64,000 nt of DNA from Mobula birostris (Eukaryota). The notes below the pieces were generated by a model. The model was not told where the DNA came from, did no database searches, and worked only from the letters and a program-made list of their open reading frames with translations. A program made the position numbers and the translations under genes. This document shows, piece by piece, positions 1 through 64,000 of this stretch. How positions within the stretch are numbered: position 1 is the first letter of the stretch; the number at the start of each line of letters is the position of its first letter. The DNA lies in contig NC_092385.1 in NCBI RefSeq assembly GCF_030028105.1, forward strand, positions 25,882,774 through 25,946,773. The letters are read 5' to 3'.

Positions 1-1037
1 GAGGGGGAGATCAAAAATGATAGGAGAAGACAAGAGGGGGAGGGATGGAGCCAAGAGCTGGACAGGTGATTGGCAAAAAGGATACGAGAGGATCATGGGA
101 CAGGAGGTCTGGGAAGAAAGACGGGGGGGGGGGGGGGGGGGGGACCCAGAGGATGGGCAAGGGGTATATTCAGAGGGACAGAGGGAGAAAAAGGAGAGTG
201 AGAGAAAGAATGTGTGTATAAAAATAAGTTACAGATGGGGTACGAGGGGGAAGGGGGGCATTAGTGGAAGTTAGAGAAGTCGATGTTCATGCCATCAGGT
301 TGGAGGCTACCCAGACGGAATAGAAGGTGTTGTTCCTCCAACCTGAGTGTGGCTTCATCTTTACAGTAGAGGAGGCCGTGGATAGGCATGTCAGAATGGG
401 AATGGGATGTGGAATTAAAATGTGTGGCCACTGGGAGATCCTGCTTTCTCTGGCGGACAGAGCGTAGATGCTCAGCAAAGCGATCTCCCAGTCTGCGTTG
501 GCTCTCGCCGATATATAAAAGGCCACATCGGGAGCACCGGACGCAGTATATCACCCCAGTCGACTCACAGGTGAAGTGTTGCCTCACCTGGAAGGACTGT
601 TTGGGGCCCTGAATGGTGGTAAGGGAGGAAGTGTAAGGGCATGTGTAGCACTTGTTCCGCTTACAAGGATAAGTGCCAGGAGGGAGATCAGTGGGGAGGG
701 ATGGGGGAGACGAATGGACAAGGGAGTTGCGTAGGGAGCGATCCCTGCGGAAAGCGGGGAGGGGAGGGAAAGATGTGCTTAGTGGTGGGATCCCGTTGGA
801 GGTGGCGGAAGTTATGGAGAATAATATGTTAGACCCGGAGGCTGGTGGGATGGTAGGTGAGGACCAGGGGAACCCTATTCCTAGTGGGGTGGCGGGAGGA
901 TGGAGTGAGAGCAAATGTGCGTGAAATGGGGGAGATGCGTTTAAGAGCAGAGTTGATAGTGGAGGAAGGGAAGCCCCTTTCTTTAAAAAAGGAAGACATC
1001 TCCCTCGTCCTAGAATGAAAAGCCTCATCCCATGAAC
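1..1037 (-). mobile_element. Penelope-like retroelement 3' part (RT C-terminal linker + GIY-YIG endonuclease + pyrimidine-rich 3' UTR), in PDHB intron 2; continues off the left edge
   Basis: Translation contains GTYPCKRNKCYTCPY...FTCESTGVIYCVRCSRCGLLYIGESQRRLGDRFAEH (Penelope-type GIY-YIG with CCHH); near-identical inverted copy at 1486-2430. Confidence 0.9.
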
Positions 1038-1067
1038 AGAACCCAGCCGAAGGTGACCCCACTGTAC

Positions 1068-1127
1068 CTGAGCGGCCGCGGGCGCCGTCCGATGAAACTC
1101 CCTCCGTGTCCGCAGACCAAGGTTGCT
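1068..1127 (-). CDS. PDHB: Pyruvate dehydrogenase E1 beta, coding exon 2 (SNLGLRTRREFHRTAPAAAQ)
   Basis: ttcacacag|...|gtacag boundaries, 60 nt, phase 0; resembles vertebrate PDHB transit-peptide end (RRFHWTAPAALQ); expected synteny next to KCTD6. Confidence 0.85.
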
Positions 1128-1210
1128 CTGTGTGAACAATGACAACTCTGCGTTACTGCACAAGCCACAACCACTTTTCGTTCGCAACGTCAAAAGAATT
1201 TCGATCGCAC

Positions 1211-1246
1211 CTTCCCACCGCGTAACAGAAACCTCAACGCCGCCAT
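1211..1246 (-). CDS. PDHB: Pyruvate dehydrogenase E1 beta, coding exon 1 (MAALRFLLRGGK, mitochondrial presequence start)
   Basis: aaATGGCGGCG start, AAG|gtgcga donor, 83-nt intron to exon 2, CpG-rich context. Confidence 0.82.
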
Positions 1247-1485
1247 TTCTCGATGCGCCCTCAGAAGGCTGTCTGATGCCGAAACCCAGCCAATCAGCTG
1301 GTACGACACTATCTATGACTCATCATGCTTCTGTTTCGACTAATGCGAGCTGCGCGTACACTGTAGTTACATACTCAGCTTTCATTGGTGGGTGAGGCAA
1401 GCTCTCCCCGCCCATCGCTTGCGACGTCACCCACCAAAGGAGGAGGTGCAAAGTTTGTTTAAAGACGCTTATCCCAAGAGTTTCC
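1247..1485 (-). promoter_or_regulatory. PDHB: PDHB 5' UTR/proximal promoter (CpG-rich; CCAAT boxes ~1290 and ~1384, GC box ~1406, CRE-like GACGTCA ~1423, TGACTCA ~1316)
   Basis: Unique CpG-rich DNA directly upstream of the ATG with housekeeping promoter motifs. Confidence 0.6.
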
Positions 1486-2430
1486 TTTCCCTCCCCCACT
1501 CTCTCTGCATTCCGCAGGGATCGCTCCCTACACAACTCCCTTGTCCATTCGTCCCCCCCCATCCCTCCCCACTGATCTCCCTCCTGGCACCTATCTGTGT
1601 AAGCGGAACAAGTGCTACACATACCCTTACACTTCCTCCCTTACCACCATTCAGGGCCCCAAACAGTCCTTCCAGGTGAGGCAACACTTCACCTGTGAGT
1701 CGACTGGGGTGATATACTGCGTCCGGTGCTCCCGACATGGCCTTTTATATATTGGCGAGACCCGACGCAGACTGGGAGACCGCTTTGCTGAACATCTACG
1801 CTCTGTTCGCCAGAGAAAGCAGGATCTCCCAGTGGCCACACATTTTAATTCCACATCCCATTCCCATTCTGACATGTCTATCCACGGCCTCCTCTACTGT
1901 AAAGATGAAGCCACACTCAGGTTGGAGGAACAACACCTTATATTCCGTCTGGGTAGCCTCCAACCTGATGGCATGAACATCGACTTCTCTAACTTCCGCT
2001 AGGCCCCACCTCCCCCTCGTATCCCATCTGTTACTCATTTTTATGCACACATTCTTTCTCTCACTCTCCTTTTTCTCCCTCTGTCCCTCTGAATATACCT
2101 CTTGCCCATCCTCTGGGTCCCCCCCCCTTGTCTTTCTTCCCGGACCTCCTGTCCCATGATCCTCTCGTATCCCCTTTTGCCTATCACCTGTCCAGCTCTT
2201 GGCTCCATCCCTCCCCCTCCTGTCTTCTCCTATCATTTTGGATCTCCCCCTCCCCCTCCAACTTTCAAATCCCTTACTCACTTTTCCTTCAGTTAGTCCT
2301 GACGAAGGGTCTCGGCCTGAAACGTTGACTGTACTTCTTCCTACAGATGCTGCTTGGCCTGCTGCGTTCACCAGCAACTTTGATGTGTGTTGCTTGAATT
2401 TCCAGCATCTGCAGAATTCCTGTTGTTTGC
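1486..2430 (+). mobile_element. Penelope-like retroelement 3' fragment (GIY-YIG ORF 1541-2002, 3' UTR, hammerhead motif, tail)
   Basis: GIY-YIG motif GVIYCVRCSRHGLLYIGET; stop at 2002; CT-rich UTR; hammerhead motif at 2295-2330. Confidence 0.9.
2295..2330 (+). ncRNA. Minimal type I hammerhead ribozyme motif (GUU cleavage triplet)
   Basis: AGTC-CTGACGA-agg(gtctcgg)cct-GAAA-CG-TT-GACT: stem I AGTC/GACT, core, stem II, palindromic stem III AACGTT. Confidence 0.75.
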
Positions 2431-2431
2431 G

Positions 2432-3455
2432 TATCCCAAGAGTTTGTTGGTTCATCAATATGTTGATCAATAAGGAAAATTATTATGATATGTTAACTAT
2501 TTTTACAGATGGATCAGAAGATAATTTAACTGGGAATGTTGGTATGGCACTTTTTGAGGCTGAATTACGGGTAACAATAAAGAAACGTCTTTCTAATCAT
2601 TTTTCAATGTATTCTGCAGAATTGGTTCTCATCATTTTGGGATTACAGTGCGTGGAGGAAATTTGTCCTTGCAAAGTTGTTAGTTGTTCTGATTCATTTT
2701 TGGTTTTGATGAGCCTTAAAACAGACCCTTCCAGCAGTAGGTCGGATTTACTATGGGCATCCTTCAAACTTTATATCATATTCAAAGTATTGATTTACAT
2801 GTGGTCTTCTTATGAATCCCTGCACATAGAGGTGTTGAGGGGAATGAGGGGGTTGATTGTATAGCCGAAAAATCTTTAAAATTCAACTGTGGATCGAGTC
2901 CTTCCACTTAGCAAATCAGAAGCTAAGGGGTTGGTAGGGTTAAGAATTAAGGGATTACGGCAATACTTGTGGGATAACGGGCATTAGGGGAGACAGTTTA
3001 AAGAATAGAGTTTATGGGAGAAGGGAGTCAAACAAGAAGGGAAGGATTATATTGACTCGATTTAGAATTGGGCATAGTATGCTTAATTTTTCCTTATATC
3101 TTGTTAGAAAACCGTCATTCTGGGTTGTATAGGTTTTGTCATCATTATGAAACAGTTGAACATATACTATTACAGTGTGAAAGAAATCAAATTCAGGCTT
3201 CGTTACAATCTTTCGGGTTGATAGTTTTCACTTAAAAACTTTAAGTTGCAGGAGTGACTTTAATTCACAGTATTGTCTTTCACAACTTACAATTTATAGG
3301 GCTTTTTTGGGGTAATTTGGTTTTCATTTGATTAGGAACTAGTAAGGGTATTTTTATTTCCCAACTCTCTACACCACACTCCAGTCCAGTTGGAGGCCGT
3401 AATACACCTTTAAGTTCGACTGCCAACTGCCATTAAAATTCAGAAAACGAAGAAG
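2432..3455 (+). mobile_element. Nimb/I-clade LINE 3' fragment with RNase H domain and zinc-knuckle remnant
   Basis: IFTDGS...SAEL RNase H motif, C..ETVEHILLQC motif, 3' UTR ccacactccagtccagttgg... ending in a GAA-rich tail. Confidence 0.7.
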
Positions 3456-3526
3456 GTCCGTTAGCTTAACATGTGTCACAAGGGAAACATTAGAAGTTAT
3501 TCTCACAGATCTGATGGGAACGGTAG

Positions 3527-3531
<5 letters not shown>

Positions 3532-3562
<31 letters not shown>
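3532..3562. repeat. (CA)n microsatellite
   Basis: Directly visible. Confidence 0.95.
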
Positions 3563-3564
<2 letters not shown>

Positions 3565-3660
3565 GCTGCAGTCATTCAGCAGGTCACACAGCTTCTATGG
3601 AATAGAACAAACAGTTGACATTTCAGGTCGAGGACCTTCTACAGGACTGGAACGGAACGG
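3560..3660 (-). mobile_element. Old Penelope-like tail with decayed hammerhead (3613-3648)
   Basis: Reverse complement agtc-CTGTAGA-aggtcctcgacct-GAAA-tgTC-aact followed by the ...gctgtgtgacctgctga tail. Confidence 0.6.
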
Positions 3661-3987
3661 GCCACAAGTGAGGGATCTCTAGCAGTTATGTAAAAGTAGT
3701 TCACAGACCACAGTAAATTGACCCTACTTGAATGGCTGAATGGGGGAATCTGGGCAGAATAAGGCAGGGGTGTAAGGTGAGAGGTAAAAGATTTAAAGGG
3801 AATCTGGGGACAAGTGTGGTGGAATTTGGGGAGAATAAAGTAGGATGTGTAGAAGATTAAGGTGGATCTGAGGGGTAATTTTTTTCACGGGGGTTATGGG
3901 TTTGTGAAATGAGCTGTCAGATAATAGTATACAATGGATATCGTAAAAAAACGTTTGGACAGGTACATAGATAGAAAAAGTTTAGAG

Positions 3988-6884
3988 CAGTGGTTGACAA
4001 ATGTCTTTGGGTTACTGCCCCCTTGACTACCAGAACACATCTCTTTTTCCGGCCTTTACATAAAAACTATAATGATTTTGATTTACGAAGCACAGTGAAA
4101 GAAAATAGGAACTACAAATTCAAGGCAGTGGCAAGTAATTGCGAAAAAAAAATTCAAATCTATTTAAAGCTATGGATAAAAATGTTTCTTTAATTACACT
4201 AAGAACAATTTTCATCAACAATTTTAGAGTGTGCATTAGTAATCCACCCGTTCAATACTTTATTGCTTTCTCGCCTTTCAATGAGATGGATGTGCTTGGT
4301 GCAGTGAGATCAGCTTCTCAACGTCATGATGAACGTCACTCAGAAGGAGTCTCCGATCCCCACATCAGTCTGTTTCGATGCTTTGAGAGAAACTGAGGAC
4401 AGCACTGAAACTGCACTCCACTAAATATGATTTTGGAAAGGCAGTAAGAACATCTTGACCTAATTTCACAGTGTGGGATAGCATCAGAGATTTCTTTCAG
4501 TAACCAAGTCTTGACACAAATTTTTGAACCTTGTCTTCAGCTCAAAGTCATTTTGTAGCAAGATCAGTTTTTCCTCCAGCCTTCCTGTTAATTCTTCATT
4601 ACAAGCATTCAGGAATTGAGTTAATCCCCAATCTGGAATTTGAATCGAGAGAAGATCCGGAAATCTCTCTGACACGATATACTTGAAGGTCAATATCTGG
4701 TATTCTTTCTTTCTCTTCCAACTCAGAGAGGCTCAGAAACTGGAAAAGTTAGAGACGGCCAGTGTTGCACTAAGTAGGGTTAACTTGGACAGAAATGTGG
4801 AGAGAACTGATTTGACTTTGATATGATTCATATAATTTCCTTGCAATTGAAGATTGATTTTCATAAGACTATAAGATATAGGAGCAGAATTAGGCCATTT
4901 GGCCCATCAAGACTGTTCTGCCATTTGATCATTGCTGATCCATTTCCCTCTCTGCCCCAGTCTCCAGCCTTCTCCCCAGGGCCCTTCATGGCCTGACTAA
5001 TCAAGAACCTATCAACCACTGCCTTAAATATACTCAATAACTTGGCCTCCACATCCACCTATGGTGACAAATTCCACAGACTCACCATTCTCTGGCTAAA
5101 GAAATTCCTTCTTAAAGAGTGGTAAATCTGTGGATTTCATTAAACTTTGTGAATAATTCTGACAAATAAGTAAGTCATGAATAATATTCTTGAGTTGCTT
5201 ACTGAATGAAGTATTCGAGTTTTCAAATAATTTTATCACAATTTCAGGAAGTGCACGTTTCAGGCAGTTTCTTTTTGAGAGCTACCTGACATATAGGTCC
5301 AATAGCAATCATTCAAACTGTTCATCATTCTCAATACAAAGCTCTCTAAATCGTAGAGAACTGAGAGCATTGACTTGATTTTATTTACACTGCAATAACA
5401 GTATTTAATGATTTGTGTGGCCTTCCACCTAAGTTTTTTTTTTGCAACAAGATGTTGTCTGTGAATTACACAGTGAGTGGTAAATATGTTAGGTATAGCT
5501 TTTTTCAACAAAATGGTAACTCCACAGTGATGTCCTGTCATTGATGGTATCCCATCTGGTGACCAAGCATGAATGTCCTTCTCTTTGATAAATTGCTCAA
5601 TTGGTTCTGCCTTTGTATTTGTTTCTAGACCCCTTGCAAATAACAGCTCTTGAACCATGCTTTCATCTTCCGTGAAACAAACGTAAACAAGAAGCAAAGT
5701 TTCATTGTCTGGCAAAGTTGACTTATCCAACCGCAGAGCAAATTCTGTTGTCCTAAGTATGTTGCACAATGTGTCTTCCACATTCTTAGATAATTCATCT
5801 ATTCATCTTTGAACAGAGTTGTCATTGAGCAGAATCACTTTAATTATTTGGTCTGGAGACTTACGCAAAACTGTACTCTAAGCCTCCCTTAGTGCTGGCA
5901 AAATAAGATCTTTTCCAGTTGTGTGGGGCTTTCCAGATTTAGCAATGAGCCATGAAATGTTGTATGAAGCATGCAAACCATCACTTTTGTTGTGAAGTGC
6001 TGCATGTATTTTGAAGTGTTTTCTTCTTAGAAAATTCTCACAAAGTGACTGAAAATAAGCCAAGCTCTTGTTTACTTTATCAGAGTGTACTCTCTTCAAA
6101 TGTTCAAGGTGCCTGGATGGTCTCATTGCCACAATTGAAAGAAAAACTTTTTCAAACAACAGACATATTGGCTGCTTGGTGCAAGTATAAAGCCATATTT
6201 CAGATACTCCACACTATACCATTTACACTTTTTTTGTTTTTCTGCTTCTGCTAATTTTGTTATGGATTAACGACCATGGTCGATCACCTATTGTTTAAGT
6301 CCAAACTCAAGCCCTGCAATCAATAAAAAGGAAAGCGAGGGCATCATCGTAGCTCAGGCAAAACCTGACTCTCTGACTGAAGGTACATAAAGTGGGTCAG
6401 TGATGAGCTAAAGGAGTATGGCCAACACCCATTCAAAAGGCAGATTCTGAACTTTACTTCATGGAAGGCCATAACCTAATTCACAGGAAATGTACCACTG
6501 CGTAACTAGAGTATGGGAATCGTAGGAGCTAACATTGTACCACAGTAGTAAATGGCGATAATGTGCAGACCAAGCCCGGAAATAACACCATTTCTTCAGT
6601 CCAGATTTCAGAAGTGTCACACAGCTTTTCAACAACTATAATGCACTTTGAGTAAAAGCTAAGAAAACAGGGGGTTAGCAAGAGATGAGGCGATTATGTG
6701 ATCATTATCAATTTTGAGGCACTGAGGATCAAGTGCTTGTAAAGAAGTAATTGACTTCTAAAATTAAGCCTATATTTCCTCAGCTGCCCCCTTTCTACTA
6801 AGCACCCCCACCACCCTCTTTTTGTCCCCTTAGAAACTCTCACCACCCCCAGGGAGACAATATCACCCACTTAGGGATGCACTG
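3988..6884 (-). mobile_element. Decayed hAT (Charlie/Buster group) DNA transposon, full extent, inserted in a CR1 3' end
   Basis: 8-bp TSD GTTTAGAG at 3980-3987 and 6885-6892; CAGTG termini; transposase fragments at 5878-6159, 5260-5781 (FALRLDKST, HCVIHRQHL) and 4484-4693. Confidence 0.85.
4862..5110 (-). mobile_element. CR1 LINE 3' fragment nested in the hAT element
   Basis: Same 3' end and tail (cataagactataagatatagg) as the CR1 at 14511. Confidence 0.75.
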
Positions 6885-6939
6885 GTTTAGAGAGTTATGG
6901 CCAATCACAAGCAAATTGGATTAGCTTAGTCACAGGGAC

Positions 6940-8125
6940 AATTGAATTGAATTTATTTCTTATATCCTTCACATACATAAGGAGTAAAAATCTTTACGTT
7001 ATGTCTCCATCTAAATATGCAATGTGCAATCATAGTAATTTCTAATAATTTATAATAAATAGAACAGTCAATGTAAATAATATAGAGTACACTCAAATCA
7101 GCGTGAGTTCATCAGTCTGATAGCCTGGTGGAAGAAGCTGTCCTGGAGCCTGTTGGTCCCAGCTTTTATGCTGCGGTACCGCTTCCCAGATGGTAGCAGC
7201 TGGAATAGATTGTGGTTGGGATGGCTTGGGTTCCCAATGATCCTTTGGGCCCTTTTTACACACCTGTCCTTGTAAATGTCCTGAATCATGCGAAGTTCAC
7301 AACTACAGATTCGCTGGACTGTCCGCACCACCCTCTGCAGAATCCTGCGATTAAGGGAGGTACAGTTCCCATACCAGGCAGTGATGCAGCCAGTCAGGAT
7401 GCTCTCAATTGTGCCCCTCTAGAAAGTTCTTAGGATCTGGGGGCCCATACTAAACTTTCTCAACCATCTGAGGTGAAAGAGGCGCTGTTGTGCCTTTTTC
7501 ACCACACAGCTGGTGTGTACAGACCACGTGAGGTCCTCGGTGATGTGGATGCCGAGGAACTTAAAGCTGTTCACCCTCTCAACCCCAGATCCATTGATGC
7601 CAATAGGGGTTAGCCCGTCTCCATTCCTCCTGTAATCCACAACCAGCTCCTTCGTTTTTGAGGGAGAGGTTGTTTCCTTGACACCTCTGTGTCAGAGAGA
7701 TGACTTCTTCCTTGCAGGCCACCTCATTATTGTTTGAGATTAGGCCAATCAATGTAGTGTCGTCGGCAAATTTAATTAGCAGATTGGAGCTGCGGGTGGC
7801 AACACAGTCATGGGTATACAGGGAGTAAAGGGGTATATATAAAGGAGTGTATAACTGTATAACTTTGTGAATCAGTGAAAATGGGGGGTACAAGTTTAGT
7901 GCATATGTCAAATGTCCTGACGAAGGGTTCCGGCCCAAAATGTCGACCGATCTTTTCCACAGATGCTGCCTGACCTGCTGAGTTCCTCCAGCATATTGTG
8001 AGTGTTCCTCTGTAAGTTGTGCCTGTTTTCTTGTATAGTCCCAGGTTGCCTGACTTGAATGCCACAGATCTAGCCCTCAGCAGACTATGAACCTCCTGGT
8101 TCATCCATGGCTATTGGTTCGGGTA
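6940..8125 (-). mobile_element. Rex1/Babar-type LINE fragment, interrupted at ~7835-8010
   Basis: YSLYTHDC...KFADDTTLIG RT motif, KKAQQRLFHL, LLPSGKRYRS C-terminal motif. Confidence 0.8.
7914..8010 (+). mobile_element. Short Penelope-derived insert beginning at a mutated hammerhead
   Basis: gtc-CTGACGA-agggttccggccc-AAAA-tgTC-gac followed by the gatgctgcctgacctgctgag tail. Confidence 0.65.
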
Positions 8126-8899
8126 CGTTTAAGTATATTTTCGTAATGATATGCTAAGGGCTGAAAGGTTGCTATGGATGGTTTCGAGTATAGAACTGAG
8201 GTTTCAGTCAGATCAGCCATGATCTTATTAAATGGCTGAGGAGGCCAGAGGAGAACAGTTGTCTATATCTGCTCCAAATTTGAATTCCTGTGTGTGTGCT
8301 GAATTCCGATTACTCTCTCTAAACACTGCTCCCTATCTCCCATCTCCACCTCCTTCTCACTTGCCATGGGTTCTCTTGTGCAGTGACGTCTTGAAACTAA
8401 CCTGTTTAACCTGATAAGAGATCCTCCTTTGTCTTGGGTATGATTCCACTCATCAGAGAATTTCCCCTACCGATTCATCATTTTACCAAGGCTCCTTAAT
8501 ACCCTTCTTGATCAGATGCTGTCTTGGTGTCAAGGGCAGTCACTCTCACCATCTCTGATTTCAGCTTTTAAATACATTTGTACCAGACGAGATGCTGCTT
8601 GACTTGCTGAGTTCCTCAAGCATTTTGTGTGTGTTGTTCAATACAGTTTTTCTACTATCTGTAGAATCTCTTGTGTTTAAACTTATATTTGTCTATTTTG
8701 TTGGTTGCTGAAATTTCATGCGAGACGTACACAGCAGACCAGCAGGGTCTGCGCAGAGAGAAACATGGTTAAGGTTTCTCGTCAATGACTTTTCATTAAA
8801 TCATACTCTGCGGAACACTTCCCACCCGAGGATAATTTATTTTTGCCTTTATGAATGATGGTGGTACTCTGTTCAAATGGTCACAGCTGTTGTTAATGA

Positions 8900-9290
8900 T
8901 TGGGCCGGTGCTGCCTAGAGCGCATGCTCCACTGCCTGCCGTTCCAGGCAGACTCAAAACGCGACGACGGTATCGCGGAGCGGCTGTCGGTACCGCTTCT
9001 GCCGAGGGACGGACCAGCTTCTCCGGGGGCTGCGATTGAAAGTTTCGCGTCCAGATGGATAATGGAGACTGGGGCCAGATGGTGAGTAGGGTTGTGGAGG
9101 GATTGGAGCTACGCCCCGGGCCGCAGTGAGCCCGCAGGCGGCGCTGGGGCTTCAGGCGGAGCTGCTGCGTGGCGGCCGGCTGGCCGGACGTGGGGGACAC
9201 AGTGCGATTTGCCCCTGGCACTGATCGCTGACCCGTGTGGTTGCGGGCGCTGATAACTGCTGAGCGGGCAGTCATGCCGCGGATACCACA
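8900..9290 (+). promoter_or_regulatory. KCTD6: CpG island at the KCTD6 5' end
   Basis: GC/CpG-rich segment around the first coding exon. Confidence 0.65.
9055..9081 (+). CDS. KCTD6: KCTD6 first coding exon (MDNGDWGQM)
   Basis: ATG...ATG|gtgagt donor; matches the known KCTD6 N-terminus MDNGDWGYM. Confidence 0.9.
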
Positions 9291-10259
9291 GTCTTTTTGC
9301 TAACGTTAAGATATTTGGAGAGAGTCGAGATTGTAAACCATTTGTTGCTTTTATTTGTCTCAGCTACATGTAATTAGCAACCCGTCTATGTAACGCTGCG
9401 AAGTTTCTGTTTTGGTTAATGCAAGATTAATTTTGTTCTACATCTTGTTTATCTCGGCAACACACAAGTATCAATTCTACCATGAAACGTAAGGAGGGAA
9501 GCTTCTATTTTTGTTCGCCGTAAAATGAATTTTGTTTGACTTTGTATGCTAGTATTAATGTAGCTTTTGGGTCTATTTGGCATTTTTCCCGTCCCTTTAA
9601 GGCACTTTGATCAAATCAATGAAAGAAATGGGCCACATGATTTAGTTACCAGAATATGTTTTCTTTTCGTACTCTTTATTGCATTTTTTTAATTCAATCT
9701 ATGCTGGTTAAGCAAAAATACAGCACATTGCATTGTAGGCGTTAATGTGCACTAAGTCTGATGTCAGATGAGCCTGTCAATGTGAAATACTGCTAAAGTG
9801 GTATTTAATCACGTCAAGGGGGAAAAACAAACTTTTCCCCCAAATTCTCTAGTACTGTTAGAGCTGGAGTAAATGTTTCAATGTTATGCGCTCTATGGTT
9901 AGGTCTTTAATACTAGTTGTTTTTGTGTGAAGGGAGTTGTATAATAGCACAATGAATTGTGAATGAAATATTTGCACGTTAAGTGAAATATATTTTGCAT
10001 AATTCGGTAAAAATATGGAATCACTAACTGGGTAATTATTTTTACAGTGGATCATTATGGCCTGTAATGTACTACCATGGCTTTTGTAGTGTTCAAAAGG
10101 GAACTGGATATGTACCTGTAGGGAAAGAAGCTCTATGGAGAACTGAAACCAGCTGTATTGCTATTATATGTATTCATTTGTCTGAGATTTTCCCTTCCAA
10201 GTTCAAACAATTCTCTGACTCTATCATGTTCTAGTTTTGTTTTTTTTTTCTTTTTTCAG

Positions 10260-10946
10260 ATGGGTGACCCAGTCACTCTTAATGTTGGAGGACATCTGTA
10301 TTCAACATCAATTTCTACTCTCACGAGGTACCCAGACTCCATGTTGGGTGTAATGTTCAGGGGAGATTTCCCCACTGCCAAAGACTCCCAAGGAAATTAT
10401 TTCATTGATAGAGATGGACCTCTCTTCAGATACATCTTGAACTTTCTAAGGACAGCAGATCTGACACTACCTCATGGCTTTAAAGAAATTGATCTCCTTA
10501 GAAAAGAGGCTGATTTTTATCAGATAGAACCTTTAATTCATTGTCTAAATGACCCTAAGCCCCTTTATTCATTAGATACCTTTGAGGAGGTGGTGGAACT
10601 GTCTAGCACACGCAAACTTTCCAAATATTCCAATCCAGTAGCTGTTATAATAACACAATTGACAATCACAACGAAAGTGCATGCTCTCCTTGAGGGTATC
10701 TCAAACTATTTCACAAAATGGAACAAACACATGATGGATACCAGAGATTTTCAGGTGTCCTTCACATTTGGACCCTGTGATTATCACCAGGAGGTGTCTC
10801 TTCGTGTTCATCTGATGGAATACATTGCAAAGCAGGGCTTTACTATTAGAATGACGAGGGTACATCATATGAGTGAGAGAGCAAATGAGAACACTGTAGA
10901 ACACAACTGGACTTTCTGCAGACTAGCCCGGAAAACTGATGAATGA
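10260..10946 (+). CDS. KCTD6: BTB/POZ domain-containing protein KCTD6, main coding exon (joined protein 237 aa)
   Basis: Polypyrimidine tract + ttcag|ATG; DPVTLNVGG...YFIDRDGPLFRYILNFLR T1-BTB domain and KCTD6 C-terminus HNWTFCRLARKTDE. Confidence 0.96.
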   Translation: MGDPVTLNVGGHLYSTSISTLTRYPDSMLGVMFRGDFPTAKDSQGNYFIDRDGPLFRYILNFLRTADLTLPHGFKEIDLLRKEADFYQIEPLIHCLNDPKPLYSLDTFEEVVELSSTRKLSKYSNPVAVIITQLTITTKVHALLEGISNYFTKWNKHMMDTRDFQVSFTFGPCDYHQEVSLRVHLMEYIAKQGFTIRMTRVHHMSERANENTVEHNWTFCRLARKTDE

Positions 10947-11870
10947 GCATCTTCACAGTACCAAATGCTAGCTACCCCATGACAGCATTGGATGGCTGTA
11001 TACATAAACATTTATTTGAATATCCAGGTAACCATGTTCTGCAGCTCAGTAATATTTTGTACATATCCATATTCCTGTGCATACTGTAATCAAATTCTGT
11101 TCAAATGGAGTGTAAGATGCATATTCCTTTAGTATTGAAATTTTGATTAACATTTTAAACCACTTGTTGGTTTTGTTTTCTAATACTGATGTACTTTTCT
11201 GTTGGTTCTCCTTATGAAATAAATAGTTTAATAAAGTATGGTTCTTTGCTGTTCTATAAATAATATCTGCAAGTCCAAAATATTTTGAGGTAGTCTGTGA
11301 AAGTATGGGTGCAGATGAATATGATGATAACGTTCTTGTGGCTCTTTCAGTGCATGTGAACCCATTTCAGTGGTTTAGATTTTGAATGAGTCATTGCACT
11401 GATGCTTCATTGTTTATAATGTTCTTTGCAAAATTCTTCAATTTACAGATGTGCATTCATCTCTACAGGTATTTGCAAATTAGTTTTAAGCAAAAAGTTG
11501 AGCCTTTAAATGTTCCAGCAGGTTCGTGTATCATATAGTAATTTCAATGGGAAGAGCTAGGATTTTGGATGAACATAGTAGTTCTAATCAGTATTGCTTA
11601 TACACTACATGAATCTTGAACCTTTGCATGAATCACTTGATAATTTGTAGTTAAATTTCAATATAAACATGTCTTTAGGCCACAGGAAATATGTCATCTT
11701 TGTTTTACATCCATATTCAGTGCCATTTTAAATATTATCTACTTCTAAACGTCCATGATAGTTGTGTACATGAAGTAGTGTTACTAATAATATACATAAT
11801 CAGATCCATCCCAGACTACAAACCAATTTCATTATTTAGAACTGAATGAAATCCCATTCATAGCATAATC

Positions 11871-11948
11871 CAGGGGTTCCCAACCTGGGGTCTGTGGACT
11901 CCCTCAGTTGATGGTAGGGCTCCACAGCATAGAGGTTGGGAACCTTTG
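11871..11948. mobile_element. 78-bp hAT MITE in the probable KCTD6 3' UTR
   Basis: TIRs caggggttcccaacct/aggttgggaacctttg; perfect 8-bp TSD GCATAATC. Confidence 0.85.
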
Positions 11949-12298
11949 GCATAATCTCATCAAACCTGTGTTGAACTTTGTGCAGCTGGCAAACAGAATT
12001 TTCACTTAACTTTTGCTTTAATGTCTGAAATTTAAGAATAACATTGCTAACTGCAATTGGCTGTGTAGGATTTCAAATTATTAATGTTTGATCTTGCTGG
12101 TCTTAGTCTTATGGTGGTTTCATGCAACAGCAACCAGCTTTCCAGGAAAGTCAGCAGTATATTTTGATCTATTTGAATATTCAATGTGAAATTTTGAATA
12201 TTAATATTCTAAATTTAACACTTGTGGACCTTTCAAATCCGTAACTACAGGGGAAGGGGATCAATGTAAACATTTGATATCTAATGACTTTTTTTTGA

Positions 12299-12304
12299 AA
12301 TAAA
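12299..12304 (+). terminator. KCTD6: Candidate distal KCTD6 polyadenylation signal (proximal ones at 11218 and 11230)
   Basis: AATAAA followed by a U-rich downstream element. Confidence 0.5.
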
Positions 12305-12427
12305 CTGTTTAAACCATTATTTTATTGATTCATTTGATTCATTTAATGAAAAGACTAGAACGTCTGAAACATTTGAATATTTTAAACAAAGGCATCATTT
12401 TAAGAAAATATACTTAGTTTTAAGCAA

Positions 12428-12433
12428 TTTATT
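12428..12433 (-). terminator. ACOX2: Candidate ACOX2 polyadenylation signal
   Basis: AATAAA on the minus strand ~180 nt after the stop, with U-rich downstream sequence. Confidence 0.5.
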
Positions 12434-12613
12434 GAAAATAATACAATTCTCATTTTATTTTACTTAAGCATATTGGAAATTGTCAATTCAATTAAACTTC
12501 AGTCAATACCCTCATAAAGCTGTTAACATTTAAAGTGAATAACTTGTATCTGATATCTATGCTGTTAAGTTTTAATAGGCAAATGTACATAAGTACAAAT
12601 TCAAATAAATGCA

Positions 12614-12676
12614 TTACAACTTGGACTGTGCTGCCTGAAAGTGAGGCTTCATGTATTTCTCATATGCAAGATTCAC
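12614..12676 (-). CDS. ACOX2: ACOX2 coding exon 14 (VNLAYEKYMKPHFQAAQSKL*; PTS1)
   Basis: caacag| acceptor, SKL-TAA. Confidence 0.92.
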   Translation of the reverse strand: MNLAYEKYMKPHFQAAQSKL

Positions 12677-13875
12677 CTGTTGAAACAAAAATAACAGTAA
12701 AATTATGTAATTAATGATAATGAATAAATCACTCATTCAGATTTTGATTGCTTTAATCAATCAGTTAATTATTATGGCTGACCTCCTGCCAGATTACCTT
12801 CCCAGCCCTTATGAATTTGAATAACAAACATTTCAAGCATTTATAAAAGCATACCATGGCCTGTACAGCTCAATACACTGACCTTTCACAGGAATTAACA
12901 AGAATGTTATCCCCAAGAAAACGTCATAACAACCTGAGATCGCGGAGGAATTGATGGCCATATTGCACTGTTCCACCAAGATCTAATCCCTGATCTTGTA
13001 CTACCTTCCCTCATTTGACATTCTCCCACTAGTGGAAACATTTTGCAAAATCTAGGTATGTCTCTTGCCTGTGAAATTCATATCTCAGTACATGGATTAC
13101 ACTACTGATATCCCATTTAAGTATAGGAACTGACCAGCATGCTTTGCTGTCAAGCTTCATTTCAGACTTAGTTATATCGATATCATTAACCATGGGAAAC
13201 AATTACATTTATTTGCAGCTCCAGCAAAGGTTAGAAACTCATGAAGGATAATACAAATTGATACTTCAAAAATGGGAAAGATATCCAAGTACAAACTAGG
13301 TTTAGCAAAGCAATGAATTGCTTGACTGCAAGTTACTGCACCTCAGTTGTACAAAGTGCAATAACACAAAAGTCAAAAATTTGGAATAGGAAATTTAGTA
13401 TAAGTCCACCTTGTGAAAGGTTGGACTCCCAAGCTTCAATCACTGTTTGACCCCAGTATTTAATTCTTGAAAAGGATTAATATAATTAATACATTTGATT
13501 TAATATGCATTATTTCAGTAAGGGCATATAGTACATCTCTTGATCTTTTTCGTAATATATAAACAAAGTAAAACAGGTGAAATTTACTGCTTTTATCTCA
13601 AAGAAATAAATACTTCTGAAATTTGAAACTATTCTTGTATATGTTAATGAAATGTTCACAAACAAAGAGGTGATTATTAACATCAATGCAGAGTTCCATT
13701 TTAGAAAGCTTAAAGATCCAGAAGGAATGAGAGGAAGGGATGCAGATTCCTCTTTTTGCAGTAATTCTTATCAGACAATGATTTTGCCACAATTGATGCA
13801 GAAAAAATAAACTCCCAAGTGGGACCATCCAATGAACAATGGGTCACAAAACAACAAATCTGATACAGGTAATAC

Positions 13876-14008
13876 CTTTGCATTTGATGGGGCTCTCTGA
13901 GCCCATTCAAAGAGGCGTTGATAAGCATGACCATCGTAACTACCAATGGCAGAATTCAGTTGTTGGTCAGGGTAATCAAATGCATCCACTATTGAGACAG
14001 CATCTTTC
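13876..14008 (-). CDS. ACOX2: ACOX2 coding exon 13 (KDAVSIVDAFDY...WAQRAPSNAK)
   Basis: 133 nt, AG/GT, frame-consistent. Confidence 0.92.
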
Positions 14009-14510
14009 CTAAAACCATAACATTAACATATTATTAACAGCTTTTACTAAGACTCAGAAAATGTAGCAACATAGATGGCAATTCAAAGTAACGAAACATA
14101 CCACAAGAGATTCACTGGAGCATTGCCAAACAAAAGTCAATATTGAGGAACAAGACAATTTTTGGACTTTGTCCAAAACTTGATCAACATGTAGCTTTTA
14201 AGGTACAGAAAAGGGGCAGAGAGTTTTGTGGGAGCATTGAAATTTGGGGTTTGGACCACTGGCAGCTTATATGGCATATCGAAAGGCTAGATTCTGCAAT
14301 GCCTCAATCAATCACACACAATTGACTAAAACATTGGTGGTCATATTCAAATTCTTCAATGAATACTAATTCAGAATGATGACAAGTCAAATGATATTTC
14401 TCACAACAGTGAGAGTTATCAACAGAGTTTACACACCACTGAAATATGGAACATCTGCTAAACTTGTTAAAAATCAGCAGAGCAGCCTCAGGGAGATACG
14501 TTATCTTCCA

Positions 14511-17157
14511 CATAAGACCATAAGATATAGGAGCAGAAGTAGACCATTTGGCCCATGAGTCTGCTCTGCCATTCAATTGTAGGCTGATCCAATTCTTCCA
14601 GTCATCCCCACTCCCCTGCCTTCTCCTCATACCCTTTGATGCCCTGGCTAATCAAGAACCTATTTATCTCTGCCTTAATTGCACCCAATGACTTGGCCTC
14701 CACAGCCGCTTGTGGCAACAAATTCCACAGATTTACCACCCTCTGACTAAAGTAATTTCTCTGCATCTCTGTTCTAAATAGGTGTCCTTCAATCTTGAAG
14801 TCGTGTCCTCGTGTCCTAGACTCCCCTACCATGGGAAATAACTTTGCCATATCTAATCTGTTCAGGCTTTTTAACATTCAGAATGTTTCTATGAGATCCC
14901 CCCCTCATTCTCCTGAACTCCAGAGCTGCCAGATGTTTCTCATACAGTAACCCTTTCATTCCTGGAATCATTCTTGTGAATCTTCTCTGAACCTTCTGCA
15001 ATGTCAGTATATCCTTTCTAACATAAGAAGCCCAAAACTGCACACAAAACTCCAAGTGTGGTCTCACGAGTGCCTTATAAAGCCTCAACATCACATCCCT
15101 GCTCTTATATTCTATACCTCTAGAAATGAATGCCAACATTGCATTCACCTTCTTCACAACCAACTCAATCTGGAGGTTAACCTTTAGGGTATCCTGCACA
15201 AGGACTCCCAAGTCCTTTTGCATCTCTGCATTTTGAATTCTCTTCCCATCTAAATAATAGTCTGCCCATTTATTTCTTCCACCAAAGTGCATGGCCATAC
15301 ACTTTTCAACATTGTATTTCATTTGCCACTTCTTTGCCCATTCCCCTAAACTATCTAAATCTCTGTACAGGCTCTGTTTCCTCAACACTACGTGCTCCTC
15401 CACCTATCTTTGTATCATCAGCAAATTTATCCACAAATCCATTAATCCCGTTGTCCATATCATTGACATACATCGTAAAAAGCAGCTGTCTCAACACCTA
15501 CCCCCTTTGGAACTCACTGGTAACTGGCAGCCAGTCAGAATAGGATCCTTTTATTCCCACTCTTTGTTTTCTGCCGATTAGCCAATGCTCCACCCATGCT
15601 AGTAACTTCCCTGTAATTTCATGGGCTCTTATCTCGCTAAGCAGCCTCATATGCAGCACCTTGTCAAAGGCCTTCGGAAAATCCAAGTACACAACATCTA
15701 CTGCATCTCTTTTGTCTACCCTGCTTGTAATTTCCTCAAAAAATTGCAGTAGGTTGTCAGGCAGGGTTTTGCTTTCAGGAAACCATGCTGGCTTTGGCCT
15801 ATCTTGTCATGTGCCTCTAGGTACTCTGTAATCTCATCCCCAACAATTGATTCCAACAACTTCCCAACCACTGATGTCAGGCTAACAGGTCTATAGTTTA
15901 CTTTCTTCTGCCTCCCACCCTTCTTAAATAGCGGAGTAACACTTGCAATTTTCCAGTCATCTGGTACAATGCCAGAGTCTACCGATTCTTGAAAGATCAC
16001 CGTTAATGCCTCTGCAATCTCTCCAGCTACTTCCTTCAGAACCCAAGGGTGCATTCCATCAGGTCCAGATTTATCTACCCTCAGACCATTAAGCTTCCTG
16101 AGCACCTTCTCAGTCGTAATTTTCACTGCATATACTTCACTTCCCTGACACTCTTGAATGCTGGTATACTGCAGATGTCTTCCACTGTGAAGACTGACGC
16201 AAAATATGCATTCAGTTCCTCTGCCATCTCTGTGTCTCTCATTATAATACAGGTTTCCCCCACTATCCGAAAGTAGAGCGTTCCTATGAAACCTTTCGAA
16301 AGCCAAAATGGCGTAAAGCGAAGAAGCAATTACCATTAATTTATATGGGAAAAATTTTTGAGCGTTTCCAGACCCAAAAAATAACCTACCAAATCATACC
16401 AAATAACACATAAAACCTGAAATAACACTAACGCATAGTAAAAGCAGGAATGATATGATAAATACACAGCCTATATAAAGTAGAAATAATGTATGTACAG
16501 TGTAGTTTCATTTACCAGAATTGGGAAGACAGCGAGCACACTGGAAGGTTCACGCATTTTTCTATCATACAGTTCTTTGTAAGTACTCAAAACATCCTGC
16601 AAACCTGCCCTAAACCTACGTGCCCTTTCAAAATTAAATTCATACTTTTCTGCAATCATAGCAGCACTGTCAATCGTAGCGAAAATCTCACGCAGTTCAA
16701 AGCTATGGCGGCTTGATGCTGAGTGTAGTTCCTAGGGACGGAGCTTGGCGGTGCCACTCTCACTGCTCGGGGTGCGCGCTGCCTCTAATGGCTCGCTGCA
16801 AAACAAACGCTGAACATTATTTTCGCTTTTTGCCACTCTCGCTGCTCGGGGTGCGCGCTGCCTCTATAATGGCTTGCTGTAAAAGAAATGCTGAACGCTA
16901 TTTTCATTTTTTTCGTAAAAGCGAAAATCCTTTTCAGATTTCTTTCGGTTAGTGAAAACAGGTCTTTCATAAAAGCGAAGTGGCGTAAAGCAAACTTTCG
17001 TAAAGTGGGGGACACCTGTATCTCCATCGTCATTTCTACTGGTCCTATATCTACCCTCAACTCTCTTTTACCCTTTAAATACTTAAAAAAGTGTTTAGTA
17101 TCTTCTCTGATATTAGTAGCCAGCTTACTTTCATATTTCATCTTTTCCTTCCTAATG
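14511..17157 (-). mobile_element. CR1 LINE, 5'-truncated and frameshifted, split by a Tigger-like insertion
   Basis: RT fragments (NYRPVSLTSVVGK, YLDFPKAFDKV, LYKALVRPHLE); sequence resumes after 17020. Confidence 0.9.
16250..17018 (-). mobile_element. Non-autonomous Tigger/pogo-like DNA transposon
   Basis: TA TSD on both sides; ~24-bp imperfect TIRs CAGGT(T/G)TCCCCCACT...CGAAAG; transposase C-terminal remnant (YKELYDRK). Confidence 0.85.
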
Positions 17158-17877
17158 ACACCTCAACAAGAAAGTCAGAAGTTGCATTTGGCAATACACA
17201 TGAAAAGTCATCTGTAGCTGAAATCATTAGCTTTTACATAAATTTTATTGGAATGGACTTTTCAAATGAATAGGATAGTTACTTTAGCACCACAGCTTAG
17301 TACATTTTGGAACTGCTGTTGGATAATTGGCAAGTTCAGCGATACATTGGGAGATTACATTTGCTGTCACCTTACTCACATTTTGCTTCTGCATTTGTAC
17401 ACTGTTGTAAAATCAAAAGATAAGCTGAATTTCAGAATGCAATTGGGCCTATTAATCTGTGGGTAAGATTCCAAATAATGTTGGATTTGACCAAGTGGCT
17501 TTAATGGGCTGTCTCAAAATTTCAGGAAATGAACTGTTTCTGCATATTACATCAACCTTAATAAGTTGTTATTTTTCTTATCTTCTGTCCTATTATCTTT
17601 GTGGAGCTAAACATGACCAAAAGCACAAACAGAAACATGAATTTGCTCAGCATGATAATACTCAATGCAAAGATGGACCTTATTATGTCCTGAAAAATAA
17701 ATTCCGCTGCTGCTGCTTATTCAAAAATAGCTTGTAGTTTCTGATTGGAAACCCAGTGCTGTGGTTAGTGATTTTCACTTCCACAGTTACAAAAACAAAA
17801 AAATGACAACATAAACTAATTGACATATTCAAATAATTTTTTCTTATTCTGCATTTATGTATGTACAAATAAATTAC

Positions 17878-18095
17878 CGGAGGAGAGCTAGAAGATCCAA
17901 TTGAGAAGAACTCAATAAATCTAGTTGCTTTCCAGTCATATAACCATCGTATAGGAAATCCCCAGCATTGGCCAGAATGCCAGTCAATGCATAAAGATCA
18001 CATAACCTCTTGATCACTTGCTGGATTTCAGGCTCCAGCTTCAGCTTCTCCACTGCGTCGACAAAGTTCTTCACAACTACAAACTGACAGTGAGC
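17878..18095 (-). CDS. ACOX2: ACOX2 coding exon 12 (AHCQFVVV...LLALLR)
   Basis: 218 nt, ttacag|...|gtaatt. Confidence 0.93.
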
Positions 18096-18894
18096 CTGTA
18101 AAATTAAAGGGGGCTTCATAATGAAACAGAAACATTGAACCCAAGAAACAAAATCAGAACATTCACGTATCTGACTAGAGTATTTTCCCCAAATGTCATC
18201 CATTTTCATAGAGGGTGGAGCAGGCTTGAGAGGTTTCTGCTGCTCCTGTTCACATTCTAACATTCACTCAACAACACAGCTCTGCTAAGACTTTCCAGTC
18301 TGGGATTCTGGGTGGGTTGCATGTGGTGGTAGTGAGTGAATTTTGAAAACACGGTGTTTTAATTATTTGTCAAAAATATCAATAAGAGATATTTTGGGCC
18401 TAGTCTTAAATAAAGATGGGAACTGGTCCTAATTTTAAAAAAATCATTGTTTACTCTCAGTGACTGACATGGAAACCTGGGCAATATTTCTCATGTGTGT
18501 TCTTTATTGGTATGTGGTATTATGAATCCAACGGAGATGCAGCTGAGGGACGTCACCAAGGGTTTCCATAGCAATCAGCTTCATAACAAGGAAATTAATC
18601 CTTTGCACAATGACGAGTCACTTGACTTCCACACAACATTCGAGATCACTGTTGAGATCAGCTGTCGTGTTCAGCTGAAAGTTCAGCAGGATCATCAGCA
18701 TTCCGAGTGGTGCACATTGCAGTCACAGCTGCAGGTGTGTAGGTGGTAAATGTTAGGCCAGATGATCCAGCCTATTTTCCTGCTCCAGTCTATGAATTTC
18801 TTCTCAGTTCCCTCTTAACACTCATAGCACAATCCTGTAGCCATCAGAACTGCTGCTTTAAAGTTCCATTTACCCAATTAGAATGGCTCCAGCA

Positions 18895-19105
18895 GCTGTG
18901 CTATGTCTTTTTTTGTGTGAAATGTGGGAATTCTAGGAGATTTTTGTTTCATTCAGGAAAATGAAAAAATGATGGATCGGAGCTACAGGGAGGTAGTCAC
19001 CCCTAACTTGCAGGAGGCAGGTATCTGGGCGACTGTCAGGAGAGGGAAAAGAAATGGGCAGCCTGTGCAGAGCACCCCTGTGGCCATTCTTCTCAATAAT
19101 AAGAT
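18895..19105 (+). mobile_element. CR1 ORF1 fragment
   Basis: SYREVVTP...WATVRRGK, homologous to ORF1 at 42698-42967. Confidence 0.6.
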
Positions 19106-19184
19106 AAGAAAGATGGAGGGGCAGGTAGTGTTGAGAAAACAGGAAGGCCGCATAGGACTTAGAAGTCATGGGACTTAGATTGCC

Positions 19185-19586
19185 GATTGCGTTGCCTCTG
19201 ATCTAGGCCGGCATTTACGTGCTGGGCGGCACGTAATCAATTAGCTTGTTTATTTCGGCTTTTTTCTTAAAAACGTGCTGGATGCATTCTGGCTACCGCT
19301 GTACCACTGCATCCTTCACGGCCCGGTGGTTTGGGACCACTGTTATAATTGACTTATCACTATATTCATGCGAAGAAAATATGTGCTGTGTGTTTAATAT
19401 TAAATTCGTTAGATAAACCCCTTTAGAAATGAAATTGAGTGCATTAGCCACTTACAAGTGACTTATCACCTATATTCCAGTCGTGATTAATTCTCCCCCC
19501 CCCCCCCCCCCCCCGTCCACTGGTCCACAAGAATATTGTCAATATTAAACCGGTCCGCGGTACAAAAAAGGTTGGGGACCCCCTGG
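19185..19586. mobile_element. hAT-type MITE remnants including a poly-C tract
   Basis: Termini ...aaaaaggttggggacccctg and ...gtttgggaccactg. Confidence 0.5.
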
Positions 19587-20170
19587 CCCAGACTAGCAAG
19601 GATACAATGCTGATGCTTTATAAGGCACTGGTGAGGGCTCACTTGGAGTATTGTGAGCAGTTTTAGGTCCTTTATCTAAGAAGAGGGTTCAGAGGAGGTT
19701 CACGAGAATGATTCCGGGAATGAAAGGCTTCTTGTATGAGGAGTGTTTGATGGTTCTGAGTCTATACTCACCGGAATTTAGAAAAATGAGGGAGAACCTC
19801 ATAGAAACTTATCAAATGTTGAAAGGCCTAGATAGCATGGATGTGGAGTTGATATTTCCTATACTGGGGGTGTCTAGGACTACAGGACACAGCCTGGAAA
19901 TAGAGAAGCAAGCATTTAGTAGGGAAATGAGAAGGAATTTCTTTTGCCAGAGAATGGTGAACCTGGGGAATTCATTGTCACAGGCGGCTGTGGAAGCCAG
20001 GTCATTTGGTGTATTTAAGGCAGAGATTGAAAAGTTCTTGATTAGTCAGGGTGCATGGAGAAGTCAGGAAAATGTTGTTGAAAGGAAAAATAGATCAGCC
20101 ATAATAAAATGATGGTGCAGACACAATGGGCTGAGTGGCCTAATTCTGTTCCTATATCTTATGGTCTTAT
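19587..20170 (+). mobile_element. CR1 LINE 3' fragment
   Basis: RT C-terminus (MIPGMKG...RRNFFCQRMVN) and CR1 3' UTR. Confidence 0.8.
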
Positions 20171-20476
20171 TCAATCCTGTACTCTAGTATTAGATTTATC
20201 ACATTTGCCTTGTGATCATGTTTCCCCCTCCATATTCTCCAGTCTCCTTTCTAATCCTAAAATTGTGCAGATTGATAGATGAAGTGGCCTCTATTATAGC
20301 ACCTTGTGTTTAGTTAGTGACAGAATCAGGAGAGCATTCATGGGATGTGGGGAAAATAAAATGGATAAATATTTTTTGGAAAAAAGATGCTTGATAGTTG
20401 GTATGGACTTGGGGTGTTGTATTTCTTTGACTCCACGACTAACAACATAATCAAAAATGAAATAAAAAAGAAACAC

Positions 20477-20812
20477 TGATGTTATGAGTGGTATTGATAG
20501 TAGGCTTTTTCCAGTGAGATTGGGTGAGCCTAGAACTAAAGGTCATGGTTTAAGGTTGAAAGGTGAAATGTTTAAGGGGACCATGAGGGGGAACTTCTTC
20601 ACTTAGAGGGTGGTGAGAGTATGGAACGAGCTACCAGCTGAAGTGGTAGATTTGGGTTTAATTTCAACATCAAGAGAAATTTAGATAGGTACACGGATGG
20701 GAGTGATATGGAGCACTGTGGTCTTGGTGCAGGTCAATGGGACTAGGTAGATCAATAGCCTGGCACAGACTAGATGGGCTGAATGGCATGATTCTGTGCT
20801 GTAGTGTTCAAT
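20477..20812 (+). mobile_element. CR1 LINE 3' fragment
   Basis: aacttcttcacttagagggtggtgagagtatggaacgagct and gggctgaatggc...tgtgctgta 3' end. Confidence 0.7.
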
Positions 20813-21174
20813 GACTCCAATATAATGTCTGAAAAACATGATAGACTCTGACGCCATATCAGGCAAAATGTTACTGACTGCACTTGTACTTCAACTGAAC
20901 CTGTTAGCTGCAACTGAACTATTCCATATAGGATCTGCTTGTATTAACACGCAGTATCACCTGGAACCTCAAATGCTGCATGAACCTAACTGTCTGTTTC
21001 ACTATTACTAGCTGAACAAATCATTGTAGCAGACTTTTAGTTGCAAAAACTACGATTTTGATATATTTGTTGTTATTTTTTCCCTTTTTCAGTGAAATCA
21101 ATGGTAAATAATGATCATCAATTACCTGGATGTAGTCGTCCATCATAAATGCAAGTACATTTGATAATATAGAA

Positions 21175-21254
21175 CAGGGGCTCCCCACCTGGGATCCACA
21201 GTCCCCTTGGTTAATGGTAGGGGACCCTGACATAAAAAAGGTTGGGAACTCCTG
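21175..21254. mobile_element. hAT MITE, same family as 11871-11948
   Basis: cagggg...aggttgggaactcctg termini; decayed TSD ATATAGAA/ATATACAG. Confidence 0.7.
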
Positions 21255-21343
21255 ATATACAGGAAATAAAATATTTGATAGCTAAGGATAGATCAATGCT
21301 TTTGACAAGAACAAAGGAATGAGAATGAGATCCAGTAACTTAC

Positions 21344-21449
21344 AACTGCAGTCCTTGCAAGCTGCACAGAAGTGGTATTCCAGGCAACATACTGCTCATT
21401 TCCAGACTGAAGAAGAGACTGCAATTTGTCCCCAGAACCCTTAATCAGT
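21344..21449 (-). CDS. ACOX2: ACOX2 coding exon 11 (LIKGSGDKLQ...AWNTTSVQLARTAV)
   Basis: 106 nt, ctacag|...|gtaagt. Confidence 0.92.
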
Positions 21450-21744
21450 CTGTAGAAATACAATGACACATACAAAGCAGCTTACTTTTGATAAAAAAAA
21501 GCTTACTTTTGATAAAAAATGGCTCTGCAATGTGATAATTGTGTTATTAAAGCAAAATGATTATTGTGCATTACTAGCTAATCTATCCACAGCTGCAGAC
21601 AATCCTATTTCCAGTATTTTCTGTTTTTATTTACTATTTCCTATCACCTATAAACTTTACCAGTATATATAAATTTTATAACTTTGTGATAATAGTAGAC
21701 CATTAACTAAATGGACATGGAGCTTTCAGGACATGATAGAGAGT

Positions 21745-22045
21745 AAGGTGGCATAGTAGTGTAACACTTAGAAGATCAGGGTTCAATTCCTGTCAATGTC
21801 TGTAAGGATTTGTACACTCTCCCTGTGACCCTGTGGTTCCCTCCAGGTGCTCCAGTTTCCTCCCACATTCCAAAGATATACGGGTTAGGATTAGTACATT
21901 GTGGGCGTGCTATGTTGGTAGCGGAAGCATGGTGATATTTGCAGGCTGCCCCCAGCATATCTTTGGACTGTGTTGGTCTTTGACACAAATGACATATTTC
22001 ACTCAATGCTTTGATGTACATGTGACAAATAAAGCTAATCTTTAA
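21745..22045 (+). mobile_element. tRNA-derived V-SINE/HE1-like SINE
   Basis: B-box gggttcaattcc, V-core ctccaggtgctccagtttcctcccacattccaaaga, LINE-like tail. Confidence 0.7.
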
Positions 22046-22673
22046 TTTGATGGCTAGATTTGATCATGAACAACATACGTTTGGGTAATGGCTTTTACAT
22101 TTAATTGGGAATATAGTCCACAGGTCATTAAGTTTTTTCAGCAAACAGTAAAGAAATTTATTAAGTCATCTCAAATGATCTATTGAGTGTTATATTAAGT
22201 GTACACTATCATTGCTCATTACTGCTTTCAACATCCACAGGTACAAAATGATGCCCAATACCATTGTGTACAAAAAATATTTTCTGTTAAACACTATACC
22301 ATCATTTTCTTCTTGCATATTGACTCGGATTGAGGACTTAGTGGACTCATGTTCTTGGGTTGCTTATCTCTGCAAACAACCAAATCGCTCTTCCATTTAA
22401 GTTCTATACATTCATACTTTGTCCACTTAAACGTCACCATTATGTCCCATCATGTGCTGTAGTGTTTTGTTCAACATTATTTATCAACCTCCAGTTATTT
22501 TCAACTTCTCCAATGTTAACAATGGTCATAGGTCAGTTTCCAGAGTCCAAATTCATTCATAAAGTGCTAAAACTACCATTATTCTTTGCAACCATTTTCT
22601 TACCTACTCACTCTTGGTGTATTTCACTAATGGGCCATCTGAATTTTAAATTTAGAAATGTGTTTTTACTGAC

Positions 22674-22835
22674 CTTTGTGCTCTGTGCTTGTAGGCTTCT
22701 GTGTATACCAATGGCTTAAAGAAATCAGTTTTCTCCTTTGCAGTACAATGGAGAGAGACATGTTCAGACAGGTAAGAGACAGAATGGGGTAAAGGTTGAC
22801 CATGATCCACTCTAGCAAGGCACTTTATTAGAAAC
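22674..22835 (-). CDS. ACOX2: ACOX2 coding exon 10 (FLIKCLARV...EAYKHRAQR)
   Basis: 162 nt, ttttag|...|gtcagt, open and in frame; absent from the ORF track. Confidence 0.9.
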
Positions 22836-23666
22836 CTAAAATGCAGATAATAAAAATCACATTAGTTCTAATGAATCAAAATAGAACTTGCATTCAAAGG
22901 TAACTTTTGAAGTCATATTTGACAAATTTGACTATATTTGGAACATACACTTTTTCCACAGAACTGACATGGGATCAATTTGACCCTGCTACAGTACATA
23001 CTAGATTTCAGTTTGAAAACAAGCCAGCTTTTGAAATAAGGATCTTGTTATTTCTGCACCAACTTCTGCATGCTGCTTTATGGCTGAGAGTTTGGATACT
23101 CCTACTTGCAGTATAATAGATGCTTTTGTTTATCTGAAATCATCAAAATTCTAAGACCCAAGTCTATCATAGGGCTGCTATGGAGGTTCATCATAATCCA
23201 GTCTACATGTGAAAAGAGATATTGTGAGTGTGCATAGTTTGTTGACCATGATGAGATATGAAAACCAGGTTAGATATGAAAAGGTGACATGTATTTCCAT
23301 TATTAAGCCTGTTTATTAAAACCACTGAGCTAGTTTGAAAATCATAAATACTACTCTTCCACTCTTCTCATGCAACAATGCTTTATGGCTGTAACTTAGA
23401 AACTAATGTCCATGTAAAGGTTTAAATTAGTGATAATTACATATAACTACTAAATAACTTTGTTCTTCCATACTCTCATCTAAATTTGTGCCTCAGATTT
23501 AAAAGTCTGATCTCCAAAATGGCAGGGAAGCAAGCTTCAGTAAAAGCCTTGACTTAAAAGCTTATCAGCAGAAAAATTAGGCTGAGCTTGCAAAATCAGA
23601 TCTTGGGAAGGACAACATGGTGCCATTTCAAGGCAAAAACTAGCAATTTGATGAAATGGGTGTCAT

Positions 23667-26100
23667 ATGGGTGACTTTAACTTCCCTAATATTGATTGGC
23701 ACCTGATTAGTTCCAAGGGTTTAGATGGGGCAGAGTTTGTTAAGTGTGTCCAGGACAGATTCCTGTCACAGTATGTGGACAGGCCGACCAGAGGGAATGC
23801 CATATTAGATCTAGTACTAGGTAATGAACTGGGTCAGGTCACAGATCTCTCAGTGGGTGAGCATCTAGGGGACAGTGACCACTGCTCCCTGGCCTTTAGC
23901 ATTATCATGGAAAAGGACAGAATCAGAGAGCACAGGAACATTTTTAACTGGGGAAAGGCAAATTATGAGGCTATAAGGCTAGAACTTGCGGGTGTGAATT
24001 GGGATGATGTTTTTGCAGGGAAATATACTATGGACATGTGGTCGATGTTTAGAGATCTCTTGCGGGATGTTGGGGATAAATTTGTCCCGGTGAGGAAGAT
24101 AAAGAATGGTAGGGTGAAGGAACCATGGGTGACAAGTGAGGTGGAAAATCTAGTCTGGTGGAAGAAGGCAGCATACATGAGGTTTAGGAAGCAAGGATCA
24201 GATGGGTCTATTGAGGAATATAGGGAAGCAAGAAAGGAGCTTAAGAAGGGGCTGAGAAGAGCAAGAAGGGGGCATGAGAAGGCCTTGGCAAGTAGGGTAA
24301 AGGAAAACCCCAAGGCATTCTTCAATTATGTGAAGAAAAAAAGGGTGACAGGAGTGAAGGTAGGACCGATTAGAGATAAAGGTGGGAAGATGTGCCTGGA
24401 GGCTGTGGAAGTGCGCGAGGTCCTCAATAAATACTTCTCTTCGGTATTCACCAATGAGAGGGAACTTGATGACAGTGAGGACAATATGAGTGAGGTTGAT
24501 GTTCTGGAGCATGTTGATATTAAGGAAGAGGAAGTGCTGGAGTTGTTAAAATACATTAGGACAGATAAGTCCCCGGGGCCTGACAGAATATTCCCCAGGC
24601 CGCTCCACGAGGCAAGAGAAGAGATTGCTGAGCCTCTGGCTAGGATCTTTATGTCCTCGTTGTCCACGGGAATGGTACCGGAGGATTGGAGGGAGGCGAA
24701 TGTTGTCCCCTTGTTCAAAAAAGGTAGTAGGGATAGTCCAGGTAATTATAGACCAGTGAGCCTTATGTCTGTGGTGGGAAAGCTGTTGGAAAAGATTCTT
24801 AGAGATAGGATCTATAGGCATTTAGAGAATCATGGTCTGATCAGGGACAGTCAGCATGGCTTTGTGAAGGGCAGATCGTGTCTAACAAGCCTGATAGAGT
24901 TCTTTGAGGAGGTGACCAGGCATATAGATAAGGGTAGTGCAGTGGATGTGATCTATATGGATTTTAGTAAGGCATTTGACAAGGTTCCACACGGTAGGCT
25001 TATTCAGAAAGTTAGAAGGCATGGGATCCAGGGAAGTTTGGCCAGGTGGATTCAGAATTGGCTTGCCTGCAGAAGGCAGAGGGTGGTGGTGGAGGGAGTA
25101 CATTCAGATTGGAGGATTGTGACTAGTGGTGTCCCACAAGGATCTGTTCTGGGACCTCTACTTTTCGTGATTTTTATTAACGACCTGGATGTGGGGGTAG
25201 AAGGGTGGGTTGGCAAGTCTGCAGACGACACAAAGGTTGGTGGTGTTGTAGATAGTGTAGAGGACTGTCAAAGATTGTAGAGAGACATTGATAGGATGCA
25301 GAAGTGGGCTGAGAAGTGGCAGATGGAGTTCAACCCAGAGAAGTGTGAGGTGATACACTTTGGAAGGACAAACTCCAAGGCAGAGTACAAAGTAAATGGC
25401 AGGATACCTAGTAGTGTGGAGGAGCAGAGGGATCTCGGGGTACATGTCCACAGATCCGTGAAAGTTGCCTCACAGGTGGATAGGGTAGTTGAGAAAGCTT
25501 ATGGGGTGTTAGCTTTCATAAGTCGAGGGATAGAGTTTAAGTCGCAATGTAATGATGCAGCTCTATAAAACTCTGGTTAGGCCACACTTGGAGTACTGTG
25601 TCCAGTTCTGGTCACCTCACTATAGCTAGGATCTGGAAGCATTGGAAAGGGTACAGAGGAGATTTACCAGGATGCTGCCTGGTTTAGAAAGTATGCATTA
25701 TGATCAGAGATTAAGGGAGCTAGGGCTTTACTCTTTGGAGAGAAGGAGGATGAGAGGAGACATGATAGAGGTGTACAAGATAATAAGAGGAAAAGATAGA
25801 GTGGATAGCCAGTGCCTCTTCCCCAGGGCACCACTGCTCAATACAAGAGGACATGTAAGGTAAGGGGTGGGAAGTTCAAGGGGGATATTAGAGGAAGGTT
25901 TTTTACTCAGAGAGTGGTTGGTGCGTGGAATGCACTGCCTGAGTCAGTGATGGAGGCAGATACACTAGTGAAGTTTAAGAGACTACTAGACAGGTATATG
26001 GAGGAATTTAAGGTGGGGGCTTATATGGGAGGCAGGGTTTGAGGGTTGGCACAATATTGTGGGCCGAAGGGCCTGTACTGTGCTGTACTATTCTATATAT
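23667..26100 (+). mobile_element. Young 5'-truncated CR1 LINE (APE end + RT; 537-aa open stretch)
   Basis: [39 protein letters not shown], (F>S)ADD; CR1 3' UTR. Confidence 0.93.
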
Positions 26101-26273
26101 TATATGTGCAGGATCACCTGGCCTACATCTCAGGAAATGAGGTAGGTTTATTCCTACAAGTGGAGGTATGTGATCTAAGTCACTTCATGTATAAAAATAA
26201 CTAACTTTAACAGCTGTGATTGTACAAATATTTAACATACTTTATTAAATATTAAACTCCTCCCTTAATCACA

Positions 26274-26667
26274 GGACTCTGCAGAGAATGGTGTGGACAG
26301 CCCAGCGCATTTGTAGTTGTGAACTTCCCGTGATTCAGGACATTTACAATGACAGGTGTGTAAAAAGGGTCCGTAGGATCACTGGGGACCCGAGTCACCC
26401 CAATCACAATCTATTCCAGCTGCTACCATCCGAGAAATGATACCACCAGCATAAAAGCCAGGACCAACAGGCTCTGGGACAGCTTCTTCCACCAGGCCAT
26501 CAGACAGGTTAACTCACACTGATTTGAGTGTACTCTATGTTACATTGACTGCTTTATTTATTATAATTTTTTTTATAATTTACTATGATTGCACATTTAG
26601 ACGGAGACGTAACGTGAAGATTTTTACTCCTCGTGTATGTGAAGGATGTAAGAAGTAAAGTCAATTC
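26274..26667 (+). mobile_element. Rex1/Babar-type LINE 3' fragment
   Basis: Homologous to 6940-7330. Confidence 0.75.
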
Positions 26668-26739
26668 ATCAGTCATAGACACAGCTTGAAAGTAAATTTG
26701 AAACAGACTTTATGCTACAATAGTTAGATCCCAGCTTAC

Positions 26740-26930
26740 CGTGCAGTCTGTAGAAGCATCACAGTGTTTTCTCCTTCATATGTACAGGAGGCCACCACCC
26801 AAGTGTACAGCAAGGGTAAACCACTGAGCATGGAATACCCATGGCCACCACAAGCTCGGCGACATGTTTCAACTCCAGTACTACAGGCCTCTGACATCAG
26901 AGCCTTCAGGCCTGCAGACAAGGCATGTAA
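26740..26930 (-). CDS. ACOX2: ACOX2 coding exon 9 (LHALSAG...CGGHGY...[15 protein letters not shown]; catalytic Glu)
   Basis: 191 nt, ttacag|...|gtaagc. Confidence 0.95.
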
Positions 26931-27702
26931 CTGTAAAATATGAGAAACATCTGTGCTCATGAATTCAACATTTTAAAATATCCAACAGTAATTCATTTTC
27001 TTTAGGGGGTTTTTCATTGGTCAATGTTTACTGTCAGGAAATCAACTACTCCAGTGCAGGGATACTAGCTAATTTGTGAAATGCAAGGTCCTAGACACAA
27101 CAAGATTAATGATTATATAATTCATTTTAAAACGCAAATGATAAAGGGATAGATGTTGGTCAATCTCCAATTCTGTAATAACATTTACTTCGTTCCCTAT
27201 TTTAGTCTATCTACATACTGATGTAGCTTGTTATTCCTTTAACCCAGCCAGAAGGAAATAAAGACAATTCAAATTCACAAATACTTCAGTATTCTCATAG
27301 GTAGTCTCGTACTCTCCACGTTACATAAACTGTTCATATAAAATTCTGCTTCCCATCTCCTTTCCCTGTTTCAACCCCAGAAAGTATTACCAAATTCTAA
27401 ACAGAAGCCTTGTCTATCCCATGCATCTTCTAATCATAGTATACCATATTCCAATTAACCCCCTTGGATCTTGCTGACCAGTTGTTCAAACTTTCAACAT
27501 TACTTCTACAGTAGATTATCACTAACTTTTTATTCCACATCTTAATATTTCTCGTTTAGGTGCTTCATTCCAGTGATACACGGTTGCTATATTTCGTTAT
27601 CCATGACAGCAGTAGATGGTCTCAATAAATCCCACACCCAATGTTCAATCTCTTGGCATGTTATTTCCTGACCTCAAACACTTTTCCCAGTGCCTATGCA
27701 CC

Positions 27703-27800
27703 CTGACGAAGGGTCTCGGCCTGAAACGTCGACTGCACCTCTTCCTAGAGATGCTGCCTGGCCTGCTGCGTTCACCAGCAATTTTTATGTGTGTTGCTTA
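27703..27800 (+). mobile_element. Short Penelope-derived insert starting exactly at the hammerhead core
   Basis: CTGACGA-agggtctcggcct-GAAACGTC-GACT plus tail; 5' strand of stem I missing. Confidence 0.8.
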
Positions 27801-28088
27801 ACAAATATGGAATGTCTTACCTCCTCTTAATATATAGGATAATTATTATTTGTTTGTAGTTATAATACACTGTACTGGTATTGTACATCACACAGCAGAC
27901 AGCATTCACTCAAATGCATGATAAGTAGCAGCATTGGAAATTTAGAAAGATATAGGTAATCCCAGGCATTATTTGTACTTTTCTTTCAATTCCATGATTT
28001 TGCACATATAACTGGAAGCTATCTTAAGTGTTCACTAATGGTTGGTTAACAGTGTTAGATCATCATCTCATACTAAAGTTTACCTTAC

Positions 28089-28254
28089 CTCAGGTACAGA
28101 TGAGGTATTTCTCTTGGTTTTGATCTGTAACTTCACTTGGTTGCAAAAGGCTTCAATAGACAAACACATGAAATGAAAGGCAAAAGTTGTGGCAAGCTGG
28201 GGAAGTAGTTTCTGTTGTTGGGTCTGGTGGTCTAGAATTTTAGCCTCTTTTTCA
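28089..28254 (-). CDS. ACOX2: ACOX2 coding exon 8 (EKEAKILDHQTQQQKLLPQLA...VPE)
   Basis: 166 nt, ctttag|...|gtaagg. Confidence 0.92.
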
Positions 28255-29778
28255 CTAAAGGAGACAGAATTTCAAAAATAGTTAAAGCTGATTGTTAAAA
28301 CACATCAAATCTATTCATGCATCTTTTTTTGACCGTCTTATATTTGGTACAACTTTTCATTTAAAAAATTGTTTTGTGAGAAGTGGAAGGATTACTTTGC
28401 AACAAATGAGTTAATAAATAAATAAGAGATAGCAGGTGCAGGTCATTTAACCTATTGTGCTTGCTTTGCCATTCAACAATTTTTTTGCTGATCTTTCACC
28501 CATGTTTCTGATCTATAAAACTTCTATTGACTCTATCTTGAATATACTGAGTGACTGTTCCTTTACAGCCCCGTTCAGTAGGGATTTCCGAAGATTTGTT
28601 ACCCTCTGAATGAAGAAATTTCCTCTCATCTATGTCCTAAATGGCCAGCCTGTTATTTTGAAATTATGACCTGTGGTTTTAGACATCCCAGCCAGGAGAA
28701 AATTAATTCTGCATCTACTAAGTGAATAACCTCATATTTTCCATATTATATTCCATCTGACATGTCCTTGTGCATTAATTTAATCTGGTTATATTCCACT
28801 GAAGCCTGCCGGCAGCTTCTTCGCAGATCACACAGCCACCTAGTTTGTAGTACAAGTAAACTTGGATACCCATTTGATCCGCTCATTCAATCACAGTATG
28901 AAGCTTGTGAACAGTTGGGATCCATCACCAGATGACGTGATATTCTTCTAGTCACAGTCTCACCACATACAGTATAACCAAAAGGAAATGAAAATACTTT
29001 ACAATGAAAATAAGGCTTGACTGCAACGTACAACAAAAATATGTTAGTGGAGGCATCGAATATAATCAAAACAGTCTGTACTATTATTGGGTAAGAATTT
29101 GCCTAGAATTATGTTTATCCTATTTAACACTTGATTATGGATTGTATTGGCTTTTAAACAGTACAAAGAAAGGGAAACTAACACAAATTCTGGGTATGAG
29201 GAATTTATGGGAGGAAAAGTTACCGAAATTGCATTTTTTAAAAAGAGTATTTATTTTATGTCATGATTGAAGTTATGCATGTATTTCCATTGAAACTGGT
29301 AAGACCAAAATAGAGAGATTCACAATAGGTGTGTAATTGAGTAACAATTCACATCCATTTAATGGGCAATAGATTGGAAGGATTAGGCTAGCAAAATAAC
29401 TTATAAACAAAGTTTAACTGTGACATCAGAGTAATTGAATACATCTCAGGAAGGGAAAGGGATCAAAATAAATTACGAGATAGCATGCCCCATTAGCCAA
29501 AGGTAGAACTTGTTCGAGTTTCTGATTCATTCTTCTATTCTTAAAACTGCTCATTTTATAATGAGATTATCACAATGAACTAATTTAGCTTTCTCATGCA
29601 TTTCAATCAAAAAAGATTTTATATCAAAAATTAGCTTTCTACATTTATACCACATTTTAGCTTGGAAAATAAAACCTGCCGTAAATATGAAAACAAATTA
29701 AAGAACAATTACTAACAACAAATTCATTCAGTTATCACTACTTTAGTAAGTGGCACTGAACTCATTCTTCAGACGTAC

Positions 29779-29951
29779 CCAGGCTTTAATTCTGACTGAC
29801 GTCTCACCACAGAATATCGAATAGCGATAACACAGGCTTTAGTAAGAGCAGGTACCACTTCTCTAGATAGCATTTGCACTCGAGTAAACACCATACTGAT
29901 GTAATTGATTCTGTCAGATCCTTGATTAACGTAACTGCCATCTGAAGTTAC
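29779..29951 (-). CDS. ACOX2: ACOX2 coding exon 7 (VTSDGSY...IAIRYSVVRRQSELKPG)
   Basis: 173 nt, ttccag|...|gtacgt. Confidence 0.94.
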
Positions 29952-30369
29952 CTGGAAACAGCAATGAAAAACCTGCATTTGCAATTCAGTGAAGTGTAAA
30001 AGGAGCTGCTAGGAACATTAACTAGGGAATATCCCACTGATAGATAAAACATTTGTGTTACTTACATTCTACAATTCAGGACTGACACAGAGTCCTATAA
30101 TAGAAGTGAAACTTGTTGTATTTGCATATTCAGCAGAAAATGCAATGTTACCATCTATACAAATCCAAAATAATATCCAAAACCTTATCCTATCTTTCAC
30201 TTTTCAAAAGAAACTAAATGACACCAATTCTTTTAAGATATTCAACAACATTACAATGGCAGAGTCTCATTCCATCAAACTGTTGAGATGCACCACTAGA
30301 TAGACACTCAAAATAGGTCAGCCCTGTTGCAAGAGGAAGATTAAATGTTACAAAGACACATGAACAGAG

Positions 30370-31024
30370 ACTTTAACTTTAGCAAGTTCTAGAGATTTCT
30401 GCAGGTCTTTTGCTGTTACCCTTAGGTTCTATTTCACCCTCTTCAGCATTGCATGTTGTGCTTATGATCTTTGCAAGACGACCAATCATTGGGAGAGTAG
30501 GAACAATACCGAATTTCCTCCATTTGTAGACAATTTCTCTTCCTGTGGACTGATGAACACTCAGGTCTTTAGAAACGCTTTTGTAACCTTTCCAGATTCA
30601 TGTATTTCTACAATTATTCTAAGGTCCTCTGAAAGTTGTTCTGATCAAGGCATGGTGCACATAAAGTTCTTTCTCGAGAAGAGCAGGCTCTGTCAGTAAC
30701 CTGACTTTGTGTCTTTTTTAATAGGGCAGGGCAGCTCTACAACCCACACCTTCAATCTCAACTCACTGACTGGAACACCTGACTTCAAATAGCTTTTGTA
30801 GACGGCATTGCCCCAGAGTTTCACATACTTGTTTGAACCTAGACACTGATTGTTTAAATGGTGTACTCAGTAATGATGAGTACAATTATTTGTGTGTTAC
30901 CAGTTTAGGCAAATTGCGTTTTTACTATCATTGTGATTTAGATGAAGATCAGACTACATTTTATGGGTAATTAATACAGAAAACCAGCTAACTGCAAGTG
31001 TCCACAATCTTGTTCTTGCAACTG
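30370..31024 (-). mobile_element. Tc1-like DNA transposon remnant
   Basis: Terminus TA-CAGTTGCAAGAACAAGATTGTG on the minus strand, Tc1-type. Confidence 0.6.
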
Positions 31025-31029
31025 TATCG

Positions 31030-31625
31030 ATGCAGCTATAAAGAAGGCAAGACTGTGGCTATATTTTATTTGGAGTTTGAGGAGATTTTGTATGCTTCCT
31101 AAAACACTTGTGAATTTCTACAGATGTACCGTGGAGAGCATCCTAACTGGTCTGGTATATGGGGGTGGGGGGGGGGGGGGGGGAGGTGGAGTTACTGCAC
31201 AGGATCGGAGTAACCTGCAGAGAGTTGTAAGATTAGTCGGCTCCATCATGGGCACTAGCCTCCATTGCATCCAAGACATCTTCAAGGAGAGATGCCTCAA
31301 AAGGCAGTGTCCATTCATTAAGGACCCCCACCACCCAGGACATGTCCTCTTTTCACTGTTACCATCAGGAAGGAGGTACAGAAGGCTGAAACACACACTC
31401 AATGATTCAGGAACAGCTTCTTCCCCTCTACCATCTGATTTCTGAATGGACATTGAACTCACGAACACTACCCCACTACTACTTTATTTCTGTTTTAGTA
31501 CTATTTAACTATTTTTAATATATTTACACTTCATTTTTTTTTCTGTATTATCATGTACTGCATTGTACTGCCGCTGCAAAGTTAACAAATTTCACAACAT
31601 ATGCCAGTGATATTAAACCTGAGAT
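31030..31625 (+). mobile_element. Rex1/Babar-type LINE 3' fragment
   Basis: FYRCTVESILTG...LLPSGRRYR. Confidence 0.8.
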
Positions 31626-31933
31626 TGAATCTGTACAAAGAAGGCATGGACCCTAAAAGTTAAACAGTATCCTAATTTGGGTATGTTTTGCCTGTCATTA
31701 AATTCTCTCATTCAAGATCCTTGAAATCCCTCCCTGTGGGAGTACCTTCACCATATACACTGTAGTACTTCAAGATGTTAGCCCACCACCACCACTGGGA
31801 TGTGCATTACCTGCTGGCCTTACTAGTGACATCCAAATCCAAACCGGATTTCTTGAAAACCCAAGGACTGGCTATGCAGTTCAATTAAATCTGGAAGTTT
31901 TCTGCTGTCAGTTTCTCTTTCTACTAGTCTGTG

Positions 31934-32143
31934 TTCCTTTTCGCGCCTTGTGACGCATCGGGCAGCATTTTACCTGTTTCTGTAGCGTTTAACTGGTTCC
32001 TGTTTCTGTAGTGTTTGACTGTTTTTTTTACGAGGTCAAGTTGCTCGCTTGACACACAACCCAGCACAATGAGCCAGCCGGATTTGAACCTGGGACCATT
32101 TGCCTTGAAGTCCGGTGCTGATGCCACTACACCACCGGCTGGC
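31934..32143 (-). mobile_element. tRNA-derived SINE
   Basis: A box tggtgtagtgg and B box ggttcaaatcc; no intact anticodon arm. Confidence 0.65.
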
Positions 32144-32338
32144 TTATGTTTACTTTTATGAAACTTTAAATTGTAGATTATACTTTCAGCTTTCTCGGAA
32201 ACACTGATCTGCAGAGTGGTCTAGGTGTTTGCAGGCATACATTACACAGTGTTATCGGTTAGAATGATAACCAATAGTGTATTTTATATACAGAGATTTG
32301 TGAATGATTACAGTTAAGAATTATAAATAATGATTTAC

Positions 32339-32454
32339 CCAACTATATCTGCTTAGCATATTTTCCTTGGGAACATGAACATTTTGGATCATCAAATATC
32401 CATTGTCAATCTGTTCAAAGGCCATTTTTGGACCAATATCTCCAACTTTGATAC
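32339..32454 (-). CDS. ACOX2: ACOX2 coding exon 6 (GIKVGDIGPKMAFEQIDNGYL...ENMLSRYSW)
   Basis: 116 nt, tttcag|...|gtaaat. Confidence 0.93.
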
Positions 32455-32840
32455 CTGAAACCACATAAGAAACATTAGCAATACATTATGTTCATAAACA
32501 GAAGCTACGTTAACCACAGAATGTCAAAAAATACCCAAATAACTGCCTTGACAATTTGATAATTAGCGAAAGTTATAATCGTTTAGGAAACATGGTCATT
32601 AGGAACACAAACGGCTCAAAGCAAAGTAATTTCACAGAAGGTTTTGCTAGAGTGCAGAGAGATATGGGAGATGACCTGTGTGTCAGTGAGCATCATTTGA
32701 GGGAGTCAGTGAACACTCTCTGATGAACAAGCATAATTTTATTTAAATAAAACAGCAAGTACAGATGTATTAATTTACTTTTTGCCATGTAGGTTAATAA
32801 GCAATAATCAGAAGTTTGTACAAAAATTATTTAATTAATA

Positions 32841-33190
32841 TCAGATTGGAGGCCTGTGACTAGTGGTGTGCCTCAAGGATCTGTGCTGGGACTATTGCTG
32901 TTTGTTGTCTATATCAATGATCTAGATAATAATGTGGTAAATTAGGTCAGCAAGTTTGTTGATGACACTAAGATTGGAGGCATTGTGGACAGCGAGGAAG
33001 GCTTTCAAAGCTTGCAGAGGGACCTGGACCAACTGTAAAAATGGGCCAGAAAATGGCAGATGGAATTTAATGCAGGCAAGTGTGAGGTGTTGCAATTTGG
33101 AAGGACAAAGCAAGGTCGGACATGCACAGTAACGGTAGGGCACTGAGGAGTGTGGAGGAACAAAAAGATCAGGGAATTCAGATACATAAC
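32841..33190 (+). mobile_element. CR1 RT internal fragment
   Basis: [12 protein letters not shown]...KFVDDTK. Confidence 0.75.
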
Positions 33191-33729
33191 TTTGTTTGCA
33201 CCTTGGGATTTGTTACTGTGTGCACAGTAGTGGGTCTGCAATTGGATCCCTGCTCCAGCGGCTTGACATTGATATATTGTGAACTTGCAGAATGGCCATA
33301 TTATTGAAATTTTCCTGACTTTTAGATACTAACTTTGTAAGGAAATTAAGGTCATCACAGGTCAATTATCCCCTAATCCTCGGACAGGATTGATGAATAT
33401 ACAAAGAATGGAGTATGGCTGAGGACGTAAGCTCACAAGAGTTCCAGGAAGAGCTCAGTACTAGAGAACAGCATTCTAATATTTAGCAGATCACATGCTC
33501 TGGCTTAGGGCATACCTATGTTGTGTAATGAATGTCTAAGTAGCCAGCAGTTATGTGTAACTGCCACCTTGGCTTCAGAAGATGTGTCTTACTGCGTCTA
33601 CCTCTTCCTGCATGTATCAGCACAACAATGACAACAGTACTTTATTATCGTGCACTTCTCCAGAATCAAGAAAACTTTACTGTGCTAAAAAAAATCTTCA
33701 CATCATCAGGAAAATGCTTTATACATTAC

Positions 33730-33849
33730 CTGGCAAAGCGGAATGATCTACCAGGCTGCGGATCTGTACAATAAAGGCATGCATTCCATGGCACACTCCC
33801 TTAGTATACAACTGAGCCAGGACGACAGCATGAGTCGCTGACCTACCCA
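33730..33849 (-). CDS. ACOX2: ACOX2 coding exon 5 (LGRSATHAVVLAQLY...HAFIVQIRSLVDHSALP)
   Basis: 120 nt, ttccag|...|gtaatg. Confidence 0.94.
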
Positions 33850-34555
33850 CTGGAAGTAAGAAACAAATTATATGAAGGTTTTCCTAATAATTTTAAAAGA
33901 GTATCTAATATTTATCCTTGAACAAGATGACTAATTTATGCCTTCCACTATTAGCGTCCCATTATGTTCACAAATATGATGGATTTGCACATTAATTGCC
34001 CAATAACTTCACCACAGAATGTTAGTTAATTGTGGGTATAGGTATCCTGTTATCAATGTGGTAATGTTGGGCAACCTCTCTGGCCCAGAAGAAAACAGGT
34101 TAAATGGTTTAATTTCATTCCTTCACTAAGTCAATTATTACTAACGGGTTTGAAAAAATGTTATTACTTTCTCTCTTTCTGTCTAATCTTAATTTTCCCT
34201 CAGATCTGCACTGAACTAGAATCTGATTTAGCCTCTTGTTCTGCTGTTTCCTTCTTTGCTTAATCATTCATTATTACTTGAAGAGATGCTTTGTTGGCCC
34301 TGGCCACATGTGCCTCAATCTCCTTCAATGGCACAGTAATAGGCCAGTATCTTCAGCTGAAGCCCACAGTAAAAAAAAACCCAAATGACAGCAGGTTCAT
34401 CGAGAAACCCCTCTCCAAGCTTGAAAGCTGTAAGTTTGCCTGAAATTTATAAATTAAATTACTGTACATTAAAAATTATATTAATTTTGAGTTACTTTAG
34501 CAGAAGGCAGAAGCAAATAACATAATACTAGTGTATGAATATTTTAGAGGCTTAC

Positions 34556-34663
34556 AGTCACCAGGCCACCACTTTATTGAGGATATTTTGGGTGTGTTCA
34601 GCAGAAAATCCTGGCAGGAAGTGTCAAAGGTCGCTGTTGTTTCTAGACCTCGAAGATTTGAGC
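34556..34663 (-). CDS. ACOX2: ACOX2 coding exon 4 ([14 protein letters not shown]...KWWPGD)
   Basis: 108 nt, cttcag|...|gtaagc. Confidence 0.94.
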
Positions 34664-34999
34664 CTGAAGTAAACAGGAACATTCAAATAGTGAATATAAA
34701 TGTTGAGTGAATACAGATGGAAGCAAAAGATTGATTAGCCCTTTTCAGCTGTTGTTATGTATTTGCACAGACTGCACATCTTATTACAACATTAGCTACT
34801 TTGCACTGTCGAATTCTATTAATAACACACTATATTATGTTCTGCAAGAGGCTCTGATTAATCCAAACATCCTAAACCAAAAAGCTATGCTGACACAACT
34901 GAAACAGAATGAGTATCCAACTTCCTCAATGAATATGTTAACCAGCCAAATATCAATGACTGATACACAATGCCTTTAACTGAACTTGTAAATGGTTTT

Positions 35000-36425
35000 A
35001 AACATAGAAACATAGAAAATAGGTGCAGGAGTAGGCCCTTCGGCCCTTCGAGCCTGCACCACCATTCAGTATGATCATGGCTGATCATCCAACTCAGAAC
35101 CCTGTACCAGCCTTCCCCCCTCATACCCCTTGATCCCTTTAGCCACAAGGGCCATATCTAACTCTCTCTTAAATATAGCCAATGAACTGGCCTCAATTGT
35201 TTCCTGTGGCAGAGAATTCCACAGATTCACCACTCTCTGTGTGAAGAAGTTTTTCCTAATCTTGGTCCTAAAAGGCTTCCCCTTTATCCTCAAACTGTGA
35301 CCCCCTCGTTCTGGACTTCCCCAACATCGGGAACAATCTTCCTGCATCTAGCCTGTCCAATCCCTTTAGGATTTTATATGTTTCAATAAGATCCCCCCTC
35401 AATCTTCTAAATTCCAACGAGTATAAGCCTAGTCGATCCAGTCTTTCATCATATGAAAGTCCTGCCATCCCAGGAATCAATCTGGTGAACCTTCTTTGTA
35501 CTCCCTCTATGGCAAGGATGTCTTTTCTCAGATTAGGGGGCCAAAACTGCACACAATACTCCAGGTGTGGTCTCACCAAGGCCTTGTACAACTGCAGTAG
35601 TACCTCCCTGCTCCTGTACTTGAATTCTCTTGCTATGAATGCCAGCATACCATTCGCCTTTTTCACCGCCTGCTGTATCTGCATGCCCACTTTCAACGAC
35701 TGGTGTATAATGACACCCAGGTCTCGTTGCACCTCCCCTTTTCCTAATCGGCCACCAGATAATAATCTGTTTTCCTCTTTTTGCCACCAAAGTGGATAAC
35801 CTCACATTTATCCACATTAATTTGCATCTGCCATGAATTTGTCCACTCACCTAACCTATCCAAGTCACCCTGCATCCTCTTAGCATCCTCCTCACAGCTA
35901 ACACTGCTGCCCAGCTTTGTGTCATCTGCAAACTTGGAGATGCTGCAATTAATTCCCTCGTCTAAATCATTAATATATATTGTAAACAACTGGGGTCCCA
36001 GCACTGAGCCTTGCGGTACCCCACTAGTCACTGCCTGCCATTCTGAAAAGGTCCCGTTTATTCCCACTCTTTGCTTCCTGTCTGCCAACCAATTCTTTAT
36101 CCACATCAATACCTTACCCCCAATACCGTGTGCTTTAAGTTTGCACACTAATCTCCTGTGTGGGACCTTGTCAAAAGCCTTTTGAAATTCCAAATATACC
36201 ACATCCACTGGTTCTCCCCTATCCACTCTACTAGTTGCATCCTCAAAAAATTCTATGAGATTCGTCAGACATGATTTTCCTTTCACAAATCCATGCTGAC
36301 TTTGTCCGATGATTTCACCGCTTTCCAAATGCGCTGTTATCACATCTTTGATAACTGATTCTAGCATTTTCCCCACCACCGATGCCAGGCTAACTCTAGC
36401 ATTTTCCCCACCACTGATGTCAGTT
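35000..36425 (-). mobile_element. Young 5'-truncated CR1 LINE
   Basis: RT with KFADDTK; (TTCTATGT)n-type tail at ~35000. Confidence 0.92.
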
Positions 36426-36671
36426 TTCAAAGCATAATAGTCACTTTTCAAAAACCCTTCTAAAAAGATGAATTGATTTGGATGCAAAAACTATGGAGAT
36501 TTCAATACAATATGATCTGCTTGCATTAGAAAATTATAATACTTCACATAACAGCTTTTTAAAATGGTATATTTAATACTGACATGTCTTGAAGCTGGAT
36601 TTCATCATGGAAAATATAAAACAATTGAAACAATGCTAGAAAATTACTAGAAAAACAAAATGTTGATTTAC

Positions 36672-36826
36672 CATGTCCTAACTCTGTTTGAGCATAAGCT
36701 CCAATAATCTGGTAATTCTTAGCAAGCGGAATCCACTTAGCGATCTGTGCATCAGTCCCCAGTCTAATAATGGTTGGTATAAACACACCACTGTGGATTC
36801 CAAAAGCCAGATTGCTTCCTAATGTC
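36672..36826 (-). CDS. ACOX2: ACOX2 coding exon 3 (TLGSNLAFGIH...YAQTELGHG)
   Basis: 155 nt, ctttag|...|gtaaat. Confidence 0.94.
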
Positions 36827-36947
36827 CTAAAGCCAGGTAGAAGCACAAATATATTCACTGATAAGAATGCTGAATTTTAATGTTTCTTTTTAGTGAAAAA
36901 CCAAATTCATCACACATTATATACTGACATTACTATTTGCCATTATA

Positions 36948-39900
36948 GGCATCCGTTAGTTTCATCAGACCATGGATTTGCCCCTTGGAAGATTTCCAGG
37001 GCACAGGCCTGGGCAAGGTTGTATGCAGGGCCGGACTTTAGGCAGGACTAGGCTGGGCTGCAGCCCAGGGGCCAGAGCTGCAGAGGGGCCCAAAATAGGT
37101 AGCTATCATCATGGTGGACAAAAAAAAAATACGAGAGTGGAGCACAGAAAAGAAAAAGAAACGAGAAAAAGAGGACCGTGAGAAAGAAGCATTAAAAAAG
37201 ACATTGAAATTGACAGAATTTTTAAAACCTGTTCTTGATGACGCAGCAGTACATCGCTCTTGTCACAGTCTGAGACCAGTGGACAAATGGAGACTTGTTC
37301 AACAGCTAGCGCTAGCACCAGCGTTAGCACAGGACCACCGTCCTTGCCACAATCAGCAGCTAACGTTGAAGAGGCAGAGAGCATGACTTTGGGATTCCCA
37401 ACTACAGAGGCCTCCAAACAACCAAGTCCGGCCACCATTAATGTTAATGTTACCGCTACTGAGGATCCTTACAGCCCTGATCCTGCTCGCTGGGGAAAGG
37501 AAATGTTAGATGATTCAGTTCGAGCATACTGGGCTAAGAAAGGGCCGGAGACCTGCCAGAATAAGGATGTGGATATCAAAGCTTCGGAACGAGTATACTA
37601 ACAGCAGAGAAGTTTTTTTCCCTCCAAATTTCACTTCAAACACAAGCTCGTAAATGGGCAATGTCTCTTATATTCCCCTTCCACTGGCTGTGTGTTTTGT
37701 TCTGCATGCCACATCTTCAATGATGGTAACTGTCAGTCCATCTTTGAAACTGGCTTTAACGACTGGAAACATGCCGCTGAGCACATAGGATTGCATGAAA
37801 ATAGAAGACACTGCAGGAAAACGATACTAACCTACGTTACACTAGCGTCTGATAGCGGAAGAATAGATACAGAACTGCAAAAACAGTTCGAGTCAGAGTG
37901 TGTCTACTGGACCGACGTATTAAGAAGAGTGGTGGCGGTTGTGAAGTTTTTGGTCAAGAGGGGATTGGCTATCCGAGACTCCAGTGACATACTTGGCAGG
38001 CCTGATAATGGCAACTACATGGGCATTCTACAGGTAATAAGTGAGTTTGACCCATTTTTGAAGGCGCACATACAGAAATTTGGAAATGCAGGATCAGGCA
38101 CCCCTTCATATCTTTCACCTAAAACATGTGAGGAGTTTATTGAGCTCATGAGCCATCGAGTTCTGTCAGAGATCGTCAGTGAAGTCAAAATGGCCAAATA
38201 CTTTTCGATTAGCATCGATTCAAGCACAAATGTTGCACACGTAGATCAGCTCACATTCATTTTACGTTATGTGTCAACTGATGAAAACATTCAGGAACGA
38301 TTCTTACGATTTCTACTCATTGAGAGCCACACAGGGGAGGCTTTATGTGAGTCTGTGCTCAAAGTTTCAGGAGCGATGAATATTGACATAAGCAACTGCA
38401 GGGGGCAGTGCTATGACAATGCTGCAAATATGTCCGGTGCATACAAAGGCTTACAATCCCACATCAAGGAAATCAATTCACTTGCTGAGTGGGTTCCATG
38501 TTCAACACACACATTGAATCTCGTTGGAATCAACAATGTCAACTGTTGTGTTGAAACAGCTGATTTTTCCAGCTTCGTACAGAATGTGTTCAACTTCTGC
38601 TCCAAGTCAACTTCTAGGTGGAAGGTGGTGACTGCAGGACTTCAACCTAATGCGAACAAGCGCATTGAAACTCTGAAGTTTCTCTCTAATACTACAGGGG
38701 CTGCACATGCAGAAGCCACACAGGCATTGTGCGGAAATTATGCCAATATTCAAGATTTGTGAAGGAGCATTGCAGATGACATTAATCAGAATGTGGCAAC
38801 TAGAAATGAAGTGCGGTCACTATACAAAAAAATGGACAAGCTTGAGATAGCTTTTCTGAGCAAATTGTGGCATTGTATTCTTCAGCGCTTTGAAACTGCA
38901 AGTGTTGCATTGCAAGCTGTAAGTCTAGTCCTGTGTATGTGGATTTGGTGAGATCACTACAGGGATACATAGCAAGCTTGCATGATCGATTTGATATTTT
39001 TGAGACCCAAGCTAAAACAATGTCTCCAACAGTCTCACAAGTGTACAAAGAAGACACCCAACGACAAAGAAAACGTAAAGCCTGTCTGGGTGAATCCACA
39101 ACAGCTGATGTTGGCTTGTCAGCCAGAGAAAAATTCTCAGCTACTGTTTTTTTGGTCGTGGTGGATGGATTACTTGCAGAAATTGATTGCAGATTTGCAT
39201 CATATAATGACCTTAACAACACATTTGGTATCCTAAACAATATCCCTTCTCTCTCTGTACAAGATCTGTGCGAGAGAGCATCTGAACTCTAAAGCAGATA
39301 TTCAGCTGACCTGGAGTTAGACTTTGTGGAGGAGATTGTCCATTTCAGGGAATTTGTAAGTGACAAAGATATTTCATCCACAACAGAGCTTTTATGCTTC
39401 CTCAGAGAAAAAACTTGCAGGTCATCTTCCCAAATGTAAGCATTGCTTTGAGACTTTACCTGACTCTCCCTGTCACAAATGCAAGTGAGCGATCCTTCTC
39501 CAAGCTCAAGCAAGTGAAAAATAGGCTCAGATCCACAATGGGACAGGACAAACTGAATCATCTTACTCTGATGTCACTTGAAAGTGATCTTGTTCAGAAA
39601 CTGGATTTTAGTGATCTGATCAAGGACTTTGCTGCAAAGTAATCCAGAAGAACTAGGCTTTAATTTTGAAAAACTTCGTAACTATCTAGGCTTGTGTGTC
39701 AGTGCTGTTCCTGTTTTTGTGGCAATAGGCTAATAGTTGACTGTTTACAAACCTAGCAAGTAATAAGTGGTCTTTACTCTGCAAGCCACACAGCACAGCA
39801 ATAGGTTATTATGTGCTAGATCTCATTTTTCAAAAAGATTGTTGGAGTATTGTCAAGTTTCCTAGTTTGCCATAGTGCCATCTCTCTTGGCCTTTTGGTC

Positions 39901-40560
39901 TCTCATTTCCATTTTACTTTCTCAGAACACACAGTTGAGAAAAATACTTAGGTAAAAATGCTTTGGCATTGTTTGAGAAATAAGGCCTATGGTATGTGCA
40001 GCAATAGCTAAATAATGATTTAAGATTGGATTCATCATACTTCGTCTCTCTCATAACTTTACTAAGCCAACTAAGCCTAGATCAATTTTTGAGTGCTTTA
40101 AATGCTGTCCTTCAAACTAAGAATCTGCATTACTTTCTGTCCTCCCTCTTAAGGCCTGTAAGTTTATAGCCTACGTATTGTACTAAACCAATGTCTTGGT
40201 CCACAGCTTTGATATTTAGACCAGTACGACCTTTGCTCTTGTTCTTGCCTTTTTTTTGCTTGGTACAGCAGGTATCGGCAGGGGCCCATCAGGGCCTTCA
40301 GCCCAGGGGCCCCGGCCCACTAAATCTGGCCCTGGTTGTATGGAAGACCAGCAGTTGCCCATGCTGCAAGTCTTCCCTCTCCACGCCACCGATGTTGTCC
40401 AAGGGAAGGGCATTAGGACCCATACAGCTTGGCAACAGTGTCATTGCAGAGCAATGTGTGGTCAAGTGCCTTGCTCAAGGACACACATGCCGCCTCAGCC
40501 AAGGCTCAAACTAGCAACCTTCAAATCACTAGACGAACGCCTTAACCACTTGGCCACGCC
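36948..40560 (-). mobile_element. tRNA-headed SINE with RTE-like body, split by the hAT insertion (parts 36948-37025 and 40335-40560)
   Basis: Head gtggccaagtggttaaggcg... on the minus strand; halves appear to join across the TSD; body similar to 49740-49850. Confidence 0.7.
37026..40334 (+). mobile_element. Full-extent hAT (Tip100/ZMYM1-like) transposon with disrupted transposase
   Basis: 8-bp TSD GTTGTATG (37018-37025 and 40335-40342); TIRs CAGGGCC(G/A)GA..TTAG; TTF-type zinc finger, SIDSST, YDNAANMSG, CSTH, ASERSFSKL across ORFs 37260-39642. Confidence 0.93.
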
Positions 40561-41911
40561 ATTTGCCATTAGCTTGTGCTTTATTATATACACATACAGT
40601 AGCTTATTGATATTTACATATTGGCAGTTCCCTCTGATGTCTGGATATACAGTACAGTAGCTGTTTTTACCATTGGTTGTTACCTCAAATTATAGGCTTG
40701 CCTTGAAATTTCTGCATAAAAGTGTATCCTTCTGCTTCTAAAACTCAACATTAGCAGAAAATAAAACATTTCAAATGCAGAATTAAGAAGTAATCAATGA
40801 TGAGAACAGACCAGATTCATATTAAAAATAACTTGGAAGGTTAATGCCAAAAGCAATTAAGACAGCCATTATAGAATTAAGATACTTGGTTTGATATAGT
40901 ATACTGGCAGATCACTTAGTAGGATTCTTCCCAAGTCAGATCATTACAGAATTAAGCTCTACCCTTGGCATTTTAGTCCGATAGATTGATTCCTTAGTGC
41001 AATTCTGGCTCCTGCACCATAAGGTATGTCATTTTTCAAATGAGACAATCATAGTCCCACCAGATCTCTTGGATGAATGTAAACATCTGTATAGATCACT
41101 GTCCCTGCTTCAGATTTGTTTTACTGTGAATAACAGATTTCACATTTAGTTTTGTATCTGTTTGTTTTCTGATTACTCACTGGTCCTTCAGCTCACTCAC
41201 TTTGCATCTCAAAACTGAATAGAATGCTGGATTCTGATCTTCCCTTCTCTTGATTGTATCATTACATGAGTGTTAATTTGATTACTTTCCATGGATTCTT
41301 AAAGGTAGCAGAACAATTCAATAAAGTAATTTAAAATGCAGGCATTATACATTTCTATATTTGCCAAGGAGGTTATGTTAGAACTAATTTAGCTTCAGGT
41401 TCAACACCATGTACAATTCTGATCAAATTATGTGGATGCACTGGAGAAGGATTGGAGAGTAGGTAGTTGACATTTACAAGGCCAAATGCAGTGCATAAAA
41501 TTGAGGGTAAATAGGACTAACATTTCCCTTGTGTCAAAAACTGATGGATGTTCTGGGAGATATATTAGAGGAGAGATGAGGAATAAAGAGGTAGAAAGGA
41601 GGAAAAGCTGAGGGTGGAGCCCTGACCTTCACTTTTAGCTGGGAGACACAAATTAAGTTTCCAATTTTTTTTATACCAAAGACATTTCTTTATATATGAA
41701 ATACGTAGAATATTACATTTTAATTCTTGTGAGTAAAAACTTAAAATATAAATTAAAACAATATATTAATAAATAAAAACAATTAATTAAAAGTTCAAAA
41801 AAAGTATTTCTTTTCTGCAGACACATCCTGTATCTCATGCATTGCCTAAAAAACAGGTTGAGAATAGAGTTGGTGGGCATTTTGCCTAAAAAACAGGGTG
41901 AGGATAAGAGT

Positions 41912-42560
41912 TGGTGGGCATTTTGCAGCAAAGACTGGGTGATCATTTTGCCAAGCACCTTCTCTCAGACTCAAAGGTGACTCACAACTCCATATTGCCT
42001 GCAAATTTAATTCTCCATCTAACACTCACTTTGACATATCTGTCTGAGACCTCGTTGGTCTCTGAGGCCCAATACAACGCTCAGGATCAACATGTTACCT
42101 ACCATCTTCTGGAATCAAGATGGAATTCTCCAATGTGCTTTTCCTTTCTGTCTCTATTAGAACTGAATATTTCTGGCAGACATTCATCTGTGACTTTCAC
42201 TCAATATTTTCTTTCCAATATGGAAAACTGGCCTCTGGGCACATTCCACAGCTCTGCTATTATGAACACACCAGACTGAGAGGCATAATGCACTTCAAGC
42301 TGCCACATTTACCCATCTAGTCTCACTGTTTCTGATATATTCCCTTTATTCTATGCATTCCCCTTCCTACCCTTTATTCTGTGCATTCCCCTTCCTATTT
42401 CTTTCTACTGGAAATTATTTTCTCTTTCTCAATTTTGACAAGCATTTCAGGCCCGCAATGTTCACTGTTTCTCTTTCCTCACATGCTACTTGACATGCTG
42501 CGAGCTTCCAGCATTTTTGGCTCTTATTTCAGACTTTTGGTATCTGCAGTTTTTGAAATT
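41912..42560 (+). mobile_element. Old Penelope-like GIY-YIG fragment and tail
   Basis: QRLGDHFAKHL remnant, CT-rich UTR, decayed tail. Confidence 0.55.
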
Positions 42561-42695
42561 TGAATTATTGCAGAAATGGTAGTTTATTTGCCTTGGTAGG
42601 AAGAAAGAATAAAAACAGGATTTTGTTTAAATGGAGAACCTAAAGAAATCTGTTATGCAGATAGAATTGCGTGCCGCTGTGTATGAATCAAAGTT

Positions 42696-45600
42696 AGATG
42701 AAAGTCCCGGAAGACCACATCTGCACCAGGTGTGTCGAGTTGCAGCTCCTGAGAAACTGCATTAGGGAACCGGAACTGCAACTCAATGACCTTCGTCTGG
42801 TCAGGGAGAGTGAGGAGGTGACAGAGGGGAGCTATAGGCAGGTAGTCACCCCGGGACCACAGGAGACAGAGAAGTGGGTAACAGTCAGGAGAGGGAAGGG
42901 CAAGAAGCAGGTGCTAGAGAGTACCCCAGTGGCTGTCCCTCCCTTAATAATAAGTACTCCTGTTTGAGTACTGTTGGGGGGGATGGCCTACCTGGGGGAA
43001 GCAACAGTGGTCACGCCTCTGGCACAGAGTCTCACCCTGTGGCTCAGAAGGGTAGGAAAAGGAAGAGGATGGCAGCAGTGATAGGGGACTCTATAGTTTG
43101 GGGGTCAGATAGGCGATTCTGTGGACGCAGGAAAGAAACGCAGATGGTAGTCTGCCTCCCAGGTGCCAGGGTCCAGGATGTTTCTGATCGCGTCCATGAT
43201 ATCTTGAAGTGGGAAGGAGAACAGCCAGAGGTCATGGTACATATTGGTACCAATGACATAGATAGAAAAAGGGAGGAGGTCCTGAAAACAGATCACAGGG
43301 AGTTAGGAAAGAAGTTGAGAAGCAGGACCTCAAAAGGTAGTAATCTCGGGATTACTGCCTGTGCCACGTGACAGTGAGTATAGGAATAGAATGAGGTGGA
43401 GGATGAATGCATGGCTGAGGGTTTGGAGTAGGGGGCAGGGATTCAGATTTCTGGATCATTGGGACCTCTTCTGGGGCAGGTGTGACCTGTACAAAAAGGA
43501 CAGTTACACTTGAATCCGAAGGGGACCAATATCCTGGCAGGGAGGTTTGCTAAGGCTATTGGGGAGAGTTTAAACTAGAATTGCTGGGGGGTGGGAACTG
43601 AACTGAAGAGATAGAGGAAGAGGCCGTTGGCTCACAAATAGAGAAAGCTTGGAGACAGTGTGAAAGGGAGGATAGGCGGGTGATAGAGAAGGAACGCGCT
43701 CAGACTGATGGTTTGAGATGTGTCTATTTTAATGCGAAGAGTATTATGAATAAAGTGGATGAGCTTAGAGTGTGGATCAGCACTTGGAGCTATGATGTTG
43801 TGGCCATTACAGAGACTAGGTTGGTACAGGAGCAGGAATGGCTACTTCAAGTGCTAGGCTTTAGATGTTTCAGAAAGGATAGGGAGGGAGGCAAAAGAGG
43901 TGGGGGCATGGCACTGTTGATCAGAGATAGTGTCACGGTTTAGAAAAGGAGGAAGTCATGGAGAGGTTGTCTACAAAGTCTCCGAGGGTGGAAGTTAGGA
44001 ATAGTAAGGGGTCAATAACTCCGGATATTTTTTTTATAGACCATCCAATAGTTACAGGGACATCAAGGAGCAGATGGGAGACAGATTCTGGAAAGGAGTA
44101 ATAATAACAGGGTTGTTGTGGTGGGAGGTTTTAATTTTCCAAATATTGATAGGCATCTCCCTAGAGTGAGGGGTTTAGATGGGGTAGAGTTTGTTAGGTG
44201 TGTTCAGGAAGGTTTCTTGACACAATATGTAGATAAGCCTACAAGAGGAGAGGCTGTATTTGATCTGGTATTGGGAAATGAACCTGGTCAGGTGTCAGGT
44301 CTCTCAGTGGGAGAGCATTTTGGAAATAGTGATCACAATTCTACATCCTTTACCACAGCATTGGAGAGGGATAGGAACAGACAAGATAGGGGAAACGTTT
44401 AATTGGAGTAAGGGGAAATATAAGGCTATCAGGCAGGAACTTGGGAGCATAAATTGGAAACAGAGGTTCACAGGGAAATGTACGGAAGAAATATGGCAAA
44501 TGTTCAGGGAATATTTGTGTGGGGTTCTGAGTATGTATGTTCCAATAAGACATGGAAAGGATGGTAGGGTATAAGATCCATGGTGTACAAAGGCTGTTGT
44601 AAATCTAGTCAGGAAGAAAAGAAGTTACGAAAGGTTCAAAAAACTAGGTAATGATAGGAATCTAGAAAATTAAGGCTAGCAGGAAGGAGCTTAAGAATGA
44701 AATTAGGAGAGCCAGAAAGGGCCATGAGAAGGCCTTGGCGGACAGGAATAAGGAAAACCCCAAGGCATTCTACAAGTATGCAAGAGGATAAGACGTGAGA
44801 GAATAGGACCAATCAAGTGCGACAGTGGAAAAGTATGTACGGAACCGGAGGAAATAGTGGAGGTACTAATGAATACTTTGCTTCAGTACTCACTATGGAA
44901 AAGGATCTTGGCGATTGTAGGGATGACTTGCCGTGGACTGAAAAGTTTGAGCATGTAGATATTAAGGAAGAGGATGTGCTGGAGTTTTTGGAAAGCATCA
45001 AGATGGCTAAGTCACCAGGACCGGATGGGATGTACCCCAGGCTACTATGGGAAGTGAAGGAGGAGATTGCTGAGCCTCTGGCAATGATCTTTGCATCATC
45101 AATGAGAACAGGAGAGGTTCCGGATGATTGGAGGGTTGCAGATGTTGTTCCCTTATTTAAGAAAGGGAGTAGGGATAGCCCAGGAAATTATAGGCTAGTG
45201 AGTCTTACTTCAGTGGTTGGTAAGCTGATGAAGAAGATCCTGAGAGGCAGGATTTATGAACATTTGGAGAGGCATAATATGATTAGGAATAGTCAGCATA
45301 GTTTTGTCAAAAGCAGGTTGTGCCTTTCGAGCCTGATTGAATTTTTTGAGGATGTGACAAAACATATTGATGAAGGTAGAGCCCTAGATGTAGTGTACAT
45401 GGATTTTAGCAAGGCATTTGATAAGGTACACCATGCAAGGTTTATTAAGAAAGTAAGGAGGCATGGGATCCAAGGGGACATTTCTTTGTGGATCCAGAAC
45501 TGGCTTGCCCACAGAAGGCAAACAGTGGTTGTAGATGGGTTATATTCTGCATGGAGGCCGGTGACCAGTGTGTGTCTCAGGGTTCTATTCTGGGACCCCT

Positions 45601-47092
45601 AATCCTTGTGATTTTTAAAAATGACCTGGATGAGGAAATGGAAGGATGGGTTAGTAAATTTGCTGATGACACAAAGGTTGGGGGTGTTGTGGACAGTGTG
45701 GAGGGCTGTCAAAGGTTACAATGGGACATTGATAGGATGCAAAACTGGGCTGAGAAGTGGCAGATGGAGTTCAACTCAGATAAGTGTGAGGTGGTTCATT
45801 CTGGTAGGTCAAATATGATGGCAGAATATAGCATTGATTAGATTAGATTAGATTCAACTTTATTGTCATTTTGCCGAGTACAGATACAAAGCCAATGAAA
45901 TGCATTTAGCACCTGACCAGAAATGCAAAGAATAGTGTTATTTACAAAATAACTGTGAATAAAAAATGTGCTACAGCACACAAATATAAAAGTACAGAGA
46001 CAGTACAATACGGATGCAATACTGCTTAGCACTGTGATCAGAGGTTCAGCAGTATCACAGCCTCAGGGAAGAAGCTCTTCCTGTGCCTGCTGGTGCGGGA
46101 GCTGGTGCTGGTAGCACCTACCGGATGGGAGGAGAGTAAAAAGTCCATGGTTAGGGTGAGATGCATCCCTGATAATGCTTTTCGCCCTGCCCAGGCAGCA
46201 TTTATGGTAGATGTTCTCAATGGAGAGCAATTGGGTGCCAATAATCCACTGGGCAGTTTTCACCACACGCTGGAGTGCTTTGCGGTCTGATACGGGACAA
46301 TTGCCATATCACACTGAGATGTAGTTGGTGAGTATGCTCTCAATGGTACAGCGGTAAAAGTAAATGGTAAGACTCTTGGCAGTGTGGAGGATCAGAGGGA
46401 TCTTGGGGTCTGAGCCCATCAGACACTCAAAGCTGCTACATTGGTTGACTCTGTGGTTAAGAAGGCATATGGTGCATTGGCCTTCATCAATCGTGGGATT
46501 GAGTTTAAGAGCCAAGAGGTAATGTTGCTGCTCTATAGGACCCTGGTCAGATCCCACTTGGAGTACTGTGCGCAATTCTGATCGCCTCACTACAGGAAGG
46601 ACGTGAAAACCATAGAAAGGGTGCAGAGAAGATTTACAAGGACGTTGCCTGGATTGGGGAGCATGCCTTATGAGAACAGGTTGAGTGAACTTGGCCTTTT
46701 CTCCTTTGAGTGACGGAGGATGAGAGGCGACCTAGTAGAGGTATACAAGATAATGAGAGGCATTGATCGTGTGGATAGTCAGAGGCTTTTCCCTAGGGCT
46801 GAAATGGCTAGCACGAGAGGTCACAGTTTTAAGGTGCTTGGAAGTAGGTACAGAGGAGATGTCGGGGTAAGTTTTTTTCTGCAGAGAGTGGTGAGTGCGT
46901 GGAATGGGTTGCTGGTGGTGGTGGTGGAGGCGGAAACAATAGGTTATTTTAAGAGACTCCTGGATGGCTACATGGAGCTTAGAAAAATAGAGGGCTATGG
47001 GTAAAGCCTAGGTAGTTCTAAGGTAGGGACATGTTCGGCACAGCTTTGTGGGCCGTAGGGCCTGCATTGTGCTGTAGGTTTTCTATGTTTCT
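42696..47092 (+). mobile_element. Near full-length CR1 LINE (ORF1 zf/LZ + SGNH esterase; ORF2 APE + RT), decayed and split by a Rex1 insertion
   Basis: HICTRCVELQLL, VIGDSIV, HIGTND (ORF1); [37 protein letters not shown] (ORF2); tttctatgtttcta tail. Confidence 0.92.
45838..46339 (-). mobile_element. Rex1/Babar-type 3' fragment nested in CR1
   Basis: FYRCTIESILTN...LLPSGR; (CTAAT)n tail at ~45838-45855. Confidence 0.8.
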
Positions 47093-47486
47093 AATTAGGA
47101 AAACAAATTGAATGCTGCGTTTTGGTGGAAGTAGATTGGAATGCAACACTGGAAAAGTCTTGCTTTTACTATACAGGTGAGAACACACCTGGAGCACCAG
47201 GTACAATTCCTTTGAATAATTTGATGAACCATATGTAGAGAAAGTTTGGAGAAGAATGAATCTCTTTCCACAGTTACTACCTGAACTGTTGCACGTGTTC
47301 AGCATTTGTTTTTTTATGTCAGACTTCCAGCACTTGCCATTTTTTTACCTAAACGTCTCTTACTCCAGAGTTGGAGTCAGCCGAGTATGAGAGGATGTAG
47401 TGGTGGAGGAAGAAAAAAACAACTTCTTCAAAAGATCTCCTGAAGAAAACAAAAGAGTAGAACCAAAATGCATTAAAAAAAATTAC

Positions 47487-47649
47487 CTGACAGCAAACTG
47501 GATTTCTGGCCCATCATCTGTCCAGTCTAATTCTTTAATCTTCCGATGCAGGTGTATAGATGCTTTTACAGCAGCCTCATATCGCTCAGTAGGTGTCAAG
47601 AAATACTGATTTTCTTGACTGAAAATAGGATCATTATTAATGATTCTCT
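47487..47649 (-). CDS. ACOX2: ACOX2 coding exon 2 (ERIINNDPIFSQENQYFL...EIQFAVR)
   Basis: 163 nt, tattag|...|gtaatt, in frame with exons 1 and 3. Confidence 0.92.
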
Positions 47650-49349
47650 CTAATAAAACAAAGAAAAAATTCTGGATTTAAAATGCAATATTTTATTTCA
47701 TTTGAAGTTTCTTTTTGAATTTAGATTAAATTTTGTACAAGTAGCTTTTGTAGTGCAAGTAGAACTCACTTTATAGAAAACAGACATCAGAGTTTCAGCT
47801 TTACAATAAAGACATCTGCATAGTAAGTGATCATGATTGTAGATTACAGGAAGTGAAGTGGAAATGTAAACTACAATGGATGAATGTTATGATCTTCATG
47901 GTTGTGAAAGTCAGAAGTTTGAGGGGTGCTTTCAGAGTAGCTTAGTTAGTAACTGATACGTGTTCTGAATTGTACGGGTGGGCTGGAGGCACTGTAAGTC
48001 CCAAAGCTCTGGTCTTCAGCATTATAGAGTGGATGTTGCCTGCCCCCGGAACCTATGCAGTATCCAATATTCCCAAGCGTTTGTTCGCTTCACATGCCAT
48101 GAGATGAATTGTCTGAAAACTGACTTCACTGATGGCACAGAATCAAGAGAAACTAAGGATTATCAATTTGGCAATTCTGGCTAAGTGTTTCAGCCTAGAC
48201 TTTGTACTTGCATGCCGGGCTCCGCCATTATTGAGGATGGGTTTGTTCTGAGATTTTTCATCTCCCATAACCTGCTCAATTGTCCACCACTATCTCCATC
48301 TAAATGTAGCAGGATTGCGGGAATTTGACCTGATCTGCAAAGTCCAATAGACAAAGCTGAATAATCTCCGTTGAGCAATATATGTGACCCATAACCAGAG
48401 GTATACATTTTTCTTAACTGGTCTGTGAAATAGTCTAGTGAGCTAGTCAGTTCAGGGCCAATAAATGCTGGTATAGTTTGCATTGCCCAAATACGTACAA
48501 AAGTTGAGGTGTTTACTTATGATGTAATGTTCGATTTTATTTGCAATTTCTCAGAAAAAGAAGCAACCCGTGTCTGGAAGCAGCAAGATCTGGAGAACAT
48601 TCAGACACAACAAAGTGTTTTCCAGGTGAATTTTAACTCATTTTCTTTTTCCACAGATGCTGCCTGACCTGCTGAGTATTTCCAGCCTTTCTAATGACCG
48701 AAATAGATTCTTTTCAAATCCATCTCCAATGGGTGAAAGCTTATTCTGAAAAAATGAACCCTACTTCAACATGCAAATACCAGGGGAAAAAATCCTCTCA
48801 ATATCTACTCTGTCAATTCCCACTTTTCAATTTTCTAAACACAAAATAGCATAGGCCCCGTTTTGATCAATGTTTCCGATGCTAACTCCTTCTTCTGATG
48901 CATTGATCTAATGAACCCACTTTGCACTGTCTTCACTCAGGTATGTTATTCTTTAAACATGGATCTGAAAGTTAAACATAGTAGTCCAGATGACATTTCA
49001 CCAACGCTCTGTAAAACTGCATCAACATTCCCTACTTTTACACTCATGCCTTTTGTAGTAAATGCAGACATTCCATTAGCCTTCCGAATTACTTGCTGAA
49101 TCAGCATACTGACTTTGTACTTCATTCATTGAGCTCACTTTTTCAAACTAAAAATATTTCTTCATTCTTACTTCCAAATGTTCCCACTTTATACTAGGTA
49201 TTAACATTTTGTTCACTTATTTTACTTATACATTCAAGAATCTCAACACCGTACAGGATGGGGCAGCTCACTTAGTGTGCACCATATCAACTCCTTCACT
49301 CACCCCACCACTGAGGCATTGTAGAAGTGTTTTGTACCCTCTCTATGGT

Positions 49350-49920
49350 TCCTTAAGGTTGTTATAGCTGGGGGTGGTATTGGGAACAAGCTCCCACTAC
49401 CCATTACATGCTTCCAATTGCGTGTGCCTCAAAAAACCTCTGACAACCAAGTCCAGATCCTGGGTATCACGTGTGGCTTATCTACTAAGCCCGGTAGAAC
49501 TGTGTCTACTGACAGGAAAAGGGGCAAAGGCAGGCTACTGGTGCCTTAAAACCCATCGCTTCGGGCAGGTGGGACTCACCAGCCATAGTTGGCTGCTCAT
49601 CTAGGGGAAGGAAAACACTGATTTCAAACCTATACCCACTCATGGGGAAGGCTTCAGGAGTAAACCATGAGGGAAAAATCCAGAGCTGGAGTCCCTAAGG
49701 CAGTCGTACATTGAGTTCAATGTTGACCGGCAACTCCTGCGACACTGCTAGTGCCAAACTGTATCAGTCTCTGCAGTTCCTTTGAGTTCTTCAGACGTGT
49801 GGAGAGGGGAGCTTGTTGCGTGGGCAACAGCTTGCTCTCTATATCGTACTGTCTGGGTTTGCGTATCTGGACAGCTAGGATGCAATATCCATTGTCAACT
49901 CTGACCGACAGAGGCCCTCA
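49350..49920 (+). mobile_element. Non-autonomous RTE-derived element
   Basis: RTE 5'-type motif tctaggggaaggaaaacactgatttcaaacc; 3' part shared with the SINE at 40335-40450; no RT ORF. Confidence 0.55.
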
Positions 49921-50490
49921 CTCACTCAGTAATTCACCAAAATTCCTTCGACAACACATTCCAAACTCAAACTATTACCAGCTGGACAAGGGAGCAAAGG
50001 CATGGGAACGCCACAGCCTGGAGTTGTCCTCCAAGCCACGCACCATCCTAACTTGGAAATGCAAGTGACTTCCTTCACCATTAAGGATTGGCAATTAAAT
50101 GTTGGCTCAGCCTCCACTGATAAACAAATTTAAAAAATCCTCTGGGATCTCTAGTTTCCAGAAAATTTTGGTAGATTATTATCTACGCACCTATGATCTT
50201 TGTGGCCTCCTCTGCTCAAAGGAAAAATATTACAAACTTCATGTTACTGCTATCAGGCAGGAGGTACATGAGCCTTAGGATCCACACTCAATGTTTTAGG
50301 AAGTTTTCTCCCCGTCAGATTTCTGAAGAATCTATGAACACTGCCTCATTATTCATCTTTTGCACTATTTTTTCCTGTAATTAAAGTAATTTTTTTGATG
50401 TCTTATTCAGTACTGTTGCTACAAATTTCACATTACGTTAATAATAAGCCTGATTCTGATTTTGCTCAGAAGGAATTTTTGGAATTTACT

Positions 50491-50504
50491 ACACTAGAGG
50501 GCGT
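50491..50504 (+). promoter_or_regulatory. CTCF-like motif in ACOX2 intron 1
   Basis: acACTAGAGGGCGt close to the CCACTAGAGGGCGC consensus. Confidence 0.35.
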
Positions 50505-50637
50505 AAGTTTCTCATTTGCTCATTAAATGGCGCATATGTCACCATCTACTATCCCGAGCTTCGTTTTTTGCATGCATTCACAGTAGAACAAAGAAATACC
50601 ATAGAATCAATGAAAGCTATCAATGACAAACCACCAA

Positions 50638-50759
50638 CACACGAGGAAATCTGCAAATGCTGGAATTTCAAGCAACACACATAAGAGTTGCTGGTGAACA
50701 CAGCAGGCCAGGCAGCATCTCTAGGAAGAGGTACAGTCGACGTTTCAGGCCGAGACCCT
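50638..50759 (-). mobile_element. 122-bp Penelope-derived insert with an 18-bp TSD and truncated hammerhead
   Basis: TSD TCAATGACAAACCACCAA at 50620-50637 and 50760-50777; begins at stem II, CUGAnGA missing. Confidence 0.85.
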
Positions 50760-50960
50760 TCAATGACAAACCACCAATGCACAAAAGATATTTCGGGCAT
50801 CACGTTACGAAGAGAGGCCTGGAAAATGGATGTTGTCATTGAATGACCGAACAGCCTGGTTTGCTGAGGTGTGTTTTCTTTACAGGATTTATGTTTGGCT
50901 GTCAACCTCCAACCCGGGAAGTAATTGACGACGGGCGAGTGCTGGTCGGGCGGCACTCAC

Positions 50961-51096
50961 CCACAGATCTCCGAATGCGCGTACGGTCTGCGCCCCCATC
51001 CAGAACATTCACCAGCTTCTCCACGTCGAGTGAGGAGGCTTTCCGCTCGCTATCAATGTCCGGATTGACAGCTCCGAACACCGACTCGTTCCACAT
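50961..51096 (-). CDS. ACOX2: ACOX2 coding exon 1 (MWNESVFGAVNPDIDSERKASSLDVEKLVNVLDGG...RRSV)
   Basis: ACOX N-terminal motif NPD..SER; G|gtgagt donor. Confidence 0.9.
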
Positions 51097-51260
51097 GCCG
51101 ACTGCACCCTGAACACTCTCCAGGCCCTAGGAGACTTTGCGGAGTCCGTCTCCCATCAGACGCAGCCCTCCGACCAACTAACCAACCAGTGGCCGAGCGC
51201 TCCGTCTTATTACCATGCCTATTGGCTGGTTCCACTGTCAATCAATTGTCAATTCTCTTC
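51097..51260 (-). promoter_or_regulatory. ACOX2: ACOX2 5' UTR/proximal promoter, CpG-rich, CCAAT box ~51221
   Basis: CpG enrichment and cagccaat on the minus strand. Confidence 0.5.
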
Positions 51261-51660
51261 CAGTAAGGAAGTTTTCTAGGATTTTTGAGCAGGCTGTAAA
51301 CTATTTTGTTATTCGCTGTGCACGAAGTATTACTTTCGAGGGAAGTCACGTTCCCATAACAAATTTAGATATTTTTATTTTAAAATTATATGGATTTCAC
51401 AAAATAACTATTCCTGAAAGTGGTTAGAGTGAATGTTTGCGCACAGCATACTGTTGTCCTGTCCAGTGAAAGTTTGCTAGCTCTCATCGAAGGTGAATAG
51501 TCCAGTAGGTTTATCGGGAAGATTGGTGGCAGTTTGTAAATATTTACTTTTACAACACACTGCCTAATTTTGCCGGTTATTGCTAGTTTTGTCTTATTAT
51601 TTCAGATTTCCACAAACTATCCACGTTCAGGCGAGGTATGAAGCGGCAGCGCCAGATGTG

Positions 51661-51832
51661 AGCAACACACATCAAAGTTGGTGAGACTCTTCCTTCAGGT
51701 AGTCCTGACGAAGGGTCTCGGCCTGAAACGTCGACTGTACCTCTTCCTAGAGATGCTGCCTGGCCTGCTGCGTTCACCAGCAACTTTGATGTGTGTTGCT
51801 TGAATTTCCAGCATCTGCAGAATTCCTCTTGT
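51661..51832 (+). mobile_element. Short Penelope-derived insert with an inverted 5' tail piece
   Basis: 51661-51684 is an inverted copy of ~51774-51800; body matches 2283-2425. Confidence 0.85.
51701..51736 (+). ncRNA. Intact minimal type I hammerhead ribozyme motif (GUC cleavage triplet)
   Basis: AGTC-CTGACGA-agggtctcggcct-GAAA-CG-TC-GACT; all core nucleotides present. Confidence 0.82.
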
Positions 51833-52104
51833 TAGCGCCAAATGTGAACTATTTTCACACTATTATGTTTATTTTATCATACTTTCTTACTATACAGCAT
51901 ACTTCTTTATCTGTGGAATGTGTGTTTCCCATCAGCGGATACAACCTGTTCCATTCCCTGTCTGTACATTGCGATGGAGTCATAACGTAGAGATTTTTAA
52001 TCCCTCACATTGTGAGACGGATGTAAGATCTAAATAAATAAATTAAAATTAAAATTCGCTTATTTCACTCGCTTGCATACCCGGCAACTATTGAAAAGTT
52101 CAAA

Positions 52105-53056
52105 GAACTTATTAGAAAAACAAGACTTTCATCGGTATTTACAGATGCAACAGTATGTTAATAGGACGGTTAAAAATGTAACCAGGGCAAGTACATGTCT
52201 GATAGAGCTATTTAGAAAAGCATATAATTTAGACAACGGTAGTAGAATCGTTTCAAGCGTGTATAAGGGTTTGTCAAATCTTAAAACATTCGACTTCATA
52301 CATTAAAACAAAATGGGAGAAGGAAGGAGGGATAATAATATCTGAGGAAGACTGGACAATAATATGGAGGTATCAATGGAAGTGTACCAGTTCACAGAAA
52401 TAGAGGGAGTTCGGGTGGAAAAACTTGATAAGATATTTTATTACACCCTCTCAGAAATCCCATTATGATAGTAACCTCCCTGTTTGCTGGAAAAATTGTG
52501 GAAGTCAAAATGCAAACCATTATCACATTTTCTGGGAATGTCCCGTTATCAAAGACTGTTGGAATGGGATTCATAATGCCCTACTAGACATCTTTAAATG
52601 TGAAATGCCCTTAGAGAGTAAGACCATATATTTTAGGTATATACCTCAAGAATGGTTGAAAAGAGATAAATATTTAATGAATATACTACTGGTGGCCCTT
52701 ACCAGGAAATGGTTATCACAGGAGAGCCCAACGTTAAATGTATGGATGGAAATTACGATGGACATTTACAAAATAGAAAAGATTGTTAATCATAAGTTGG
52801 AACAATTTGATTCATACTGGGAAAAATAGTTTAACTACATAACACCTCATAGGCCTGATTTTATTCTCACAAGTCAATGAATATGTTGTAAAAAAAAGAT
52901 CACCCCCTACTTTGTACATATATACCTCAGATAAATATTATGTGGAGATTTGTGACAAATATGATTACATGATATATATGTACAGTATCTGAAATACATC
53001 TTATGGAAATGTTTGTTTGATGATGAAATTCAATTTTAAAAAATTACAAAAAAAGT
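52105..53056 (+). mobile_element. L1-type LINE 3' fragment
   Basis: CWKNCGSQNANHYHIFWECP zinc-knuckle region, A-rich tail. Confidence 0.8.
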
Positions 53057-55328
53057 TCAAAGAACAACAATTCAGCCTGCGTCTTGCTTTTAGACAAGAG
53101 CTAATTTTCTACGTTAACAGTGCTTACAACAATGAATTCCGCAGTATTAGGTTACCCAAGTTGGGCCATTGGCAGAATTGTCGTTAATTATAGGTCTTCC
53201 TTGGCTACTTTGAATTTTGCAATGTAATTTACATTAACACCACTAATGTTAATAAAAGATGACTGGTATGTAAATAATGTATGCAAACAGTGTACTTGAG
53301 CTGCAAAATGCAAAACCAAAGCATTCAATTTTTGAAGCACGAGAAATTTCCACATGGTAAAATAAGCAGTTTTTAATTTCAAAGCTGTTACAATTACACA
53401 AACCTATAGATGGCAACAATCCAACTGAATACAAAATCTCCTCCTGTTATCAATGATGAAACAGTGATTACCTCTTATCACAGATTCACAGACTGGAGCT
53501 TGAATTTTATGTACATGTAGAAAAGCAACAATTTCCCAAATGATGAGTAGAAGTGAAAGAAAATAAACTTTCAGAATGTGCATTCCAACACTAAATCTAA
53601 TCAGAGGTGTAAATTGATTTTACTGTGGTGATAGGTGTAACTTATGTAACCGTAAACATTTTCTCAGTAACATTTCAAAAGCATCATTTACAAAACATAC
53701 AGACAGCTGTTGTCACTACAAACAATATGATTTGTCATTCTAGCAGCTGCATTGCAATTTTTCTTTGCAATTCTGGTCACAAAATATCAGAGACTCTTTC
53801 TTTCCAGTACTAGGTGAATTGAATACATGGCAAACAAAATTAAGAGAGTGACAATCTTTTCAAATGAAGTTAAAAGCTTTCAGAATTACATTCATAATCA
53901 AGCAGTCTCCAACACCTGGACATTACTAAGTATAAAATAAATCAGCATTTTGAAGTGTAAGTGACAGAATGAACATTAAAGATATTGATTGTGAATTGAT
54001 TTTGTTTACACAGCATTTATCTTTAAAGTAGTAGTCATTGCATTTCTTGTACTACACAAAATTCTTCTCTATGCTGCCCACACATTCTGTAAGGCTAATT
54101 ATTGTGATTTTCTAAGGCTCTGGTACAGATAACTTTTCAAAATATATCTGCTTTTAGTAGTAGGTTCATAAGCGCTTAATAGAATTATTCTAGAATGAAA
54201 TGTGCTGTCAGCAAGACAGAACAAAGTTTTAAAGGTTTTGGTCAGTTGTTCCTTGGTTTACTGTAGAAGTTTTAATTGTGTTTACCCTATTAATTTCTTT
54301 ATCCCATAGTATTATATCAGAAAAAAAACACACCAAGATTCTCAATACAGGAGTTATCTACACATCTATTACTATAGGTAGATAATAAATGTATTGAAAA
54401 TTGTGATATATTTTCTGGATTGTTAGGTATTGTGCAATCTAAATTTAATTCCTAAAAAAATATCAACAGTCAACAATTCCAAATCTTCCCAGCAGATTCT
54501 GGCTATTTCAGCTGTTGACTGTATACATACATAATCAGACAATCCATAAAATACCAACAGCCACCACTTATCTTACTGTTAAGATTTGTAGATTAAAATT
54601 AACAATATCCATGTAGCATTTACAACAATCTTCAATTAGCAACATTTTAATTCAAATACAGCTGTAACAAAAAAAAATGCATAGCAGTTAAACGTTTGAC
54701 CAAATATCAACACAAGCAAAAGGAAGGCTCTTCCTCTGAGATAAAAGGCAAATATCACATGACAATAATTGTCACCATCAAATCTCACCCATCAAAGGGA
54801 ACATTCGACTCTAAGTTCATTTCATTAAAAAGAGTCACTGCTGCTGCACGTCAGTTGATGTTACAAGCAGAGAACCTTTTTACGCAAAATACCATGAAAC
54901 ACCTTCTTTATGCTTTGAATCATTACATGGAATGCATGAAAGAATAGCGAGCTTGATGTTCCATCTTAGAGGTAAGAAATTTAAGGTATGTTGATAGGTC
55001 ACTTTGTCATTACAATTCATTGTCCAGATTCACTGGATTCTTGTTATGTTTCTTTTTATTCAAACTGGCATATTCACATTAAGTAGCACTTTCACGTTCT
55101 CACCTACTGATCAGGTTTGGTGAGCCCTACAAAACAAACATTCTTAATGTCTGGAAAAGATTGGCCATCCATTCCGAGCAGAATAAAACAGTTTTCATTT
55201 TCCTCATAAGAAAGACAAGAACATTAAATGAACTCTATAATGATGGCATAGCAAATCAGTCAAGTATAACTGGTGCCGAGCATTATCAACCAGTAAAAGG
55301 CCATTCATTGAGAAAGGAACTCTCTATA

Positions 55329-55445
55329 CTAGCCAGCCTTCTTCTCAGTACTGAAAGTGGATGTTCTCCGCAAGTTTTCTTTGACTTTGATGAATTCAGG
55401 AGCATTTTCTTGTTCTTCTCCACTCCTCTCCTGTTCCCTTTCCAA
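55329..55445 (-). CDS. FAM107A: FAM107A last coding exon (LEREQERSGEEQENAPEFIKVKENLRRTSTFSTEKKAG*)
   Basis: ctttcag| acceptor; conserved FAM107 motif APEFIKV.ENLRR; synteny with ACOX2. Confidence 0.88.
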   Translation of the reverse strand: MEREQERSGEEQENAPEFIKVKENLRRTSTFSTEKKAG

Positions 55446-56147
55446 CTGAAAGATACAATTTCACCATTTAGTAAATGCAAAAGTTTTCTACAATAGTTTC
55501 CACACTTGAACGTGTTAGCTTAACCATAACATGTTGCCTAAGTTGCATAGGGAAGAACAAAGGTTGCCTATTGATTAATGATGATGTCAATATTAAAATC
55601 AAGTAGCAATTGGAATATGGCAAAGATAAGATTGTTACAGCCTTAGTGACATATTGTCCTGTTGCTTTGGGGAATATTGAAAATTTGGGACCACAATCCA
55701 CTTCTACCTCCCCCAGAATCTGAATTCTTAGTGATGTTTACTCTTTACCTGGTGGTAGAAGTGGAAAACGTTGGATTAATTTTTAGATTATTTTAGAATA
55801 AAGTTTCCTAATGTTTAATCACACTTCTAAATTCATGTTTTTTAGGCAATGCCCAACATTTCAGGAAGTTTCTCAGTGACTTCATTTTTCCAAAATGTTT
55901 TATCAGTTCTTCTTGTTTCTGCAGGTATGCTTATGACAAGTTTGAAACACAAGATGGAAGAGCACCATAGGAAACTGTACAAATAACTTCATTATATCTA
56001 GCTCTGATTTACAGTTTTCTCAAGAAATGGAAGTGTTACTTTAACTTCGTATGATACTAGACTCACAGTATGCTGCTATCTTACAATGCTCTCTAGAAGA
56101 CTCACCAAGATACTTTACTGTAGGAAAAAATAAACAAATTCATATAC

Positions 56148-56450
56148 TAAACACAAGAGATTCTGCAGATGCTGGAAATCCAGAGCAACACACACAAGGC
56201 TGGAGGAACTCAGGATGGTCAGGCATCATCTATGGAAGTGAATAAACAGTCGACGTTTTAGGCCGAAAATGGAAAGGAAGGGGAAGAGTACGAAGGTGGG
56301 GGGTGGGGAAGAGGGGAAATAGTGCACGCTAGGAGGTGATTGGTGAAGCCAGGTGGGTGGGAGAGGGGGAATGAAGTAAGAAGCTGGGAGATGATAGATG
56401 GAAAAGGTAAACGTCTAGAAGGAATCTGATAGGAGAGGGTGGAATATGGG
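56148..56450 (-). mobile_element. Penelope-like 3' UTR/tail with the hammerhead core deleted
   Basis: Reverse complement ...tcggcctaaaacgtcgactg plus tail; no CUGAnGA. Confidence 0.65.
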
Positions 56451-56689
56451 AGAAATTCATAAAGTATCTTTTTCATCTTTGAGATATAAAACATATGTAT
56501 TAAAGGACCTTAACAGAAAACTTACAAGACACTTCCACCACAATCCTTGGACATGACTTGTCCTGTTAATAGGCTTGACTTAGAGTGAGGACCACAGTGA
56601 CACACAGCTGGGTAAGAGTAACCCTGGAACCAACATGGGTTCCTTTTTAGTAATGTCAAAGAATTAGCATTCCTTCTCATGTTGAGAAG

Positions 56690-58250
56690 TGAATAAAATT
56701 GCAGAGGTTCAAAATCCAAATTAAGAACAGAATGAATTTCTAAGAGATTAGATGTGACAGAATTCGTTGAATTTGTCCAGGAACATTTTCTGAAGCAATG
56801 GCTCAACTAGAGAAAGGATTATACTCAATCTCTTCTTGAGGAAATGAAGCCATGCAAGTGGCTGATCCATCAGTGGGAGAGTGTTTTGGGACCATAGACC
56901 ATTGTACTTTTAATTTCAATAGCGTTTTGGCCCATAAGTTAAAGGCCTGAATTGAGGAAAGGCTACTTCGGATGGCATTAGACAGAAACCTGCAAAGATT
57001 GATTGGGACAGGCTTTTCAGGTAAAAGGACATGTGGCAAGAGGACATGTACCTTTGCAGGTAAAAGGAGGCATTTAAAGGTGAGATATAAAGAATTCAGG
57101 ACCAGCATCTTCCTGTTAGATCGAAGAGCAAGGCTAGCAGAATTGGAAAACCATAGTTGATTAGGTATATTAAAGTCCTTCAGGAGAAAGGAAGCACATG
57201 TCAGAAATAGGCAGTCAAGATCTATCAAATCCCATAAAGAGTATAAGGGATGTAAGACTACACTTAAGAAGGAAATTAGGGGGACTAAAAGAGACCATGA
57301 GATATCCCTGGTAGTTCAAATACAGTAGGAGAATGCTACTAGATTCTATAATTATATTAAGAATAAAATGGTACTAGAAAGACGGTGTGGAGCAATGAAA
57401 AATTGGTGAAGTAGGCCTTAAATGAACACCATGTATGTATTTATTGTGGGGAGGGGACATGGAAACTAAAGAGTTCGAGGGAGGTGAATGCTGAAGCATA
57501 TTAACATTAAGGAGGGGGCGTTAATGGTCATAAAGCAGGAAAGATTGATGGGGACAGTGGATAGTGTCTTCATGGACTACAACAAGGCCTTTGACAAGGT
57601 TTCCAGATGATAAGATGGTCCAGAAGGGCTGAATACATCGGGACCAGGGTAAGATAGCAAAACTGATATAAAATTGGCTTAAGGTGGTAGTGGTGGTGAG
57701 GGTGGGGTTACTTTTCCAATGAGGGACCTGCAATCATGGCATACCACAGAGATTAGTGCTGTATCCTTTATAATTCATTGTAAATTAATAATTTGAACAG
57801 AATGTCAGACACATGATTACTAAATTTGTGGATAACACCAATTTTTTGGGTATAGTGGACATTGAAGAAGATTGTTCTAGGTAACTTCAGGACCTAGATA
57901 AGCTAGGAAAGCAGACAAGGGAATGGTTGATGGAATTTCATTCAGATAAGTGCAAAATTATGTAGTTTGGAAACTTAACTCAGAGCAGGGCATACACAGT
58001 GATGGCAGGGTGTTGGGGAAATTCTATTGAATAGTGGGACCTTGGGGTTCAAGTACATGGTTCCCTGAAAGTGACAACACAAGTTGACAAGGTGTTAGAG
58101 GCTACATATGGTATGCTTGTCTTCATTGGCTGATTATAGAATTTGGGGCATCAAGTTACAGCTGTAGAAGTCTTTGGTTAGGCCACTCTTAGAATAGTGT
58201 GCACAGTTTTGGGCACCATACTATAGGAAAGATGTGATTAGGCTAGAAAA
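56690..58250 (+). mobile_element. Old CR1 LINE fragment
   Basis: Degenerate KAFDKV and KFVDNT motifs. Confidence 0.6.
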
Positions 58251-58254
58251 AAGA

Positions 58255-59120
58255 TTTTGGATTGGTAACAACATCTCCTCCATAATCTCCATCAGTACAG
58301 GTGCACCACAAGTCCATGTGCTTAGCAGCCTGCTGTAGTTGATATATACTTATGACTGTGAGGCCAAGGACAGCTCCAATGCTGTACTTAAATTTGCTGA
58401 TGACACCACTGTCGTTGGCCAATTCAGAGATGGTGATGAATCAGCAGAAAGGAGGGAGATTGTAAAACTGGCTGAATGGTGTCAAAACAACAACCCTCTA
58501 CTCAATGTCAGCTGGACCAAGGAGATGATTACTGACTACAGGAGGAGGAAACTGGATATCCATGAGCCAGTCCTCATCAGGGGATCAGAGGTGGAGAGGG
58601 TCAGCAACTTTAAATCCCGCAGCGTTATCTTTCAGAGGATCTGTCCTGAATCCAGCATGCAAGTGCCTTTACAAAGAAAGCATAGCAATGTCTCTGCGTT
58701 TTATTTTGGAAATCTGCAAACATTTGGCATGTCTTTGAAGCTTCAAAAAACTCCTATAGATGTGCAGTAGAGAGTATACTGACCAGTTGTATCACAGCCT
58801 GGAATGGAAACATCAATGCCCATGAATGGAAAAGCTGAAAAATGTAGTGGATATGGCCCAGTCCATCACAGGTAAAGACACCCCCTCCCCCCACCATTAA
58901 GCACATCTACGAGCAGCATCCATCATCTTGGCCACGCTCTCCTCACACTGCCGCAATTTGGAAGGAGCTACTGAAGCCTCAAGTTTCACGCCATCAGTTT
59001 CAGGAACAGTTAATACTCTACAACTGTCAGGCTCTTGAGCCAGAATGGATAACTTTACTCCCTCAACTGATTCCACAATCTATGGACGCATTTTTAAAGA
59101 CTGTACAACTCTTGCTCTCA
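58255..59120 (+). mobile_element. Rex1/Babar-type LINE fragment
   Basis: IYTYDC...KFADDTTVVG. Confidence 0.8.
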
Positions 59121-59276
59121 ATATTTTGCCCCTCAGCATTTGCAGCCAGTCAGAGGTGGGTTGCTGAGTCTTCACTGCATGCCCCTCTGTTGGGCAAATC
59201 TTTCAACCTCCTTATCACAGGGAGGAATAAAGCCTTTTTAAATCACCCTTACTTGAGTGTAGGTGCTTGGCAAAGT

Positions 59277-59920
59277 GGTACTGTATCCGGTGCTCCCAGT
59301 GTAGCCTCCTGTACATCAGTGAGACCCGACGTTGATTGAGAGACCGCTTCGCCGAGCACCTATGCTCTGTCCACTAAGAAAAAGCGGAATCTCCCGGTGT
59401 CCACCCATTTTTATTCCACTTCCTATTTTGACATGCCAGTTCATGGCCACCTCTACTGCTGCAATGAGGCCACACCCAGGTTGCAGGAGAAACACCTTAT
59501 ATTTCATCTGGGTAGCCTCCAACCTGATGGCAAGATCATTGATTTCTTGAACTTCTGGTAATGACCCTCTCCCCTCAGCGTTCCCCAACCCTATTTTCTT
59601 CTCTTTCCTCATCTCATTCCCTGCCCATCACTTCCCTCTGGTGCTCTGCTTCCTGCGCTTCCTTTCATGGCCTTCTGTCATCTCCTTCTCCATCTCTTTC
59701 ACCAATCGACTTCCCAGCTCTTTATTTCACCACTCCAGGTCTCACCTATCACTGACTACAGTACCTTGTATTTCTTCCTCCCCTTCCCCCACCTTCTTAC
59801 TCTGACTTCTTGTCTTCTTTTCTCCAGTTCTGATGAATGGTCTCGGCCTGAAATGTCGACTGTTTACTCTTTTCCGTAGATGCTGCCTGGTCCGCCGTGT
59901 TCTTCCAGCATTTTGTCTGT
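59277..59920 (+). mobile_element. Penelope-like fragment with a partly decayed hammerhead (59826-59861)
   Basis: GIY-YIG remnant; agtt-CTGATGA-atggtctcggcct-GAAA-tgTC-gact. Confidence 0.75.
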
Positions 59921-60130
59921 TAACTGCCATATTAGATGCTTTGGGATAAGTTCAAGGTAAAACTTACTTTACCCACAGTGTATGCAAGCAGGAAAGATTA
60001 ATTGGTCCCTTGCTCCCATTATGTCCTCCAATAAAATTATGATGCACCTCAGCATCACTTTCCTTCAATGTCCTTATTACTCTTGATTCCCTTAACATCT
60101 AAAAAGTAATTTTTTTTTGGCATTTCAAAC

Positions 60131-60287
60131 CTGTTCCAGCCTTTGATGTCTCTTCTGGAGTTGAAGTTCAAATGGAGATTTAATTTTCTGTGCCTCTTCT
60201 TCCTCCTTCCGTTGCCGAATGAGCTGATCTCGCCGCCTGTATTCCAGCACTCGTTGTAGCTCTGGTTTGTTTTCAGAACCCAAACCT
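60131..60287 (-). CDS. FAM107A: FAM107A penultimate coding exon ([23 protein letters not shown]...HQRLEQ)
   Basis: 157 nt, ttgtag|...|gtttga; [12 protein letters not shown]107 motif; upstream exon(s) not found in the window. Confidence 0.9.
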
Positions 60288-60730
60288 CTACAAGAGAAGT
60301 AAAATGTTTTAACTCAATGATCTTCTGTGACTTGCACGTGGAAAACTAAAGCCAATTTTCCCCACTGTAGGAGGGACAAGTATGGGGATTTGGAGTTGAT
60401 AACTCTTCAGTAAATTTCAGAGTACACAACTGCATACATGAATTGTGAGTCACTGAATAATGATTCCCAAACAAAGAGATACCCTTGTATGAAATGCGTA
60501 ACAGAGAGAGCAAAGTTAACGGCTTAAAAATTCCAGTTGTTAATTGTCATTGTTTGGCATTATTACTATGCAAAGTTGAAAAAACTTCTACCACATACAC
60601 ATTCTTACAAGGAAACCTGGGTGTGGCCAGCAGTGATATCCTTTCACTGCAGAGTAAAATGCCATCATATTTCTGAAAGGTCTATGATTATTGATTATTC
60701 ATTTTTTTGCACTTTATCTATTTTGTAATA

Positions 60731-61481
60731 CAGTGGATTCTGGTTAACTGGGCTGTTGGTTAATTGGGGCCGCCACTACGTGGGCCAACTCTGAAAGAAC
60801 AAAAACGAATCAAGAAAATAGCTGGGATTCCCTTTATTTATTTGGGATACTATGCCGCTTAATTGGGGCAGGAGATTATTGCTGAACAGTTTCTAACTAA
60901 CGTCAGTCACATGTACTTGCATGGCCGTTCGACAACACCGCGCTTTGAGCAAACAGTTTTTAAGTAGGGTTAGTTGCTTGTGTTTGTGTTCAAAAGAAGT
61001 GATTTTTGTAACTGAAAATTAGCAAGAAATAAACAGCAAGACAATTCAGAACTGTTTTGCTCACTGCAGTTTCAAGCATTCAGGCATGGAGATGCCAGAA
61101 ATGGCTGGGAGCGAAAATGAAATATTTCATGACTTCAACAAGTTAGAAACTATAAAGATTTTGACAGCATCAACAATCATCTTGAATGTTACAATGATGA
61201 GGAAGATTTGGAGGATACAATTGGTGACAACATTGTATGAAGGCTGTCCACTAGGTGTGGGCACTGATTTTATTCATTCACAGTCAAAAGAACGTGACAC
61301 CATCGATAAGTAGTCGGAACAAATACAAAGTTTCATAGTACTGCAATAATATTGGTAGTATTCTAATTAGTTCTGTATTTCATTTAAATACATAATTTGT
61401 TCCTCAGTTTGTCTTTTTTTAAAAAACCTTTTTAACTATTTCCATGAAACCTCAGGTGTTCCAATGAACAAGAATCTATTG
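60731..61481. mobile_element. Non-autonomous Tigger-like element
   Basis: TA flanks; imperfect TIRs CAGTGGATTCTGGTTAACTGG / CAATAGATTCTTGTTCATTGG. Confidence 0.7.
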
Positions 61482-62727
61482 TATAGAGTAATTTTATGTC
61501 TTTGGCCCCGTACTGCTGCTACAAGCAACAATTTTCTAATGACAAGACCAAGATAACAAACCAGATTCTAATTCTGTTACTGTCTTCTCAGATGCATTCA
61601 ACATACAGCCAATGATTTCACCATTCCTAGTGTAAAAACTGAAAATAATTATACCTTATGCAACAAACTTTATGAATTTTTAAGCGTATAATACTTACAT
61701 AATCAACACCAAACCATCTCCTTGGCCCTGAAAATTGAAGCTTTCTGAGTATGATGTGACATTTCCTCAGGATAATATTTGAAGTTTTTGTTCTTTAGGC
61801 TGCAGGCCTGTCGCCAGCTGCCCTGTTCTGTGGTTGAGGGGGTAGTGTAACAAACATCACGTAATGTGTTTTCACTATATTACGGACATTCCGTGTCCAA
61901 GATGTACTGTGGGTATGACAAGTACGGCAGTGGGTGCTTGCTGGTTATACTAGTGTGAACCTCAATTGAAATAATTAGAAGGAACATACTCACTTTACTG
62001 TGACTTTGTCAATGCCCAAACCTGCTGGTGCAGTTGTTAGGACATGGCATTTGAAGAGGAGTTTACTATCCTTGACAAGTGCATGGTCATAGAGTATCAC
62101 TGCATCAGAGGAGCTTGACTCCCGGCAGAATCTGTTCTCTTTGCATTCTTCCATTTTCCAGACTTGTTAGATTCACTTGCAGTCTACCTGCTGGTCACAG
62201 CACTTCACCTTTTATGACCTGCAGGCTTTTAATGGAGAAGCTGGATTTAAAAGGTGGCAGCTATTCACAACACTGGTCTTTTTCCAACAGATGAACAGAG
62301 CTGTTAGCTCAGACTACATCCATTACGATTAACCAGCTGAACGAAGCTCATAAGCTCCTTCCATTGTACATAATAAATCCTGGTTAATCATGGACATTGC
62401 ACACTTGTTGGTGGCGAGGTTCATTAGTTCTTAACGTGTATGATCTTTCTTTGGTCTAGTCTACCCATAGTACTACAGCTCCCATATCAGCATTTTGCCT
62501 TGAATTGTGGCAAAGAAACTGAAGCAAATGGAAATGTACAAATTCACATACCATACAAACTTTGCTTCTTTGGCACTGCTTCAAGAAACTAGAACTTCTG
62601 AAGCTTTTATTACTTCTGGTGGAGATACTGTAAGTATGTTTTACCTCAACTATTTCTCTTTTTATTTCTTGATAAATGTGATACACAGTTTGGAGACTAT
62701 TGCTTGGTTTGTCACTATGGTGAGCTG

Positions 62728-63212
62728 TAGTCATAGTCATAGTCATAGTCATACTTTATTGATCCCGGGGGAAATTGGTTTTCGTTACAGTTCAACATAA
62801 ATAATAAATAGTAATAGAACCATAAATAGTTAAATAGTAATATGTAAATTATGCCAGTAAATTATGAAATAAGTCCAGGACCAGCCTATTGGCTCAGGGT
62901 GTCTGACCCTCCAAGGGAAGAGTTGTAAAGTTTGATGGCCACAGGCTGGAATGACTTCCTATGACGCTCTGTGTTGCATCTCGGTGGAATGAGTCTCTGG
63001 CTGAATGTACTCCTGTGCCCACCCAGTACATTATGTAGTGGATGGGAGACATTGACCAAGATGGCATGCAACTTAGACAGCCCCCTCTTTTCAGATACCA
63101 CCGTGACAGAGTCCAGTTCCATACCCACAACATCACTGGCCTTACAGATGAGTTTGTTGATTCTGTTGGTGTCTGCTGCCCTCAGCCTGCTGCCCCAGCA
63201 CACAACAGTATA
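62728..63212 (-). mobile_element. Rex1/Babar-type LINE 3' fragment with (CTATGA)n tail
   Basis: CWGSRLRAADTNRINKLI...RHRKSFQPVAIKLYN; TCATAG repeats. Confidence 0.75.
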
Positions 63213-63751
63213 ACCTTCAGCAGAGTTGTTAACATACTTGAAATGACTATTTCATTGAGCTTGACGATGCACGAGTTGTATGAAACACCCCATTTTAATG
63301 ATCAGCCTCTCTATTATTCAGCATTTATTAACCACCCAATTGATTGACTGAAAAAGAGAAACATACTCTGCTATAAAATCACAGTGCCAACATGCTCAAC
63401 CATCTCTTTGCTCAATAAACTGAAAAGAAAGCTGGATCTGTTACCATGATCTTGAATATTAACTGTTATCTGGTGTTTTATTACTGACCAGTCACAGTGG
63501 CTGGCAGTGATTGGGGCTGAGCTCGACTTTGTATTCAGTGAGTGGCGACATGCCTTTGGAGCAGTACCACGCTGGATCTGGGTCAAAGGCGACATTCCAG
63601 GCCACTGAACCAAAGCAGATCAAAACATTTTAATGTATTTTTAAAAAAATCCTACTATTATAAAAATAAGTCATCCCACATCAGGCACAAAATAGATTGT
63701 GAAATGCATCATTTTTTTTGTGTGTGACAAGCCTTGCTGGATTTGCCTTGT

Positions 63752-63767
63752 TCAGCAGATGGCAGCA
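63752..63767 (+). promoter_or_regulatory. CTCF-like motif
   Basis: tCAGCAGATGGCAGCa matches CCASYAGRKGGCRS except at position 1. Confidence 0.4.
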
Positions 63768-64000
63768 ACATTCAGTTTGTTGCCAAACCACAGCCTCAGT
63801 CCCAGGTTCTCAACACCAGCTCACTCTGCGTCTGTGCCTTGAGAAACAATAATAATGCCTCCATTGCCCTTCCCATTTGTGTCAGGATAATTGCATTTTT
63901 AAAAAACTGCACCTCACAAAAGGTCCATTTCTATATCAGTATCTGTGGTCTGGGTAGCTTTCGACCTGATGGCATAAATATTGATTTATCTAATTTCCAG

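What the first reader, a model, noticed from the sequence alone, without database searches (positions are those of the whole stretch)
1..2430. PDHB promoter and first two exons are caged between two near-identical inverted Penelope copies
Seen: only ~450 bp of unique DNA (1038-1485: exons 1-2 plus promoter) separates a minus-strand copy starting ~30 bp into intron 2 from a plus-strand copy ~240 bp upstream of the ATG. The arms (1-~770 versus ~1486-2252) are highly similar. Inference: this long inverted repeat could permit inversion of the promoter cassette of an essential gene. The pre-mRNA and the divergent upstream transcript would both read Penelope in sense. It may reflect two targeted insertions or a single complex event.
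Basis: partly seen in the sequence, partly recalled or inferred. Interest (0 to 1): 0.7.

Follow-up and report, generated by a model that had tools for sequence, protein, structure and literature searches.

The report
Two separate retrotransposon hits bracket PDHB
Two copies of a very common jumping gene landed at different times on either side of the start of the metabolic gene PDHB and form a mirror-image pair; the gene's RNA is still spliced correctly across the inner copy, so the pair is likely a tolerated accident and not a switch, though a rare damaging flip is untested.

Summary
The layout is real: PDHB exons 1-2 and promoter (450 bp, 1034-1483) lie between two outward-facing 5'-truncated Neptune-type Penelope-like copies. 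The arms are about 910 bp and 92.8% alike, not near-identical. They are two independent insertions of different age. Each has its own target duplication (13 and 14 bp) and none encloses the pair. A related organism has the intronic copy but an empty upstream site; a more distant one has an empty intronic site (one sample each). The family's true one-event twins (19 of 40 loci) differ: one outer duplication, at most 155 bp between arms, 95-99% identity. No conversion between the arms. Spliced contigs join exon 2 to exon 3. No clear promoter targeting: 9 of 58 promoter-like loci against 18 of 180 random tiles, p 0.24. A long-armed cage is rare by chance (about 0.02-0.08 expected genome-wide). 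Inverted alleles could not be tested. The scan noted the twin layout before in this genome and promoter-bracketing inverted repeats in other genomes. Verdict: ordinary.

The parts
1..1033 (-). Arm A: older 5'-truncated Penelope-like copy in PDHB intron 2, sense to the pre-mRNA; 1174 bp, running on to 141 bases left of the window; ends without the ~35-bp tail
   Evidence: open frame of 256 aa with weak GIY-YIG match; present in organism B, empty site in organism D
1034..1046 (.). Inner copy of arm A's 13-bp target-site duplication; the outer copy lies 142-154 bases left of the window start
1068..1127 (-). PDHB exon 2 (60 bp)
   Evidence: spliced to exon 3 in contigs X19 and X10
1211..1246 (-). 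PDHB exon 1, coding part (ATG at 1246)
1247..1469 (-). 5' leader and CpG-island promoter: CCAAT at 1290 and 1384, GC box at 1408, CRE-like site at 1423 (motif names recalled; function inferred)
   Evidence: CpG o/e 1.02 over 1034-1483 against a genome median of 0.26
1470..1483 (.). Inner copy of arm B's 14-bp target-site duplication
1484..2431 (+). Arm B: younger 5'-truncated Penelope-like copy, 948 bp, GIY-YIG end plus 3' pseudo-LTR with hammerhead-like motif and tail
   Evidence: GIY-YIG E 1.9e-5; empty site in organism B
2432..2445 (.). Outer copy of arm B's target-site duplication

Best explanation
The pair is two independent insertions of one abundant Penelope-like retrotransposon family, the intronic copy first and the upstream copy later, and it is likely a tolerated, functionless by-product. 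Shown: separate target duplications, empty sites in relatives at two depths, correct exon 2-exon 3 splicing, and no sharing of derived variants between the arms. Inferred: each copy arose by target-primed reverse transcription with 5' truncation; both persisted because exons, splice sites and promoter motifs were spared; recombination between the arms is likely rare because they are 93% alike, 714 bp apart and share at most 112 identical bases in a row; an inversion would separate exons 1-2 from the rest of the gene and would likely be a null allele removed by selection.
For: Own 13-bp and 14-bp duplications, best outer match 4 bp. Organism B: a contig covers 1013-1483 and goes on with 30 of 30 letters equal to 2446-2475, so arm B is absent, while arm A's start is present. 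Organism D: the match starts exactly at 1034 and the loose letters are the outer intron-2 flank (19 of 30 letters identical), so arm A is absent. A differs from the family majority at 38 of 903 sites and B at 17 of 904 (p 0.006); they share 1 derived allele, which 23 of 50 other copies also carry. The longest identical run is no longer than expected (p 0.34). Native twins look different: 16 of 19 have one outer 13-16-bp duplication, spacers are -5 to 155 bp, identity 95.4-99.0%. Young copies make up 1.8% of 600 kb sampled. One of 58 promoter-like loci also has copies on both sides.
Against: Under uniform insertion only about 0.02-0.08 promoters genome-wide should be caged by two copies of 500 bp or more within 300 bp (rests on 4 events and an assumed 20,000 promoters), so pure chance is a rare draw and mild open-chromatin preference is not excluded (odds ratio 1.65, p 0.24). 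The tree test did not reject A and B as sisters (AU p 0.55), though they were sisters in 0 of 200 bootstrap trees. Private changes alone give 16 against 6, p 0.052. The pair has one tailed and one untailed arm, like 18 of 19 native twins; for independent singles (13 tailed, 7 untailed, 1 other of 21) that has about a 45% chance. Each relative is one sample seen as contigs. Neutrality itself was not tested.
Confidence: 0.88

Rival explanations
1. One complex insertion event: the family's usual head-to-head twin, formed around or capturing the promoter.
For: Head-to-head orientation and one-tailed, one-untailed ends match native twins. AU test does not reject sisterhood.
Against: Two separate duplications and no outer one; organism B has A without B; the arms are more different than all 19 twins examined; the spacer is host DNA in its native place and direction.
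Confidence: 0.02
2. Two independent insertions, but drawn to the open, unmethylated promoter of a housekeeping gene in the germ line.
For: A long-armed cage is rare under uniform insertion. Promoter-like loci are not depleted of the family: 9 of 58 against 18 of 180 tiles; within 300 bp 4 of 58 against 6 of 180.
Against: The difference is not significant (p 0.24). 0 of 40 relatives have CpG-island-like 3' flanks. This rival changes the cause of the landing sites only and is compatible with the best explanation.
Confidence: 0.25
3. The arms recombine often enough to keep an inverted, PDHB-null allele in the population or in somatic cells, or act as a switch.
For: About 910 bp of inverted homology at 93% brackets exons 1-2. 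Inversion between inverted repeats disrupts F8 in 1-5% of severe haemophilia A (PMC7507428, passages).
Against: No conversion tract or crossover trace between the arms. Duplication halves are in register and exons collinear. The F8 repeats are described as almost identical. Hairpin instability of inverted Alu pairs is described for spacers up to about 100 bp (PMC3215922, passages), against 714 bp here. No recombinase site or switch logic was seen.
Confidence: 0.05
4. The copies were kept because they regulate PDHB RNA, through a read-through hairpin RNA or the intronic hammerhead motif.
For: An RNA spanning both arms would pair over about 910 bases. Oppositely oriented promoter motifs in pseudo-LTRs were proposed in PMC3846280 (passages). 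Arm A is in sense to the pre-mRNA.
Against: Arm A's core reads CGGACGA instead of CTGANGA; 8 of 82 copies have a changed core, so this is not special. PLE hammerheads cleave poorly in vitro (PMC4209133, abstract) and the Anolis one needs its protein (PMC11167929). No poly(A) hexamer in either arm. Splicing is normal in organisms with one arm and with both.
Confidence: 0.05

Closest known systems
Endonuclease-bearing Penelope-like elements, Neptune/Nematis type (PMC8557442, passages)
   Same: One ORF with RT then C-terminal GIY-YIG, CX2-5CxxC motif before GIY-YIG, 5' truncation, optional 30-40-bp tail, target duplications, frequent inverted 5'-truncated partner.
   Different: Nothing in the element. 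The two PDHB copies are not each other's inverted partner but two single insertions.
Inverted-pLTR insertion unit, e.g. Adineta vaga Pen2a (PMC3846280, passages)
   Same: Head-to-head arms, tail on one side.
   Different: There one duplication encloses the whole unit and the arms abut; here there are two duplications, 450 bp of native host DNA between, and different ages.
Head-to-head inverted Alu pairs (PMC3215922, abstract and passages; PMC7999016, passages)
   Same: Two independent insertions of one abundant family forming an inverted repeat around host DNA.
   Different: Different element class and longer arms; the spacer is well above the roughly 100-bp range of hairpin instability.
F8 int1h-1/int1h-2 and the intron 1 inversion (PMC7507428, passages)
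   Same: One repeat in an early intron and one upstream, inverted; a crossover would flip the first exons away from the gene.
   Different: The F8 repeats are almost identical and about 126 kb apart with proven recurrent inversions; here 93% identity, 0.7 kb apart, and no inverted allele shown.

Membership tests
EN+ Penelope-like element (Neptune/Nematis type) | Single ORF with RT followed by C-terminal GIY-YIG endonuclease | tested here: met
   Near-full-length relative L090: 820-aa open frame, RVT_1 E 4.7e-4 (below Pfam cut-off), GIY-YIG E 7e-5 (above cut-off); arm B GIY-YIG E 1.9e-5
EN+ Penelope-like element (Neptune/Nematis type) | CX2-5CxxC motif upstream of GIY-YIG, absent in Penelope/Poseidon | tested here: met
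   C-x4-C-x2-C in L090 and in both arms; definition from PMC8557442
EN+ Penelope-like element (Neptune/Nematis type) | Optional 30-40-bp tail, target-site duplication, minimal hammerhead motif in the pseudo-LTR | tested here: met
   Two end classes about 35 bp apart; duplications; 56 of 82 copies with both core motifs intact (pattern recalled); Rfam found nothing at its gathering scores
EN+ Penelope-like element (Neptune/Nematis type) | Placement in the Neptune clade by RT phylogeny | not tested
   No RT tree with reference elements was built; Neptune and Nematis were not told apart
Single-event inverted (head-to-head) PLE insertion | One target duplication outside both arms | tested here: not met
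   Best outer match 4 bp; each arm has its own duplication
Single-event inverted (head-to-head) PLE insertion | Arms gained together and abutting | tested here: not met
   Organism B has A without B; 450 bp of host DNA between
Single-event inverted (head-to-head) PLE insertion | Tail on one arm only | tested here: met
   A untailed, B tailed, but about 45% likely by chance
Inversion mediated by inverted repeats (F8 int1h type) | Inverted repeats bracketing the first exons | tested here: met
Inversion mediated by inverted repeats (F8 int1h type) | Almost identical, homogenised repeats | tested here: not met
   92.8%, longest identical run 112 bp, no conversion
Inversion mediated by inverted repeats (F8 int1h type) | Inverted alleles exist | not testable with these tools
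   Only contigs were offered and none spans an arm

The most novel reading that the evidence does not exclude
This Penelope family prefers open housekeeping promoters, and the two dated insertions turned PDHB's promoter and first exons into a cassette that flips at a low rate or is read through into a 900-base hairpin RNA, giving this lineage a transposon-made off-state for pyruvate dehydrogenase that its relatives with one arm or none lack.
Probability: 0.05. Interest if true: 0.6.

Novelty: new member of a known kind. Interest (0 to 1): 0.2.

Why it matters
As it stands, little: it shows that a 450-bp promoter-plus-two-exon unit of a core metabolic gene keeps being spliced correctly with young retroelement copies 34 bp and 237 bp away. 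It is a clean natural series (no arm A; arm A only; both arms) in three related organisms, usable to measure how a 93%-identical, 0.9-kb inverted repeat behaves at an essential vertebrate promoter. It is also a warning for annotation: in this family head-to-head pairs are usually one event, and only the target duplications tell such twins from chance pairs.

Tried and rejected
Rfam scan of the window: 0 matches at gathering scores. Tree of 57 copies: star-like, 3 of 54 inner branches well supported, inconclusive on sisterhood. First read-laying over a whole arm was swamped by repeat copies and most joints were cut from view; run X5's contig ended at 1471 and said nothing on arm B. Organism C's contig matched 1292-1497 without a difference but enters arm B by only 14 letters, under the 31-letter bridging rule, so it is not counted. 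Arm B's absence in organism D is inferred, not seen: its 97 loose letters were shown only in part. No RNA holder is on record as RNA; two guessed-RNA contig sets left 1241-1483 uncovered, which is no evidence on start sites or divergent transcription. A shared promoter with the KCTD-type BTB gene at 10122-10946 was considered and set aside: it has its own CpG island at about 8600-9400. The second promoter motif was not enriched over its control (28 against 82); only its 6 island-like loci of 28 were used. Selection against the intronic hammerhead: rejected as unsupported. Paper searches for PDHB with retrotransposon insertion (1 unrelated paper), Penelope in elasmobranchs (2 unrelated) and inverted Alu pairs (nothing relevant) found no report of this locus; the library lacks most subscription papers, and no supplements were read.

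Full report
Setting. The window is G000:C20:25882774-25946773 of a 4.0-Gb genome. Earlier scan notes call the genome ray-like; I did not test that.

Observation. Exon 1 (1246-1211), an 83-bp GT..AG intron and exon 2 (1127-1068) lie on the minus strand. Further exons lie 7.8-19.8 kb left of the window on the same strand (located with recalled motifs); the best Transket_pyr match in the genome is there and matches solved pyruvate dehydrogenase E1 beta at E 5e-57. Inverted arms are found at 1-768 and 1494-2252 in five ungapped pieces. With the neighbouring DNA added they align over 922 columns at 92.8%. The homologous ends are 714 bp apart because arm A has 262 more 5' bases.

The element. Both arms are 5'-truncated 3' ends of one family. 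[quoted passage not shown] My first working label, Poseidon, was wrong. Young copies (88% or more alike) gave 27 hits, 20 events by hand count, 1.8% of bases, in 60 evenly spaced 10-kb samples.

Two events, not one. Arm A is flanked by its own 13-bp duplication and arm B by its own 14-bp duplication; the best match between the outer flanks is 4 bp. For comparison I fetched 10 kb around 40 of the 58 other loci returned by two searches, the first 20 for each arm. In 19 of 40 the copy has a head-to-head partner -5 to 155 bp away; 16 of these 19 have one outer 13-16-bp duplication (the others 6, 7 and 9 bp), 18 of 19 have the tail on one arm only, and identity is 95.4-99.0%, median 97.9. That is the known inverted layout (PMC8557442 and PMC3846280, passages), and PMC11167929 (parts 1-2 of 4 read) shows both strands cut and extended and two start sites that explain the tail. 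The PDHB pair scores 94.7% by the same measure, below all 19. In a 52-copy alignment A and B are 5.9% apart, against 1.3-3.9% for 11 twins (a twelfth same-locus pair, 5.4 kb apart, left out) and a median of 3.4% for 1213 other pairs; these copies were picked for likeness to A or B, which lowers distances. A carries 38 and B 17 differences from the majority, and they share one common allele. Against this reading: a tree test did not reject A and B as sisters (p 0.55), and the pair has the one-tailed pattern of twins, about 45% likely by chance.

Relatives settle the order. The run search listed 24 runs, 20 holding some of the spacer; I laid 7 different runs in two calls. In organism B a 565-letter contig covers 1013-1483 with 11 listed substitutions, continues left into arm A-like letters, and continues right with 30 letters identical to 2446-2475: an empty site for arm B with one copy of the duplication. 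In organism D an 815-letter contig matches from exactly 1034 and its loose letters on the left are the outer intron-2 flank (19 of 30 identical, then a shorter microsatellite): an empty site for arm A. So A came first and B later, as their divergences suggest. Each relative is one sample, seen as contigs; fixed or polymorphic cannot be told.

The gene still splices. In a guessed-RNA run of this organism (another sample) and one of organism B, contigs carry exon 2 joined to 30 letters identical to the start of exon 3, across arm A. Neither arm has a poly(A) hexamer in sense. Arm A's hammerhead-like core is changed at one position and arm B's cleavage triplet is GTT; 56 of 82 copies have both intact and 8 of 82 have a changed core (motif recalled, Rfam silent). 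PLE hammerheads have low activity in vitro (PMC4209133, abstract).

Inversion. A crossover in the arms would flip exons 1-2 and the promoter away from exons 3 onward (inference). The assembled haplotype is not flipped: duplication halves are in register and exons are collinear. There is no conversion trace: 1 shared derived allele, and a longest identical run of 112-113 bases, matched or exceeded in 34% of simulations. Hairpin instability of inverted Alu pairs is described up to about 100-bp spacers, with weak depletion at larger distances (PMC3215922, abstract and passages; PMC7999016, passages). The F8 intron 1 inversion uses almost identical repeats (PMC7507428, passages). Inverted alleles could not be looked for, as no contig spans an arm.

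Targeting or chance. An NRF1-like motif (name recalled) occurs 521 times against 4 for its control. Of 83 distinct sites examined, 52 were CpG-island-like; with 6 of 28 sites of a second motif this gave 58 promoter-like loci. Nine of 58 carry a young copy within 1.5 kb, against 18 of 180 random 3-kb tiles (odds ratio 1.65, p 0.24); 1 of 58 (L251) and 1 of 180 have copies on both sides. None of 40 relatives has an island-like 3' flank. Under uniform insertion about 2 promoters should have a young copy of any length within 300 bp on each side, but only 0.02-0.08 should have two long ones (20,000 promoters assumed, 4 events behind the long-copy rate). So the long-armed cage is a rare draw, picked out after the fact, and a mild promoter preference stays open.

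Verdict. Real, explained and ordinary: two staggered insertions forming a chance inverted pair, a new member of a known kind. Searches found no paper on this locus.

Noticed in passing
L080-L119 (40 relatives of the arms): 19 of 40 are head-to-head twins; 18 of 19 have the tail on one arm only; twin arms are 1-4% different yet share more derived alleles (3-14) than unrelated pairs (mean 2.1), which fits copying from the same or related templates. Known layout, already noted by the scan.
   Followed up: partly
L251 (G000:C3:139463049-139466049): A second promoter-like CpG island with small twins of this family on both sides, about 1060 bp apart: a short-armed version of the PDHB cage.
   Followed up: no
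142-170 bases left of the window start: The outer duplication of arm A adjoins a (GAACA)n run that is about three units longer than at the empty site of organism D; it may have grown at insertion or later.
   Followed up: partly
200-600 bases left of the window start: CpG o/e 0.81 beyond arm A: the insertion seems to have split the original CpG island of PDHB.
   Followed up: no
window 8600-9400 and 10122-10946 (+): A KCTD-type BTB gene, divergent from PDHB, with its own CpG island; KCTD6 neighbours PDHB in human (recalled), identity as KCTD6 not shown.
   Followed up: partly
window 2446-3400: Arm B landed at the edge of an old, broken LINE-like piece with a weak RNase H match (E 0.001); it is repeated in all laid DNA runs.
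   Followed up: no
window 1128-1210: The guessed-RNA contig of organism B (X10) keeps the 83-bp intron 1 while splicing intron 2; the contig of this organism (X19) stops at the intron 1 boundary.
   Followed up: no
window 23655-25280, 35744-36490, 44799-45602, 37602-38762: Further mobile-element frames: three RT matches (one with an endonuclease domain) and one DUF4371 match.
   Followed up: no

What the first reader, a model, noticed from the sequence alone, without database searches (positions are those of the whole stretch)
51701..51736. Intact minimal hammerhead ribozyme, one of at least 8 copies dispersed through the window
Seen: AGTC-CUGACGA-[agg gucucgg ccu]-GAAA-CG-UC-GACU, with stem I, full catalytic core, stem II and a loop-less palindromic stem III (ACGU). 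Related copies lie at 2295(+), 3613(-), 7914(+), 27703(+), 50735(-), 56247(-) and 59826(+). Established: Penelope-like elements carry minimal type I hammerheads that are thought to cleave as dimers through the palindromic stem III. Inference: at about one copy per 8 kb here, the genome may carry a very large number of self-cleaving modules able to pair in trans.
Basis: partly seen in the sequence, partly recalled or inferred. Interest (0 to 1): 0.8.

Follow-up and report, generated by a model that had tools for sequence, protein, structure and literature searches.

The report
Hammerhead motif in Penelope retrotransposon tail
The 36-base hammerhead ribozyme motif is real, but it is the usual passenger carried in the 3' end of a very abundant Penelope-like retrotransposon, and most nearby copies are already broken.

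Summary
The motif at 51701-51736(+) is exactly as described and is not a chance match. My own minimal-hammerhead descriptor finds 2 complete motifs in the window, against 0.01 expected.

It sits 15 nt inside a 148-bp dispersed repeat, 51686-51833. Thirteen pieces of that repeat lie in the window.

Two copies continue upstream, on the same strand, into the C-terminal end of a GIY-YIG endonuclease ORF. Two are flanked by 14-bp and 18-bp target-site duplications. These are 5'-shortened 3' ends of Penelope-like elements (PLEs), whose minimal dimer-type hammerheads are already in print (PMC4209133).

The other six are truncated, deleted or mutated in the core.

The family is huge: 47,716 contigs of one DNA run match it at 85% identity or more.

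The 8 local copies show no compensatory changes. Between two PLE families, however, the hammerhead is the best-conserved block of the 3' UTR (86% against 46% upstream).

Trans pairing through ACGU is very weak, -1.7 to -3.1 kcal/mol. Cleavage could not be tested, because only contigs and no raw reads were available.

This scan already holds 401 notes on the same theme elsewhere in this genome. The finding is ordinary.

The parts
51701..51736 (+). Complete minimal type I hammerhead motif. Predicted cut after C51732, so the 3' product would start at 51733. Helix II is G.U, G-C, G-C, U.G with an unpaired A before it.
51686..51833 (+). 148-bp 5'-shortened copy of the PLE 3' end that carries the motif. 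The 3' end at 51833 is shared by the family.
   Evidence: loose ends behind 51833 (471 contigs in X1)
51643..51683 (-). Short inverted fragment of the same tail (matches 51778-51800), joined head-to-head to the copy above. A possible 7-bp duplication AGCGCCA (51648-51654 and 51834-51840) would enclose both.
   Evidence: the 7-bp match is weak
1484..2431 (+). PLE copy B: GIY-YIG ORF end (1541-2002), CT-rich 3' UTR, complete hammerhead with GUU (2295-2330), and tail. Flanked by the 14-bp duplication TATCCCAAGAGTTT (1470-1483 and 2432-2445).
1..1193 (-). PLE copy A, inverted relative to B (1-772 is 93% identical to 1485-2252). GIY-YIG ORF at 261-1193. Its tail runs off the window start.
27702..27799 (+). 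Tail copy starting at CCTGACGA; helix I 5' strand missing. The BLAST match stops at the equivalent of 51801.
50638..50759 (-). 122-bp tail copy starting inside the hammerhead core. Perfect 18-bp target-site duplication (50620-50637 and 50760-50777).
56149..56268 (-). Tail copy of another subfamily. The CT-rich UTR upstream is present, the CUGANGA box is deleted, and G12>A.
7908..8047 (+). Older tail copy. The hammerhead has G12>A and AUGU; helix II is GGGU/GCCC with C at 11.1.
59252..59956 (+). Second PLE family: frameshifted GIY-YIG coding end (59252-59555), UTR, then a hammerhead at 59826-59861 with its core kept, helix II closing pair broken, and AUGU.
3547..3653 (-). Old tail copy. The hammerhead at 3613-3648 has A6>U and a helix I mismatch. 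It abuts a (CA)n run.
8589..8676 (+). Tail fragment without a hammerhead. Further fragments lie at 42447-42519(+), 47255-47336(+) and 48646-48692(+).
63941..64000 (+). End of another PLE endonuclease coding region, cut by the window end.

Best explanation
The motif is the minimal, loop-3-less type I hammerhead that Penelope-like retrotransposons carry in their terminal repeat. Here it lies in the 3' UTR, about 290 nt after the endonuclease stop codon and 101 nt before the fixed 3' end of insertions.

Shown:
- The copy at 51686-51833 is a short, 5'-shortened insertion of that tail.
- It belongs to a family with tens of thousands of distinct contig variants.
- Most local copies have lost the motif through truncation, deletion or CpG decay.

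Inferred from the literature and from conservation: in master elements, the hammerhead in the repeated termini processes the element's own RNA. It would act as a dimer between two tethered copies, or with help from the element's protein. Reverse transcription starts at an internal site downstream, so every daughter insertion long enough (about 135 nt or more) carries a hammerhead as a passenger.

At this locus the motif most likely does nothing. It has no partner on the same strand within 49 kb, and its helix III can form only in trans.
For: - Exact motif. Not chance.
- Dispersed 148-bp repeat with a common 3' end and variable 5' ends.
- GIY-YIG domain above Pfam's cutoff (25.9 bits against 22.6) in ORF 1541-2002, directly upstream of hammerhead 2295 on the same strand. 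A second family shows the same layout at 59252-59956.
- 14-bp and 18-bp target-site duplications.
- Between the two families: ORF end 82% identical, UTR before the hammerhead 46%, hammerhead 86% (32/37), next 44 nt 64%.
- Genome-wide variant table: no variant at 5% or more in CUGA.GA or GAAA. The two frequent non-CpG-pair variants turn G.U into G-C: 51724 T>C at 33% (giving G10.1-C11.1) and 51738 T>C at 27%.
- Published traits are present: an unpaired nucleotide after A9, palindromic 15.2-16.2, short helix I, thousands of dispersed single motifs from truncated PLEs: PMC4209133, whole main text read.
- In the Anolis element PAc, reverse transcription starts internally about 85-92 nt past the hammerhead cut. 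The geometry here is similar (101 nt): PMC11167929, passages.
Against: - No reverse-transcriptase domain is contiguous with any hammerhead copy in the window, and there is no full-length element with two terminal repeats, so the tandem context is not seen here.
- No Rfam hammerhead model matches.
- 0 of 10 helix pairs show a compensatory change among the 8 local copies.
- In this copy the 10.1-11.1 pair is G.U, not the G-C of the published consensus.
- The predicted monomer fold is an inactive rod at -10.0 kcal/mol, against -6.0 for the hammerhead-compatible fold.
- Cleavage is untested: all runs were contigs, which cannot show RNA ends.
- In PAc, cleavage was not needed for insertion in vitro, and no RNA-seq reads ended at the cut site.
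Confidence: 0.85

Rival explanations
1. The conserved hammerhead-shaped block is kept in PLE masters mainly as a structured RNA element for binding the element's protein or positioning reverse transcription, not for catalysis.
For: - In PAc, catalytic-core mutants did not change insertion in vitro, and no RNA-seq ends were found at the cut site.
- Metazoan min-HHRs cleave poorly in vitro even as dimers.
- Conservation continues for about 44 nt past the motif (64%).
- The monomer prefers a rod fold.
Against: - The positions that stay invariant are exactly the catalytic ones: no variant at 5% or more in CUGA.GA or GAAA.
- The PAc hammerhead does cleave when its protein is present, with a C3/G8 rescue.
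- PLEs of plants and fungi carry canonical, active hammerheads.
Confidence: 0.25
2. One reading: dispersed copies form a genome-wide pool of self-cleaving modules that pair in trans through ACGU and cut host transcripts.
For: - High density: 8 hammerhead-related copies in 64 kb.
- Thousands of contigs in runs guessed to be RNA contain the element.
- The palindromic ACGU is intact in 4 of the 8 copies.
Against: - Only 2 of 8 copies are complete, and they lie 49 kb apart.
- The ACGU duplex is worth -1.7 to -3.1 kcal/mol; the AUGU form is worth 0.
- A single motif was inactive in vitro.
- The 'RNA' label of the runs is a guess, and contigs show no ends.
Confidence: 0.05
3. The short copies come from a separate non-autonomous element (a SINE-like or non-LTR retrozyme derivative of the PLE terminus) whose unit starts at the hammerhead, rather than from 5' truncation of autonomous PLEs.
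For: - Many contigs diverge exactly at 51701/51702: 425 + 180 loose ends in X1.
- Several 'goes back' joints land on 51700-51704, meaning head-to-tail copies exist somewhere (tables 5 and 5c).
- A preprint derives animal retrozymes from PLE terminal repeats (10.64898/2026.07.22.740005; abstract, Results part 1).
Against: - The loose letters before 51701 share a CT-rich consensus. This is the PLE UTR of other subfamilies, not a true end.
- Local 5' ends are scattered: the equivalents of 51686, about 51704 and about 51712.
- There is no tandem array of the unit in the window.
- Two copies run on into the endonuclease ORF.
Confidence: 0.1
4. Chance resemblance to a hammerhead.
For: No Rfam hammerhead hit.
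Against: - 0.01 expected against 2 found.
- The motif is the most conserved UTR block between two PLE families.
- It matches the published PLE min-HHR design.
Confidence: 0.01

Closest known systems
Minimal hammerheads (min-HHR) of metazoan Penelope-like elements (Cervera & de la Pena 2014, PMC4209133). Lunse, Weinberg & Breaker 2016/17 was seen only as a reference; that paper is not held.
   Same: Type I topology. No loop 3, with a palindromic 15.2-16.2. Short helix I. An unpaired nucleotide between A9 and 10.1. Location in the PLE terminal region next to an RT/GIY-YIG ORF. Mostly dispersed single motifs from truncated elements. Consensus families within a genome.
   Different: Helix II here is short: 4 pairs, two of them G.U, against 6-8 bp described for Schistosoma and Drosophila. 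In this copy 10.1-11.1 is G.U; C at 11.1 is the minority form (33% of depth). The family looks far larger than the roughly 4,000-9,000 motifs called remarkable for coelacanth and Xenopus, but I have no proper count.
PAc (Poseidon of Anolis carolinensis) hammerhead and internal reverse-transcription start (PMC11167929)
   Same: The hammerhead lies upstream of a fixed internal 3' end of insertions: cut-to-end 101 nt here, about 85-92 nt in PAc. There is a possible second, shorter 3' end about 33 nt upstream (51798-51800; 25-29 contigs), resembling the optional 30-40 bp 'tail'.
   Different: In PAc the ORF starts inside the hammerhead. Here no open frame starts in or after the motif within the inserted tail: ATG 51752 runs into TGA at 51800. 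The protein dependence of cleavage is untested here.
Non-LTR retrozymes and classical dimeric type I hammerheads of newt and Schistosoma satellites (PMC7229834, listing and abstract only; preprint 10.64898/2026.07.22.740005)
   Same: A type I hammerhead with an unstable helix III that needs a second copy. An evolutionary link to PLE termini has been proposed.
   Different: Those are tandem arrays that yield circular RNAs, with canonical loop-loop contacts. The copies here are dispersed, single and duplication-flanked.

Membership tests
Hammerhead ribozyme, minimal PLE type | Core C3 U4 G5 A6 N7 G8 A9 and G12 A13 A14 | tested here: met
   CUGACGA and GAAA at 51705-51711 and 51725-51728. The full core is kept in 4 of the 8 local copies: 51701, 2295, 27703 and 59826.
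Hammerhead ribozyme, minimal PLE type | A15.1-U16.1 and a cleavable NUH triplet | tested here: met
   A-CG-U then C17 (GUC) at 51728-51732. Copy 2295 has GUU.
Hammerhead ribozyme, minimal PLE type | Helix I closing the 5' and 3' ends (type I) | tested here: met
   AGUC/GACU plus two G.U pairs, 6 pairs in all.
Hammerhead ribozyme, minimal PLE type | Helix II hairpin with an unpaired nucleotide after A9 | tested here: met
   In the bulged-A register 89.7% of cells are paired, against 71.4% without the bulge.
Hammerhead ribozyme, minimal PLE type | G10.1-C11.1 closing pair (highly conserved per PMC4209133) | tested here: not met
   This copy has G.U (T at 51724). C at 51724 holds 33% of depth in X1 and is seen in copy 7914.
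Hammerhead ribozyme, minimal PLE type | Palindromic 15.2-16.2 without loop 3 (helix III forms only in a dimer) | tested here: met
   ACGU at 51728-51731. The duplex is worth only -1.7 to -3.1 kcal/mol.
Hammerhead ribozyme, minimal PLE type | Covariation supporting helices I and II | tested here: inconclusive
   0 of 10 pairs show a change on both sides in 8 copies. There are only one-sided G.U/G-C changes, locally and genome-wide. The copies are few and are decaying neutrally.
Hammerhead ribozyme, minimal PLE type | Site-specific self-cleavage | not testable with these tools
   Only contigs were available, no raw reads.
Rfam hammerhead families | Score at or above the gathering threshold of a curated covariance model | tested here: not met
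   0 matches in the whole window. No hammerhead family at E<=10 on 51500-51950. This is expected if those models require a helix III hairpin (my recollection of the models, not tested).
Penelope-like element | GIY-YIG endonuclease domain in the element's ORF | tested here: met
   ORF 1541-2002(+) scores 25.9 bits against a cutoff of 22.6. Copy A scores 18-20 bits. The nearest Atlas clusters are eukaryotic GIY-YIG proteins at 0.96. tblastn finds 4 coding pieces in the window.
Penelope-like element | Telomerase-like reverse transcriptase upstream of the endonuclease | tested here: inconclusive
   No RVT hit contiguous with the endonuclease pieces. All four pieces are 5'-shortened or decayed. The RT ORFs elsewhere in the window were not linked to the hammerhead copies: one carries an endonuclease/exonuclease/phosphatase-type domain, the other two gave RVT_1 only.
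Penelope-like element | Terminal direct repeats (pLTRs), each with a hammerhead | tested here: not met
   No full-length element in the window. The hammerhead is seen only 3' of the ORF.
Penelope-like element | Variable 5' truncation, target-site duplications of variable length, inverted or adjacent partner copies | tested here: met
   Duplications of 14 and 18 bp. 5' ends are scattered. Inverted pairs at 1-772/1485-2252 and 51643-51683/51686-51833.
Penelope-like element | Optional 30-40 bp 'tail' (two 3' ends) | tested here: inconclusive
   Main end at 51833. Minor loose ends at 51798/51800 (25 and 29 contigs in X10 and X13). For copy 27703 the BLAST match stops at the equivalent of 51801, but nhmmer runs on and no duplication fixes its end.
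Non-LTR retrozyme | Head-to-tail tandem array of a unit containing the hammerhead | tested here: not met
   TRF finds no such array in the window. The copies are dispersed.

The most novel reading that the evidence does not exclude
A joint that runs from 51806 back to 51733, exactly the first base after the predicted GUC cut, stands in one contig each of three runs guessed to be RNA, from two organisms. It is not in the listed rows of the DNA run.

If it arises at the RNA level, it would be a footprint of hammerhead cleavage in vivo: a 5'-OH end at 51733 either captured by template switching or ligated into a 74-nt circle. It would also mean that these vertebrate min-HHRs really cut in cells, which published RNA-seq on the Anolis element did not show.
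Probability: 0.08. Interest if true: 0.6.

Novelty: new member of a known kind. Interest (0 to 1): 0.2.

Why it matters
It matters little beyond annotation. These motifs should be labelled as Penelope-like tails, so that they are not taken for independent ribozyme genes.

Two points may be worth a specialist's time:
- The family looks very large. If a proper count confirms 10^5 or more motifs, this genome would be a good place to ask statistically whether hammerhead-cleaved RNAs are ever used as templates.
- The hammerhead is an island of conservation between PLE families. That supports selection on it in master elements, although in vitro work has found cleavage dispensable for insertion.

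Tried and rejected
- Rfam at gathering score on the whole window and at E<=10 around the motif: no hammerhead family. I took this as a limit of the models, not as evidence against the motif.
- One scan of metagenome contigs with a pattern that left helix II free: 12 loci. All are chance matches in unrelated, mostly GC-rich sequence with no helix II and no tail homology, so they were dropped. No outside copies were obtained for covariation.
- PDB sequence search with the endonuclease region: nothing.
- Lunse et al. (PMC5785218) is not held. I saw it only as a citation.
- Depth ratios between the 'RNA?' and DNA runs along the element fall upstream of the cut. I rejected this as evidence because the tool states that contig depth cannot rank parts of a gene.
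- Summed depth on the element is about 4.2-4.6 million, against about 4 on the unique flanks in X1. The tool says this is not a copy number, so I give only an order-of-magnitude impression.
- Search for local copies whose 5' end sits at the cut site: the old fragments at 47255, 48646 and 8589 start somewhere after the motif, but their ends are too decayed to place.
- I first read copy 56247 as 5'-truncated. Alignment A1 shows the upstream CT-rich UTR is present and the core box is deleted.
- The search for homologous proteins and the search of protein representatives were not used. The Pfam hit above cutoff was enough, and the cost was not justified.
- I did not ask for supplementary files. 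The supplementary figures of PMC4209133 (vertebrate min-HHR families) could show whether this very family has already been drawn.
- I make no claim that it is absent from print.

Full report
**Observation.** It has all the parts of a type I hammerhead without loop 3:
- the CUGANGA and GAAA boxes;
- A15.1 and U16.1 around a palindromic CG;
- C17 (GUC), with the predicted cut between 51732 and 51733;
- a helix I of four Watson-Crick pairs, extendable by two G.U pairs.

The 36-mer with up to three mismatches occurs three times, against none in 100 shuffles. A descriptor of my own required CUGANGA, helix II of at least 3 pairs, GAAA, NN, U, H and helix I of at least 3 pairs. It finds two complete motifs on both strands, at 2294-2331 and 51699-51738. 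In 200 second-order Markov simulations the mean was 0.01 and the maximum 1. Rfam gives nothing at gathering score in the whole window and no hammerhead family at E<=10 around the motif.

**What carries the motif.**
- BLAST of 51201-52300 against the window and alignment A1 show a roughly 150-bp repeat, 51686-51833.
- Copies lie at 2280-2431(+), 27702-27799(+), 50639-50761(-), 56153-56266(-), 7914-7993(+) and 59826-59910(+). An old copy lies at 3547-3653(-).
- nhmmer with a profile built from these eight finds 13 pieces at E<=0.024 (the eight by construction, five new) and three more rows above E 0.1, which I ignore.
- The copies share a 3' end (...CTGCAGAATTCCTCTTGTT) and differ at the 5' end.

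**Link to Penelope-like elements.**
- BLAST of 1-3000 shows that 1485-2252(+) continues upstream of the 2295 copy. It is 93% identical to an inverted copy at 1-772.
- ORF 1541-2002(+) hits Pfam GIY-YIG at 25.9 bits (cutoff 22.6). The inverted copy's ORF 261-1193(-) hits more weakly. Its translation shows the Cys-rich linker and the GVIY...YIG motifs.
- A second family, about 76% identical at the DNA level, has the same layout: coding end at 59252-59555 and hammerhead at 59826.
- So in two of the eight copies the hammerhead lies about 270-295 nt after the endonuclease stop, on the same strand.
- Copy B (1484-2431) is flanked by a 14-bp duplication. The 122-bp copy at 50638-50759 is flanked by a perfect 18-bp duplication.
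- For the copy in question I find only a 7-bp candidate, AGCGCCA. It would enclose both the direct copy and a short inverted tail fragment at 51643-51683.
- No reverse-transcriptase domain is contiguous with these pieces, and no full-length element lies in the window.

**State of the eight motifs.**

| Copy | State |
|---|---|
| 51701 | complete, GUC |
| 2295 | complete, GUU |
| 27703 | helix I 5' strand lost |
| 50735 | starts inside the core |
| 56247 | core box deleted, G12>A |
| 7914 | G12>A |
| 3613 | A6>U |
| 59826 | core kept; helix II closing pair broken; ACGU decayed to AUGU |

Complete motifs occur about once per 32 kb.

**Structure.**
- The monomer's predicted minimum-energy fold is a rod at -10.0 kcal/mol, in which core GACG pairs with CGUC at the cut site. 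Hammerhead-compatible folds score -6.0 (unpaired A, then G.U, G-C, G-C, U.G) or -4.6.
- Among the eight copies no pair shows a compensatory change: 0 of 10 in either register. The register with the unpaired A keeps 89.7% of helix II cells paired, against 71.4% for the other.
The test is weak, though, because the copies are few, close and decaying neutrally.
- The comparison between the two PLE families is more telling:

| Block | Identity |
|---|---|
| ORF end | 82% |
| UTR before the motif | 46% |
| Hammerhead | 86% (32/37) |
| Next 44 nt | 64% |
| Last 55 nt | 35% |

- Four of the five differences in the motif fall on N7, H17, a C-G to U.G change, or the CpG of helix III.

**Genome-wide view.**
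- All 24 runs offered were Logan contigs. None is on record as RNA.
- I laid 51400-52100 at 85% identity or more on one DNA run that may be the source (X1), two 'RNA?' runs of the same organism (X6, X10) and one of a second organism (X13).
- 47,716, 5,322, 7,116 and 9,531 contigs were laid. Almost all of the summed depth falls on 51664-51855, apart from a lesser peak (hundreds to about 2,300) on a second repeat at 51952-52047.
- In X1 the identity classes are 7,550 (99% or more), 16,144 (95-99%), 19,138 (90-95%) and 4,884 (below 90%).
- Variants reaching 5% within the motif are:
  - CpG transitions at 51719/20, 51729/30 and 51732/33;
  - T>C at 51724 (33% of depth in X1), which turns G10.1.U11.1 into the canonical G-C.
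- Just 3' of the motif, T>C at 51738 (27%) turns the sixth helix I pair from G.U into G-C. A>G at 51739 reaches 5% or more only in the three 'RNA?' runs.
- No variant reaches 5% in CUGA.GA or GAAA.
- Loose ends behind 51833 (471 contigs in X1) mark the family's 3' end. Minor ends at 51798/51800 (25 and 29 contigs in X10 and X13) may be a second, tail-less end.
- Loose ends before 51701/51702 (425 + 180 in X1) carry a CT-rich consensus. That is the diverged UTR of other subfamilies, so similarity between subfamilies begins exactly at helix I.

**Mechanism.**
- PMC4209133 (main text read) describes these minimal hammerheads in the terminal repeats of metazoan PLEs. It reports thousands of dispersed single motifs from truncated elements, no cleavage by single motifs, and low cleavage by dimers.
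- PMC6765202 (passages) summarises the dimer model and the need for a tandem layout.
- PMC11167929 (passages) shows four things for the Anolis element:
  - the hammerhead cleaves only with the element's protein present;
  - core mutants do not affect insertion in vitro;
  - no RNA-seq reads end at the cut;
  - reverse transcription starts internally, 111-118 nt into the ORF, with the cut at +26.
- The 101-nt distance here from cut to insertion end fits that geometry.
- The ACGU/ACGU duplex is worth -1.7 kcal/mol, or -3.1 with flanking bases. The AUGU form is worth 0. Pairing between separate transcripts is therefore implausible without tethering or protein.
- I conclude that the motif works, if at all, in master elements. 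The copy at 51701 is a passenger.

**Comparison and novelty.**
- The kind is known, and the local copy fits it. The deviations are a short helix II and G.U at 10.1-11.1.
- The scan holds 401 notes with 'hammerhead' and 'Penelope' in this genome and two notes on this same window.
- I could not check repeat libraries, or the supplements of PMC4209133, to see whether this family is already catalogued.

**Unexplained.** A joint from 51806 back to 51733, the base after the cut, appears in one contig each of X6, X10 and X13. It is not among X1's listed rows. A further 25 joints were not shown, the 'RNA' label is a guess, and contigs drop rare variants. I treat it as a lead only.

Noticed in passing
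window 51806 -> 51733 (table 5): A 'goes back 74' joint whose acceptor is exactly the first base after the predicted hammerhead cut. It appears in one contig each of three runs guessed to be RNA (two organisms) and in none of the listed rows of the DNA run.
   Followed up: partly
window 1-772(-) and 1485-2252(+): Two Penelope-like copies lie head-to-head at 93% identity. The right-hand one alone is enclosed by a 14-bp target-site duplication, so they look like neighbouring insertions rather than a single event.
   Followed up: partly
window 51643-51683(-) next to 51686-51833(+): A short inverted piece of the same tail is joined to the 5' end of the direct copy. It overlaps in content with the direct copy (51778-51800), so it is not a classical twin-priming inversion. 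A possible 7-bp duplication encloses both.
   Followed up: partly
window 51724 and copy 7914: C at position 11.1 followed by G12 forms a CpG. The common T (G.U closing pair) and the G12>A seen in copies 7914 and 56247 both look like CpG decay products of an ancestral GGCCCGAAA.
   Followed up: partly
window 10158-10946(+): Intron-less ORF of 262 aa with a BTB_2 (potassium-channel tetramerisation type) domain, E 2.9e-22. Probably a host KCTD-like gene.
   Followed up: no
window 23667-25280(+), 35744-36487(-), 44817-45602(+), 37692-38762(+): Other mobile-element remains. One ORF carries endonuclease/exonuclease/phosphatase-type and RT domains, which makes it LINE-like. There are two further RT pieces and a DUF4371 transposase-like ORF.
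   Followed up: no
window 51952-52047: A second, unrelated repeat just downstream. Summed contig depth reaches hundreds to about 2,300 in X1. It is related to 6951-7011(-) and 26590-26659(+) in the window.
   Followed up: no
window 3507-3547: A (CA)n microsatellite and a GC-rich run abut the 3' end of the old tail copy at 3547-3653(-).
   Followed up: no
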